Positions 1 through 64,000 of a DNA stretch of 64,000 nucleotides are shown here, one piece after another. Where the stretch lies: the NCBI GenBank assembly GCA_964016885.1, contig OZ024740.1, positions 238,452,001 to 238,516,000 on the forward strand, given 5' to 3'. How positions within the stretch are numbered: position 1 is the stretch's first letter; every line of letters begins with the position of its first letter. The notes below the pieces were generated by a model, which saw nothing but the letters and a program-made list of their open reading frames with translations, was not told the origin of the DNA and did no database searches. The DNA comes from Eledone cirrhosa (taxonomy: Eukaryota). The position numbers and the translations under genes were made by a program.

Positions 1-3000
1 GTATGGTAGTGAAGGTAGAGGTGTTGTAGTGACTGTATGGTGTGGTGTTGTATGGTAGTGAAGGTAGAGGTGTTGTAGTGACTGTATGGTGTGGTGTTGT
101 ATGGTAGTGAAGGTAGAGGTGGTGTAGTGACTGTACGGTGTGGTGTTGTATGGTAGTGAAGATAGAGGTGTTGTAGTGACTGTATGGTGTGGTGTTGTAT
201 GGTAGTGAAGGTAGAGGTTTTGTAGTGACTGTATGGTGTGGTGTTGTATGGTAGTGAAGGTAGGGGTGTTGTAATGACTGTATGGTGTGGTGTTGTATGG
301 TATTGAAGGTAGAGGTGTTGTAGTGACTGTATAGTGTGGTGTTGTATGGTAGTGAAGGTAGAGCTGTTGTAGTGACTGTATAGTGTGGTGTTGTATGGTA
401 GTGAAGGTAGAGGTGTTGTAGTGACTGTATGGTGTGGTGTTGTATGGTAGTGAAGGTAGAGGTGTTGTAGTGACTGTATAGTGTGGTGTCGTATGGTAGT
501 GAAGGTAGAGGTGTTGTAGTGACTGTATAGTGTGGTGTTGTATGGTAGTGAAGGTAGAGCTGTTGTAGTGACTGTATATTGTGGTGTTGTATGGTAGTGA
601 AGGTAGGGGTGTTGTAATGACTGTATGGTGTGGTGTTGTATGGTAGTGAAGGTAGAGGTGTTGTAGTGACTGTATGGTGTTGTATGGTAGTGAAGGTAGA
701 GGTGTTGTAGTGACTGTATAGTGTGGTGTTGTATGGTAGTGAAGATAGAGGTGTTGTATTGACTGTATAGTGTGGTGTTGTATGGTATTAAAGGTAGAGG
801 TGTTGTATTGACTGTATGGTTTGGTGTTGTATGGTAGTGAAGGTAGAGGTGGTGTAGTGACTGCATGGTGTGTTGTTGTATGGTAGTGAAGGTAGAGGTG
901 TTGTAGTGACTGTATGGTGTGGTGTTGTATGGTAGTGAAGGTAGAAGTGTTGTAGTGAGTGTATGGTGTGGTGTTGTATGGTAGTGAAGGTAGAGGTGTT
1001 GTAGTGACTGTATAGTGTGGTGTTGTATGGTAGTGAAGGTAGAGCTGTTGTAGTGACTGTATAGTGTGGTGTTGTATGGTAGTGAAGGTAGGGGTGTTGT
1101 AATGACTGTATGGTGTGGTGTTGTATGGTAGTGAAGGTAGAGGTGTTGTAGTGACTGTATTGTGTGGTGTTGTATGGTAGTGAAGGTAGAGGTGTTGTAG
1201 TGACTGTATGGTGTGGTGTTGTATGGTAGTGAAGGTAGAGGTGGTGTAATGACTGTATAGTGTGGTGTTGTATGGTAGTGAAGGTAGAGGTGTTGTAGTG
1301 ACTGTATGGTGTGGTGTTGTATGGTAGTGAAGGTAGAGGTGTTGTAGTGACTGTATGGTGTGGTGTGGTATGGTAGTGAAGGTAGAGGTGTTGTAGTGAC
1401 TGTATGGTGTGGTGTTGTATGGTAGTGAAGGTAGAGGTGGTGTAGTGACTGTATAGTGTGGGGTGTTGTATGGTAGTGAAGGTGGAGGTGTTGTAGTGAC
1501 TGTATGGTGTGGTGTTGTTTGGTAGTGAAGGTAGAGGTGTTGTTGTGACTGTATGGTGTGGTGTTGTATGGTAGTGAAGGTAGAGGTGTTGTATTGACTG
1601 TATGGTGTGGTGTTGTATGGTAGTGAAGGTAGAGGTGTTGTAGTGACTGTATGGTGTGGTGTTGTATGGTAGTGAAGGTAGAGGTGTTGTAGTGACTGTA
1701 TGGTGTGGTGTTGTATGGTAGTGAAGGTAGAGGTTTTGGAGTGACTGTATAGTGTGGTGTTGTATGGTAGTGAAGGTAGAGGTGTTGTAGTGACTGTATA
1801 GTGTGGTGTTGTATGGTAGTGAAGGTAGAGGTGTTGTAGTGACTGTATAGTGTGGTGTTGTATGGTAGTGAAGATAGAGGTGTTGTAGTGACTGTATAGT
1901 GTGGTGTGGTATGGTAGTGAAGATAGAGGTGTTGTATTGACTGTATAGTGTGGTGTTGTATGGTAGTGAAGGTAGAGGTGGTGTAGTGACTGCATGGTGT
2001 GTTGTTGTATGGTAGTGAAGGTAGAGGTGTTGTAGTGACTGTATGGTGTGGTGTTGTATGGTAGTGAAGGTAGAAGTGTTGTAGTGAGTGTATGGTGTGG
2101 TGTTGTATGGTAGTGAAGGTAGAGGTGTTGTAGTGACTGTATAGTGTGGTGTTGTATGGTAGTGAAGGTAGAGCTGTTGTAGTGACTGTATAGTGTGGTG
2201 TTGTATGGTAGTGAAGGTAGGGGTGTTGTAATGACTGTATGGTGTGGTGTTGTATGGTAGTGAAGGTAGAGGTGTTGTAGTGACTGTATTGTGTGGTGTT
2301 GTATGGTAGTGAAGGTAGAGGTATTGTAGTGACTGTATGGTGTGGTGTTGTATGGTAGTGAAGGTAGAGGTGGTGTAATGACTGTATAGTGTGGTGTTGT
2401 ATGGTAGTGAAGGTAGAGGTGTTGTAGTGACTGTATGGTGTGGTGTTGTATGGTAGTGAAGGTAGAGGTGTTGTAGTGACTGTATGGTGTGGTGTGGTAT
2501 GGTAGTGAAGGTAGAGGTGTTGTAGTGACTGTATGGTGTGGTGTTGTATGGTAGTGAAGGTAGAGGTGGTGTAGTGACTGTATAGTGTGGGGTGTTGTAT
2601 GGTAGTGAAGGTGGAGGTGTTGTAGTGACTGTATGGTGTGGTGTTGTTTGGTAGTGAAGGTAGAGGTGTTGTTGTGACTGTATGGTGTGGTGTTGTATGG
2701 TAGTGAAGGTAGAGGTGTTGTATTGACTGTATGGTGTGGTGTTGTATGGTAGTGAAGGTAGAGGTGTTGTAGTGACTGTATGGTGTGGTGTTGTATGGTA
2801 GTGAAGGTAGAGGTGTTGTAGTGACTGTATGGTGTGGTGTTGTATGGTAGTGAAGGTAGAGGTTTTGGAGTGACTGTATAGTGTGGTGTTGTATGGTAGT
2901 GAAGGTAGAGGTGTTGTAGTGACTGTATAGTGTGGTGTTGTATGGTAGTGAAGGTAGAGGTGTTGTAGTGACTGTATAGTGTGGTGTTGTATGGTAGTGA

Positions 3001-6000
3001 AGATAGAGGTGTTGTAGTGACTGTATAGTGTGGTGTGGTATGGTAGTGAAGATAGAGGTGTTGTATTGACTGTATAGTGTGGTGTTGTATGGTAGTGAAG
3101 GTAGAGGTGTTGTAGTGACTGTATAGTGTGGTGTTGTATGGTAGTGAAGGTAGAGGTGTTGTAGTGACTGTATAGTGTGGTGTGGTATGGTAGTGAAGGT
3201 AGAGGTGTTGTAGTGGCTGTATGGTGTGGTGTTGTATGGTAGTGAAGGTAGAGGTGTTGTAGTGACTGTATGGTGTGGTGTTGTATGGTAGTGAAGGTAG
3301 AGGTGTTGTAGTGACTGTACGGTGTGGTGTTGTATGGTAGTGAAGATAGAGGTGTTGTAGTGACTGTATAGTGTGGTGTTGTATGGTAGTGAAGGTAGAG
3401 GTGTTGTAGTGACTGTATGGTGTGGTGTTGTATGGTAGTGAAGGTAGAGGTTTTGTAGTGACTGTATGGTGTGGTGTTGTATGGTAGTGAAGGTAGAGGT
3501 GTTGTAGTGACTGTATAGTGTGGTGTTGTATGGTAGTGAAGGTAGAGGTGTTGTAGTGACTGTATGGTGTGGTGTTGTATGGTAGTGAAGGTAGAGGTGT
3601 TGTAGTGACTGTATAGTGTGGGGTGTTGTATGGTAGTGAAGGTAGAGGTGGTGCAGTGACTGTATGGTGTGGTGTTGTATGGTAGTGAAGGTAGAGGTGT
3701 TGTAGTGACTGTATGGTGTGGTGTTGTATGGTAGTGAAGCTAGAGGTGTTGTAGTGACTGTATGGTGTGGTGTTGTATGGTAGTGAAGGTAGAGGTGTTG
3801 TAGTGACTGTATAGTGTGGTGTTGTATGGTAGTGAAGGTAGAGGTGGTGTAGTGACTGTATGGTGTGGTGTTGTATTGTAGTGAAAATAGAGGTGTTGCA
3901 GTGACTGTATGGTGTGGTGTTGTGTGGTAGTGAAGGTAGAGGTGTTGTAGTGACTGTATAGTGTGGTGTGGTATGGTAGTGAAGGTAGAGGTGTTCTAGT
4001 GACTGTATGGTGTGGTGTTGTATGGTAGTGAAGGTAGAGGTGGTGTAGTGACTGTATGGTGTGGTGTTGTATGATAGTGAAGGTAGAGGTGTTCTAGTGA
4101 CTGTATGGTGTGGTGTTGTATGGTAGTGAACGTAGAGGTGTTGTAGTGACTGTATGGTGTGGTGTTGTATGGTAGTGAAGGTATGGGTGTTGTAATGACT
4201 GTATGGTGTGGTGTTGTATGGTAGTGAAGGTAGAGGTGTTGTAGTGACTGTATAGTGTGGTGTTGTATGGTAGTGAAGGTAGAGCTGTTGTAGTGACTGT
4301 ATAGTGTGGTGTTGTATGGTAGTGAAGGTAGAGGTGTTGTAGTGACTGTATGGTGTGGTGTTGTATGGTAGTGAAGGTAGAGGTGTTGTAGTGACTGTAT
4401 AGTGTGGTGTCGTATGGTAGTGAAGGTAGAGGTGTTGTAGTGACTGTATAGTGTGGTGTTGTATGGTAGTGAAGGTAGAGCTGTTGTAGTGACTGTATAG
4501 TGTGGTGTTGTAATGACTGTATGGTGTGGTGTTGTATGGTAGTGAAGGTAGAGGTGTTGTAGTGACTGTATGGTGTGGTGTTGTATGGTAGTGAAGGTAG
4601 AGGTGTTGTAGTGACTGTATAGTGTGGTGTTGTATGGTAGTGAAGATAGAGGTGTTGTATTGACTGTATAGTGTGGTGTTGTATGGTATTAAAGGTAGAG
4701 GTGTTGTATTGACTGTATGGTTTGGTGTTGTATGGTAGTGAAGGTAGAGGTGGTGTAGTGACTGCATGGTGTGTTGTTGTATGGTAGTGAAGGTAGAGGT
4801 GTTGTAGTGACTGTATGGTGTGGTGTTGTATGGTAGTGAAGGTAGAAGTGTTGTAGTGAGTGTATGGTGTGGTGTTGTATGGTAGTGAAGGTAGAGGTGT
4901 TGTAGTGACTGTATAGTGTGGTGTTGTATGGTAGTGAAGGTAGAGCTGTTGTAGTGACTGTATAGTGTGGTGTTGTATGGTAGTGAAGGTAGGGGTGTTG
5001 TAATGACTGTATGGTGTGGTGTTGTATGGTAGTGAAGGTAGAGGTGTTGTAGTGACTGTATTGTGTGGTGTTGTATGGTAGTGAAGGTAGAGGTGTTGTA
5101 GTGACTGTATGGTGTGGTGTTGTATGGTAGTGAAGGTAGAGGTGGTGTAATGACTGTATAGTGTGGTGTTGTATGGTAGTGAAGGTAGAGGTGTTGTAGT
5201 GACTGTATGGTGTGGTGTTGTATGGTAGTGAAGGTAGAGGTGTTGTAGTGACTGTATGGTGTGGTGTGGTATGGTAGTGAAGGTAGAGGTGTTGTAGTGA
5301 CTGTATGGTGTGGTGTTGTATGGTAGTGAAGGTAGAGGTGGTGTAGTGACTGTATAGTGTGGGGTGTTGTATGGTAGTGAAGGTGGAGGTGTTGTAGTGA
5401 CTGTATGGTGTGGTGTTGTTTGGTAGTGAAGGTAGAGGTGTTGTTGTGACTGTATGGTGTGGTGTTGTATGGTAGTGAAGGTAGAGGTGTTGTATTGACT
5501 GTATGGTGTGGTGTTGTATGGTAGTGAAGGTAGAGGTGTTGTAGTGACTGTATGGTGTGGTGTTGTATGGTAGTGAAGGTAGAGGTGTTGTAGTGACTGT
5601 ATGGTGTGGTGTTGTATGGTAGTGAAGGTAGAGGTTTTGGAGTGACTGTATAGTGTGGTGTTGTATGGTAGTGAAGGTAGAGGTGTTGTAGTGACTGTAT
5701 AGTGTGGTGTTGTATGGTAGTGAAGGTAGAGGTGTTGTAGTGACTGTATAGTGTGGTGTTGTATGGTAGTGAAGATAGAGGTGTTGTAGTGACTGTATAG
5801 TGTGGTGTGGTATGGTAGTGAAGATAGAGGTGTTGTATTGACTGTATAGTGTGGTGTTGTATGGTAGTGAAGGTAGAGGTGTTGTAGTGACTGTATAGTG
5901 TGGTGTTGTATGGTAGTGAAGGTAGAGGTGTTGTAGTGACTGTATAGTGTGGTGTGGTATGGTAGTGAAGGTAGAGGTGTTGTAGTGGCTGTATGGTGTG

Positions 6001-9000
6001 GTGTTGTATGGTAGTGAAGGTAGAGGTGTTGTAGTGACTGTATGGTGTGGTGTTGTATGGTAGTGAAGGTAGAGGTGTTGTAGTGACTGTACGGTGTGGT
6101 GTTGTATGGTAGTGAAGATAGAGGTGTTGTAGTGACTGTATAGTGTGGTGTTGTATGGTAGTGAAGGTAGAGGTGTTGTAGTGACTGTATGGTGTGGTGT
6201 TGTATGGTAGTGAAGGTAGAGGTTTTGTAGTGACTGTATGGTGTGGTGTTGTATGGTAGTGAAGGTAGAGGTGTTGTAGTGACTGTATAGTGTGGTGTTG
6301 TATGGTAGTGAAGGTAGAGGTGTTGTAGTGACTGTATGGTGTGGTGTTGTATGGTAGTGAAGGTAGAGGTGTTGTAGTGACTGTATAGTGTGGGGTGTTG
6401 TATGGTAGTGAAGGTAGAGGTGGTGCAGTGACTGTATGGTGTGGTGTTGTATGGTAGTGAAGGTAGAGGTGTTGTAGTGACTGTATGGTGTGGTGTTGTA
6501 TGGTAGTGAAGCTAGAGGTGTTGTAGTGACTGTATGGTGTGGTGTTGTATGGTAGTGAAGGTAGAGGTGTTGTAGTGACTGTATAGTGTGGGGTGTTGTA
6601 TGGTAGTGAAGGTAGAGGTGTTGTAGTGACTGTATGGTGTGGTGTGGTATGGTAGTGAAGGTAGAGGTGTTGTAGTGACTGTATGGTGTGGTGTTGTATG
6701 GTAGTGAAGGTAGAGGTGGTGTAGTGACTGTATAGTGTGGGGTGTTGTATGGTAGTGAAGGTGGAGGTGTTGTATTGACTGTATGGTGTGGTGTTGTATG
6801 GTAGTGAAGGTAGAGGTGTTGTAGTGACTCTATGGTGTGGTGTTGTATGGTAGTGAAGGTAGAGGTGTTGTAGTGACTGTATGGTGTGGTGTTGTATGGT
6901 AGTGAAGGTAGAGGTGTTGGAGTGACTGTATAGTGTGGTGTTGTATGGTAGTGAAGGTAGAGGTGTTGTAGTGACTGTATAGTGTGGTGTTGTATGGTAG
7001 TGAAGATAGAGGTGTTGTAGTGACTGTATAGTGTGGTGTGGTATGGTAGTGAAGATAGAGGTGTTGTATTGACTGTATAGTGTGGTGTTGTATGGTAGTG
7101 AAGGTAGAGGTGTTGTAGTGACTGTATAGTGTGGTGTTGTATGGTAGTGAAGGTAGAGGTGTTGTAGTGACTGTATAGTGTGGTGTGGTATGGTAGTGAA
7201 GGTAGAGGTGTTGTAGTGGCTGTATGGTGTGGTGTTGTATGGTAGTGAAGGTAGAGGTGTTGTAGTGACTGTATGGTGTGGTGTTGTATGGTAGTGAAGG
7301 TAGAGGTGGTGTAGTGACTGTACGGTGTGGTGTTGTATGGTAGTGAAGATAGAGGTGTTGTAGTGACTGTATGGTGTGGTGTTGTATGGTAGTGAAGGTA
7401 GAGGTTTTGTAGTGACTGTATGGTGTGGTGTTGTATGGTAGTGAAGGTAGTGGTGTTGTAATGACTGTATGGTGTGGTGTTGTATGGTAGTGAAGGTAGA
7501 GGTGTTGTAGTGACTGTATAGTGTGGTGTTGTATGGTAGTGAAGGTAGAGCTGTTGTAGTGACTGTATAGTGTGGTGTTGTATGGTAGTGAAGGTAGAGG
7601 TGTTGTAGTGACTGTATGGTGTGGTGTTGTATGGTAGTGAAGGTAGAGGTGTTGTAGTGACTGTATAGTGTGGTGTCGTATGGTAGTGAAGGTAGAGGTG
7701 TTGTAGTGACTGTATAGTGTGGTGTTGTATGGTAGTGAAGGTAGAGCTGTTGTAGTGACTGTATAGTGTGGTGTTGTATGGTAGTGAAGGTAGGGGTGTT
7801 GTAATGACTGTATGGTGTGGTGTTGTATGGTAGTGAAGGTAGAGGTGTTGTAGTGACTGTATGGTGTTGTATGGTAGTGAAGGTAGAGGTGTTGTAGTGA
7901 CTGTATAGTGTGGTGTTGTATGGTAGTGAAGATAGAGGTGTTGTATTGACTGTATAGTGTGGTGTTGTATGGTATTAAAGGTAGAGGTGTTGTATTGACT
8001 GTATGGTTTGGTGTTGTATGGTAGTGAAGGTAGAGGTGGTGTAGTGACTGCATGGTGTGTTGTTGTATGGTAGTGAAGGTAGAGGTGTTGTAGTGACTGT
8101 ATGGTGTGGTGTTGTATGGTAGTGAAGGTAGAAGTGTTGTAGTGAGTGTATGGTGTGGTGTTGTATGGTAGTGAAGGTAGAGGTGTTGTAGTGACTGTAT
8201 AGTGTGGTGTTGTATGGTAGTGAAGGTAGAGCTGTTGTAGTGACTGTATAGTGTGGTGTTGTATGGTAGTGAAGGTAGGGGTGTTGTAATGACTGTATGG
8301 TGTGGTGTTGTATGGTAGTGAAGGTAGAGGTGTTGTAGTGACTGTATTGTGTGGTGTTGTATGGTAGTGAAGGTAGAGGTGTTGTAGTGACTGTATGGTG
8401 TGGTGTTGTATGGTAGTGAAGGTAGAGGTGGTGTAATGACTGTATAGTGTGGTGTTGTATGGTAGTGAAGGTAGAGGTGTTGTAGTGACTGTATGGTGTG
8501 GTGTTGTATGGTAGTGAAGGTAGAGGTGTTGTAGTGACTGTATGGTGTGGTGTGGTATGGTAGTGAAGGTAGAGGTGTTGTAGTGACTGTATGGTGTGGT
8601 GTTGTATGGTAGTGAAGGTAGAGGTGGTGTAGTGACTGTATAGTGTGGGGTGTTGTATGGTAGTGAAGGTGGAGGTGTTGTAGTGACTGTATGGTGTGGT
8701 GTTGTTTGGTAGTGAAGGTAGAGGTGTTGTTGTGACTGTATGGTGTGGTGTTGTATAGTAGTGAAGGTAGAGGTGTTGTATTGACTGTATGGTGTGGTGT
8801 TGTATGGTAGTGAAGGTAGAGGTGTTGTAGTGACTGTATGGTGTGGTGTTGTATGGTAGTGAAGGTAGAGGTGTTGTAGTGACTGTATGGTGTGGTGTTG
8901 TATGGTAGTGAAGGTAGAGGTTTTGGAGTGACTGTATAGTGTGGTGTTGTATGGTAGTGAAGGTAGAGGTGTTGTAGTGACTGTATAGTGTGGTGTTGTA

Positions 9001-12000
9001 TGGTAGTGAAGGTAGAGGTGTTGTAGTGACTGTATAGTGTGGTGTTGTATGGTAGTGAAGATAGAGGTGTTGTAGTGACTGTATAGTGTGGTGTGGTATG
9101 GTAGTGAAGATAGAGGTGTTGTATTGACTGTATAGTGTGGTGTTGTATGGTAGTGAAGGTAGAGGTGTTGTAGTGACTGTATGGTGTGGTGTTGTATGGT
9201 AGTGAAGGTAGAGGTGTTGTAGTGACTGTATAGTGTGGTGTTGTATGGTAGTGAAGGTAGAGGTGTTGTAGTGACTGTATAGTGTGGTGTGGTATGGTAG
9301 TGAAGGTAGAGGTGTTGTAGTGGCTGTATGGTGTGGTGTTGTATGGTAGTGAAGGTAGAGGTGTTGTAGTGACTGTATGGTGTGGTGTTGTATGGTAGTG
9401 AAGGTAGAGGTGTTGTAGTGACTGTACGGTGTGGTGTTGTATGGTAGTGAAGATAGAGGTGTTGTAGTGACTGTATAGTGTGGTGTTGTATGGTAGTGAA
9501 GGTAGAGGTGTTGTAGTGACTGTATGGTGTGGTGTTGTATGGTAGTGAAGGTAGAGGTTTTGTAGTGACTGTATGGTGTGGTGTTGTATGGTAGTGAAGG
9601 TAGAGGTGTTGTAGTGACTGTATAGTGTGGTGTTGTATGGTAGTGAAGGTAGAGGTGTTGTAGTGACTGTATGGTGTGGTGTTGTATGGTAGTGAAGGTA
9701 GAGGTGTTGTAGTGACTGTATAGTGTGGGGTGTTGTATGGTAGTGAAGGTAGAGGTGGTGCAGTGACTGTATGGTGTGGTGTTGTATGGTAGTGAAGGTA
9801 GAGGTGTTGTAGTGACTGTATGGTGTGGTGTTGTATGGTAGTGAAGCTAGAGGTGTTGTAGTGACTGTATGGTGTGGTGTTGTATGGTAGTGAAGGTAGA
9901 GGTGTTGTAGTGACTGTATAGTGTGGGGTGTTGTATGGTAGTGAAGGTAGAGGTGTTGTAGTGACTGTATGGTGTGGTGTGGTATGGTAGTGAAGGTAGA
10001 GGTGTTGTAGTGACTGTATGGTGTGGTGTTGTATGGTAGTGAAGGTAGAGGTGGTGTAGTGACTGTATAGTGTGGGGTGTTGTATGGTAGTGAAGGTGGA
10101 GGTGTTGTAGTGACTGTATGGTGTGGTGTTGTTTGGTAGTGAAGGTAGAGGTGTTGTTGTGACTGTATGGTGTGGTGTTGTATGGTAGTGAAGGTAGAGG
10201 TGTTGTATTGACTGTATGGTGTGGTGTTGTATGGTAGTGAAGGTAGAGGTGTTGTAGTGACTGTATGGTGTGGTGTTGTATGGTAGTGAAGGTAGAGGTG
10301 TTGTAGTGACTGTATGGTGTGGTGTTGTATGGTAGTGAAGGTAGAGGTGTTGGAGTGACTGTATAGTGTGGTGTTGTATGGTAGTGAAGGTAGAGGTGTT
10401 GTAGTGACTGTATAGTGTGGTGTTGTATGGTAGTGAAGATAGAGGTGTTGTAGTGACTGTATAGTGTGGTGTGGTATGGTAGTGAAGATAGAGGTGTTGT
10501 ATTGACTGTATAGTGTGGTGTTGTATGGTAGTGAAGGTAGAGGTGTTGTAGTGACTGTATAGTGTGGTGTTGTATGGTAGTGAAGGTAGAGGTGTTGTAG
10601 TGACTGTATAGTGTGGTGTGGTATGGTAGTGAAGGTAGAGGTGTTGTAGTGGCTGTATGGTGTGGTGTTGTATGGTAGTGAAGGTAGAGGTGTTGTAGTG
10701 ACTGTATAGTGTGGTGTTGTATGGTAGTGAAGGTAGAGGTGTTGTAGTGACTGTATAGTGTGGTGTTGTATGGTAGTGAAGATAGAGGTGTTGTAGTGAC
10801 TGTATGGTGTGGTGTTGTATGGTAGTGAAGGTAGAGGTTTTGTAGTGACTGTATGGTGTGGTGTTGTATGGTAGTGAAGGTAGAGGTGTTGTAGTGACTG
10901 TATAGTGTGGTGTTGTATGGTAGTGAAGGTAGAGGTGTTGTAGTGACTGTATGGTGTGGTGTTGTATGGTAGTGAAGGTAGAGGTGTTGTAGTGACTGTA
11001 TAGTGTGGGGTGTTGTATGGTAGTGAAGGTAGAGGTGGTGCAGTGACTGTATGGTGTGGTGTTGTATGGTAGTGAAGGTAGAGGTGTTGTAGTGACTGTA
11101 TAGTGTGGTGTTGTATGGTAGTGAAGGTAGAGGTGTTGTAGTGACTGTATGGTGTGGTGTTGTATGGTAGTGAAGGTAGAGGTGTTGTAGTGACTGTATA
11201 GTGTGGGGTGTTGTATGGTAGTGAAGGTAGAGGTGGTGCAGTGACTGTATGGTGTGGTGTTGTATGGTAGTGACGGTAGAGGTGTTGTATTGACTATATG
11301 GTTTGGTGTTGTATGGTAGTGAAGGTAGAGCTGTTGTAGTGACTGTATAGTGTGGTGTTGTATGGTAGTGAAGGTAGGGGTGTTGTAATGACTGTATGGT
11401 GTGGTGTTGTATGGTAGTGAAGGTAGAGGTGTTGTAGTGACTGTATGGTGTGGTGTTGTATGGTAGTGAAGGTAGAGGTGTTGTAGTGACTGTATAGTGT
11501 GGTGTTGTATGGTAGTGAAGATAGAGGTGTTGTAGTGACTGTATAGTGTGGTGTTGTATGGTATTAAAGGTAGAGGTGTTGTATTGACTGTATGGTTTGG
11601 TGTTGTATGGTAGTGAAGGTAGAGGTGGTGTAGTGACTGTATGGTGTGTTGTTGTATGGTAGTGAAGGTAGAGGTGTTGTAGTGACTGTATGGTGTGGTG
11701 TTGTATGGTAGTAAAGGTAGAAGTGTTGTAGTGAGTGTATGGTGTGGTGTTGTATGGTAGTGAAGGTAGAGGTGTTGTAGTGACTGTATAGTGTGGTGTT
11801 GTATGGTAGTGAAGGTAGAGCTGTTGTAGTGACTGTATAGTGTGGTGTTGTATGGTAGTGAAGGTAGGGGTGTTGTAATGTCTGTATGGTGTGGTGTTGT
11901 ATGGTAGTGATGGTAGAGGTGTTGTAGTGACTGTATTGTGTGGTGTTGTATGGTAGTGAAGGTAGAGGTGTTGTAGTGACTGTATGGTGTGGTGTTGTAT

Positions 12001-13393
12001 GGTAGTGAAGGTGGAGGTGTTGTAGTGACTGTATGGTGTGGTGTTGTTTGGTAGTGAAGGTAGAGGTGTTGGAGTGACTGTATAGTGTGGTGTTGTATGG
12101 TAGTGAAGGTAGAGGTGTTGTAGTGACTGTATGGTGTGGTGTTGTATGGTAGTGAAGGTAGAGGTGTTGTAGTGACTGTATGGTGTGGTGTTGTATGGTA
12201 GTGAAGGTAGAGGTGGTGTAGTGACTGTATAGTGTGGGGTGTTGTATGGTAGTGAAGGTGGAGGTGTTGTAGTGACTGTATGGTGTGGTGTTGTTTGGTA
12301 GTGAAGGTAGAGGTGTTGTAGTGACTGTATGGTGTGGTGTTGTATGGTAGTGAAGGTAGAGGTGTTGTAGTGACTGTATGGTGTGGTGTTGTATGGTAGT
12401 GAAGGTAGAGGTGTTGTAGTGACTGTATGGTGTGGTGTTGTTTGGTAGTGAAGGTAGAGGTGTTGTAGTGACTGTATGGTGTGGTGTTGTATGGTAGTGA
12501 AGGTAGAGGTGTTGTAGTGACTGTATGGTGTGGTGTTGTATGGTAGTGAAGGTAGAGGTGTTGTAGTGACTGTATGGTGTGGTGTTGTATGGTAGTGAAG
12601 GTAGAGGTGTTGTAGTGACTGTATGGTGTGGTGTTGTATGGTAGTGAAGGTAGAGGTGTTGTAGTGACTGTATAGTGTGGTGTTGTATGGTAGTGAAGGT
12701 AGAGGTGTTGTAGTGACTGTATGGTGTGGTGTGGTATGGTAGTGAAGGTAGAGGTGTTGTAGTGACTGTATGGTGTGGTGTTGTATGGTAGTGAAGGTAG
12801 AGGTGTTGTAGTGACTGTATGGTGTGGTGTTGTTTGGTAGTGAAGGTAGAGGTGTTGTAGTGACTGTATGGTGTGGTGTTGTATGGTAGTGAAGGTAGAG
12901 GTGTTGTAGTGACTGTATGGTGTGGTGTTGTATGGTAGTGAAGGTAGAGGTGTTGTAGTGACTGTATGGTGTGGTGTTGTATGGTAGTGAAGGTAGAGGT
13001 GTTGTAGTGACTGTATGGTGTGGTGTTGTATGGTAGTGAAGGTAGAGGTGTTGTAGTGACTGTATAGTGTGGTGTTGTATGGTAGTGAAGGTAGAGGTGT
13101 TGTAGTGACTGTATGGTGTGGTGTGGTATGGTAGTGAAGGTAGAGGTGTTGTAGTGACTGTATAGTGTGGGGTGTTGTATGGTAGTGAAGGTATAGGTGG
13201 TGCAGTGACTGTATGGTGTGGTGTTGTATGGTAGTGAAGGTAGAGGTGTTGTAGTGACTGTATAGTGTGGTGTTGTATGGTAGTGAAGGTAGAGGTGTTG
13301 TAGTGACTGTATGGTGTGGTGTTGTATGGTAGTGAAGGTAGAGGTGGTGTAGTGACTGTATGGTGTGGTGTTGTATGATAGTGAAGGTAGAGG
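1..13393. repeat. 49-bp G/T-rich tandem satellite (consensus GTATGGTAGTGAAGGTAGAGGTGTTGTAGTGACTGTATGGTGTGGTGTT), about 270 units, runs off the left window edge
   Basis: Unit recurs at positions 1, 50, 99 and so on. Diagnostic variants recur in ordered blocks. The array ends abruptly near 13393. Confidence 0.98.
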
Positions 13394-14098
13394 TCTTGAA
13401 ATAACAGATGAAGAGCTGTATAGTGATGCATAGAGACAGTAATGGAAATTATAGTGAGAGGTGTAAGAAGGTGGAGTTAGGTATGGGGTGTTGTGAGAGT
13501 AGAAACATCAGAGTCAATTGATTAAGTGGGATAGTGTGAGGTGTTCCCTCTTTTCACCCATTTGTTTCATAATATAAGGGAGCAAAAATCTGTTGTCAGA
13601 TTTTCTTTAAACAGTTTCCCTCTTTTGCTAAGCAAGCAGCTGTTTTAATAATAGTTGATATGAAAGTTGTTTGTCATACTACCCACCAGAGGACACCCAA
13701 CTGATTTCTCTAAACATTACACACCAGTTATTTCTCAACTTGTCTACTAAAATCCTACAGATCATTCTCTCTCTCTCTCTCTCTCACTCTCTCATTCTGC
13801 ATCATAATAGGACACCTGAGTGTGTGTGTGTGTGTGTGTGTATCTATCTAAACAAGCATACACATCCTATTGCAGTGGTTGATATATAAAAACTACAAAT
13901 ATTTTGTTGTTTATATATATATATATATATATAATACTCACTTGTAATAATTCTTTACACACATCTCACACTGTAACACACTTCTATTTGTGTAATATAT
14001 TTGCATTTGAGCTCGGAAGAAAATTCTCTATTCTTCTTTGAGCTAATATTATTATTATTACTGTGAACTGCGGAATACTCTTAATTCCGATCCTTGCA

Positions 14099-14149
<51 letters not shown>

Positions 14150-14154
<5 letters not shown>

Positions 14155-14270
14155 TAATTTATTCCAGGTTGAATTGAGGTAACCACAGTAAGTAAGGTAC
14201 TCAATACATTCCTGATGATTTCTAAAGAATGAAACAGTTCTAGTCCTGTAGAATCTCATCTATATTAAAA
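14150..14270 (+). mobile_element. TA-embedded short element with a hammerhead-like core; same family as 59690-59930
   Basis: gtaaggtactcaataca...CTGATGA-tttc-taaa-gaat-GAAAC-agttcta-GTC-ctgtag. Confidence 0.6.
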
Positions 14271-14327
14271 ATATATATATATAACAAAATGATTTGATGT
14301 ACCTTCTTTGGTTGTCAATTGAGTTAA

Positions 14328-14380
<53 letters not shown>

Positions 14381-14463
14381 AAGTTTTATTTAAATTGTTG
14401 GGTTACAACGAGTAAATATTTATAACTGATATAAAAGCACTCAACAAGTATTTGGAGTATATT

Positions 14464-14765
14464 TACGATATTAAATAAATGGAAATTATATTTATAAAAC
14501 CATATTTATTTCATTATATATATTTCAGGGATATCATTAAAAATATGTTATGCCTTCTTCAGACAAAATACAAAATACTACCAAATCAACTTTTCAAATG
14601 CAAGTCGAAGTTGAAAGGTATGTCGAATCTATCTATTTATAAGACTGTTTATATTGTATTTTGTCTGAAGAAGGCATAACATATTTTTAATATGATATCC
14701 CTGAAATATATATAATGAAATAAATATGGTTTTATAAATATAGTTTCCATTTATTTAATATCGTA
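14464..14765. repeat. Inverted repeat with 110-bp arms and an 80-bp spacer, ending at (TA)n
   Basis: 14464-14573 is the near-perfect reverse complement of 14654-14765. Confidence 0.92.
14657..14722 (+). ncRNA. Type I hammerhead motif in the right arm of a 302-bp palindrome
   Basis: tattttgt-CTGAAGA-(stem II about 12 bp)-GAAA-tatatATA-atgaaata. Stem I 8 bp with G.U pairs, AUA triplet. Confidence 0.65.
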
Positions 14766-14784
14766 TATATATATATATATATAT

Positions 14785-14929
14785 TTATTAAAATAACAGA
14801 TTAAAATTTAAGCAAAGAATCGCTGCTTTCACCCTTAACGGGATCTTTGCTCTACGGTTCTTATATATTTGATATATACTTATCCTTATCAAGCCCTCTT
14901 TGGATTTTAGTCTTCAAATTTATTATTAT

Positions 14930-14932
<3 letters not shown>
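14785..14932. mobile_element. TA-embedded short element; a rearranged, palindromic copy lies at 59455-59632
   Basis: cagattaaa...gcaaagaat...tttcaccct is shared directly. tccttatc...gtcttca is shared in reverse orientation. Confidence 0.65.
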
Positions 14933-14986
<54 letters not shown>

Positions 14987-15369
14987 GATAAATCTACCAA
15001 GAGTTTACGGTAGTGTCCAATCCGTATGAAGAACTCAATGTAGTCCGGATATCATGGAAAGAAGAGATGCAATGAAAAATCACTTTCGGTGAAAGATAAA
15101 CGGAATACAGAGTCAAGATAAAATATTAAAAAAATACTGAATAAAACAATGAAACAGTTCCTTATATTAAACAAAAAAAGTTCATTATTTAACGATCGTT
15201 TCTAGGATATATATGTGTTAGAATTGGCATGCATATTCAACAGATCTATGTACAAAATTATACAAAATTATACAAACTATCAAGATTAAATATACATACC
15301 AAACACACATATATGCCGTCTTCAGAAATAATTTTTTTAATATTTTATATATATATATATATATGTGTT

Positions 15370-15410
<41 letters not shown>

Positions 15411-15425
15411 TTGTATATATATATA

Positions 15426-15775
15426 TAGTTGTCCCCCGGCCTTCGTGGGGATTACGTTCCTAGAGGACTTGCGAAGAATGAAAAACCGCGAATATTGGAC
15501 ATGGTCGATAAAAATGCCTTTAAATGTCAAAATATAACGTAAAATATAATAAAAAAAGAGGAAGTGTCTTATGCGAAGGGGTGCCCAATAGGCCGGCCAA
15601 TTCGGTATATTATTATTAATAATTTAGCGTTAAAAAATGTATATATTGCCACGAAAAAATCGTGGAAGATATTTACTATTCCGCAAATATGCAGTGGTTT
15701 CCACAAACAATTATTAGTTAGGTTCTAAGGAAAATTCTGTGAATAACCGGGACCATGAATGCCTGGGATTAACTG
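15426..15775. mobile_element. Tigger/pogo-like MITE (diverged)
   Basis: agttgtcccccggc... and ...gcctgggattaactg-TA termini, in TA context. Confidence 0.55.
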
Positions 15776-15780
15776 TATAT

Positions 15781-16166
15781 CATCATCATCATCATCATCA
15801 TTTTACGTCCCCTTTTTCCCTGCTTGCAAGGGTGGGACGGGAACTGATTCTGGCTTGATTTCTACAGCTGGATGCCCTTCCTAACACCAACCTCATTTAC
15901 AGTGAGTGCTGGGTGATTTTTTTTTCCGTGGCGCCTACACGTCCACTTTACAGTGGGAGGGTGTGGGAGCATATTGTCTATATGCTTCAGCTTCGACTTG
16001 TACCCATGGGGGGTCGGGTCTTCTGTATTAGTGTGTGACGCCAGAGGTCACGGTCGTGTGTCATCACCTTTGAGAGGTACAATTGGGCAAGGTCGGCTTT
16101 TATCACCTCATCCCAGGTCTTCTTGGGTCTCCCCACTCCGCGGTTTCCATCGACTTCTAGTGCTCT
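15781..16166 (-). mobile_element. 5'-truncated 3' end of the same RTE family, with 3'UTR and (GAT)n tail
   Basis: 16015-16166 is the reverse complement of about 19795-19938. It continues into a tail ending ggacgtaaaatgatgatgat. Confidence 0.88.
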
Positions 16167-16301
16167 ATATATTAATCAGATTATATGTTAGTTTAACACC
16201 AACACTCCATATGCAGGGTCTATTAACTCCAGAGTAAATTTATAAACAAGAGGTATAAGTCTACATTTCATAATTTACTTCTTTTATTATATATATTAAC
16301 T

Positions 16302-16496
16302 GGGTGGTGGATTGGCAGTATCGGTAGAGGGTCGGAAGCCATGCTTTGCAGCAAAGAGTCACGCCCCTTTATGGTCTGAGTTCAAATCCTGCCGAGGTTA
16401 ACTTTGCCTTTCATCCTTACGGGGTCGATAAAATAAAGTACCAGTAATACACTGGGATAATTGCTGGCCTTGTGCCAAAAGTAGAAATAATTATTA
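16302..16496 (+). mobile_element. tRNA-derived SINE family B (Nin/Deu-domain-like core)
   Basis: gagttcaaatcc B-box, core gcctttcatccttacggggtcgataaaataaagtaccagt, (TTA) tail. Further partial copies near 37165, 40351, 45021 and 52118. Confidence 0.85.
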
Positions 16497-17621
16497 ATAT
16501 ATATTAACTGCCATTTCTTTACCGAAGAGGGCCACCTCTTCACATCCCTGCTATTATGAACCACTGCCAGCCAACCACAGGCTGCTGGTCAGTTTGATGA
16601 CTAAAAAAGCTTTGTTTAGGTCACCTTTCCTAGACGCTTCCCATATGGTATGGGTGAGCAGTGCATCCCTAAAAAAGGACTGCTCAGGCGCTCAAGACTC
16701 CGCCGAAGCATGTTGCTGTTCAAGTTAACAGTGCAGCAACGTTAGTATAAGACTCAAGCTGCCCACATCTAGATTTTTGACAATTTGCTTCTAACCAGTT
16801 GAGCCTGCACACATTGCCACTCCTTTATTACCGTGAACTTATGAAGAAATATCTGCACATAAAGATGTCAATGCTATGTGTTTGTGCTCCCCACAGCTAT
16901 GTGTCCAGTGACAAGCCAAGGCAAAATAACAGGTCAGTTACGAGGTATGCATGTTATTGTTATGGAGTTTAACCTCCCACCACCCTTGGCCAATTGCAGG
17001 TTGGTGAGGATATTTAACCCATAGTTGGGGTGGATGGCTGTTGATTCTGTGGAGTTCATCTGCCCTTTGGCAGCTCTTGTTTTTGTGCTGCTGGGTTTCC
17101 ACTTACCCTCCTCACCAGACCAGGGTTGGTGGGGGAGTTGGTTTAGTGGTCCACTGCCCGTCCATGAAACAGGTTGTACTGGGCCAATAGCATGCAGAGA
17201 TCTGACCTACATATATATATTTATACCATTTATATTAGGATGTTTACCAATGGGTAAAACTGGTGGTTTAGGTTGGCAAACAATGGTGCAACTAATTTAT
17301 TAAAGCACTCAACATTGTGCAAATCATCCATCGTAGATGTGGTATCCAGTGGCTGGTGCAGGAATGGAGGATTTACTTTAGAATTATAATTCCACAAAAT
17401 CACTATACATATTTCGATGGTCCAGCTCTATCATCCAATTATGATGCAAGACTAGGCAATTTCATCAGGTGTTATTTGCAGAATTATGTAACAGGATTAT
17501 GTTGAACCCAAATATAGAATAGAAGATAGGTGATAGAAAGTAGTGGACTGATTCGATTTGGGGACAGCCTGCTAATTTGGTGTTATATTGATAGCAGATG
17601 GTCCATATTTATATATATATG

Positions 17622-19938
17622 TGTGCTTTCCCTAGTGAGGAATGTACCTCCCAACATAGCTTAGTTGTCAGCGACCTCACGGTCAGAACTAGACGAACCT
17701 GGAAACAGAAGCCAACCTGGAGAAGAAAGATCTGGAAGCTGAAAGACCCCTCAGCCAGTAACAGATTTAAAGATATTTTACTGAACGCCTACGACAGTAA
17801 AGAAGAACAGATAGAGACATTCAATGTAGAAGAGCACTGGGAGTTCCTAAAAAATAACTTACTAGAGGTGATGGATGAGATCTGTGGCTGGAGTAAGACC
17901 ACAGGCAGGAGGAGAGTAACTTGGTGGTGGAACAGTAAGGTAGATGAGGCAGTTAAGGCCAAGAGACAGGCATGGAAAGAATGGAAGAATGGGGGAAGCA
18001 CGGTACATTACATAGAGACCAGGAGGGAAGATAAGCGGCAAGTATACTTAGCTAGGAGGGAAGCAGAGGATAGAAAATTCAAGAATGTTTTGCAATTTGA
18101 GGACCAGAAACAGGTGTTCAAGATTGCAAGGCAGTGTGTCAGAGAGAATTATGATGTCATTGGAGAGAAGTGTATCCAGAATGATAAAGGTGAGCTTGCC
18201 CTCACAAGTGCTGAGAAGAAAGATGTGTGGAAGAGCCATTATGATAGATTACTAAATGAGGAGAATGCATGGGAAAAAGATACCCTACCCCAAGTAGACC
18301 ATATAGAGGGGCCGGCAGTACAAGTCAGCAGCAGCGTAGTAAGGCAATCAAAGATATGAAAACGCGGAAGGCAACCAGTCCATCGGGTATAGCTGCCGAG
18401 ATGCTGAAGGCATCTGGGTCGGTAGGTCACACTATAACCACACGTATCGTTAACCAGGTAATACTAGAAGGTGTCATACCGAAGGATTAGTGCAGTAGCA
18501 TCATTGTCAACTGCTACAAAGGTAAAGGTGATGCATTAGATAGAGGAAACTATAGAAGTATAAAGCTGATGGACCAGGTCATGAAAGTAACAGAAAGAGT
18601 TATGGCACAGTTGATTAGGGACCGGGTGAAACTAGATGAGATGCAATTTGGGTTTGTGCCAAGAAGAGGCACCACTGATACCCTCTTCTTTGTGAGGCAG
18701 TTACAGGAAAAGTACCTAGCTAAAAGTAAGCCACTCTACCTGACATTCGTCAATCTCGAGAAAGCCTTTGACAGAGTTCCCCGTGCTATAATCTGGTGGG
18801 CTGTACAAGCCATATATAGAGGAGCAGTCAGCAAAGTTAGGATTAGCAATGAGTATAGCGAGGAATTTAGCATACAGGTCGGTGTCCACCAGGGCTCTGT
18901 TCTTAGCCCTCTCCTGTTCATCATAGTCCTGCAGGCAATAATTGAGGAGTTTAAGACCGGATCATCATCATCATCGTTTAACGTCCATCTTCCACGCTTG
19001 CATGGGTTGCCCATGGGAACTCCTGTATGTAGATGACCTCGCACTTATAGCTGAATCTATGGTAGAACTAGAGAAGAAATTCCAAACTTGGAAGCAGGGA
19101 CTAGAAAGAAAGGGTCTCAAAGTCAACCTGACAAAGACTAAGGTCCTTGTAAGTAGACGAGAAAACCTAACCCAGATCCCCTCAGGGAAATGGCCTTGCT
19201 CAGTATGTAGGAAAGGTGTAGGTAGGAACTCCATTCTCTGCCCCAAATGCAAACAATGGGTACACAAGAGATGTAGCGGGATCTCAGGAAGCTTAACTAA
19301 GAATGTAGGCTCACATGTAGCAGTTGTGCTGGGACAGCAAGCAGCAAACAGCCATAGGAAACAAGTACCACCAATCTCTGGGAGGGCTCTGTAGAAACAG
19401 TAGACAGCTTCTAGAATTAGCAGCGGAGGTGAGTGTTCGGAAAGTACAATAACTAGGGTAAGAACGGGATGGAAGAAGTTAGGGAACAACTGCCACTGCT
19501 AGCTGCAAAAGGCTTTTCCCTCAAAATGAAAGGCAGACTGTATGATGCGTGTATACAAACAGCAATGTTACATGGTAGTGAGACCTGGGCGCTGACTGTG
19601 GAAGACTTGCAGAGATTAGAAAGAAACGAAGCCTGCATGCTCAATGGATGTGTAATAGTAAACGGCAAAGCATAAAGGAATTGAGAGAGAGACTGAGCAT
19701 AAGAGGAATCAAATGTTGTGTGCAGGAGTGGCGGTTGCATTGGTATGGACATGTGATGCGTAGGAAGGATGACAGCTGCATAAAAAGGTGCAGAGCACTA
19801 GAAGTCGATGGAAACCGCGGAGTGGGGAGACCCAAGAAGACCTGGGATGAGGTGATAAAAGCCGACCTTACCCAATTATACCTTTCATGACACACAACCG
19901 TGACCTCTGGCGTCACGCAGTAATACAGAAGACTGGGT
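17622..19938 (+). mobile_element. RTE-clade LINE, 5'-truncated and frameshifted (end of APE, RT, C-terminal Cys/His finger)
   Basis: QFGFVPRRGTTD, EKAFDRV, GVHQGSVLSPLLF, LLYVDD, CSVC...CPKCKQWVHKRC and RLHWYGHVMR, spread across several frames. Confidence 0.93.
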
Positions 19939-20220
19939 CATAAAACCAGCCCAAACATTCTAGCAACACTGACTAATAGAGAGTTAAGCGCTAACGGCAT
20001 GTTGTTACTGCTCTGTTAAGATATGTTCTATTTTCTTTTTAATCTTTGTGCAGCAGCTATAGCTTCAGGTATTTGTGATATTTTTCAGTTGTTGTTCTTT
20101 TTGTTTTTATCGAGCCAAGTAGCCAATCTGCATCTGGTCTCAGCCTGTGTAAGGCATGCTTACTCTTGATATGATCTGTAATTTCACCTCTATTGTAAAT
20201 ACAAGGCCCACTTACTTTAC

Positions 20221-20836
20221 AATAATTTCTTCTTCAAGCACAAGACCAGTAATTTGGAGGAAGGGGAAAATCGATTATATCGGCCCCAGTTCTTTACTAG
20301 TACTTTATTTTAGCGACTCTGAAAGGATGAAGGGCAAAGCTAACCTTGGCAGGAACCAGAACAATTATTGCTAAGCATTTATTCGATGCTCTAACGACTC
20401 TGCCATTCCATTGCAACTTACTTTATAATAATGATTTCTGATTTAAGCACAAGGCCAACAATTTGGAGGAAGGGGAAAGTTTATTAAATCAACCCCAGTG
20501 TGTTACTGGTACTATATTTTATCGACTCCGTAAAAACAAAAAAAGGCAAAGCTAACCTCGGCGAGATTTGAATTCAGAATGTAAATAGCTGTAACTCCAT
20601 GCTGCAAAGCATGGTGTCTGACGCTCTACCGATACTGCCCTTACTTTATAATTGTTTCTACTATTGGAACAAGGCCAGCAATTACCCCAGTGCATTACTG
20701 GTACTTATTTTACCCTGTAAGGACGAAAGGCAAGGTTAACCTCGGTGGTATTTGAACCCAGAACGTAAAGGGCCATATCTCCATGCTGCAAAGCATGGTA
20801 TCCGACGCTCTATCGATACTGCCAATCCACTGCCCT
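20221..20836 (-). mobile_element. Three head-to-tail SINE family B copies
   Basis: Three reverse-complement copies separated by a repeated cttactttataat. Confidence 0.82.
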
Positions 20837-23139
20837 TACTTTATAATAATCATGCCCATCATGGTTCAGGAAAATCGTACCAAAGTTTTGTTAATCCATA
20901 GGGAGTTTCAGAGGCCAAGTCAACTTATTCTTTACATAGACAATCTACATTAATTAAAGTCAATTTACATATATCATATTATACAAAGCATGATCAAATT
21001 ATTGATTTTAAAATATTTATGTCTTACTTGCTACATAAAAGTTAATTTACATTTGGTGGTCCATGAAGTTTTCCTCAAGCATTTCATGCACTGTCTTCTA
21101 AATGTGTTTTACAAGACCTGGCCTCTATCAGTTCGAAGACTGACCACACCGCACACGAGGTGCCTCAGATACAACTATCGTAGGATATTCTAGCAGAATA
21201 GATTAGATCTAGAGGAGCAAGGCTTGATAAAAATCCTGCTTGTCTCATAGTAAGCAGTAGTTCATGCAACAATCATCAGTTTAATTAGATGATATCGGTG
21301 TCATGAACACCAGTGGCTTCGCAGATGATGGACTATTAATTTGACAATGGGTTGGCACAACTGCTCCAGTTAGTGGATAAATCATGAGTATGCGAGTGTG
21401 GTGAGCCACATATATTCTAGCCATTGGAAAAAGTAATGGTTCACCTTCAATGAAGTTTGACAAGGACCACAGAAGGCGGATGGTCAACCAGATGCTTTAT
21501 ATTGAAACTATCCATACAACAAACATACCACTCAACAGAGTATGGCAGTGGATGTAGCTGTTGTTGTTAACTTCTGGCCAGCCATATGATCAAAAATATT
21601 TGTACTGGGTGCCATTGAGACCTCTGGTGACCTGTCACCACACTACTGATTTCCTTGATAAAATCTGAAAGACAGCAGCTCACCTGAGGTAAAAGCCCTG
21701 TGAGGTGGAGTGGCTGTTGCAGTGGGTGTCACTGCAGCAATACCATTGCCATTTTATCCACGGGGTGCAACTGAAATACTATAGGTAGTGTCTTTCATCA
21801 GAAATATAACAAAAGGGTTCATCTTTATTGCTGATCAACATTGAACCTGCAATTCTCCACTTTGATGTTGCTATGTTGTTTTTAAAAGTTATAACGATGA
21901 GTAGTTCAATTTTTTAATAATTATCAATGGAGATTTGGGTGCTACAATGTCAAGTTAAGTAACTATGTAGAATTTATCTCACAAGTACATGGATTGCACC
22001 TAATCATTCAATTATTAATCTAATAAACCAACTGCTAGAAATAGTTGCCAAATCTCCCTTAAATTGATTAACAGTCTGCTCAATCAGAGCTAACTTAAGG
22101 CTAAAAAGCAATCACAACCAATTGAAAGCTCACAGAGGCTATGCAACAATAACTTTGTAAAATCTCTCTAGTTAAAGCAAAGGAACCTCTACAGTCACAT
22201 GATCTGCTAAAAACAACAGCCAAATTCTTTCAAATTCCACTGTATTATCTTTTATAAAAAGCGAAAGTACACATTGAATAATAAAGTCTGATATAGACTA
22301 TGTCTAAAAACATGATAGTATGACTATGGCAGGAATGTTTTTAATCATAGGTCTACTCAATAAGAACTCTCTAGAGACTAAACAATATCAACAGCTAAGT
22401 ACCTATAGACTTATTGCTATGTTGACTTAGTCTATCCTGATCAAGCAGATTTATAACATTAAGTAGTTGGCTAAAATCTCACTTGATTCCCGTTATACTA
22501 TAAATGTGCTTCATAAGAGTGACCAATACTTTTCAACATAAAGAACAATGACCACTTATATATCCTACAATATTTCTCTCTTGCTCTCACATTTAAATAT
22601 TCTTTAAATTAGAATTACTATAAAATTCTGTTGCTATATATTCCTGACAAACATTAACTACCAACTGTCCAAATTGGGTGGTAACACCAACTTGCCCCTG
22701 GGTCTTTAGTGGAATCCACTGTTATAAGACTAAATCTCTAATCTGAATAAAACTTCTCACCACAAATCACAGAATCCCCGAAAAGGGTCACAGACATTGT
22801 TCTTGCTATTCTAACTAAGCCATTAAAAAAATGGTCTGTATTTCACTATGTGATGGTCAGTTTTGCTGTAATCAAATTGAAAACAAAAACAGAGGAGATA
22901 TTGTTGAGCATGAGATGAAGTAGATATTAACATTTTGAGCATAGTCATTTGTCAGAAGAGCCTTGCCCAAAACATTAACCTCTTATCTATCTCAGAACAA
23001 TATATGCTTGATCTACTAGAAATAGCAGCCAAATCTCCTAACTAAAATCACATCTCACCATCTTAAATAAAGAAAAATACCTTGGACTCTGACGGTGATT
23101 TCAGTTGGATCCCTTTTCATTATAGGTCTGTTCCATTAA

Positions 23140-23546
23140 CCCTTTAAAATTTAAACCGACCATATCCGGCCAGAATTCTCTCACCTCTTTCTGTTCAAAC
23201 CAGCTGTAACTGGTCCCTCATACTAATATTAAGGTATTGTTCTCAAAATAAATATCAAAATCTCAGACTCAATATTATGTGAGATATTTATGTGAGGTAA
23301 AGCCTTTACCACAAAAATATAATAGCATAATAATAATAATAATGAAATTATTGTGTAAAGTGCTCAGGTGCACTACAACTCGTCAAAGGTGCATGTATAG
23401 TACATAGAATAATATACAAATGTCAGGGAAGTGAATAGTGTATGAGTTATGATATACATGTGTGTATGTGTGTGGAGGGGGAATCTCAGGAAGCATGGAG
23501 GTTTTAAAGGATGCAGTATATATAGAGTAATGTAAATGCTAAAGGG
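23140..23546. mobile_element. piggyBac-type MITE interrupted by a (TTA)n-tailed retroelement fragment (about 23327-23516)
   Basis: Both MITE halves match 25330-25540. Confidence 0.78.
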
Positions 23547-23798
23547 TTATGAATTAACTGTGGGTTAAACAATCATACAATTCTTCTATTTTCCTTTCTG
23601 ATCAATATCAACAACTGAATTTCCATTCTTCTTTGGACAATACAAGAATTCATGTTTCTTTAATACAATTTCTAACATAGGGACAATATCACAAATTTCT
23701 TTTTGATGGAGAAGAGAGGGAGACATAGTTAATGAAATTGAAACAATGGTATCTGTTTTATTGACTACAGTGGAGTTTGAAATCAGAACAAAAAGGGA

Positions 23799-24430
23799 TG
23801 TAGCGACTAGCGCCACCTTGCCCGGGGAGAAAATACTAATTGGAGTTACTTCCCGTTGAATTCTAGAATATTCCTTGAACTTCCAGTCTAGGGATTATAA
23901 AGGGAGAAAAGAGACATGTTAGCTTATTTGGTGACTGGCTCTCAGACAGTTCACTCACGAGCGAGTTTGTTAACCTTATATCTGTATCGAATTTAATTAG
24001 TGGTTGGCCTGCAGTGGCGTTTACCAAAGTAAATAACCCTGTGACCAATTCACTAAAGTGGTGACCCCGACGTTATGTACCTTTTGTTTTGCTTGCTCCT
24101 TATTCTATGGCTCCTCGCTACAATGACCTTACGGTTATTATCAACTATCGTCTGGAGGGGAGCCTTGTAGCGACTAGCGCCACCTTGCTTGGGGAGAAAA
24201 AACTAATTGGAGTTACTTTCCGTTGAATTCTAGAAGATTCCTTGAACTTCCGGTCTAGGGATTATAAAGGAGGGAGAAAAGAGACATCTTAGCTTATTTG
24301 GCGACCGGCTCTCAGACAGTTTACTCACAAGCGAGTTTGTTAACCTTATTATATCTGTATCGAATTTAATTAGTGGTTGGCCTGCAGTGGCGTTTACCAA
24401 AGTAAATAACCCTGTGACCAATTCACTAAA
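23799..24430 (+). mobile_element. TRIM (miniature LTR retrotransposon): LTRs 23799-24057 and 24166-24430, tRNA-Trp PBS, PPT
   Basis: Two direct repeats of about 260 bp starting TGTAG. PBS TGGTGACCCCGACGTTAT (24059-24076), PPT GGAGGGGAG (24154-24162), 4-bp TSD GGGA. Confidence 0.92.
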
Positions 24431-25329
24431 GGGACATAACTATTTACCCCAAGGTATTTTTTTCTGGTATTAAATCAATTGTTTTAATGCTTCTTTAGAA
24501 ATGAAGCATTCAGTTACATTAATCAATTACTTTTTATAGCTTCTAGCCCCTTCCGTGGTGCTATGGAATATTTAGGGAGCCAAACTATAACAGTAGTAGC
24601 AAGCAGTCAAATCTTCAAACCGCACCCAACACACTGTCTTTAAGAAAGGAGATATTTCATAATACAATCCAGAGTATACAATGCCTGAAAAATGAGTTAG
24701 TCTGCTTGCTCAGCAAACTAGGACAATACAACAATAGAAAAACTACATAAAAAGAAAATACAACAACATTTTTTCTTTCAAAACCAAATATAATGTGAAC
24801 ATTTTATAATTTTATTTCAATATTGTAAGAAATTCTTTGAAAGTATATGAAACACTTGAGAATGGAATGTGTTGGTGTTTTGTTGGAGGTGTTATGATTT
24901 TTATAGGGCACTTGGTCAATATACTCAGCTATTTCATTTCTTGTGCTAAATATAGAAATGTAATAGTTTGTGGAAATGTTCTGAGAAAGGCACAAGAGTA
25001 CAGGTGTTTGTAAAGATATAGGTATTTAGTATCTACAGTCAATGTAGAATTATTGGTGTTTACAGAGACAGAGAAGTGTTTGAGTTTAATGATATGAGGT
25101 TCATCTGAAAGGTCAGAAGCTCCACTTGAGTACTGACTCAGTCTGTGACGACCCTTCTAACCCTTGCTAGCAGGGAAAATGGAAATTAAATGATGATGAT
25201 GATGATGATGATGATCAACATCATCATCATTTGTATCTATAAATTCACAAAGCTACTGGTGTTTGTGGAGACACAGAAGTACTGATGCTTATCAAGGTAG
25301 GGGAGCATAGCTATTTATTTTCATCTTAA

Positions 25330-25540
25330 CCCCTTAGCATTTAAACTGGCTGTATCCGGCCAGAATTCTCTCACCTCTTTCTGTTCAAACCGGCCGCTCA
25401 TACTGATGTTAAGGTATTGTTTTCAACATAAATAATATCAAGATCTCATAGATTCAATATTATGTGAGATAATTATATGAGGTAAAGCTTTTACTATGAA
25501 AATGCAATAGTAAATATAGAGTAATGCAAATGCTAAAGGG
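25330..25540. mobile_element. piggyBac-type MITE (TTAA/CCC...GGG/TTAA)
   Basis: TTAA flanks, TIR ccc(c/t)ttagcattt / aaatgctaaaggg. Several copies in the window. Confidence 0.85.
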
Positions 25541-25762
25541 TTAATACAGCATGGCAAAATAGTTAAGACATTACATAACAATTACAAGGTTTCTTGTTTG
25601 ATCTCATTGTGTAGCATCTTGGGCAAGTGTCATTTCAATGCAACCCTTGTTACAGAAATTGGGTAGACAAACTGTTCAGAAACCAGTTAGATGGACTATA
25701 CTTGTAATTCAAAAGGCCAACCTTGTCACACTGGGTGAGATTAGTTCATGAATAGACATCCG

Positions 25763-26290
25763 TCATCATCATCATCATCATCATCATTATCATCGTTTAA
25801 CGTCCACCTTCCACGCTTGCATGGGTTTGGACGGGAGTTTTCCCACTTGAGGCAAGAGTGGTTGTCTTGCTCGCATAGGACTGTCTGGCGGGTTTTCTAC
25901 GGCTGGATGCCCTTCCTAACACCAACCACATTTACAGTGTGGAACTGGGAGGTTTTTACCGTGTTGCCTACACGGCCACATTACAGCGTGGACTGTGTGT
26001 GTTTTTGTCGTGACACCTACACAACCTCATTTGTTTCGGCCTGGATGTTGTGGTACCAACATAACTTTACATTGAAAGGGGTGGTGTGGATGGGGTGGGG
26101 GTAGTGGGACGGGGGGGGGGGGGGGGGGGGTTTATTTTGTTAGAGGTGCCTACTGACTGTAGTAGGTTTCACTTTGTACTTAGGCAAGGCGGGTCTTCTG
26201 TATTACTGTGTAGTGCCAAAGCTCTCGGTCCAATGACATTGTCTTGGAGAGGTGTAAGTGTGTGAGGTCGGACAGTCCATACAATAGTGG
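25763..26290 (-). mobile_element. RTE 3' end, tail type B (aacccatgcaagcgtggaa...gttaaacgatgat)
   Basis: Matches 46050-46473, 35168-35487 and 60616-60744. Includes the RTE ORF-end motif cagtaatacagaagac. Confidence 0.78.
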
Positions 26291-26703
26291 AGGTGTGGTC
26301 AACAACACTCTCCTCCTTTACCTATTGGAACATAAGGACAACATTTTAGAAAATTGGGGATAATTGCTTTAAAAACAAATATCTATGTAATTATAGGCAG
26401 TGAATTGTCAGTCATTAGAATGTTGAATGTTTTGCAGTATTCATTCCAGTTTTCTGTGCTCTTAAAATTCCACAGAAGTCAACTTTGCCTTCCATCCTTT
26501 TGAGATGAAGAAAAAGAGTACCAGTGCAGTACTGGGGTTGATTCTCTATGTCTATTTCTCACTTCCTCTCTATCACTCTCTCTCTCCTCCTCTGAAAGAA
26601 ATTGACTGTGTTCAGACCTGGAGTGGGATGGGCTCCATTAGGGTTAAAGACCAAGTATGTCACTATGGCACCCCTACAATTCCATCAGGAGTTATGAGTC
26701 CAT

Positions 26704-26735
<32 letters not shown>

Positions 26736-28094
26736 TATTGGATGAGATGCCTTGCTGTAGTTGTTCTGGCTCATGGCATTATTCAGAGTTCAAATCCTGG
26801 CCTACTTGACCATCCCCCACCTGGCCCTTGTTTGCCCTTAACAGAATCCCTCTCAAACTGTTCCTGGTGTAACAATAGAAAACTGTTTGTTTTAATGTAT
26901 TTATATTTATTTATAAACCTTCCATCATAATTTTATGAAAGGACCTTTGTTATGTTATGTTCCAAACACTAACTTAATAATGAGAAAGTTGCAGATAATA
27001 ATGGATATTGTTTATTGGCTATCCTTATACAGAAACTGCAAAATATGACAGCTGCAGCTTGAAAAAATCTCTTTCCCCCGTACTCATATTTAGAGCAGGT
27101 TCGTTTGTTGGGTTTACAGAGTTTGAGTCAGGAAATATGGATGATGTCTTAGATCTAGTATAGACATTTAGTTTGTAATTGGCTTTGTTTTAATAAGTGT
27201 ATTAATTACAAGTTTGGCATTTGATGGCCTTATCCACTGGGTGATTTGTTTATTGTTGGCTTCGTTTTCGGAGTGCATTAATTATGTGTGGGAGCATTCA
27301 GTGATTACTGCGCATTTGTTCTAGGTGTATCTATGTTCAGATTTATGTATTTGACAGTCCTATTTGCTTATTTACTTATATAACTAAATCCCTTTAAATT
27401 CTCGATTAATTCTAAAATCATAGGCAGTGTTTTTTGTTAGTAATGAAAGGGTTAAACAGAAAAAAAAATTCATGGAGGGGAGGGCAGCGCTCATAACTTT
27501 ATTTTTTCATTGCTTCCGAGACTGGTCAGAGGAAGGAAGAAAGCTATCCTCAAGCCAGAGCCCAAGCCTGAATTCTTGCAACAGAGTAAGCACCAATAAA
27601 GGCACTCAGGAGTCAAGTGGTGGTGTTAAACACAAAATCAGAATACAAAGCACCAGAACAAATATTACATAACATCTTATCCAACACTAACAATTCTGCA
27701 AAACCTCCATCTTTATTTTACTGACTCTGAAGGGATGAAACACACAGTTGGCCTCAGTGGGATTTGAACTCTAGAGTGTAGGAACAAATACCACAAGGCA
27801 TTTTGTCACACACTCAAATAACTGCCAATTTGCCACATTTAAAAGAAATTTGTGTGTGTGTATGCATGCGTGTGGTTTGTATGAGTCAATGTGTGTGATT
27901 GATATGAATATATGCATGTGTTTGTGGTATGTATTTGAATATATGGTATGTGTACATGATAATTGAGTGTGATATATATATGTGTGTGCACACATGCAAC
28001 ACATGCAACGGTAAACAGTAATACACAGACTATAAGCAGCAAAACAACATTAATAGTTTAAGTAAAATAACAAGGCATAATTAGTACACAGCAA

Positions 28095-28309
28095 GGGCGG
28101 TAGATTGGCAGTATCGGTAGGGGGTCGGACGCCATGCTTTGCAGCATAGAGTTACGGCTCTTTATGATCTGAGCTCAAATCCCGCCGAGGTTAACTTTGC
28201 CTTTCATCCTTACGGGGTCGATAAAATAAAGTACCAGTCATGCACTGGGGTCGATTTAATCGACTTTCCCCTCCCCCCAAGCCTTGTGCCTATATAAGAA
28301 ACCATTATT
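28095..28309 (+). mobile_element. SINE family B, with target-site duplication
   Basis: Full head and core; attagtacacagcaa on both sides. Confidence 0.88.
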
Positions 28310-28782
28310 AGTACACAGCAAAAAGCAAGAGTTATATTAGTGTGGGGATAGGAAAAAGAGAAAGTTATCAAAACATTTGACTATCAGATCAAGTTAGAAA
28401 AGATATGTTATTACTGTTAATGTCTGATGTTTTAAAATTCTGTCTTTTGTATGGTGCCATACAAGTCTCTTGTGAGACAACAGTCTTTAGATTTACTCTT
28501 TATGGTTATAAAAAGCTTAGAACCCCTATTTTACAGGGAGGACCTCTACACTTTAAAAACTATAGTGAAACAGTAAACGGAATGAAATTCAAATGTGAAA
28601 TGAAAGTGATAATGGTCAGTTGAAATAAAAATAGATTAGATATTAGTTATGTGAGTTGATGAAATGAAATTACCAAGGAGAGAGGATATGTATTTAGTTA
28701 ATATCATTTTAGTAAAACATTAATAAACAAACAAAGAATGTAGTTTATATTAGGTACACACACACACACAGGAAAGCATATA

Positions 28783-30089
28783 AAGGGTGTGGACGATATT
28801 TGTTCGCAATTTTCAACTGCTGATTTTATGCAAATTTTTTTTACTTCAGTTGTCACTCTTGTCTTCATAAAAACAGTGACTATATTTCCATTATTTATTT
28901 TCAGAATAATTGATTATGAATAATTTTGAACCTCTAAATTTGTGGAAGAGACACGGAGTTCTTCTTGGAATCCTCACCGGAGGGACAAATAAGGAAATTT
29001 CAGACTTTCTCAGCGTCAGCAGGAGAATGGTGGAAAAGGTCAGAAAGGAATTGGAAGATTCAGGATTCGACTACGAAGCAATATCAGAGAGGAAAACACA
29101 TGATCGACGATCTGACGCCTTCAGAACGCCCGAGTTCGTCGCTGAAGTTCAGGATATCATCAACAATGAACCTAGCAAGTCGATGCATGCCATTGCAAGG
29201 GAGAAAGGCGTGGATGAAAAGTTTATTAGGCTGGTGGTACATGAAGACATTCGCTACGTTTCATACAAGATGAGGAAAGGACGATTTCTGTCAAAGGCGA
29301 TGCAAGAAAAGCGACTGAAGCACGCAAAGAAGCTGATCAACAAGTTGAAACACCCATTGGAGCCAGACATGCTGTAGTTTTTCTCCGACAAGAAAAACTT
29401 ATGCCAAGACCAGGAGATCAACTCCCAGAACAATAGGTGGCTCGCTGTCTCATCCAAAGACGTGCCCAGAGTCATGCAGACAAAGTTTCCAGTGACAACA
29501 TTGGTCTTAGGTGTCGTCAGCAGTCAAGGTGATGTCATGCCACCTCACTTCTTCCCTGAGGGCCTCAAGCTGAACACCGATGGCTACATCCGCGTTCTGA
29601 GAAGGGTAGTAAAGCCCTGGATCGACCAGGTAGCTGCGGGTAGGCCGTACGTGTAGCAGCAAGACTCAGCGCCCTGCCATACCAGCCAAAAGACCCAAGC
29701 CTGGCTGTCAGAGAACTTCGTCGACCACACTTCACCTGACATCTGGCCTCCCAGCTCGCCTGACTGCAACCCCCTCAACTTCTTTGTGTGGGGCGCAGTG
29801 GAACGAGACACCAACAGATCTAGCTGCAATACGAAAGATGATCTGAAGGCCAGGATCACAAGTGCCTTTAGGGGCCTAAGTCGGAGGACAGTGACAAAGG
29901 CCTGTAGCCGGTTCCAAGGCCGCCTTGAGGCCGTCATCAAAGCCAATGGCGGGTTTATCGAGTGAGATCGAAAGAACAAATCATGAAGACAAACTGACCC
30001 AAGTTTGATAAATATATCTTAAAAAATAAAACTACTGTGTTATTTTTTCCTAGACAGTAATCTTGCGAACAAATATCGTCTGCACCCTG
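28783..30089 (+). mobile_element. Full-length Tc1/mariner-superfamily transposon, DD37D (maT) type
   Basis: 27-bp TIRs (aagggtgtggacgatatttgttcgcaa / ttgcgaacaaatatcgtctgcaccctg), TA on both sides, 1307 bp. Confidence 0.93.
28916..29965 (+). pseudogene. DD37D transposase, single frame with two premature TAG stops
   Basis: Motifs FSD, QQDSAPCH and WPPSSPDCNPL(N), with 37 residues between the second D and the third catalytic position (now N). Stops at 29375 and 29654 replace expected Trp codons. Confidence 0.9.
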
Positions 30090-30173
30090 TACTTTGTTAA
30101 AAAAAGAACAATAACCAAAAAAAACATGCCAATAAATTCTTCAAGTTGTAGTTCAACAACAAAATTCTATAGA

Positions 30174-31676
30174 TTAATTTTTCCCTTTCAATTTTCTCTC
30201 TAAAACATCCTTCTTCAGTCGCATGATATCCATTTTAAGCTGATGTCGTTCTTGTTCCATTGCCATTCTTTGTTCATGCTCTTGCCTGTGCAGTTCAAAT
30301 ATCTGCTTTTCAAATGGACTCAGTACAATGTTGAATTGCTCATAGGATTGACACACACTTCCTGATTGTTTTTCTAAAGCATGATTATAGATGCTGACCC
30401 CCTTGTCTGAAATACTTGATGATATCATAGAAGCAGCCACCTGAACAGCTGACCTGATGTTTGGCAGGCATTGTTGAGTGTTCATGTGCATGCTATGACA
30501 CTTCCCATGTAAGTGATTGGTTGTGTAACAGTGTCTCTGAACTGCATTGGTTGCTGGCCCATCCCTCAATGACGCTGCCAAGGGGTGTGCTTTTTGACAT
30601 TTTAACACTTTTAATGAACTGGTATTAGAAGGAAGCTGATTGCTAGGTCTCACTATATCCACATCTGTTACATCTTTAGACTGACTGGTTGATGTAAAAC
30701 TGTCAGTTTTGAATTCACAGGGAGAACAATTAAGTGTAGAATGTGATGATAAAGAAGGGGATTTATGTAAATTGTTAGTAGAAGCAGTAGATACAGGAGA
30801 TAGAGAGGAAGAAGAGACAGTAGAAGGATGAGTTGTAGCAATGGTGTGAGAGGAAAGAGCAGTAGTATTAACAGTAGCACGGGAATGGTGAAGTGAAGAA
30901 TGGGGTTCAGAAACATTTGGAAGCAACGAATGATGAGGACGAACATTTCTAGAATTCTGACTGTTTTGTAATGGCATAAAATATTTGGATGAAGAATTAT
31001 AAACTGAAGGGTTTTCAGCGCTGGTGGTTGAATTTGAGAATTTATCACAAATGTACTTTATCCGTAGAGATCTCCTCAGCCTTGATGAAGACTGGCTACA
31101 CTTAGTTGGTACTGGTTCATTGCAGAAGTGTTTGGATAAAATATTATATCTACGAACTGATGCTTGATCACATAATCCACAACTTTTCCTCCTATTCCTT
31201 CTATAATTAACAGGAGTTGGAAGCTGATTCAGAATAGCAGAGTTTTTCAAACCAGATTTAGTTCTCTGACATTTATTGTTTTTTGAAAGCTGTTTATGAG
31301 TCTTCTTTGTAGAGTTGTTGCACTCATTGTGAATCTGACATTTGTTATTCACTGATCTTTTAACATTTCTTGAGTCAGCAAAACACTCAGTTATTTTCTT
31401 ACTGTGACTTGAAATAACTGAACTCTGCTCCTTTTGGGATATAATTTGATGTGTTGGGGAATTTTCTATTGTTTTCTTCTTGGCAAATTTACCCTTAATT
31501 CTATAAGGAATATTTGAGGCCTTAGCTTCCACATTTTGGATGAGTTGAGGGAGACTGGCATGAAGATTTTGAGAATTTCTTTTTAATTGTTTATGTTGAG
31601 ACTTCTTACAATTGGCTGTGTTTTTCTTAACCCTAAGCAATGACTCATACTTTATAGGTCTCAAAATTTTCTTAAA
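30174..31676 (-). CDS. Large terminal coding exon (500 aa): basic N-terminal part, Ser/Thr-rich middle, C-terminal coiled coil; probable exon 3 of the AT-hook gene
   Basis: Stop-free 1.5-kb ORF in AT-rich DNA. Strong polypyrimidine tract plus ttcag acceptor immediately before 31676, in phase 0. Ends ELHRQEHEQRMAMEQERHQLKMDIMRLKK...KN*. Linkage to exons 1-2 is inferred. Confidence 0.75.
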   Translation of the reverse strand, partial: FKKILRPIKYESLLRVKKNTANCKKSQHKQLKRNSQNLHASLPQLIQNVEAKASNIPYRIKGKFAKKKTIENSPTHQIISQKEQSSVISSHSKKITECFADSRNVKRSVNNKCQIHNECNNSTKKTHKQLSKNNKCQRTKSGLKNSAILNQLPTPVNYRRNRRKSCGLCDQASVRRYNILSKHFCNEPVPTKCSQSSSRLRRSLRIKYICDKFSNSTTSAENPSVYNSSSKYFMPLQNSQNSRNVRPHHSLLPNVSEPHSSLHHSRATVNTTALSSHTIATTHPSTVSSSSLSPVSTASTNNLHKSPSLSSHSTLNCSPCEFKTDSFTSTSQSKDVTDVDIVRPSNQLPSNTSSLKVLKCQKAHPLAASLRDGPATNAVQRHCYTTNHLHGKCHSMHMNTQQCLPNIRSAVQVAASMISSSISDKGVSIYNHALEKQSGSVCQSYEQFNIVLSPFEKQIFELHRQEHEQRMAMEQERHQLKMDIMRLKKDVLERKLKGKN

Positions 31677-31805
31677 CTGAAATGAAGAAAGAAATGAAGA
31701 CAAAAAGGAAAGACATTTACCACAGATAGAAAAATAAATGTAGTTTTAAGAGAACAGATGTAAACAGAAGTTAATCAACTTAAATTAAGATCTATACACA
31801 CAAAC

Positions 31806-31836
<31 letters not shown>

Positions 31837-31887
31837 TAGATATATATACATATATATACACATATATAGATATATATACACACATAG

Positions 31888-33504
31888 CTTGTTCTGACCC
31901 TCAATGGGTTTTCCCAGTAGGGTTTTACCAGCAGGTCTCTGGGGGTAGCCATGGGAACCAGAATGGATCCAAACCATGCCAACATTTTTTGTTGGCTACA
32001 TTGAGGCCCAGATTTCCCAGTACACTGGACCTACCCCTGAGTTATACGGTTGTTATATTGATGACTGTATTGGCGCCACCTCTCTCTCTCGTGAACAGCT
32101 CGACTGCTTTCTCTCCTTCAACCAATCTTTTCATCCCGCTCTCACCTTCACCACCTCCATCTCTGATTCTTCTGTCCCCTTTCTTGTCAATCTCTCTCTC
32201 TTTCTCAATCACACTCACCATACCCTTTCTACTTCCATCTTCTACAAACCCACTGACTCCCACTCTTACCTCAACTTCACCTCCTCCCAATTCCTCCATC
32301 TTCTTTGGCTCTGTAGCCAGGACCATATTTCAAGACCCAGTCCCTTCAAAAGGCCTCCTGCTTCATCCAGGATGGATACCCCCCCCCCCATCTCCGGTGA
32401 CATATTCTCTATTCCTTCCACACACTCTCTTCTGACCCTGTCCGTCACTTTTCACTTTTTTCCTAACTCACCTATTACCGCATTTAAGTGCACCCATAAT
32501 CTCCGTGACCTCCTGGTACATAGTTCCTTCCCTTTCTCTCCTAGGACTCCACCAGGCTATCATCTTTGTTCTCGTCCCCGCTGTAACACCTGTCCTTTCA
32601 TTTCTAACCACACCACCCACAGGCACCAATGGTTCATTCCGTATCAGCCACTCCTTCACCTACACATCCACCCACATAGTCTATGCCATCCAGTGTTCAC
32701 TTTGCAGGTCCTTATACATCGGACAAACAGGATGCAGTTTGCTGAACATTTAAGAGACGTATGTCTCGGCATGGATACGCCCGTCGCTCATCATTTCCGT
32801 TCCACAGGCTACCCTTTACTACATGTCTCAGTCCTTGGTGTCTTTTTACATCATGGATCACATGCCTCATGCTCCAAGACAGAGAAGAGTCTGATTTTCT
32901 GCCTTGGGTCGTTTCCCCAATGGTCTCAACTCCTCTCTCCAATTTCTTTAATCTTACAAACATACGTTTGTGCTTACTTCTCTACCCCTTGCCACCGTCA
33001 CGTTTACCCCGTCTATTGTTACCCTTGTGTGCATACTTTCACCCCCTACATTGCTATGGCTCTGTTATGTTCAGTAATATATACTCTTACAGTTTATACA
33101 GACAAACAAAAAACACACACACCTCGACATTTACCTTCACAGCTCCGTACACATACACATACTCCATTACATAAACATACTTTTGCTCACAGCTTCGTCC
33201 TTACAAACACACACACGTATAGCTCTATATACATAACGTTTTTTTTTCCCTTTCAGATAAGACACGCTCCATCAACAGTTTTCCAAAAGATGGCAACATG
33301 AATGGACCTGTTATTTTTCTCTAAAAAATTTTTCCCAATTCCGCCCTCCCCGTCTCTTCAATTTTTCTATTTCTTCTTTAATATCTCATTCTTTCTTCTG
33401 ATGAAGGGCTAGCGTCTGAAACATTAAGACTCTCTTCTTGCTATTTTAAGCGTTAAACTAATATATTCCTTTCACATACTGTGCTGTTTGTTATTCCTGT
33501 TTAC

Positions 33505-33508
<4 letters not shown>
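31888..33508 (+). mobile_element. Penelope-like retroelement (RT plus GIY-YIG), 5'-truncated, flanked by TA-rich microsatellites
   Basis: GVAMGTRM, YIDDC, FYKPTDSHSYL, CSRPRCNTC and VYAIQCSLC..LYIGQTG, frameshifted. The 3' end carries a hammerhead motif. Confidence 0.9.
33392..33430 (+). ncRNA. Hammerhead ribozyme motif (type I, decayed) in the 3' repeat of the Penelope-like element
   Basis: CTGATGA-aGGGC-tagc-GTCT-GAAAC-ATTA. Penelope-like elements are known to carry minimal hammerheads. Confidence 0.7.
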
Positions 33509-33556
<48 letters not shown>

Positions 33557-34314
33557 GCTGTTACGGATCCACTGTTTTGCTATATTACAGAAACCCTTGG
33601 TTCATTTAGTCGTTTTTTTCAAATTCTACTATTATTATATATATATATATGAGTGGTACATTTATAGTTAACTTGGTGTTAACATATCTAATGTATCAAA
33701 ATATAACTTTAGGGAAAGATAACATTACCTCAATGATTAATAATATTTTAATCGTGGCAGTGAGTTTAAAGGGATATAACTGGATAATGTTTCAGTCTTA
33801 TTAGACCTTTTCATTGAAGCATAGACATAACCATACTTTTCCAAGCAGATATGAGAAAATCACTAAGTAGATGTACTATACTACGTAAACAGGCATAAAA
33901 AATTGGCATATTTAAAATAAAATAAATCACTGAGGGAATCTACACAGAGGCACCATTTGCGTAAAAGGCAATAGTTAAGTTAGTGCTAGTATATTTAATG
34001 AAGTGAACACAAAAAGGCTAATTAAAACAAATGTTATATTTATAGTTAGCGCAATATTAGTTAAATGCAATTAAGAAATTCCAGTATTAACAAATTTATC
34101 AATAACCACAACTGCACTAATATCTTACTAAATATATCAATCAGCTATTTAGTTATCATTTGAAACAAGAAACAGTTAATGCCTTTCAAAGTGGTCAAAT
34201 ATATTTGAATATAAAACCTGGGCCATAACAAAGTCTGTTTAGTGTTCAGTTAACAATAGCCATTACAAAGTCTGTATTGGTTGACTACAATTTATAAAAG
34301 AATTGCTAACTTAA

Positions 34315-34519
34315 CCCTTTAGCATTTAGACTGGCCTTATCCGGCCAGAATTCTCTCACCCTTTTCTGTTCAAACCAACCTTAATCGGGTGCTCAATGTT
34401 AAGTATTGTCCTGAAAATAAATAACATCAAAATCTCATAGCTTCGATATTATGTGAGATAAAAAAAAGCCTTTACTGTGAAAATAATAGTAAATATAGAG
34501 TAATGTAAATTCTAAAGGG
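34315..34519. mobile_element. piggyBac-type MITE
   Basis: Same family. Confidence 0.82.
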
Positions 34520-34649
34520 TTAGTTTGCTGCTTTCATTTAAAGTTTCTAGATTCTGATGAGAAAAGTTTTTTTTTTATATTAGGAATTCTAAAATATATG
34601 TCAGTAATTCTGAGTAATTAGTGATTTAATTATTTAAATATGCTTTAAT

Positions 34650-34992
34650 GGAGGCACATGGCTTAGTGGTTAGAGCATTGGCCTTGCAATCGAAAGGTTG
34701 TGAGTTCAATTCTCAGACCGGGTGATGTGTTGTTTCCTTGAGCAAGACACTTTATTTCACATTGCTCCAGTTTACTCAGCTGTAGAAATGAGATGATAGG
34801 GACTGGGGTCCATATCATTCCACTGCAAAATGGTCGTGGAGGTGCCACGGCAAAAAAGCACCCAGCACTCACTGTAAATGAGGTTGGTGTTAGGAAGGGC
34901 ATCCAGCTGTAGAAATCAAGCCAGAATCAGTTCCCGTCCCACCCCTGCAAGCAGGGAAAAAGCGGACGTAAAATGAAATGATGATGATGATG
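34650..34992 (+). mobile_element. tRNA-derived SINE family A (RTE-type tail)
   Basis: A-box TGGCTTAGTGG, B-box GTTCAATTC, ccttgagcaagacact core, (GAT)n tail. Five near-identical copies in the window. Confidence 0.92.
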
Positions 34993-35167
34993 CTTGCTAA
35001 CACATCTATTAGTGATTCAATTATTTTAATATGCCTGCTAACTGATTTTGCTTGTCAATAACTGCCATGATGTGTACATAAATTGTGTCTCTACGTCATT
35101 TTTGTGTGTGTATGTTGGAAATATGAAGTGACTATCTGTTGAAACACAACAGACTCACACCTAACTT

Positions 35168-35487
35168 CATCATCATCAACGTTTAACGTCCGTGTTCCAC
35201 GCTTGCATGGGTTTGGATGGGGGTAGTCCCACTTGAGGCAAGAGTGATTGTCTTGCTCGCATAGGACTGTCTGGCAGGTTTTCTACAGTTGGATGCCCTT
35301 CCTAACACCAACCACATTTACAGTGTGGACTGGGAGGTTTTTACCGTGTTGCCTACACGGCCACATTACAGCGTGGACTGTGTGTTTTTTTGTCGTGACA
35401 CCTACACGATCTCATTTGTTTCGGCCTGGATGGCGCGGCACCAACATAACTTTACATAGAACGGGGTGGTGTGGATGGGGTGGGGGT
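35168..35487 (-). mobile_element. RTE 3' end, tail type B (truncated)
   Basis: Aligns with 25790-26105. Confidence 0.78.
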
Positions 35488-36552
35488 ACTTTTGCTTATT
35501 CTTTTACTGGTTTCAGTCAATGAACTGTAGTCATCTTAGGACATCACTATCAAGAGTTATTTTTTATTTGTTTATATCAACCCTAATACTTTGTCAGGTA
35601 CATATTTTACTGAAATCATGAGAAGCAAAAGGTGAACCATCCTTTTAATTTGCTGTAAAATTTCACTCACAAGATATCACTTAAGCCAATTCTATGATAG
35701 AATACACTTGCCTAAGGGACTATGCACAGAAATTGAACCCAGAACCACATGGTTGTAGATTGTGAAGCAATCTTCTTAATTACATATCCCTGTTTGCACC
35801 TAACTGTATAAAATATGTATAGAAACTTAAGAGAACAATATTTCCTAAGTATCAACCATATTAAACTTGTTTATACCTGACAAATGCTCCCAGTTTTAAC
35901 ACAATCAATAGAACTACATCTACCATTATCACCAGCACCAGCAGTAACAGGTCTACATAGACCAAGTACTGAAGCAGGGCTACTGACACCCCAGACAAGC
36001 CAAGGGGTCTGTATCCTGCTTATGTATGGTTATTATTGAATGCAGAGAAGTTGTCATGTCTTTTGACACAAACTAAAGAGTCTTCCTAACCCCTTGTTGT
36101 CCATGCTGGTGTGTTGAATGAGTCTCCAATATATTTTTCAACTGTGAAGCCCTATCTTCCTAGATCTACTCAAGTCATCATTGATGTACTGTTACCATTT
36201 GTACCAGATAACAAAAACTTACAGTAACTACACATCATTCATTAGCAATATAATACATACAATAAAGTTGATGTAAATAAGGGGCATCCAGTTACAAAAC
36301 TTTCACTCTAGTTATCACACCTTTATACAGGTGCCACAATGAAAGATGCAGTTGTGTAGATGTCTAATTAGAAGTAGCCAAATGTAGAATGTAGAATGAT
36401 ATTGTCAACGATGACAACGCCGATGATGAGGAGGAAGAAAAGGAAGAGGGTATGAGCAGAAAAGGATTATGATGGTGATGATGATTGCAGGAATCATAAC
36501 ATACATCATTAAACACTCACACTGCTTCTGTTTAATATTTGTCCCTAGACTA

Positions 36553-36748
36553 CAAGGGTTGGCTGAAAAGATAAAAGGCTGACAATGAAGTAGTGATGCT
36601 AGAGCTGTGAAATCTTGTAAGCATTAATTTTAACTTTTCTTATTAATAACTGCGTTGTTTCTTTCCAGAGACTAATTTGAAAAATAAACCTCATTTGGTC
36701 ATTCCATGAGTATCTTGGTCAGCCTATGGATTTTTCAGCTGACCCTCG
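36553..36748. mobile_element. Mariner-type MITE
   Basis: TA-caagggttggctgaaaa ... ttttcagctgaccctcg-TA. Confidence 0.78.
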
Positions 36749-37664
36749 TATTTTAAGTAGTGCCAAACATCTAAAATGCTTCTGGTAACACTACCATAGC
36801 CCAAGACATCTTTCAACACAGCTTCAATCAAGCATTTCATCAGATGCAACTTTAGTTCATCAATGTATCAAATACCAACCATAAAAAGATTGTAAAACAC
36901 AAATGTTGATCAAACCTTTATTTAAATAGACATTAAATTAATCAATTTTAGATATATTTCTACCAAGACAAAGTATTCATACTTTTATGAAAGCTTATTA
37001 AAAAAAAAGCAGCATCCATATTAGGATCGCCTTCATCTCTACATAACACTTCCCTGAATTAAGTCAACAAAGGAAAATCTAGTCAATCAATCTACTATAA
37101 ATAATAGCCAAATCTCCCTCAAATCACACCCTACTGTCTTACGGAAGGAAGAATTCATTGGTTATAATTGTTTCTACTTTTGGCACAAGGCCAGCAATTA
37201 CCCAGTGCATTACTGGTACTTTATTCTATCGACCCCGGAAGGATGAAAGGCAAAGTTAACCTCATTATAACCTCATTGGTTATAATGTAGTTTTAGATCT
37301 GCTTTTCCATTCTTGCATATGTCTGATAAAAGATAAGGGTTTCATGGTAGAAATATCTTCAACCTAGGCCTAAACAACTACTAAACAACTACTTCTCTCA
37401 AAATTATAGCAATTTTACAATTATCATTATCTTCTTCAATAATATTATAAGACACAAGTCAAACATTGTGACATGATACAGTGAAATATAAACAAAATGG
37501 AACCCAAAATAGGTCACAACAATGTCAGTGTGATATTGATATAATCATTTCATATTAATCTGGTTCCATTAAGTGTAAAATATGCACACAAAAAAAACAA
37601 TAATCTAATCTGTTTCTCAAAGAAATCACATCAAATTCAAGCAAGGGCCAATTAAACATGCAGA

Positions 37665-37998
37665 TATGTCACACAATAGTTCATAAATAGCACACAACAG
37701 TTCATAAATAGCACACAACAGTTCATAAATAGCACACAACAGGTCATATATGACACACAACAGTTCATAAATAGCACACAACAGGTTGTATATGACACAC
37801 AGCAGTTCATAAATGGCGTACAACAGTTCATAAATGGCACAATATTTCATATATGGCACACATTTCATAAATGGTACAATATTTCATAGACAACACACAG
37901 ATATGACACACAACAGTTCACAAATGGCACAATATTTTAAATATGGCACAATATTTTAAATATGGCACACAACATTTTAGATATGTCATGCAACATTT
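37665..37998. repeat. Approximately 21-bp minisatellite (cacaacagttcataaatagca)
   Basis: About 15 diverging tandem units. Confidence 0.88.
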
Positions 37999-38016
37999 TT
38001 AAAGAATTACACTAAC

Positions 38017-38085
38017 CTTAGAGGGTCTCTTGTTTTTACTCCCTTTTGGTCGACCCCGTGGTCTCTTCGGTTTGGGGTCTTCAGA
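38017..38085 (-). CDS. HMGA-like: Exon 2 of an HMGA-like AT-hook gene (SEDPKPKRPRGRPKGSKNKRPSK)
   Basis: atttccag acceptor and AAG|GTTAGT donor, 69 nt, phase 0/0. Contains PKRPRGRPKGSKNK, the hallmark second AT-hook of HMGA1/HMGA2. Confidence 0.92.
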
Positions 38086-38959
38086 CTGGAAATATTAGAA
38101 AGAACGAATATTAAAGAATAGACTTTGTATGTGGGAGATGCACAGAGATAATTAGTAGTACAAGTACCAATGAAATAACCTTTTTCTAATCCTGAGAAGG
38201 TACTATAGAAGTAGTTGATAGCTTCTGTTATCTAGGTAATTTCATTAGCAGTGGAGAGGGTTACTCTGAAAGCAAAATAGCTAGAATAAGAACAGGATGG
38301 ATAAAATTCAAGGAGCTATTATTACCTCTGTTGACAACAAATGAACTTTCTACAAACAAAAGGTAGGCTGTATTATGACTATGTGAACAGTATGATGTTG
38401 AGACATAGACAGTGAAGGCAGAAGATATGCAAAGGCTGGACTTGCAAGTCAAGCATGCCTCAATAGATGTGTAATGTTAGTGTGCATGAACAGCGAAGCA
38501 TGGATGAGCTGAGATAAAAACTGGGCTTAAGAGCAGATGTAATAGTGCAAGAGAGACGATTGCACTGGTATGGACATGTGATGCATATGAATGATGATCA
38601 CTGGGTGAAGAAGTGCCAAGTGAGATGAAGCCCTGGGCTGAAGCAATGAGAGCTGATTTCAAGAGGAATAAGACTGTGCTGAAAAAAACCCATCCAACCC
38701 ATGAAACCATGAAAAAACAAATGTAATACTGATGATGACAAAGATAACAATAAGAACTTAATCTCAAACTTCCCATGAGAGCTGAAATGATGAAGGTCAA
38801 AATAAGAATGAACCTCCACCAAGTGATCCAGTTGTTCAATCAATGTGTTCCATTGACTACCTGGTTATGAAATTAACACATAAGTAGTTGAACATGTTTG
38901 TTCAATAAAATTAACACATAAGTGGTTTGGAACTGTTTGTTTTAAAGTGTTTATCTTAA

Positions 38960-39156
38960 CCCTTTAGCATTTACATATTTCTATATTTACTATTGTATTT
39001 TCATGATAAAGGCTTTACCTCACATAATTATCTCTTTTTGATATTATTTATTTTGAGAATACCTTAGCATCAGTATGAGCAGCCAGTTACAGCCAGTTTG
39101 AACAGTAAGAGGTGAGAGAATTCTGGCCAGATATGGCCAGTTTAAATACTAAAGGG
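38960..39156. mobile_element. piggyBac-type MITE (opposite orientation)
   Basis: Same family, TTAA on both sides. Confidence 0.85.
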
Positions 39157-39863
39157 TTAAGTTACACTCCAAACACCAGCTTCCAAATCCAGGATCTTCT
39201 CACTCCTGCTGGAAGTACCCCTCTCTGGTTGACCTCCACTGCTTCTTATTTCTGGCTATATTGGGTCATATTGTACCGAATTTCAGGTCAGATCATATGG
39301 CCATCTTCACTGGTGGTGTTGAGTGCCCATGTCTTACTTCCATAATGATAAATTTAGTTATGTGACTAAATATTATCCAAATGTTTGATTATTTTAAAAT
39401 TTATTTGAAGTTCATAGATATTAGAAATATGGTAATGAGAAGGTTAAAATATAGTAACAAAAAGGGTTAATTATGGGTCAGAGTATCAATGAACTTATGG
39501 TCTCTGTTGTTGTATAGTTGGTGAGACCTCTTTATAACAATATGTTGGGAACATTGGAGTTATGACAAGGAGTTCTTTAAAATTCACTACTGATTTCTGA
39601 GTTTTTTTAAGCAGATAGTTAAACAATTACTATACAGGCTTGGCTATATGATTAAGGAGTTCACTTTAAACCATACCCGTCAGGGTGTCTTCTACTAATA
39701 GGTTCAGGTTTACAATGAAATTTGACAAACAGAAACTGTGCAGATATCTGGATAGGTTATGTGTCAATAGGCTATGTATCATACCCCTTTGAAAGAATTT
39801 TTCAAAAAGACATGTATACAAAATCCTATTGTGCTAAAAATAACAATTACACTAGAAGCAAAT

Positions 39864-40041
39864 TATTTATTAAAATAGACACCAAATACAATTAATACAT
39901 TAAATGCTGATTTACGAACGTTTCATCCCCTTCCTGAAACTTTTCAAAACTAGTTATTTAATAAATCCAGGAAGAGGATGAAATGTTCGTAAATCAGCAT
40001 TTAAATGTATTAATTATATTTGGTGTCTATTTTAATGAATA
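39864..40041. repeat. Inverted repeat with 73-bp arms, next to (TA)n, carrying the hammerhead 3' half GAAACGTTC
   Basis: Arms 39864-39936 and 39968-40041. Confidence 0.85.
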
Positions 40042-40135
40042 TATATATATATATATATATATATCATCATCATCATCATCATCGTTTAAACATCCATTTT
40101 CTACGCTAGCATGGGTCTGATATATATATATATAT

Positions 40136-40320
40136 AAAAAGTAGAAAGTAAACAGAAACAACAAAGCTAACAACACAGTACAATGAAGAAATATATTAGT
40201 TTAACACCTGAAATAATAGGAAAAGTGTTTTAATGTTTTGGACACTACTCCTTCATCAGATGATAAATTGAGAAATAAAAGATGAAATAGCACACGGGCA
40301 TATTTAGTCAGCCATTCGAG
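40136..40320 (-). mobile_element. Solo 3' end of the Penelope-like family, with a decayed hammerhead, ending at (TA)n
   Basis: Minus strand ctgatgaaggagtagtgtccaaaacatta...gttaaactaatatatt...tactgtg...gtttac aligns with 33398-33508. Confidence 0.7.
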
Positions 40321-40463
40321 ATATACATATATTATTATTATTATTATAATCCCGAGGTTAACTTTGCCTTTCATCCTTACGGGGTCGATAAAATAAAGTA
40401 CCAGTAATACACTGGGTAATTGCTGACCTTGTGCCAAAAGTAGAAACAATTATTATTATTATT

Positions 40464-40738
40464 GTTCCTTGAGTCTGAGTCATTGATGTTATTTAACTGG
40501 AAAGTTTGTTGAAATGAATATCAAGCCACTACCTGCAGCCTCAGATATTCAGGATGTATCGGAGGGTTCTTGCTGTTCCCAGCAAGCATGCCTTTTTGAA
40601 GTGTTCCAAAAAGCGGGGCTGGACTAATCTTTAACCATCTTTGGAAACTCTTTGAGTACCTAGTGCGCCTATGATAATCGGGACGACCTTGATTTCATGG
40701 CAGTTCCAAATCCTTTTTAACTCCCACTTTAAGTCCTG

Positions 40739-40740
<2 letters not shown>
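40464..40740 (-). mobile_element. 3' end of an R4/Dong-type non-LTR element (restriction-like endonuclease C-terminus) inside (TAA)n
   Basis: Manual translation YQDLKWELKRIWNCHEIKVVPIIIGALGT...ACLLGTARTLRYILNI*. (TTA)n on both flanks. Confidence 0.82.
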
Positions 40741-40774
<34 letters not shown>

Positions 40775-41214
40775 CTATTGAGGAACCTTCTTTGTTTTAA
40801 TTTTATTGTTACCTTTGTTTTTTAACATTATTAAAATTTTTTTACACACACCAACACATACACACACTCTATGTGTTTCGTTCTATACTGTCATAATGTT
40901 TTTCTTGATGTAAACGCTTTGTGGTTAATAAAGAAAACATTATTATTATTATCATCATTATCATTATAAATTGTATGTTAAAAAAATATATAACACCACC
41001 TTAGAATGACAAGTATTTACAATCAGTAAATGCACTCTGTGCCTTGCCTTGAAACCTATGGTAGAGTTATAAGTGTTTTGAATGTCAGATTCATAACAAC
41101 TTAGCTCTCTTTAATATATTACAAGCTCTTTTTCTTTTTCCTTCTTGTAGGCTCCTTCGCTACACACACATATCATATACAGTATCATAATGGTCAACAA
41201 ATAGAGATTGAGGA

Positions 41215-43521
41215 AAATGTACCAAACATGAAAGAGTAGATACTGGAGTGAATATGACTAAAAGTGGGGTCTCGGGATATGCAACCTATTGCCAGATTTT
41301 ATGGCGTTAGAGGTAGACTACAATATATTTTTTGAACAGGCCCCTCTACCTAAGGCTTGTTACTCTGCATAAAGAATGATAGGGTATGAATGTTTTAATT
41401 GAATCAGACCATACAGCAGTTTTTAGTATTCTAATAATAGACACTCTATTATGAACATCTTCCAGTACAAGATATCCATAAGTATACATAGTATGCAGAG
41501 GTCAGTAATTGATTTTATTATTGTTTCTGATCTCTTCAAACCTGTGTTGGATATTTGAGTTAAGAGAGGGGCTGAGCTGTCAACTGATCAATATTTAGTT
41601 ACCTGCAGTTTGAGACTATTTTAAGTGAAGAAAACCCATAAAACGCTTGAACTACAGGATAAAGTAGAAAGTGCTGGTTGATGAGAAGGTCAGGACCAGG
41701 AATGTGGATAGCTATTGCATCCTAATTCAGAACTCCTTGAACAAAATGAGAACATTGAAAAGAAGACTGCTCAGCTTCGTAGTTTGTGCTTCAGCTGTTA
41801 AATGCTGCGGATGAAACAGCTTGGCGTGGCACCGGGTGACAGAAAGACCCCTTGGTTCAAGCAAGAGGTCAAATAAGCCATCCAAGCAAAGAAGGGAGCT
41901 TACAAAGCTTGGCTTGGAAATAAGTCTTCCTTCTTGTACTCAGCTGACTTCTTAATAAAAATGTTCCCCTCCACACTTATTAAGAACTCGTTTGAAGTGA
42001 GATACATCCACGCAGGTTGGAGAGATTCTTTGCTGATTTCCTTAGTCTGGTCACAACATTGGATATACACGAGATGCATCTAGGGACAAAGACTAATATC
42101 CTGAAAGTTGAGGTCACCAAGACAATTAAAGCACTCATATATGGCAAGGCCTCTGGGAAGGAGGAAATTCGGCCTACGATGTTAAAAGCCTTAAATAGAG
42201 AAGGTATGCTCTGGCTGACTCGTGTGTGCCAAGTGACCTGGAAAGGCACCTAAACAATGGCATTCGCAAGTGAAAATCAAAAATCAATTTTCAAAAAGAG
42301 AGACAAGTGAGATTGCTCCAGTTATATGGGGTATCTCCTTGTTAAGTGTCCCTGGTAAATTCTGTCAAGTGCCTGGCAAAAAGAAGTAGTACAGCCAACC
42401 AAATATTCACTCTGTGGCAGGTCTTTGAGAAATCATGAGAGTATTATCACAAGGTGTATGCTTGTTTCATAGACATTGAAAAGGCATGTGACCGTGTTCC
42501 ACGGGGCATGTTGTGAAGGTTCTGCAGGAATATGGGACTGATAGACAGTTTCTTGTTGTCCTGATGTCTCTATACAAATGCCCTAGGATTTATGTTCAGC
42601 TAAATGGTGTTAAGTCAAAACCATTCAATGTGAGTGTTGGACTCCACCAAGAGCGTGTACTGTCACCTCTCCTATTCATAATTTTTATTGACAGGATTGA
42701 TATGAGCAGCTGAGTTGGAGGTGGTACCAAGACCAGTGGGTGTAGGATCAGTCGGCTGGAATTTGCAGACGACATAGTATTACTCAAGTTGTCGGAAGGT
42801 GATCTCCAATATGTACTGGATAGATTTGTAGCTGAGTGTTGCACGGCAGGAATGAAAATCAGTTCTGTAAAGACTGCGACACTGATCTTCTAGAGAAATC
42901 CTATGGAAAGCACTTTGCATGTGAGTGGAGTTATACTGAAGCAAACTGAGAAGTTCAAATATCTCCGGGCCATTTTTATGAGTGATGGCAGGCAGGAGGT
43001 TGAATTAGATGCAAGAATTGCTGGATTTGATGCGGTGATGTACTAGCTTCAGTACTCAATCATCAGAAGGAGGGTATGTGTAAAAGCCAAACTCACTATC
43101 TTCAATTTGGTGTTCGGGTCTATCCTTATCTTTGGTCATTAATCTTGGGTATTGACCAAAAGAATATGATTGTGAACACAAGTGGCTGAAAAGGGGTTCC
43201 TCTGAAGGGCCTTTGAAGTAATGTTACTCAATAGGGTGCATAGCTCAGAGATCAAGGAGTTACTACTTCAAATCAATAGATCACAGCTCTGATACTACGA
43301 CCATGTGTTTAGAATGTCTAAGGAAAGAACCACTGGACAGATTTTACAGGCAAAGCCAACCAGCAGGGGGCCCAGAGGTAGACCACAAGCAAGATGGTTG
43401 GATAACATCAGAAGCTCAGTTCGTCTCCCCTGCAGATCTAGCCAGATCAACTGGAGACAGTTACATCCCCAACGACCCTTCCAGGAATAAGTAGAAGAGA
43501 AGAAAAAAAGAAGATGATGAT
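41215..43521 (+). mobile_element. Degenerate RTE-clade LINE (second, older family)
   Basis: GAELSTD (APE), FIDIEKA, GLHQ..VLSPLLF, LEFADD and RGPRGRP, with many stops and frameshifts. 3' end aggaataagtagaagag...gatgat. Confidence 0.85.
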
Positions 43522-44624
43522 ATTTTCATTGTATATATATATAGGGGGAAAAAAACAGTTAATAAAACTGTTGAAACCAATTATGATGTTCAAAGACCAA
43601 CTAGTGAATTTGATCAATAAAGGAAATGTGATAAAAAATGCCTGGTTATAAAATATATTTTAATAATTCCTTCATGCCCTATGATCTCGTCCACTTATCT
43701 GAAATTGAGCTTCAGGAACTAGACAAAAAAATAAGCTTCAGAACATTGATTGACCTTTACCAAAAAATGTAGCATTAAAAAAAAAAAAATTTAAATAAAA
43801 AACAATAACAATGGAAGCATTGAGATTGCTTCAACAATCACTGAATTGTGTGACTGAAATACAAATGTAATAACCTGCTTAACTTAACAAGCTATGATTC
43901 CTCAATACTTAACAGTAAGTTCATTCTGTATGCTGATCTGGTGCCACAACAAAAACACAGAGTCCATCCTGTAAATTAGTCATGCTGGTGACTGAACAAA
44001 AAGTGCCCAGTTCACCCTGCTAGGTGATCGTTTAGGTGCTACGATAAAAAGTACCGTCCAATCTGTAATGTGGTTGGCATTAGGAAGGGCATCCAGCTGT
44101 AAAAACCAAGTCAAAATACAGATCTGTATGAGTATGATATGGTCTCTGGACCTGACTTGTCTCATAACATGATAACCCATCTAACCAATGAAAGCATGAA
44201 AAATGGAGGTTAAATGATGACAGTGATAAAACTGGTGCTTGGAACATAACTCAACAAAAGGTTTTATATAAAATTATGATGGAAAGTTTTAAAATAAAAA
44301 TAACTAATTTAAAACGAGAGATTTTGTAAAATAGTAAAATAGAATCATGGCCAGTTTCAGACAGTTTGGTATCAAAAGAGTTAAACTTAAATGACTTAAC
44401 TTATTGATAGTTTTTATGAAATTCTTTACATATATGCACTGATTAACAAACATACATTTACAGTCACAGCAACACATGGGCAGATATACACAACCTTGCA
44501 ATCACTTGCATATATACACAGGAAAAAACTTATGTGTATATATGAATTCATAGACCTCGACAAAAACACACCTAACACACAAATAAATATATACATATAT
44601 GTGCGTGTGTGTGAGGAGGTTTTG

Positions 44625-44985
44625 TACATGGATTATTCTGGAAGTAAAAGTGTTACTCAATAAATTGCGTAACTCAGAGATTAGAGAGTCACTCCAGGTA
44701 GAGCCGCTACTTCGCCGAATTGAGAGATCACAGCTCTGGTACTATGGGCATGCGGTTAGAATGTCTCAGGAAAGAATGGCTGGACAGATCTTACAGGCAC
44801 AACCAGCCGGCTAAAGACCCAGAGGTAGACCCAGAGCAAGATAGTTGGATAACACCCATGAGCTTGGGTATCCAGCTGGATCAATTGGAGACTGTTGCTT
44901 CTGACAAGACTCGCTGGAAAGAGTGTTTGAGGACTCTGCCTCCACAATATTCTCAGGAGTAAGTGGGTGAAGAAGAGAAGAGAAG
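44625..44985 (+). mobile_element. 3' fragment of the 41-43 kb RTE family
   Basis: IERSQLWYYGHAVRMSQERMAGQILQA matches 43270-43400. Confidence 0.8.
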
Positions 44986-45099
44986 GAATTATATTTTGGT
45001 GTTTGAACCTGTTAGCCATATAATTGTTTCTACTTTTGGCACAAGGCCAGCAATTACCCAGTGCATTACTGGTACTTTATTTTAAGTCATATAGTGAGT

Positions 45100-45488
45100 G
45101 GAGGCACATGGCTTAGTGGTTAGAGCATTGGCCTTGCAATCGAAAGGTTGTGAGTTCAATTCTCAGACCGGGTGATGTATTGTTTCCTTGAGCAAGACAC
45201 TTTATTTCACATTGCTCCAGTTTACTCAGCTGTAGAAATGAGATGATAGGGACTGGGGTCCCTATCATTCCACTGCAAAGTGGTCGTGGAGGTGCCACGG
45301 CAAAAAAGCACCCAGCCCACACTGTAAAGTGGACATGGAGGCGCCACGAAAAAAAAAAAGCACCCAGCACTCACTGTAAATGAGGTTGGTGTTAGGAAGG
45401 GTATCCAGCTGTAGAAATCAAGCCAGAATCAGTTCCCGTCCCACCCTTGCAAGCAAGGAAAAGCGGACGTAAAATGATGATGATGATG
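45100..45488 (+). mobile_element. SINE family A, with an internal duplication of about 45 bp
   Basis: Same sequence as 34650, with gccacg...cacccag...cactgtaaa repeated twice. Confidence 0.92.
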
Positions 45489-45824
45489 AATGGCTGTCAT
45501 TTGACCTTTGTATGTAATTAGTGAAAAACAACTCTGCCCTAACCACACAAACTACAGTACTAGAATTATCTGCTAGACACCTGAATTTCATTTGAAGGAC
45601 TTGTTAGAGCTTTGGACAAAATACTTTGCTGCATTTGTTTTAGTTATTTATGTACTAAATTCAAATCTCACCAAGGTCAACTTTACCTTTTACATTTCTG
45701 GGGTTGATTAAATAAAATACCAGTCAACTATTGGAGGTTAATATAATTGACTGTTTTTTCTTCTAAATATCTGACCCTGTGCCTATGTAAGAAATTATTA
45801 ACATTGTTATACATAATGACTTAA

Positions 45825-45998
45825 CCCTCCAGAATTCTCTACCTTTTTCTGTTGAAACTGGCTGTAACTGGTCACTCAAACTGATGTTAAGGTATTGTTT
45901 TCAAAATAAATACTTTCAAAATCTCATAGATTCGATATTATGAGATAAAGCATTTACCATGAAAATATAATAGTATATATAGAGTGAATGCTAAAGGG
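45825..45998. mobile_element. piggyBac-type MITE (internally deleted)
   Basis: Same family, TTAA on both sides. Confidence 0.8.
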
Positions 45999-46049
45999 TT
46001 AAATCTTATTGTTATTTTAGACTTCTTCATAATTAATATATATGCAGCT

Positions 46050-46473
46050 CTCTAAGACAATGTCACTGGACCGAGAACTTTGGTGCCATGCAGTAATACA
46101 GAAGACCCGCCTTGCCTATGTACAAAGCAAAACCTACAGTCAGTAGGCACCTCTTAACCAAATATACACTCCAACCCACTACCCCTACTCCATCCCCCCA
46201 CTCCCACCAACACCACCCTTTCTCTATAAAGTTATGTTGGTACCACTACATCCAGTCCAAGCTAAAGAGGTTGTGTAGGTGTCACGACAAAAAAACACAG
46301 TCCACACAGTAAATATGGTTGGTGTTAGGAAGGGCATCCAGTCATAGAAAACCTGCCAGTTACAGTCCTATATGAGTGAGACACGGTCACCTGATCAATC
46401 TTGCCTCAAGTGGTACAATTCCCGTCTAACCCATGCTAGCGTGGAAGATGGATGTTAAACAATGATGATGATG
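46050..46473 (+). mobile_element. RTE 3' end, tail type B
   Basis: Reverse-orientation homologue of 25763-26290. Confidence 0.75.
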
Positions 46474-46524
46474 AGACAGAGAGACAGAGAGACAGAGAGA
46501 CAGACAGACAGATAGATAGATAGA

Positions 46525-46981
46525 TAGTGGTGTCATCCAGTGCTGGGCTCCAAAAACTGTGTTCCTGCTGTGAGCCAGGCACTCATACTCTGGTTCCACA
46601 TCGTCTAGTATTGGGCTCCTAAACTATGGTTACACCGTGAGATGGGTTCAGTGCAGCCAGCTAACCTGTCCCTCTTCATGGCGGTGCCATCAGATACTGG
46701 AGTACAAAACTATGGCTACGCTGTCAGATGGGTTTAGGCTCCTTGTATCGGTGCCATCCAGTACTGGGGTCCAACTGGCCTCTTTACATCGGGGTGCCAT
46801 CAAACGCCAGGCTCTCCCAAAAAGTGGTTTCGTACTGAGAAGAGTTCGTCGCATGGAGAGTACCCAGCCCCAAAACTGGGGTGCCTCTGTGGGAGGGGTT
46901 TGGCGACACCACATCCCTTCCCATAGTAGTGTCATCCAGTGCCGGGCTCCAAAAACTGTGTTCCTGCTGTGAGCCAGGCAC
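46525..46981. repeat. 399-bp partial tandem repeat with degenerate internal subrepeats
   Basis: A 57-bp direct repeat at 46525 and 46924; follows a (GACA/GATA)n tract. Confidence 0.8.
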
Positions 46982-47614
46982 CGACGTAATCTTCTCTCAA
47001 GTCAACAGCATCTGATCCATCTTATTCCTAATTTCTCACTTAGTTCGTTTATGTTTTGCAGTTCATGTATTACACATCCAACAGAGCATGCATGCTATAT
47101 ATATATATGTGTGTGTGTGTTTGGACGTGTAATTTCTGATGGAGTCACAGGGGCACTGTCATGACATACAAGTGTGTCTTAGGCACCTTAAGCTTAGTGG
47201 AACCCATTCCTTCTCCAGGTCAGAATACAGGAGAAAGATGAAGAGATATAAAGAAAGAAGTGAACCTAGTACTGGACTGCTACTTTTTAATCAACCTAAA
47301 AGGATGAAAGACAAAGTTGACCTCAACGGGATTTGAATTCAAGAAAGCACAGTCAGAATGAATACTACAAAGCATTCTATTCAATGTTCTAATGACTGCC
47401 CATTTGCCAGACTTTTAAATTTGTTCAATAAATAATTTTTTCTAGTTTTGTTTCATATATGAGGCTGAGTTTGTCCTTACCAATATTGAAAATCTAAATA
47501 TATTGAACATGATCAGTAATTTTAACCCTTTCATTACTATATTTCTGATAGAATATATTATATTGATGAAAAATTTTGGAGGGATTCACAAAAATTATTA
47601 TTTCATATTATTTC

Positions 47615-47960
47615 GGAGGCACATGGCTTAGTGGTTAGAGCATTGGCCTTGCAATCGAAAGGTTGTGAGTTCAATTCTCAGACCGGGTGATGTGTTGTTT
47701 CCTTGAGCAAGACACTTTATTTCACATTGCTCCAGTTTACTCAGCTGTAGAAATGAGATGATAGGGACTGGGGTCCATATCATTCCACTGCAAAGTGGTC
47801 GTGGAGGTGCCACGGCAAAAAAGCACCCAGCACTCACTGTAAATGAGGTTGGTGTTAGGAAGGGCATCCAGCTGTAGAAATCAAGCCAGCATCAGTTCCC
47901 GTCCCACCCTTGCAAGCAGGGAAAACGCGGACGTAAAATGAAATGAAATGAAATGAAGAT
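47615..47960 (+). mobile_element. SINE family A
   Basis: Near-identical to the 34650 copy. Confidence 0.92.
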
Positions 47961-48386
47961 GGTATGTGTAACTTAACAAAACTTACTTACATCTAGTAAT
48001 TATGTTGGAAGAATTTGATTTAAATAGAAACCCATTAAAATAGGTGGTTTTTTGGTGGGTTGTATCAAAAATTTAAATATGAGAATTGTTAATAAAAATC
48101 TGAAATTCCTTTAAAATTTAATACTATTCCACCTTGAAAAATAAATTTTGTATAACTAAGATAACCAGATAATATTAGCTTCTGGTCATTCGTCTTATAT
48201 TTAACTGATGAGAAAGACTGGCGTAATAGGCACTATTGCTGGTCAAACAATTGACTGACCATCATTGCTTGCAGTATAAGCATGGGCGGGGTAGAAGCTG
48301 TGATAGTCAATAATTGTCTACTTTGGCAAGCAATGGTGGTGGTCAACTATATTATATTGAACACTGATTGTGTTGGTCAGCCAGAC

Positions 48387-48490
48387 TCCATTACTGTAAA
48401 ATGGTAGTAGAAGCTACGATGGTCAGTCAGTGTTTCCATTACTGTAAAATGGTAGTAGAAGCTACGATGGTCAGTCAGTGTTTCCATTAC
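48387..48490. repeat. 48-bp tandem duplication within a degenerate ggtcagtca repeat region
   Basis: tccattactgtaaaatggtagtagaagctacgatggtcagtcagtgtt twice. Confidence 0.85.
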
Positions 48491-50468
48491 AGCAGCATGA
48501 CAGTCTCCCTGGAACAACATAGCAGTGGAAGAAATATTGGTCAGTCACTCTCCAGGCAATGAAAGCTGTGCTGGTCAGTTAGACTTACACACATACACTG
48601 CTGCAACTAGCCTGACAGACCCTAATAGTCGCCACTGTGTTCACTAAGGCTGATCAGACAGCTTTACTGGACATCGTTTTCTAATGGACAGAAGCAGTAG
48701 TAATTAATTGTAAGACTGATCAAACCTATTTCTCCGTGCTGTCATAGGGAATGTTTCAATTATATTTAAACACACACACACGTGTATTTATCACACTCGT
48801 AGTATATGAATTCATACATATGTATGAATTGCATACACTTATAATGTTTATATTTATATATAGTCGTTGTTTAGTCACAAGTCAACCGTCGAGTCTTTTT
48901 CCTATGTACATAGAACCCAGAATCACATTATACAACGTTTTCTTTATTAAGAAGGTAGAGTGAGTTTTTGAAGATTTGACTATTATTTCTAGCAAATCGA
49001 GCTTCCTCGTTGTCTCAATATACATATTGCATGTTGTGATCGCATCTTAAAGGGACGCAAGTCAAAATAGAGCAAGGGGAAGGAGTGAAGCAGAGTTATA
49101 AATAACTTGTGTAACAGCATGTGAATTGTATTTACTCATTCATAAGTTCCAAGTAGTGACTGAGAAAACTAAAGTTATTTGTTATTTCTAGTTGAAATGG
49201 TATGATAATGGTTATAAAAGAGTAGCATAGGCGGTTATGATATAGTGGAGAGATTGTGTATGTAACATTAGATCAGCTCTGATCGAAGAGACCTAGTGAT
49301 GAAGTCTGAGAGAGACTAATAAGGCCGGTATCTTTGAAACGGTACAGTACAGTAGTTGAGGCATGTAGTAGTATGGTGTACGGTGATATGGTCAGTCCTC
49401 AAATACAGTGGTATGATCAGTTGCTTTAGGGTAGTGGTAAGGTTAACATCTTGTTTGATTCACCTGTAAAAGTTAAGTTCCCCAACAAACAAAATTACTC
49501 TACACGACAGAACAACTTGTCATCTTTAACGAGTTATATTAATTGTCTTTGCCAACACTGACCATCATTAATTTCCTCGGACATAAGTTGGTTTCTTAAA
49601 ATGTAGAAAACTTGATGAGGCCGGTATATATATATATATATATAAAGAAGGGGTGAAAAGAAAGAAAGTATGAATAATGCAAAGGGGTGTCAATGTGGGG
49701 TAAGAAAAGCGAGGGAGGGATAAAAAGAAAGACATGGCAATAGTAATGCGGAGGAAATTGGAAAAAGAGTAAAAGTAAATATTGACATAGAAGAGACTGA
49801 GATGTAGAGTAGGGGAATGAAAAGAAGAAACTGAAAGGTGGTAAGGAAATGGAAAGTGAAAGACAGTGAAATAAAGCAGGAGAAAAAAGAGAGAAGATAC
49901 CAAATAAGAGGAAGAGAAAAGAGAAGGAAAGAAAGACTAATAAAATATGAGAGGGGGAATATAGGTGCAGTTAGAAGTAGGTAAGAGATATATAAGAGAA
50001 GAGAGAGAGGGTGGTGAATAAACATAGGAAAGTTTTTTTATAAAATAAGATTGCAAAGATTTTGTTATCCTCAGGCTTGGAATTAAGATCAGAAGACTAG
50101 CACGGAGATACATTTGGCTAATAAGTCATTAAATATATTGCACAGTTAAAATGTTTCCCACTGTGTTAAACATAAATAGTTTTGCTGACTTGAAATGTCA
50201 ATAGTTTACTTGTTTCTTATCTCTCTCGCTCATTCAGTGACACAAACAAATTATTTACATTCACACACACACACACTTGTGGATAATTTTGGCGGGAGTA
50301 TAGAAAGAGAAAAAAGTCGATGATAACTTTAAAATATTTTTTTTTTAAGAATGAAGATAGTCAGAAAAGATAAAAGCAACAGTATTATGATAAGATGAGA
50401 GAATTTACATAATAACTACAAAGTTAAAATATATTGAAAGCAATGAAAACTATTAAAATGTGTCTGAC

Positions 50469-50558
50469 CTGATCTGACTTGAGTTTTCGAGGTCGTCCAC
50501 GCTTCCTTTTCACTGGCTGGTGGCCACTACTGGCCTGTTCTGCTGCCACATCTGCCAT
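50469..50558 (-). CDS. HMGA-like: Exon 1 of an HMGA-like AT-hook gene (MADVAAEQASSGHQPVKRKRGRPRKLKSDQ)
   Basis: Manual translation. ATG in gaaATGG context, 30 codons, AT-hook KRGRPRK, ending CAG|GTCAGA donor in phase 0, like HMGA2 exon 1. Confidence 0.88.
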
Positions 50559-52358
50559 TTCTATACACGCAATCCCTCAACAATAAACACACGTTACAGA
50601 TGATTTCTCACACAAAAAAGCGATGGACGTAGATGTTTTTGTATTTTTTTTATCAATTGATTTCTTTATAGGTTTTTTTTCTCTCTCCAGCAAATTATTT
50701 TTTCCTCTAACTTAATCTACCTCTGACTGCTTTCACACACCACTCTCTGTAGAAATAATTATCTTACAGACACTCTCTCTCTCTCTTTCTCTCTCCAGCT
50801 TCCTCAACTATACTCCGCTTCCTCCCTTTAGGCTCCCTTATCCTACCTCTACCCTTCCATCTCATTCTTCTCTTACTTTTCTGCTCTGTGCCCTGTTTTG
50901 ACTGTCTTCGTAGTATCTCCTTTCGCTAGTCTCCTATAGATGATGATAGTTGTTATTTAGCCCAAGGTAGGCCTGATTGAGAAAACCTACGATGAAAAAC
51001 ATTCTAGTCCCGACCACCTCGAATTTTATTCCGATATAGTTTCTTCGACTATATTATCCAATATTACCTTTTTTTTTTAAAAGACAGTAGGGTGTGATTT
51101 GAGGGAGATTTAACTGCTATTTCTAGCAGGTCAAACCACCACGTTAATGCCGCTGCTGATGATGTTGATAATAATATCCTTTCAATATCTATTCTTCCAT
51201 ACTCCCTTATTTGTAACATTCCTTCTCTATTTCATGTCACTATTTCAAGATTGACTTACCCAACAACACATGTGGATCAAAATAGACAAACGTTGATAAT
51301 AGTGATGCATCTTCAGATCTGAAACTATTATAGACTATCGCGATAACGCATATTTCCATATCAAATTAAGGTGTGTGTATGTATGCACATATATACTTTA
51401 TTTACTATACACGTGTGTATCAGGGCAGGATTAAGGCCAACAATTCTGACCGTCTATCCTTTTCGTTGTCAGAATGGATGTGAAATAATATATTATAAAA
51501 TCAGTTTCCTTTCAGGTCAGAATTATGAAATATAAACTATTTTTTTTTTCTCTTGTTTACTTATTCAGTATTAGCAATAAGCAAATTATTTACTTTTAAC
51601 AGGACTTTACTTGTTTCGATGAATCTTTCTGTATTAGTATATAAACCCAATTTATATTTTAAGAAAAAGAAGCGGGGAAGAGCTGTACGCCATAAGGAGC
51701 ACTGGTGTTTTCATTTTATTTTATTTTATTTTATTTATTTTATTAACTGTTATAAAGAGAAAATACAATTACCAAAAATATTGAAAAGTGGACTAGGTGT
51801 ATTTTTCTACAGAAATCGTTCTTAGCCATCAAAAAGAATTAACGAAAGAATTATTTGTACGAAGTCTTTGTATTACATTGTTTATACTTAAAACTTTATA
51901 CTTTAAAAAGTTTTCTCTTGTATTGATTTTTTTCCTCATTTTTGTGCAGTATTTGATTAAATACTCAAAACTTATCTGGCGTGATAAATTATTTATTTTA
52001 TGATCTATTCACATACATGATGTTCTGACTTTTAATGTACTTCGAATGAGGGGTCTATGCTAACTCACATTTATACAATGTTCTATTTAACTAATTTTCA
52101 TTGATCTTTTATGTAATAATTGTTTCTACTTTAGGCACAAGGCCAGCAATAACCCAGTGCATTACTGGTACTTTATTTTATCGACCCCATAAGGATGATC
52201 TTTTATGTAATATTTCAAATACCTACCTCTTCATTTTGTTAATATTAAGTAATTTATTTAATGAGAAATTCATAAATTTACTTGTTACATTAATATAGAC
52301 TAAATCTTTAATTCAAAACGCTAACAAAAACAATAAACGAACTAAATTATATATATAT

Positions 52359-52530
52359 ATAGGAAAAAGTTCAAGACCCCGACGGCTATTTCTGGACTCA
52401 TGTCGAAACGGCTTGAGCTCTGCCGTCGGGGTCTTGAACTTTTTCCTATTACCCACTCTACTACCCTAAGTATTGAGTACTCTGGTGCGTTATGGTCCAC
52501 CTGGTTCCTTACCACACTTCCTTCGTTATA
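52359..52530 (+). mobile_element. TA-flanked hairpin element with hammerhead stem III (copy 1)
   Basis: Hairpin 52359-52449 contains GAAACGGC-ttgagctct-GCCGTC. Its 80-bp tail matches 59938-60017 in reverse. Confidence 0.75.
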
Positions 52531-55126
52531 TATATTAATATATATATATATATATACAAGGATGTTGATTGTGTATCTATATTTCGAATTTAAGAGGTGT
52601 TCTATGTCTATTACTCGTAGTTGGTTTGCTGAAGCGACATAAACTAGAGATTACAGAACTCGAGATAGTTAAACCAACATATCCTAAACAGATAAAGTTA
52701 ACAATAAAATGCAAAAAACCCCAACCCTAAAAGTCATACAGAATACTAACAAAATGATACAGGACACAGCCCAAATACAAAATATGAAAAGAAATATGAC
52801 ATGAAAGACGTAGGAAAAAAGTAAACCCTTAGAACGAAACTCAAGACTTCAATATGATAAAGCTGGAACTATGTACCTGCTTAGCTCTACAACCGGGTAA
52901 ATAAAAACAATCAGCTATGCCTGGAGACAATTTTATCAGAAAAAAAAAGAAGGAAACGATACTACAACCGAACGAACGCTAAATTTATGGATTTATTGGT
53001 GAATTCATTTCTGTTTTAGCTCATTTCCTATTCCCACATGGCACACAAATTCCTCTTACACGTCCAGCCGTCCCGTTAACCACACGATGGCCTGGTTAAG
53101 TTTAACAATAGTGATCGATTAGAAAAAAATGTTATTTAGATCTAAATAAATTTAGGTTATAGGGTCATGCGTCTTGTGACCAGGAGAGCCGCCGCATGGC
53201 TAAACAATTTTGTAACATTGCATCAGCCTTTTTCCTCCAGAGACCCTACCACCCCCGTCACATTCTAGGGAAAGTTAAATTGTCTCTCCCTCTATCGTCG
53301 GATTCGGACAAAATTAGTCCTGTTTATCCCCTTATTCATTCCACAGCTATCCTGTCTCCAACACCACCTGCTCTACTGCCAGAGTTAAGAATGTTCACCC
53401 AGCCCCTCCCAGCTGCCTGAATTCTATGTTGACCCCTCTCATGCTGTTAATTCACCACAAAACTGTTCTTTGTACTCGCCCAAGTCACTATTTGAAGTCC
53501 ATCAAATGTCACTTGTATAGCATTGTCATTACTAAGGTTCAAGCCGAACGTTTTTCTAACTGGACTTGTAACTAATGCCACTACAGCTCTGACACTTCAT
53601 GTGGCTGAACCTTGCTCTGATGTCCAGATCCCGGTTGAGGATTTTGCCACTGCTCTCCGGGTCTTGTCCAAGTCGAAGCTCATTACGAACTGGATCCCAA
53701 AGGGAGCTCAGACTTGTTTCACCCATTCTCGCTCCAAGCCGTTGAAGAACATCTGCCTATCCAACAACACCTCAGATTGGCCGAAACTGTTCTTATTCCA
53801 TGTAGTTTCTCTCCACGTGCCTAATGTGAAAACTGGCTCCCCTCACATCTTTCCTAAATGGCTGTTCGAACTGTTTGAGTTTACCCCCAACTACTGTTCA
53901 TCTCAGGTCGGTGATCAGCACAGTTCCAAACAATGGACAATCACTGAACTTAAATAAGGCCATCTATGCCAAATTCAGTGAATATGAGCACTCTATGCTA
54001 AAGTAGAGTGTATATATTAAGTTTAACATGACAAAGTTTCACATGTTTTTATTATTAACCAGTTAACGCACATTTCACAGATGATTGGCTCAAGGTCCAT
54101 ATAGATGTTATAGACCTGACTCCTGTATCAATTTGTTCAACAGACATAGTGATTCTGCTAAAAACAAATTACATCTTGAGACACATGTGTGACTGCTCAA
54201 TAATCAATAAAAATATTTATGTGAAAATCTGGCATTAATGTACACCCAGTAGAATGCAGGAATATGAGATGGAGGCCCCTGATCCATCTGTGAGATCAGT
54301 ACCTCTGCTCGAGTATTGACTCAGTCTGTGACAGCCCTTGCTATGATGATGATATATATAAAGGAAAGAAGCTGATTTACCAGGTCAAACCAAGAAAACT
54401 GTTTCCATTAGTCTTACTGCCTAATCTCTGGAGTCCCTCTACTGTAGGACCTCTCTTGTTCACACTGCCATAAACTCTTCAGTGAAGCCATTGAATGGGA
54501 GCTGCAAGATGTTACTAGTTCTGTACTGCAGAAGCTGTAGGAAAAACCCAGTTATTTATATAGAAAGCCAGAAAGCAGCAGAGGTCCAGAACACATGGCA
54601 GGATACAGTGTTGATAAAGGCTTTGAATCTACCAGGCAAGCTTATCTTTTTGACCTTTGGTGTGCTGGGCTTCGAGGTTTTTCTTGAACTTCTAAATCGC
54701 AACAGAATTTTGTAACATTGAATCAATGAACCCACAGATTAACTAAATTGCATCTGTTCTCTAATGCTTCTCCAATGTGCTGCAGCCAGGAACTCCAGGA
54801 ATCTCACTCACCCTTCTGCACTGAGAATTCGATGCCACTGTAATTTATTTATTCATTTTTAGGAGAAACAACATGACCAGTCTTCAGGAAACAATGTTGA
54901 AAAACACCCTCCTTTTAACACAACAAAACTGATTGATGTCTTTGAGGATTAATGTGCCCCCACTAGTCTGCAACTTTCCCTATTCATACAAAATACCTTG
55001 CAGTATTTAAGTATGTCTCTTTACATTATAAGTTCAAACTCTGCTGAGGTCAACTTTGTCTTCCATCTTTCCAATATGTTGATAGAAATTGTTATTGTTG
55101 CCTTCTGTTAGTGCATGTCCTACAGG

Positions 55127-55290
55127 CAGGGCCTCCAAGAGAAATTTTGCAAGGTAGTACAAGACCCCTTTGGGGCCCAAAGCAGGCAAGGATTTTTCTC
55201 AAAATGTATGTTGCATGGTTGCTGTGGGGCCTTCTTAGTTCTTGGGCACTGGAACAATGTACCGGCTGGACTCCCCTCTCATAGGCCCTG
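55127..55290. mobile_element. hAT-type MITE
   Basis: CAGGGCC...GGCCCTG termini with a perfect 8-bp TSD, CCTACAGG. Confidence 0.85.
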
Positions 55291-55509
55291 CCTACAGGAC
55301 TGTTATAGTCAATCTTTGAGTATTGTTTCCACTGTAATTGCATATGTTTGATTGTAGCAGTAGTTAGAAGCAGAATTTATTCATTTGAAAATATGAGATA
55401 TTTGAAGAGTTATATTATTTAGTTTTAGTTTAGAGTTTATATCATTTGATATTTTGCACCTGTGGAATGATATTTATTTATCATGTGTTGAATTGTGTTT
55501 AATATCATT

Positions 55510-55842
55510 GGCACATGGCTTAGTGGTTAGAGCATTGGCCTTGCAATCGAAAGGTTGTGAGTTCAATTCTCAGACCGGGTGATGTGTTGTTTCCTTGAGC
55601 AAGACACTTTATTTCACATTGCTCCAGTTTACTCAGCTGTAGAAATGAGATGATAGAGACTGGAGTCCCTATCATTCCACTGCAAAGTGGTCGTGTAGGT
55701 GCCACGGAAAAAAGCACCCAGCACTCACTGTAAATGAGGTTGGTGTTAGGAAGGGCAATACAGCTGTAGAAGTCAAGCCAGAATCAGTTCCCATCCCACC
55801 CTTGCAAGCAGGGAAAAGCGGACATAAAAGGATGATGATGAT
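55510..55842 (+). mobile_element. SINE family A
   Basis: Near-identical to the 34650 copy. Confidence 0.9.
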
Positions 55843-57575
55843 CATTGGTGTTTAAATCTTAATTCCTTTTAAACATATGTTAGCTAGTGTTTATCAGCTG
55901 TAAGCTCATGTTTATTGTTTGTTAACTGATATTTATTGGCTGTAAGTTGGTGTCTATACTTTAGTGGCTTTTGTTTAACATATATTAGTGTTTACCATCC
56001 GTAAGCTGATGTTTATTGTTTGTTAACTCATCTGTAAGTTGGAGTATATCCTTTACTAACTTGTTTATATCGTTTGTTAATTTCTATCTTTTGTATCTAA
56101 CACCTATCTGCTGGTGTTTAGCATGTGTTAACTGGTGTTTAGATTCTATTAACTCATCTTTAATGTCTGTAAGTTGGTATTTACATCTGTTAGTTGGTTT
56201 TTAACTTCTCTTAGTTAATGAATGAATATGCATCAGAGATAACTTGTAAATAGTTCAAATGACTGCAGATATTTACTGCAATCTTGCAGAAACCTAACAA
56301 ATTTCCAAACAGCAACAATATCAATTTACATTTGGCTGCTTACAAATTTATATTTTGCAGTCTAAAAACTATATTTAAATTAAAAAATTAAAAAGCTTTC
56401 ATTAAAAAATCTGTGGGCACAGAAGTTCTAGTCCCTGATATTGTGGCTGCATCATTAAACCATTTATATAAATTATTAGGCCTCCAAAGGCCTCCAAAAA
56501 TACAGTGCTAGGAACTACATGATCACAGCTACATACCTCATAGTATAACTTGTTAAATATTTTGATATTCATTTTGAGAACAATATCTTAACATCAGTAT
56601 GAACAAACGATTACAGCTAATTTGAACAGAAAGAGGTGAGAGAATTCTGGCCGGATACGGTTGGTTTAAATGCTAAAGGGTTAAGACACCCTAATGGGGG
56701 TTAAACCCCCTATCGTGAAAATTTGGGCCAATAAATGGAACAAGATTTCACCAACTCCTCCTATGGTTTTGGAGATAGACCCCGATAACCATATATATTC
56801 TGAAACTATATTACCCAGGGTACTTGGATAAGTATGTTTCATTTTAATCAAAGGATTCCCCGGGGCACAAACCCCTGCTGAAAATGTTTCCCTTCGATTT
56901 GTATGAAATTTAAACCATAGTTAAATATGATGCCTATTCACAAAAGTTTTGAATTGATATTGTGATAAACATTATTTACAAGAAACAAAATAAGAATAGG
57001 ATTTAATAATGTAATTTTGATTTGATATATTACAAAAAATAATGTTTTCCAATTTTTCATGCATTACATTTTACATTGAGTAATATTGAAATGCAGAGTT
57101 TTTCTCCATAAATTATATCACTGATTTAAAACCAATCATCATTTTCTTACAAAAAAAATGTGTGAAATGCAGCAAGGTGTGGGTAATTTGGCTAGTATAA
57201 GATATATTTCTCAATACAGTCAACCATGGAAAAATGTGTTTAAATCTTCTGATACTAAACCACATGAAACCGTCCCTTGTACGATATAAAACTATTTCTT
57301 TTAAAGTTCCAAACATTAGCTTCATAATGAAAAAAGTTTCTTATATTACTAAATACATCCAAATTATTGAAAATTATAAGCAATGTTTTTTATGAGACAT
57401 TTGGTTACAAAAGGGTTGAAGTAAGAAAATGACAGGATTGAATGCGGAGAGGGGGGACTTCTATAAAAAAAATTCCAGAAAGTTGTCATTAATAGCAGGT
57501 TATGCCTTAATAGTCCAATAGTCAATTACTTGGTCTTACATGTGGATATATAGTCCAGAGAATATAAATAACATA

Positions 57576-57742
57576 CTGCATTTCCCGGCATCGCAGATGC
57601 TACTTTTTTCCTAAAATAAGTCTCAAAAATCTATCATGCGTCCTGGAGGCCGCAGGTTGTTTATTATTTTTTTTTTATTTTTGGTTGTCAAAATTAGGGT
57701 GTATCCTCAAGGATGAAGCGTCTTTGGTACCAGGAATTACGG
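57576..57742. mobile_element. pogo-type MITE (diverged)
   Basis: TA-ctgcatttcccgg ... ccaggaattacgg-TA imperfect TIRs. Confidence 0.6.
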
Positions 57743-58114
57743 TACTTTAATATATTAGTGCCAAAATCACCGATAGCCTGAGTGTCTCAATATTGATATA
57801 GAATGTTCAGATGGCTCAAATCTACCAAAAAATTGTGACTGAATCTGGGAGAAAGTTTAGTCAATATGATTCCTCCATGAAATGTACAAAATATTGACTG
57901 TAATAGGCAAGTGAAAGCTAACCACTAGAGAATACTTACTAGTTGAGAGACGTCTAGAATTTGATTAGAGATGAAAAACGAAAGTGCAATACTCAATCAT
58001 CACCAACCTGGAATACCTAACTTGTAAAAATCTATCAAGTTCATGGGGATTACAAAATTCTGGTTGAGTGCTCTATACCATTTAATATTATAAAAGACAA
58101 TATCTGTTGTCAGG

Positions 58115-58189
58115 GGTCATTTAGCTCAATAGTACAGAGCGCTCAGCTGGAATTTCATAGAGACAGAGTTCAATTCTCTGAAGTGGCTG
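58115..58189 (+). pseudogene. tRNA-like sequence (tRNA pseudogene or SINE head)
   Basis: Acceptor stem (GGTCATT/AGTGGCT), D stem (GCTC/GAGC) and T stem (CAGAG/CTCTG) pair. The anticodon stem does not. Confidence 0.6.
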
Positions 58190-58295
58190 CTGGCCACTTT
58201 TTCCATCTATAGGGGTATTTTTATGCAATTTTCTAAAGATGATTTCACAGGTATTCTCCTACGTTTGAGATTTTCTTCATTTCTTTCTCTCTCTC

Positions 58296-58351
<56 letters not shown>

Positions 58352-58554
58352 TATGTATACGTACATACATATATGTATACAGACGTACAGTAGTATGTAT
58401 ATATATATACATACATGCACACATATATATATGTACGTATGGATTTACCAAACATTTATTATAATGCTCGGTGCGTTTGTAAACAAACATCCCGAATTAA
58501 GCCGTACAGTGTCTAGCAACCATCGTTGCTAATTTGTTCAACACTGACAAAGGA

Positions 58555-58597
58555 ACGCTGTACTAGTTTCAAGCTTATTAGCTATCGTCAGCAACGT
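58555..58597 (-). ncRNA. Type I hammerhead ribozyme with palindromic stem III
   Basis: acgttg-CTGACGA-tAGCT-aata-AGCTt-GAAAC-ta-GTA-cagcgt. 6-bp stem I, GUA triplet, ACTAGT palindrome. Confidence 0.8.
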
Positions 58598-59130
58598 ATA
58601 CCTTCCTGCCAGATGATTGAACATCTGAAAGTATATACTTTCCTTGCATATTAACGGCTGAGCAGCCTAATTTGCATATCGAGTGAGTTAATCGGCCGGG
58701 TGCACCGAAAACGCTAAATGGAAAAAATGAAACGAAATTTCATTTCTCACTCTTAGTACGGCTGTTACTTAAATATAAGTATGTATACGTATATACATAC
58801 ATGTATACAGACGTACAATAGTATGTATATATATATACATACACACATATATATGTGCGTATGGATTTACCGAGCACTTATTATAATGCTCGGTTTGTTT
58901 GTAAACAAACATCCCGTCTGTATACATATATGTATGTACGTATACATACTTATATTTAAGTAACAGCCGTACTAAGAGTGAGAAATGAAATTTCGTTTCA
59001 TTTTTTCCATTTATCATTTTCGGTGCGCCCGGCCGATTAACTCCCTCGATATGCAAATTAGGCTGCTCAGCTGTTAATATGCAAGGAAAGTATATACTTT
59101 CAGATGTTCAATCATCTGGCAGGAAGGTAT

Positions 59131-59173
59131 ACAGTGCTGATGACAGCTAATAAGCTTGAAACTAGTACATCGT
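59131..59173 (+). ncRNA. Second, inverted copy of the same hammerhead
   Basis: gtg-CTGATGA-cAGCT-aata-AGCTt-GAAAC-ta-GTA-cat. Stem I is weaker than in the minus-strand copy. Confidence 0.7.
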
Positions 59174-59689
59174 TCCTTTGTCAGTGTTGAACAAAAGGGC
59201 AACGATGGTTGCTAAACACTGTACGGCTTAATTTGGGATGTTTGTTTACAAACAAACCGAGCATTATAATAAATATTCGGTAAATCCATACATACATATA
59301 TTTAAGTAACAGCCGTACTAAGAGTGAGAAATGAAATTTTGTTTCATTTTTTCCATTTATATATATATATATATATAATAATATTATTTATAGTTATGTA
59401 TACACTATATACAACTATAAACAGGAAAGGTCAGTAATATATATATATATAAATTAATAATAATTATGAAGACCAAAATTCGAAGAGAGCTCGATAAGGA
59501 TTATATATATAAAAGTATATATAAACCCATAGAACAAATATTTATTATTAGTACAGATTAAAGTTAAAGCAAAGAATTTCTGTTTTCACCCTATTCTTTG
59601 CGTAAACTTTAATCTGTACTAATAATAAATATATATATATATAATTGTATATATATATTTGTATATATATATATATAATTATATAGATA

Positions 59690-59930
59690 TGTGTATCCCA
59701 GGTTCAATCGGGGGTAACCGCAGTATGTAAGGTACTCAATACATAGCAGAGTATAAATATTTAATATAGAAATGTTTTTTACAGGACTAGAACTGTTTCA
59801 TTCCATGCTAGCGTGGAAGATAAACTTTAAACGATGATGATGATGATGATGATGATGAAATCATCAGGGTTTTCCTGATGATTTCCTTCAAATGAAACAG
59901 TTCTAGTCCTGTAGAAGCCATTTCTATATA
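59690..59930. mobile_element. Palindromic copy of the 14150 family, left arm interrupted by an RTE tail
   Basis: gaaatcatcagg/cctgatgatttc centred near 59871, outer arms acaggactagaactgtttcatt / aatgaaacagttctagtcctgt. Insert at 59803-59856. Confidence 0.7.
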
Positions 59931-59937
59931 ATTATAT

Positions 59938-60140
59938 ATAACAAAGGAGTTGTGGAAAGGAACCAGATGGACCATAACACACCAGAGTACTCAATACTTA
60001 GGGTAGTAGAGTGGGTAATAGGAAAAAGTATGATCCCGACGACAGAGCTCAAACCGTTTCGACGGCTATTTCTGGACTGAGTCCAGAAATAGCCGTCGAA
60101 ACGGCTTGAGCTTTGCCGTCGGGGTCATACTTTTTCCTAT
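59938..60140 (-). mobile_element. TA-flanked hairpin element with hammerhead stem III (copy 2)
   Basis: Near-perfect palindrome 60018-60140 centred on 60079, plus the shared 80-bp tail. Confidence 0.78.
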
Positions 60141-60160
60141 AATTATACATATATATATAT

Positions 60161-60505
60161 CATCATCATCATTCATCATCATTTCATTTTACGTCCGCTT
60201 TTTCCCTGCTTGCAAGGATGGGACGGGAACTGATGCTGGCTTGATTTCTACAGCTGGATGCCCTTCCTAACACCAACCTCATTTACAGTGAGTGCTGGGT
60301 GCTTTTTTGCCGTGGCACCTCCACAACCACTTTGCAGTGGAATGATAGGGACCCCAGTCCCTATCATCTCATTTCTACAGCTGAGTAAACTGGAGTAATG
60401 TGAAATAAAGTGTCTTGCTCAAGGAAACAACACATCACCCGGTCTGAGAATTGAACTCACAACCTTTTGATTGCAAGCCCAATGCTCTAACCACTAAGCC
60501 ATGTG

Positions 60506-60509
<4 letters not shown>
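60161..60509 (-). mobile_element. SINE family A
   Basis: Reverse complement of the 34650 copy. Confidence 0.9.
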
Positions 60510-60598
<89 letters not shown>

Positions 60599-60743
60599 TC
60601 TTTTTCATATATATATCATCATCATCATCAGGTTTAGCGTCCGTGTTCCACGCTTGCATGGGTTTGGACGGGGGTTTTCCCACTTGAGGCAAGAGTGGTT
60701 GTCTTGCTCGCATAGGACTGTCTGGCAGATTTTCTACAGTTGG

Positions 60744-60777
<34 letters not shown>

Positions 60778-60959
60778 TAGGTTGAAGGGGAAGGAGATAG
60801 AATAGGGGACATCCAAGTAGCTAGAGACTGATTAAGAGAGGAATGGTGCTTTAGTGATAATAGGAGTGACAGTTATGTAATGATGGTGTAGTAGTATTAG
60901 TAGTGGGAATGGTGGGAATGGTGATGATTGGATTTGATGGAATAGTGAGGTTTAAATGG

Positions 60960-62057
60960 TAGTGGTGGTGGTGGTGGTGGTGGTTATGATAGTCATGGTT
61001 GGTGGTGGTGGTGGTGGTGGTGGTAGTGGTAGTGAGGGTATGATAGTCATGGTTGGTGGTGGTGGTGAGGGTTATGATAGTCATGGTTGGTGGTGGTGGT
61101 GGTGGGGGTTATGATAGTCATGGTTGGTGGTGGTGTGGTGGTGGTGGTGGTGGTAGTCATGGTTGGTGGTGGTGGTAGTGGTAGTGGTGGTGAGGGTATG
61201 ATAGTCATGGTTGGTGGTGGTGGTGGTGGTGGTAGTGGTGGTGGTGGTGAGGGTTATGATAGTCATGGTTGGTGGTGGTGGTGGTGGTGGTAGTGGTGGT
61301 GGTGGTGGTGGTTATGATAGTCATGGTTGGTGGTGGTGGTGGTGGTGGTGGTAGTGGTGGTGGTGAGGGTTATGATAGTCATGGTTGGTGGTGGTGGTGG
61401 TGGTGGTGGTTATGATAGTCATGGTTGGTGGTGGTGGTGGTGGTGGTAGTGGTGGTGGTGAGGGTTATGATAGTCATGGTTGGTGGTGGTGGTGGTGGTG
61501 GTGGTTATGATAGTCATGGTTGGTGGTGGTGGTGGTGGTGGTTATGATAGTCATGGTTGGTGGTGGTGGTGGTGGTGGTGGTGGTGGTTATGATAGTCAT
61601 GGTTGGTGGTGGTGGTGGTGGTGGTGGTAGTGGTAGTGGTGGTGGTGAGGGTATGATAGTCATGGTTGGTGGTGGTGGTGGTGGTGGTGGTGGTGGTTAT
61701 GATAGTCATGGTTGGTGGTGGTGGTAGTAGTGGTGGTGGTGGGGGTTATGATAGTCATGGTTGGTGGTGGTGGTGGTGGTAGTGGTAGTGGTGGTGGTGA
61801 GGGTATGATAGTCATGGTTGGTGGTGGTGGTGGTGGGGGTTATGATAGTCATGGTTGGTGGTGGTGGTAGTAGTGGTGGTGGTGGGGGTTATGATAGTCA
61901 TGGTTGGTGGTGGTGGTGGTGGTGGTGGTAGTGGTAGTGGTGGTGGTGAGGGTATGATAGTCATGGTTGGTGGTGGTGGTGGTGGTGGTTATGATAGTCA
62001 TGGTTGGTGGTGGTGGTAGTGGTGGTGGTGGTAGTGGTGGTGGTAGTGGTGGTGGTG
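60960..62057. repeat. Compound minisatellite: constant TATGATAGTCATGGTT separated by variable (GGT)n
   Basis: About 20 copies of the 16-mer with variable-length GGT runs. Confidence 0.95.
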
Positions 62058-62137
62058 ACATAATGGCAACTGAAATGGTATAAATTAGCACCAATATAAT
62101 TAGTAAAGAATTAGATGGTAATACCGTAGTAGATGCA

Positions 62138-64000
62138 GTGGTGGTGTAAGGGTGGGTGTAGTAGTGGTGTGGTGGTGGTGTAATGGTGGGTGTGGTGGTG
62201 GTGTAAGGGTGGGTGTAGTAGTGGTGTGGTGGTGGTGTAAGGGTGGGTGTAGTAGTAGTGTGGTGGTGGTGTAAGGGTGGGTGTAATAGTGGTGTGGTGG
62301 TGGTGTAATGGTGGGTGTGGTGGTGGTGTAAGGGTGGGTGTAGTAGTGGTGTAAGGGTGGGTGTAGTGGTGGTGTAAAAGTGGGTGTAGTAGTAGATGCA
62401 GTGGTGGTGTAAGGGTGGGTGTAGTAGTGGTGTGGTGGTGGTGTAAGGGTGGGTGTAGTAGTGGTGTGGTGGTGGTGTAAGGGTGGTGTGGTGGTGGTGT
62501 AAGGGTGGTGTGGTGGTGTTATAAGGGTGGGTGTAGTAGTGGTGTTGTGGTGGTGTAAGGGTGGGTGTAGTAGTGGTGTGGTGGTGGTGTAAGGGTGGGT
62601 GTAGTAGTGGTGTAGGGGTGGTGTAAGGGTGGGTGTAGTAGTGGTGTGGTGGTGGTGTAAGGGTGGGTGTAATAGTGGTGTGGTGGTGGTGTAAGGGTGG
62701 ATGTAGTAGTGGTGTGGTGGTGGTGTAAGGGTGGGTGTAGTAGTGGTGTGGTGGTGGTGTAGTAGTGGTGTGGTGGTGGTGTAAGGGTGGGTGTAGTAGT
62801 GGTGTGATGGTGGTGTATGGGTGGGTGTAATAGTGGTGTGGTGGTGGTGTAAGAGTGGGTGTAGTAGTGGTGTGGTGGTGGTGTATGGGTGGGTGTAATA
62901 GTGGTGTGGTGGTGGTGTAAGGGTGGGTGTAGTAGTGGTGTGGTGGTGGTGTAAGGGTGGGTGTAGTGGTGGTGGTGTAAGGGTGGGTGTAATAGTGGTG
63001 TGGTGGTGGTGTAAGGGTGGGTGTAGTAGTGGTGTGGTGGTGGTGTAAGGGTGGGTGTAATAGTGGTGTGGTGGTGGTGTAAGGGTGGGTTTAGTAGTGG
63101 TGTGGTGGTGGTGTAAGGGTGGGTGTAGTAGTGGTGTAAAGGTGGGTGTAGGGGTGGTGTAAGGGTGGGTGTAGTAGTGGTGTGGTGGTGGTGTAAGGGT
63201 GGGTGTAGTAGTGGTGTAAAGGTGGGTGTAGGGGTGGTGTAAGGGTGGGTGTAGTAGTGGTGTGGTGGTGGTGTAAGGGTGGGTGTAAGGGTGGGTGTAG
63301 TAGTGGTGTGGTGGTGGTGTAAGGGTGGGTGTAGTAGTGGTGTAAAGGTGGGTGTAGGGGTGGTGTAAGGGTGGGTGTAGTAGTGGTGTAAGGGTGGGTG
63401 TAGTAGTGGTGTGGTGTAAGGGTGGGTGTAGTAGTGGTGTAAGGGTGGGTGTAGTAGTGGGGTGGTGGTGGTGTAAGGGTGGGTGTAGTAGTGGTGTGGT
63501 GGTGGTGTAAGAGTGGGTGTAGTAGTGGTGTAAAGGTGGGTGTAGGGGTGGTGTAAGGGTGGGTGTAGTAGTGGTGTGGTGGTGGTGTAAGGGTGGGTGT
63601 AGTAGTGGTGTAAAGGTGGGTGTAGGGGTGGTGTAAGGGTGGGTGTAGTAGTGGTGTGGTGGTGGTGTAAGGGTGGGTGTAGTAGTGGTGTGGTGGTGGT
63701 GTAAGGGTGGGTGTAGTAGTAGTGTGGTGGTGGTGTAAGGGTGGGTGTAATAGTAGTGTGGTGGTGGTGTAAGAGTGGGTGTAGTAGTGGTGTGGTGGTG
63801 GTGTAAGGGTGGGTGTAATAGTAGTGTGGTGGTGGTGTAAGAGTGGGTGTAGTAGTAGTGTGGTGGTGGTGTAAGAGTGGGTGTAGTAGTGGTGTGGTGG
63901 TGGTGTAAGGGTGGGTGTAGTAGTAGTGTGGTGGTGGTGTAAGGGTGGGTGTAGTAGTGGTGTGGTGGTGGTGTAAGGGTGGGTGTAGTAGTGGTGTGGT
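62138..64000. repeat. 34-bp G/T-rich minisatellite (GTAAGGGTGGGTGTAGTAGTGGTGTGGTGGTGGT), runs off the right edge
   Basis: Period 34 (for example 63905/63939), with shorter deletion variants. Confidence 0.96.

Follow-up and report, generated by a model that had tools for sequence, protein, structure and literature searches.

HMGA proteins are normally small, about 100 residues of AT-hooks and an acidic tail, and to our knowledge forms in which the hooks are joined to a foreign tail are known mainly from tumours. A 64,000-nucleotide stretch of the Eledone cirrhosa genome (contig OZ024740.1, positions 238,452,001 to 238,516,000; hereafter the window) raises the question of whether two AT-hook exons and a 500-codon open frame downstream of them belong to one gene and, if so, whether that gene still has a normal HMGA end. 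An initial annotation, made from the sequence alone, had read them as a hidden HMGA-like gene, either a natural chimera or a gene with an alternative last exon.

An HMGA gene with a 500-codon alternative last exon

All of the exons in the window lie on the minus strand. HMGA coding exon 1 (50469..50558; 90 nt, 30 aa) holds the start codon and AT-hook 1 (KRKRGRPRK) and ends at the donor GTCAGA, and exon 2 (38017..38085; 69 nt, 23 aa) holds AT-hook 2 (PKRPRGRPK) and ends at AG/GTTAGT. The two hooks have an RGRP core and each has a small exon to itself, which is a feature of HMGA genes. Intron 1 (38086..50468; 12,383 nt, GT-AG) is rich in repeats, and a second GT-AG intron (31677..38016; 6,340 nt) leads to the large exon (30174..31676), which opens at the acceptor ...TTCATTTCAG and runs for 500 codons to a TAA. 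The phase is 0 throughout and the joined product is 553 aa; exons, introns and product are all as the initial annotation had predicted. Among the 15 best YAG candidates listed between exon 2 and the stop, the acceptor at 31676 has the highest pyrimidine count. When the bases of the large exon were shuffled (n = 2000), the longest open stretch in the same frame reached at most 153 aa (median of 56), and the remaining five frames of the exon hold 23–50 stops. The exon is present in a single copy in the genome, so there is no retrocopy in the assembly.

The predicted junction 38017->31676 is found, exact to the nucleotide, in one contig, at depth 6, of one run, X4, whose library type is not on record. 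This contig aligns to 31094-31678 and leaves 28 letters over, whose single match in the window, 38019-38046, is the end of exon 2; it enters the large exon with the last 30 nt of exon 2 at its start. X4 is probably RNA, given how exact the splice is and how little its contigs add up to (88 vs. about 1,400 million letters). In the DNA-like runs X1–X3, contigs are unbroken across 31676 to 31789, i.e., they read through the intron. X4 cover is absent at about 30148-30324 and 31682-31780, to which we attach no weight either way. Joints across the whole 19.9-kb stretch were swamped by repeats, with at least 2438 rows. For the exon 1–exon 2 junction we therefore relied on four gene models rather than on reads of E. 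cirrhosa, and these suggest that the two exons are joined in this species as well.

The large exon is closely followed by a Tc1/mariner-type element on the plus strand (28781..30091), which begins 82 nt past the stop and has 29-nt terminal inverted repeats; its matches to HTH_Tnp_Tc3_2 and DDE_3 are weak, under the curated cut-offs. The first two AATAAA motifs after the stop (29227 and 28899) both lie inside this element, the nearest being 946 nt past the stop. A poly(A) site presumably follows the large exon.

The canonical acidic end is intact outside the window

The initial annotation reported neither a third hook nor an acidic exon in the window, which is correct. Searching the same contig beyond the left edge, we found, 27–29 kb from it and on the same strand as the hook exons, a cassette exon of 33 nt and 11 aa (G000:C1:238425012-238425044) and the last exon of the canonical form, which encodes the acidic tail in 32 aa plus TAA (G000:C1:238423392-238423490), the latter 28.5 kb left of the window. 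In the cassette exon, 10 of 10 aligned residues are those of Octopus bimaculoides HMGI-C. The acidic exon is identical to Octopus tails at 28 of 32 residues (E of 1.4e-9 in a genome search), has splice sites and a stop, and places 11 D/E within its last 22 residues, with a net charge of -7. The acidic C-terminal tail of HMGA is thus present at the level of the gene, on an intact exon.

In gene models of O. vulgaris and O. bimaculoides, exon 2 is joined to the acidic exon, respectively without and with the cassette. By comparison with these, E. cirrhosa probably makes a short form of 85 or 96 aa, in which exon 2 would be spliced to the acidic exon about 66 kb away. Intron 2 of this form is 64,972 or 66,526 nt long, and the part of it in the window covers 1..38016 (minus strand) and continues past the left edge. 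The donor of exon 2 is the branch point between the two forms. The layout is that of human HMGA2-S, with shared hook exons leading to a terminal exon that sits within the intron between hooks and acidic tail and has an in-frame stop. The HMGA locus is single in the genome: three of the four matches are here, and the fourth has an E of 5.6 and two stops.

The large exon is therefore an alternative last exon inside intron 2 of the only HMGA gene in the genome. It is joined to the hook exons by splicing, and the cassette and acidic exons follow downstream on the same strand, which bears out one of the two original readings. The other, a chimeric HMGA that replaces the normal one, does not hold, since the gene retains a complete normal 3' end and hosts the large exon within one of its introns. 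With 553 aa, a net charge of +61, and no acidic tail, as against about 100 aa and an acidic end, the long form is a product of the HMGA gene, not a canonical HMGA protein. We regard this gene structure, with its 553-aa long form, as practically settled.

The gene departs from the three hooks expected of HMGA, because the window holds two. The initial annotation had expected a third-hook exon, which we did not find by scanning the window and the next 200 kb downstream for the motif or by tblastn with Octopus HMGA; the downstream scan gave 17 motif matches, four of them on the gene's strand and none exon-like by eye. The annotated HMGA proteins of O. vulgaris and O. bimaculoides, which are short forms, also have two hooks.

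The long form is conserved in octopods under a kinase name

The long form is not hidden, as models of two other species already contain it under a wrong name. Octopus sinensis XP_029635809.1 (580 aa) has the same junction, with KPSK followed by FQEILRP where E. cirrhosa has RPSK followed by FKKILRP, and in Argonauta hians GAB1598210.1/GAB1599031.1 (566 aa) the hooks are also joined to the tail; the latter model was predicted automatically and has the large exon begin about 13 codons later. These proteins are orthologous to the E. cirrhosa long form, with two hooks and the same tail, and nothing essential differs. Neither database name points to HMGA: both are called "probable serine/threonine-protein kinase dyrk2." We reject this identity, as at E <= 5 or 10 neither the window exon nor four homologous or related proteins matched a kinase family, and a profile of the tail had no PDB match. 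Pfam AT_hook matches in the homologues are weak, below cut-off.

Exon 1 shares 28 of 30 residues with the HMGI-C proteins of O. vulgaris and O. bimaculoides, 27 with O. sinensis, and 23 with A. hians, and exon 2 shares 20 of 23 with the three Octopus proteins and 19 with A. hians. The short proteins O. bimaculoides XP_014783342.1 (96 aa) and O. vulgaris CAI9722171.1 (103 aa) come from the same gene (48 of 53 residues identical over exons 1–2); they end in the acidic tail, whereas the E. cirrhosa long form ends in the 500-aa basic exon. Homologues of the tail itself were found in O. sinensis, O. bimaculoides, A. hians, and one Logan set. When 1.84 billion cluster representatives were searched with a profile, two octopod proteins were the only matches, so the 500-residue basic tail has so far been found only in octopods.

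We found no description of the long form in the openly accessible articles searched; its accession may stand in supplementary expression tables. The portions available of a review of HMGA evolution (PMC7013770) mention neither molluscs nor octopus, and the matched passages of the octopus transcriptome literature on high mobility group proteins concern HMG-box proteins.

A basic tail with a conserved C-terminal helix

The 500-aa tail has 78 K+R and 30 D+E (pI of 10.05; net charge of +48). Its N-terminal half is basic, its middle is Ser/Thr-rich, and it contains 17 Cys and 26 His in all. The motif RRKSCGLCDQ, with a CxxC (31164..31193, minus strand; tail residues 162-171), is invariant in all four sequences that cover it and is followed by an RRSxR motif at residues 201-205. 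In a structure model, 421 of 500 tail residues have a pLDDT below 50, and the sole confidently modelled element is a C-terminal helix (30183..30317, minus strand; tail residues 454-498) at 80–97. The tail is thus predicted to be mostly disordered, although with an alignment of three sequences a low pLDDT is no proof of disorder. The helix lacks a clean heptad pattern, with hydrophobic residues at no more than 6 of 13 a/d positions.

Conservation is uneven. The tail matches that of O. sinensis at 65 of 148 residues over 1-150, 46 of 67 over 151-220, and 86 of 100 over 401-500; the last 100 residues are 73–86% identical among the homologues, and residues 445-500 are identical at 44–48 of 56 positions in four of them. 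As judged from these alignments, this unevenness points to selection on the protein, and a stable long-form protein is presumably made.

The tail gave no Pfam family over cut-off, and Pfam detected no SANT domain in the large exon. A profile search of PDB sequences returned nothing at E <= 10, the last 60 aa gave one chance-level match (E of 3.1), and Foldseek, queried with a low-confidence model, found no fold match. The Atlas yielded no usable match for a homologue tail; scores for the C-terminus were all <0.9, including a lead of 0.86, under the 0.9 bar, to a cluster in which 34% of the members are NAM-associated. The tail presumably resembles Myb/SANT-like, Harbinger-derived proteins. An origin from these is unsupported at six of six PF13873 genes tested over 30 kb downstream of each, where the best match to the tail helix scored 6.0 bits and controls 7.2, although the last exons of these genes may lie further off. 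By contrast with reversed controls, which scored at most 7.2 bits, a match of 22.4 bits was obtained with a gene on contig G000:C25 whose C-terminus is a helix resembling that of the tail (43% over 40 aa; E of 0.002 and 8e-4 in reciprocal genome searches). This gene itself has no meaningful Pfam or PDB match.

Discussion

The terminal exon of human HMGA2-S adds only a few residues, unlike the alternative exon of E. cirrhosa with its 500 conserved ones. The architecture is otherwise similar, since passages of PMC7353061 describe HMGA2-S and HMGA2-L as sharing hook exons and differing in alternative terminal exons that alter the C-terminus and the 3' UTR, and the intron between hooks and acidic tail is large in both, about 110 kb in human (as given in part of PMC11773362) and 65–66.5 kb in E. 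cirrhosa. Human HMGA2 has three hooks and E. cirrhosa two, and we found no sequence relation. HMGA2 tumour fusions, as described in sections of PMC11354804 and PMC7279267, are alike in that AT-hooks acquire a large foreign C-terminus and the acidic tail is lost. They are somatic rearrangements of two genes, whereas the octopod exon belongs to an intron of the same gene, is germline and conserved across species, and leaves the normal 3' end in place. A tumour-type gene fusion can be dismissed, as the native 3' exons are intact in cis and the large exon is single-copy and conserved.

We consider it fairly probable that one two-hook HMGA gene makes both a 553-aa basic form and a classic form of 85 or 96 aa, the long form being the tighter-binding, compacting one. 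The long form keeps both AT-hooks and exchanges the acidic tail (net -7) for a basic one (net +48). Extrapolating wholly from mammalian HMGA2, loss of the acidic tail would remove autoinhibition, and the basic tail would offer many more DNA contacts, so the long form would likely grip AT-rich chromatin more tightly and compact it; the C-terminal helix would likely serve self-association or a partner. In the mammal, passages of PMC11773362 report that HMGA2 has an acidic tail inhibitory to AT-hook binding and, once tail-less, binds more tightly, and parts of PMC10570362 that HMGA2 condenses polynucleosomes and that foreign disordered regions can substitute for hook 1. Chromatin compaction as the mechanism of the long form has, in our estimate, somewhat less than an even chance.

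The concentration of identity in the last 100 residues, together with the short CxxC/RRSxR block, would also suit an adaptor, in which the hooks target AT-rich DNA and a specific regulator is brought in by the conserved last 100 residues, giving an isoform like a transcription cofactor. The similar terminal helix of the C25 gene suggests a reused interaction module, and lipoma fusions link hooks to LIM or activation domains (passages of PMC7279267). Such a role is rather unlikely, given the absence of a Pfam match over cut-off and of any PDB sequence or fold match for the tail, whose net charge is kept (+48; +54 in two homologues) despite sequence drift, as would fit a charge-based role. The basic N-terminal half and the Cys and His of the tail, its fast divergence, and its narrow taxonomic range recall sperm nuclear basic proteins, which are basic, contain Cys/His, diverge fast, and have a narrow range. 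The long form might then be a germline chromatin-condensing factor of spermiogenesis, absent from most tissues. This is improbable, because Pfam and homologue searches showed no similarity to such proteins and protamine-type proteins are far shorter than 553 aa.

Two further explanations would make less of the long protein. The main effect of the large exon might be to end transcripts early and so reduce or divert short HMGA output, the tail itself mattering little; it would bring a different 3' UTR and a much shorter primary transcript (about 20 kb vs. about 79 kb from start to stop codon), and human HMGA2-S, whose terminal exon and 3' UTR are not those of HMGA2-L, escapes let-7 (passages of PMC7353061). 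A mere exit would need neither a 500-codon frame, open here and in three full-length homologues, nor strongly conserved blocks, and we think this quite improbable. Least of all do we expect that the large frame is an independent nested gene that has its own start, and that the junction reflects rare read-through. One O. bimaculoides record does consist of nothing but the final 147 residues, as a protein in its own right, and the three Logan proteins begin at a Met inside the sequence, but the X4 contig passes from exon 2 into the large exon at the exact acceptor, models of two other species hold hooks and tail together, homology with O. sinensis begins at the acceptor, and no in-frame Met occurs in the first 225 residues of the exon in this genome.

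Returning to the compacting long form, a bolder and quite tentative version is that a captured 500-codon exon, whose helix is shared with the C25 gene, might have created an octopod-specific, self-associating, chromatin-condensing isoform regulated by last-exon choice in particular cells, e.g., germline or neurons.

Gene models of the long form and alternative last exons of HMGA2 were already known. What this analysis adds is a natural HMGA form five to six times longer than usual and conserved between Octopus and Argonauta, whose split is placed by fossils at no less than about 29 Ma (passages of PMC12682272). It also corrects a database error, in that two models named after DYRK2 are HMGA isoforms, and gives octopod genomes a candidate chromatin protein that is lineage-specific. 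The long form offers a natural test of the role of the acidic tail, and of whether a tail swap alone alters chromatin packing. If the bolder version holds, octopods would have made a conserved, regulated isoform of an arrangement seen in human tumours, in which the hooks lose their acidic brake and gain a large new domain.

Gene structure of the HMGA locus

The initial annotation had proposed three exons of an HMGA-like gene on the minus strand, and all of them were borne out, with GT-AG splice sites in phase 0: exon 1 (50558-50469; 30 aa, hook 1), exon 2 (38085-38017; 23 aa, hook 2) and a large exon (31676-30174; 500 codons plus stop). Intron lengths (12,383 and 6,340 nt) are as anticipated, and so is that of the product, 553 aa. 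Since the longest open frame after shuffling the large exon was ≤153 aa (n = 2000 shuffles) and its other five frames contain 23-50 stops, the 500-codon frame is not due to chance. Among the candidate acceptors from exon 2 to the stop, the one at 31676 is the richest in pyrimidines (18/20 vs 15-17 at the gene's other acceptors), and the large exon has a single match in the 3.0-Gb genome. Further upstream, minus-strand positions ~50877-50940 are likely a 5' untranslated exon whose donor (GTAAGA) is at 50876; read in one frame, the stretch resembles the N-terminal extension of an O. vulgaris model (5/7 residues), with no start codon seen.

Comparing the N-terminal 55 residues with shorter proteins gave 13 matches, the best two of which are "HMGI-C" from O. 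vulgaris (103 aa) and O. bimaculoides (96 aa), both laid out as two hooks, then 11 aa that may be absent, then an acidic tail of 32 residues. On the same strand as the HMGA exons, we found a 33-nt cassette exon (G000:C1:238425044-238425012, 27 kb left of the window edge) and an acidic last exon (G000:C1:238423490-238423392, 28.5 kb left of the window); their splice sites and the stop are in order. What identifies the gene as HMGA is its orthology, its exon layout and the acidic tail. It is the sole HMGA gene found in the genome, since three of four matches to a 96-aa HMGA query are here and the fourth has an E value of 5.6 and two stops. As reported initially, no third-hook exon was found in the window, nor was one in the 200 kb downstream, past the left edge. 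The intron from the hooks to the acidic tail spans 65-66.5 kb, and because the large exon sits inside it and ends in a stop, it is an alternative last exon. Of the two readings put forward earlier, this one therefore stands, while a chimeric HMGA in the manner of tumour fusions does not, the canonical exons being intact on the same strand downstream. Intact cassette and acidic exons, together with the two Octopus models, lead us to infer that the short form (hooks, optional cassette and acidic tail) is made in Eledone cirrhosa.

Splicing of the large exon

The large exon was found in four sequencing runs from one study (library types not on record): X1-X3 from one sample, with ~1,400 million letters each, and X4 from another, with 88 million. 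X1-X3 contigs are DNA-like, running uninterrupted through the acceptor to 31789 and through exon 1. A 613-nt X4 contig (depth 6) aligned to 31094-31678, and its remaining 28 letters have one window match, at 38019-38046. The predicted junction 38017->31676 is thus present in one contig of one run, with CT common to both ends, and none of the gene's other junctions was seen. Five X4 contigs cover 30328-31678 nearly gap-free, and we infer that X4 is an RNA run. A retrocopy is an unlikely source of the junction because the assembly holds one copy of the large exon. Since the junction contig opens with exactly 30 letters of exon 2, the way contigs are built suggests that transcripts branch at the exon 2 donor. 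One X4 contig is 3 letters short at 30808, where the large exon is Ser-rich; relative to the window the difference is in-frame.

Several repeats surround these exons. A Tc1/mariner-type element (28781-30091; 29-nt inverted ends, broken transposase) lies 82 nt past the large exon stop. The first AATAAA signals after that stop fall within the element, so the poly(A) site may come from it or may have been displaced by it. A 49-nt satellite of ~33 kb with extreme GC skew (1-13398 plus ~20 kb further left), within the HMGA intron between the large and cassette exons, explains the long repetitive open frames there. Likely LINE-type remnants occupy 17595-19890 (reverse transcriptase match, E 9e-18) and 31949-33301, a little upstream of the large exon acceptor, the latter classed from its translation and with no Pfam match in the scanned part. 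A TGG-rich simple repeat array at 60957-64000 produces long His/Pro/Thr open frames.

Conservation and naming

Word-based searches (7809 and 34 candidates) returned two relatives. One is an unnamed cluster in Logan, comprising 3 proteins; the other, A. hians GAB1598210.1 (566 aa), begins with the same pair of HMGA hooks. At E ≤ 0.001, a profile search of all 1.84 billion representatives yielded two hits: this A. hians protein, and an O. bimaculoides fragment of 147 aa. The cluster of the fragment includes O. sinensis XP_029635809.1 (580 aa), which has the two hooks and the same exon-exon junction. Identities of the tail, the 500-residue product of the large exon, to O. sinensis and A. hians are, respectively, 65/148 and 39/126 (residues 1-150), 46/67 and 33/67 (151-220), 71/138 and 60/133 (221-360), 18/40 and 18/39 (361-400), and 86/100 and 73/100 (401-500). 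Every named match is octopod, in searches of predicted proteins with a fast-evolving exon, and the large exon is conserved and, so far, appears octopod-restricted.

Both full models (P0002 and P0019) are named "probable serine/threonine-protein kinase dyrk2" in databases, an identity that we rejected as they have no kinase family match. The A. hians protein has two entries, each with its own accession and contig; what is presumably the corresponding genome paper describes automatic pipeline annotation from RNA-seq and homology (PMC12682272).

Anatomy of the tail

The tail is strongly basic (78 K+R vs 30 D+E, net +48, pI 10.05), with the charge mostly in residues 1-250. Its middle is rich in Ser/Thr, and in all it contains 17 Cys and 26 His; the tails of two homologues are at net +54. 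The acidic tail is at net -7, and the long isoform reaches +61 vs +6 or +9 for the short isoforms. Conserved features are RRKSCGLCDQ (162-171), RRSxR (201-205) and the last 100 residues. AlphaFold2 (3 sequences) predicted a helix at 454-498 as the sole confident element (pLDDT 80-97; 421/500 residues <50), with no clean heptad repeat, and no Pfam, PDB or Atlas assignment of the tail holds.

This helix resembles the last exon of an unnamed gene on another contig (G000:C25, L023, 14054355-14054474; 43% over 40 aa). The likeness is reciprocal (E 0.002 and 8e-4), and on a local profile the exon reaches 22.4 bits, vs ≤7.9 among the remaining real frames and ≤7.2 among reversed frames (6923 frames). 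That exon is low-complexity and ends in a helix similar to that of the tail, and the gene has no Pfam or PDB family assignment. Upstream on the same strand, L029 (frame from C25:14066451 downwards) has a 100-aa Cys-rich segment, also with no Pfam or PDB match. A likeness to Myb/SANT-like, Harbinger-derived tails was unsupported in the six PF13873 genes found (L034-L039, on contigs C14, C7, C23, C5, C27 and C2), which have long low-complexity open frames.

Discussion

Canonical HMGA has three hooks, whereas the gene studied here has two; the long product, lacking both the acidic tail and the small size, falls outside the canonical HMGA proteins. Human HMGA2-S has the same build, with a natural alternative terminal exon (PMC7353061); HMGA2 tumour fusions have a similar layout (PMC11354804, PMC7279267), but the octopod form involves no rearrangement. 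No description of it was found in the openly accessible literature searched, and the available part of a review of HMGA evolution leaves molluscs unmentioned (PMC7013770). The octopod alternative last exon is real; databases list it under an incorrect name, and it is apparently undescribed.

We regard the gene structure as nearly certain; that the large exon is a separate nested gene is highly improbable, given the junction in X4 and in O. sinensis. The mammalian acidic tail contacts the hooks and reduces DNA affinity, HMGA2 without it binds DNA more tightly (PMC11773362), and HMGA2 condenses polynucleosomes, with its hook 1 replaceable by foreign disordered regions (PMC10570362). By extension, the octopod long form, having lost the acidic-tail brake and gained a long basic region, would likely be a tighter binder and compactor of AT-rich chromatin, the conserved helix likely serving self-association or partner contact. 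Compaction as its main role is our tentative preference. An adaptor role of the tail is a weaker candidate; a germline condensing protein is rather improbable, and a regulatory exit, in which the large exon would be a way out of the transcript, still more so. Which last exon is chosen would determine the balance between long and short HMGA forms.
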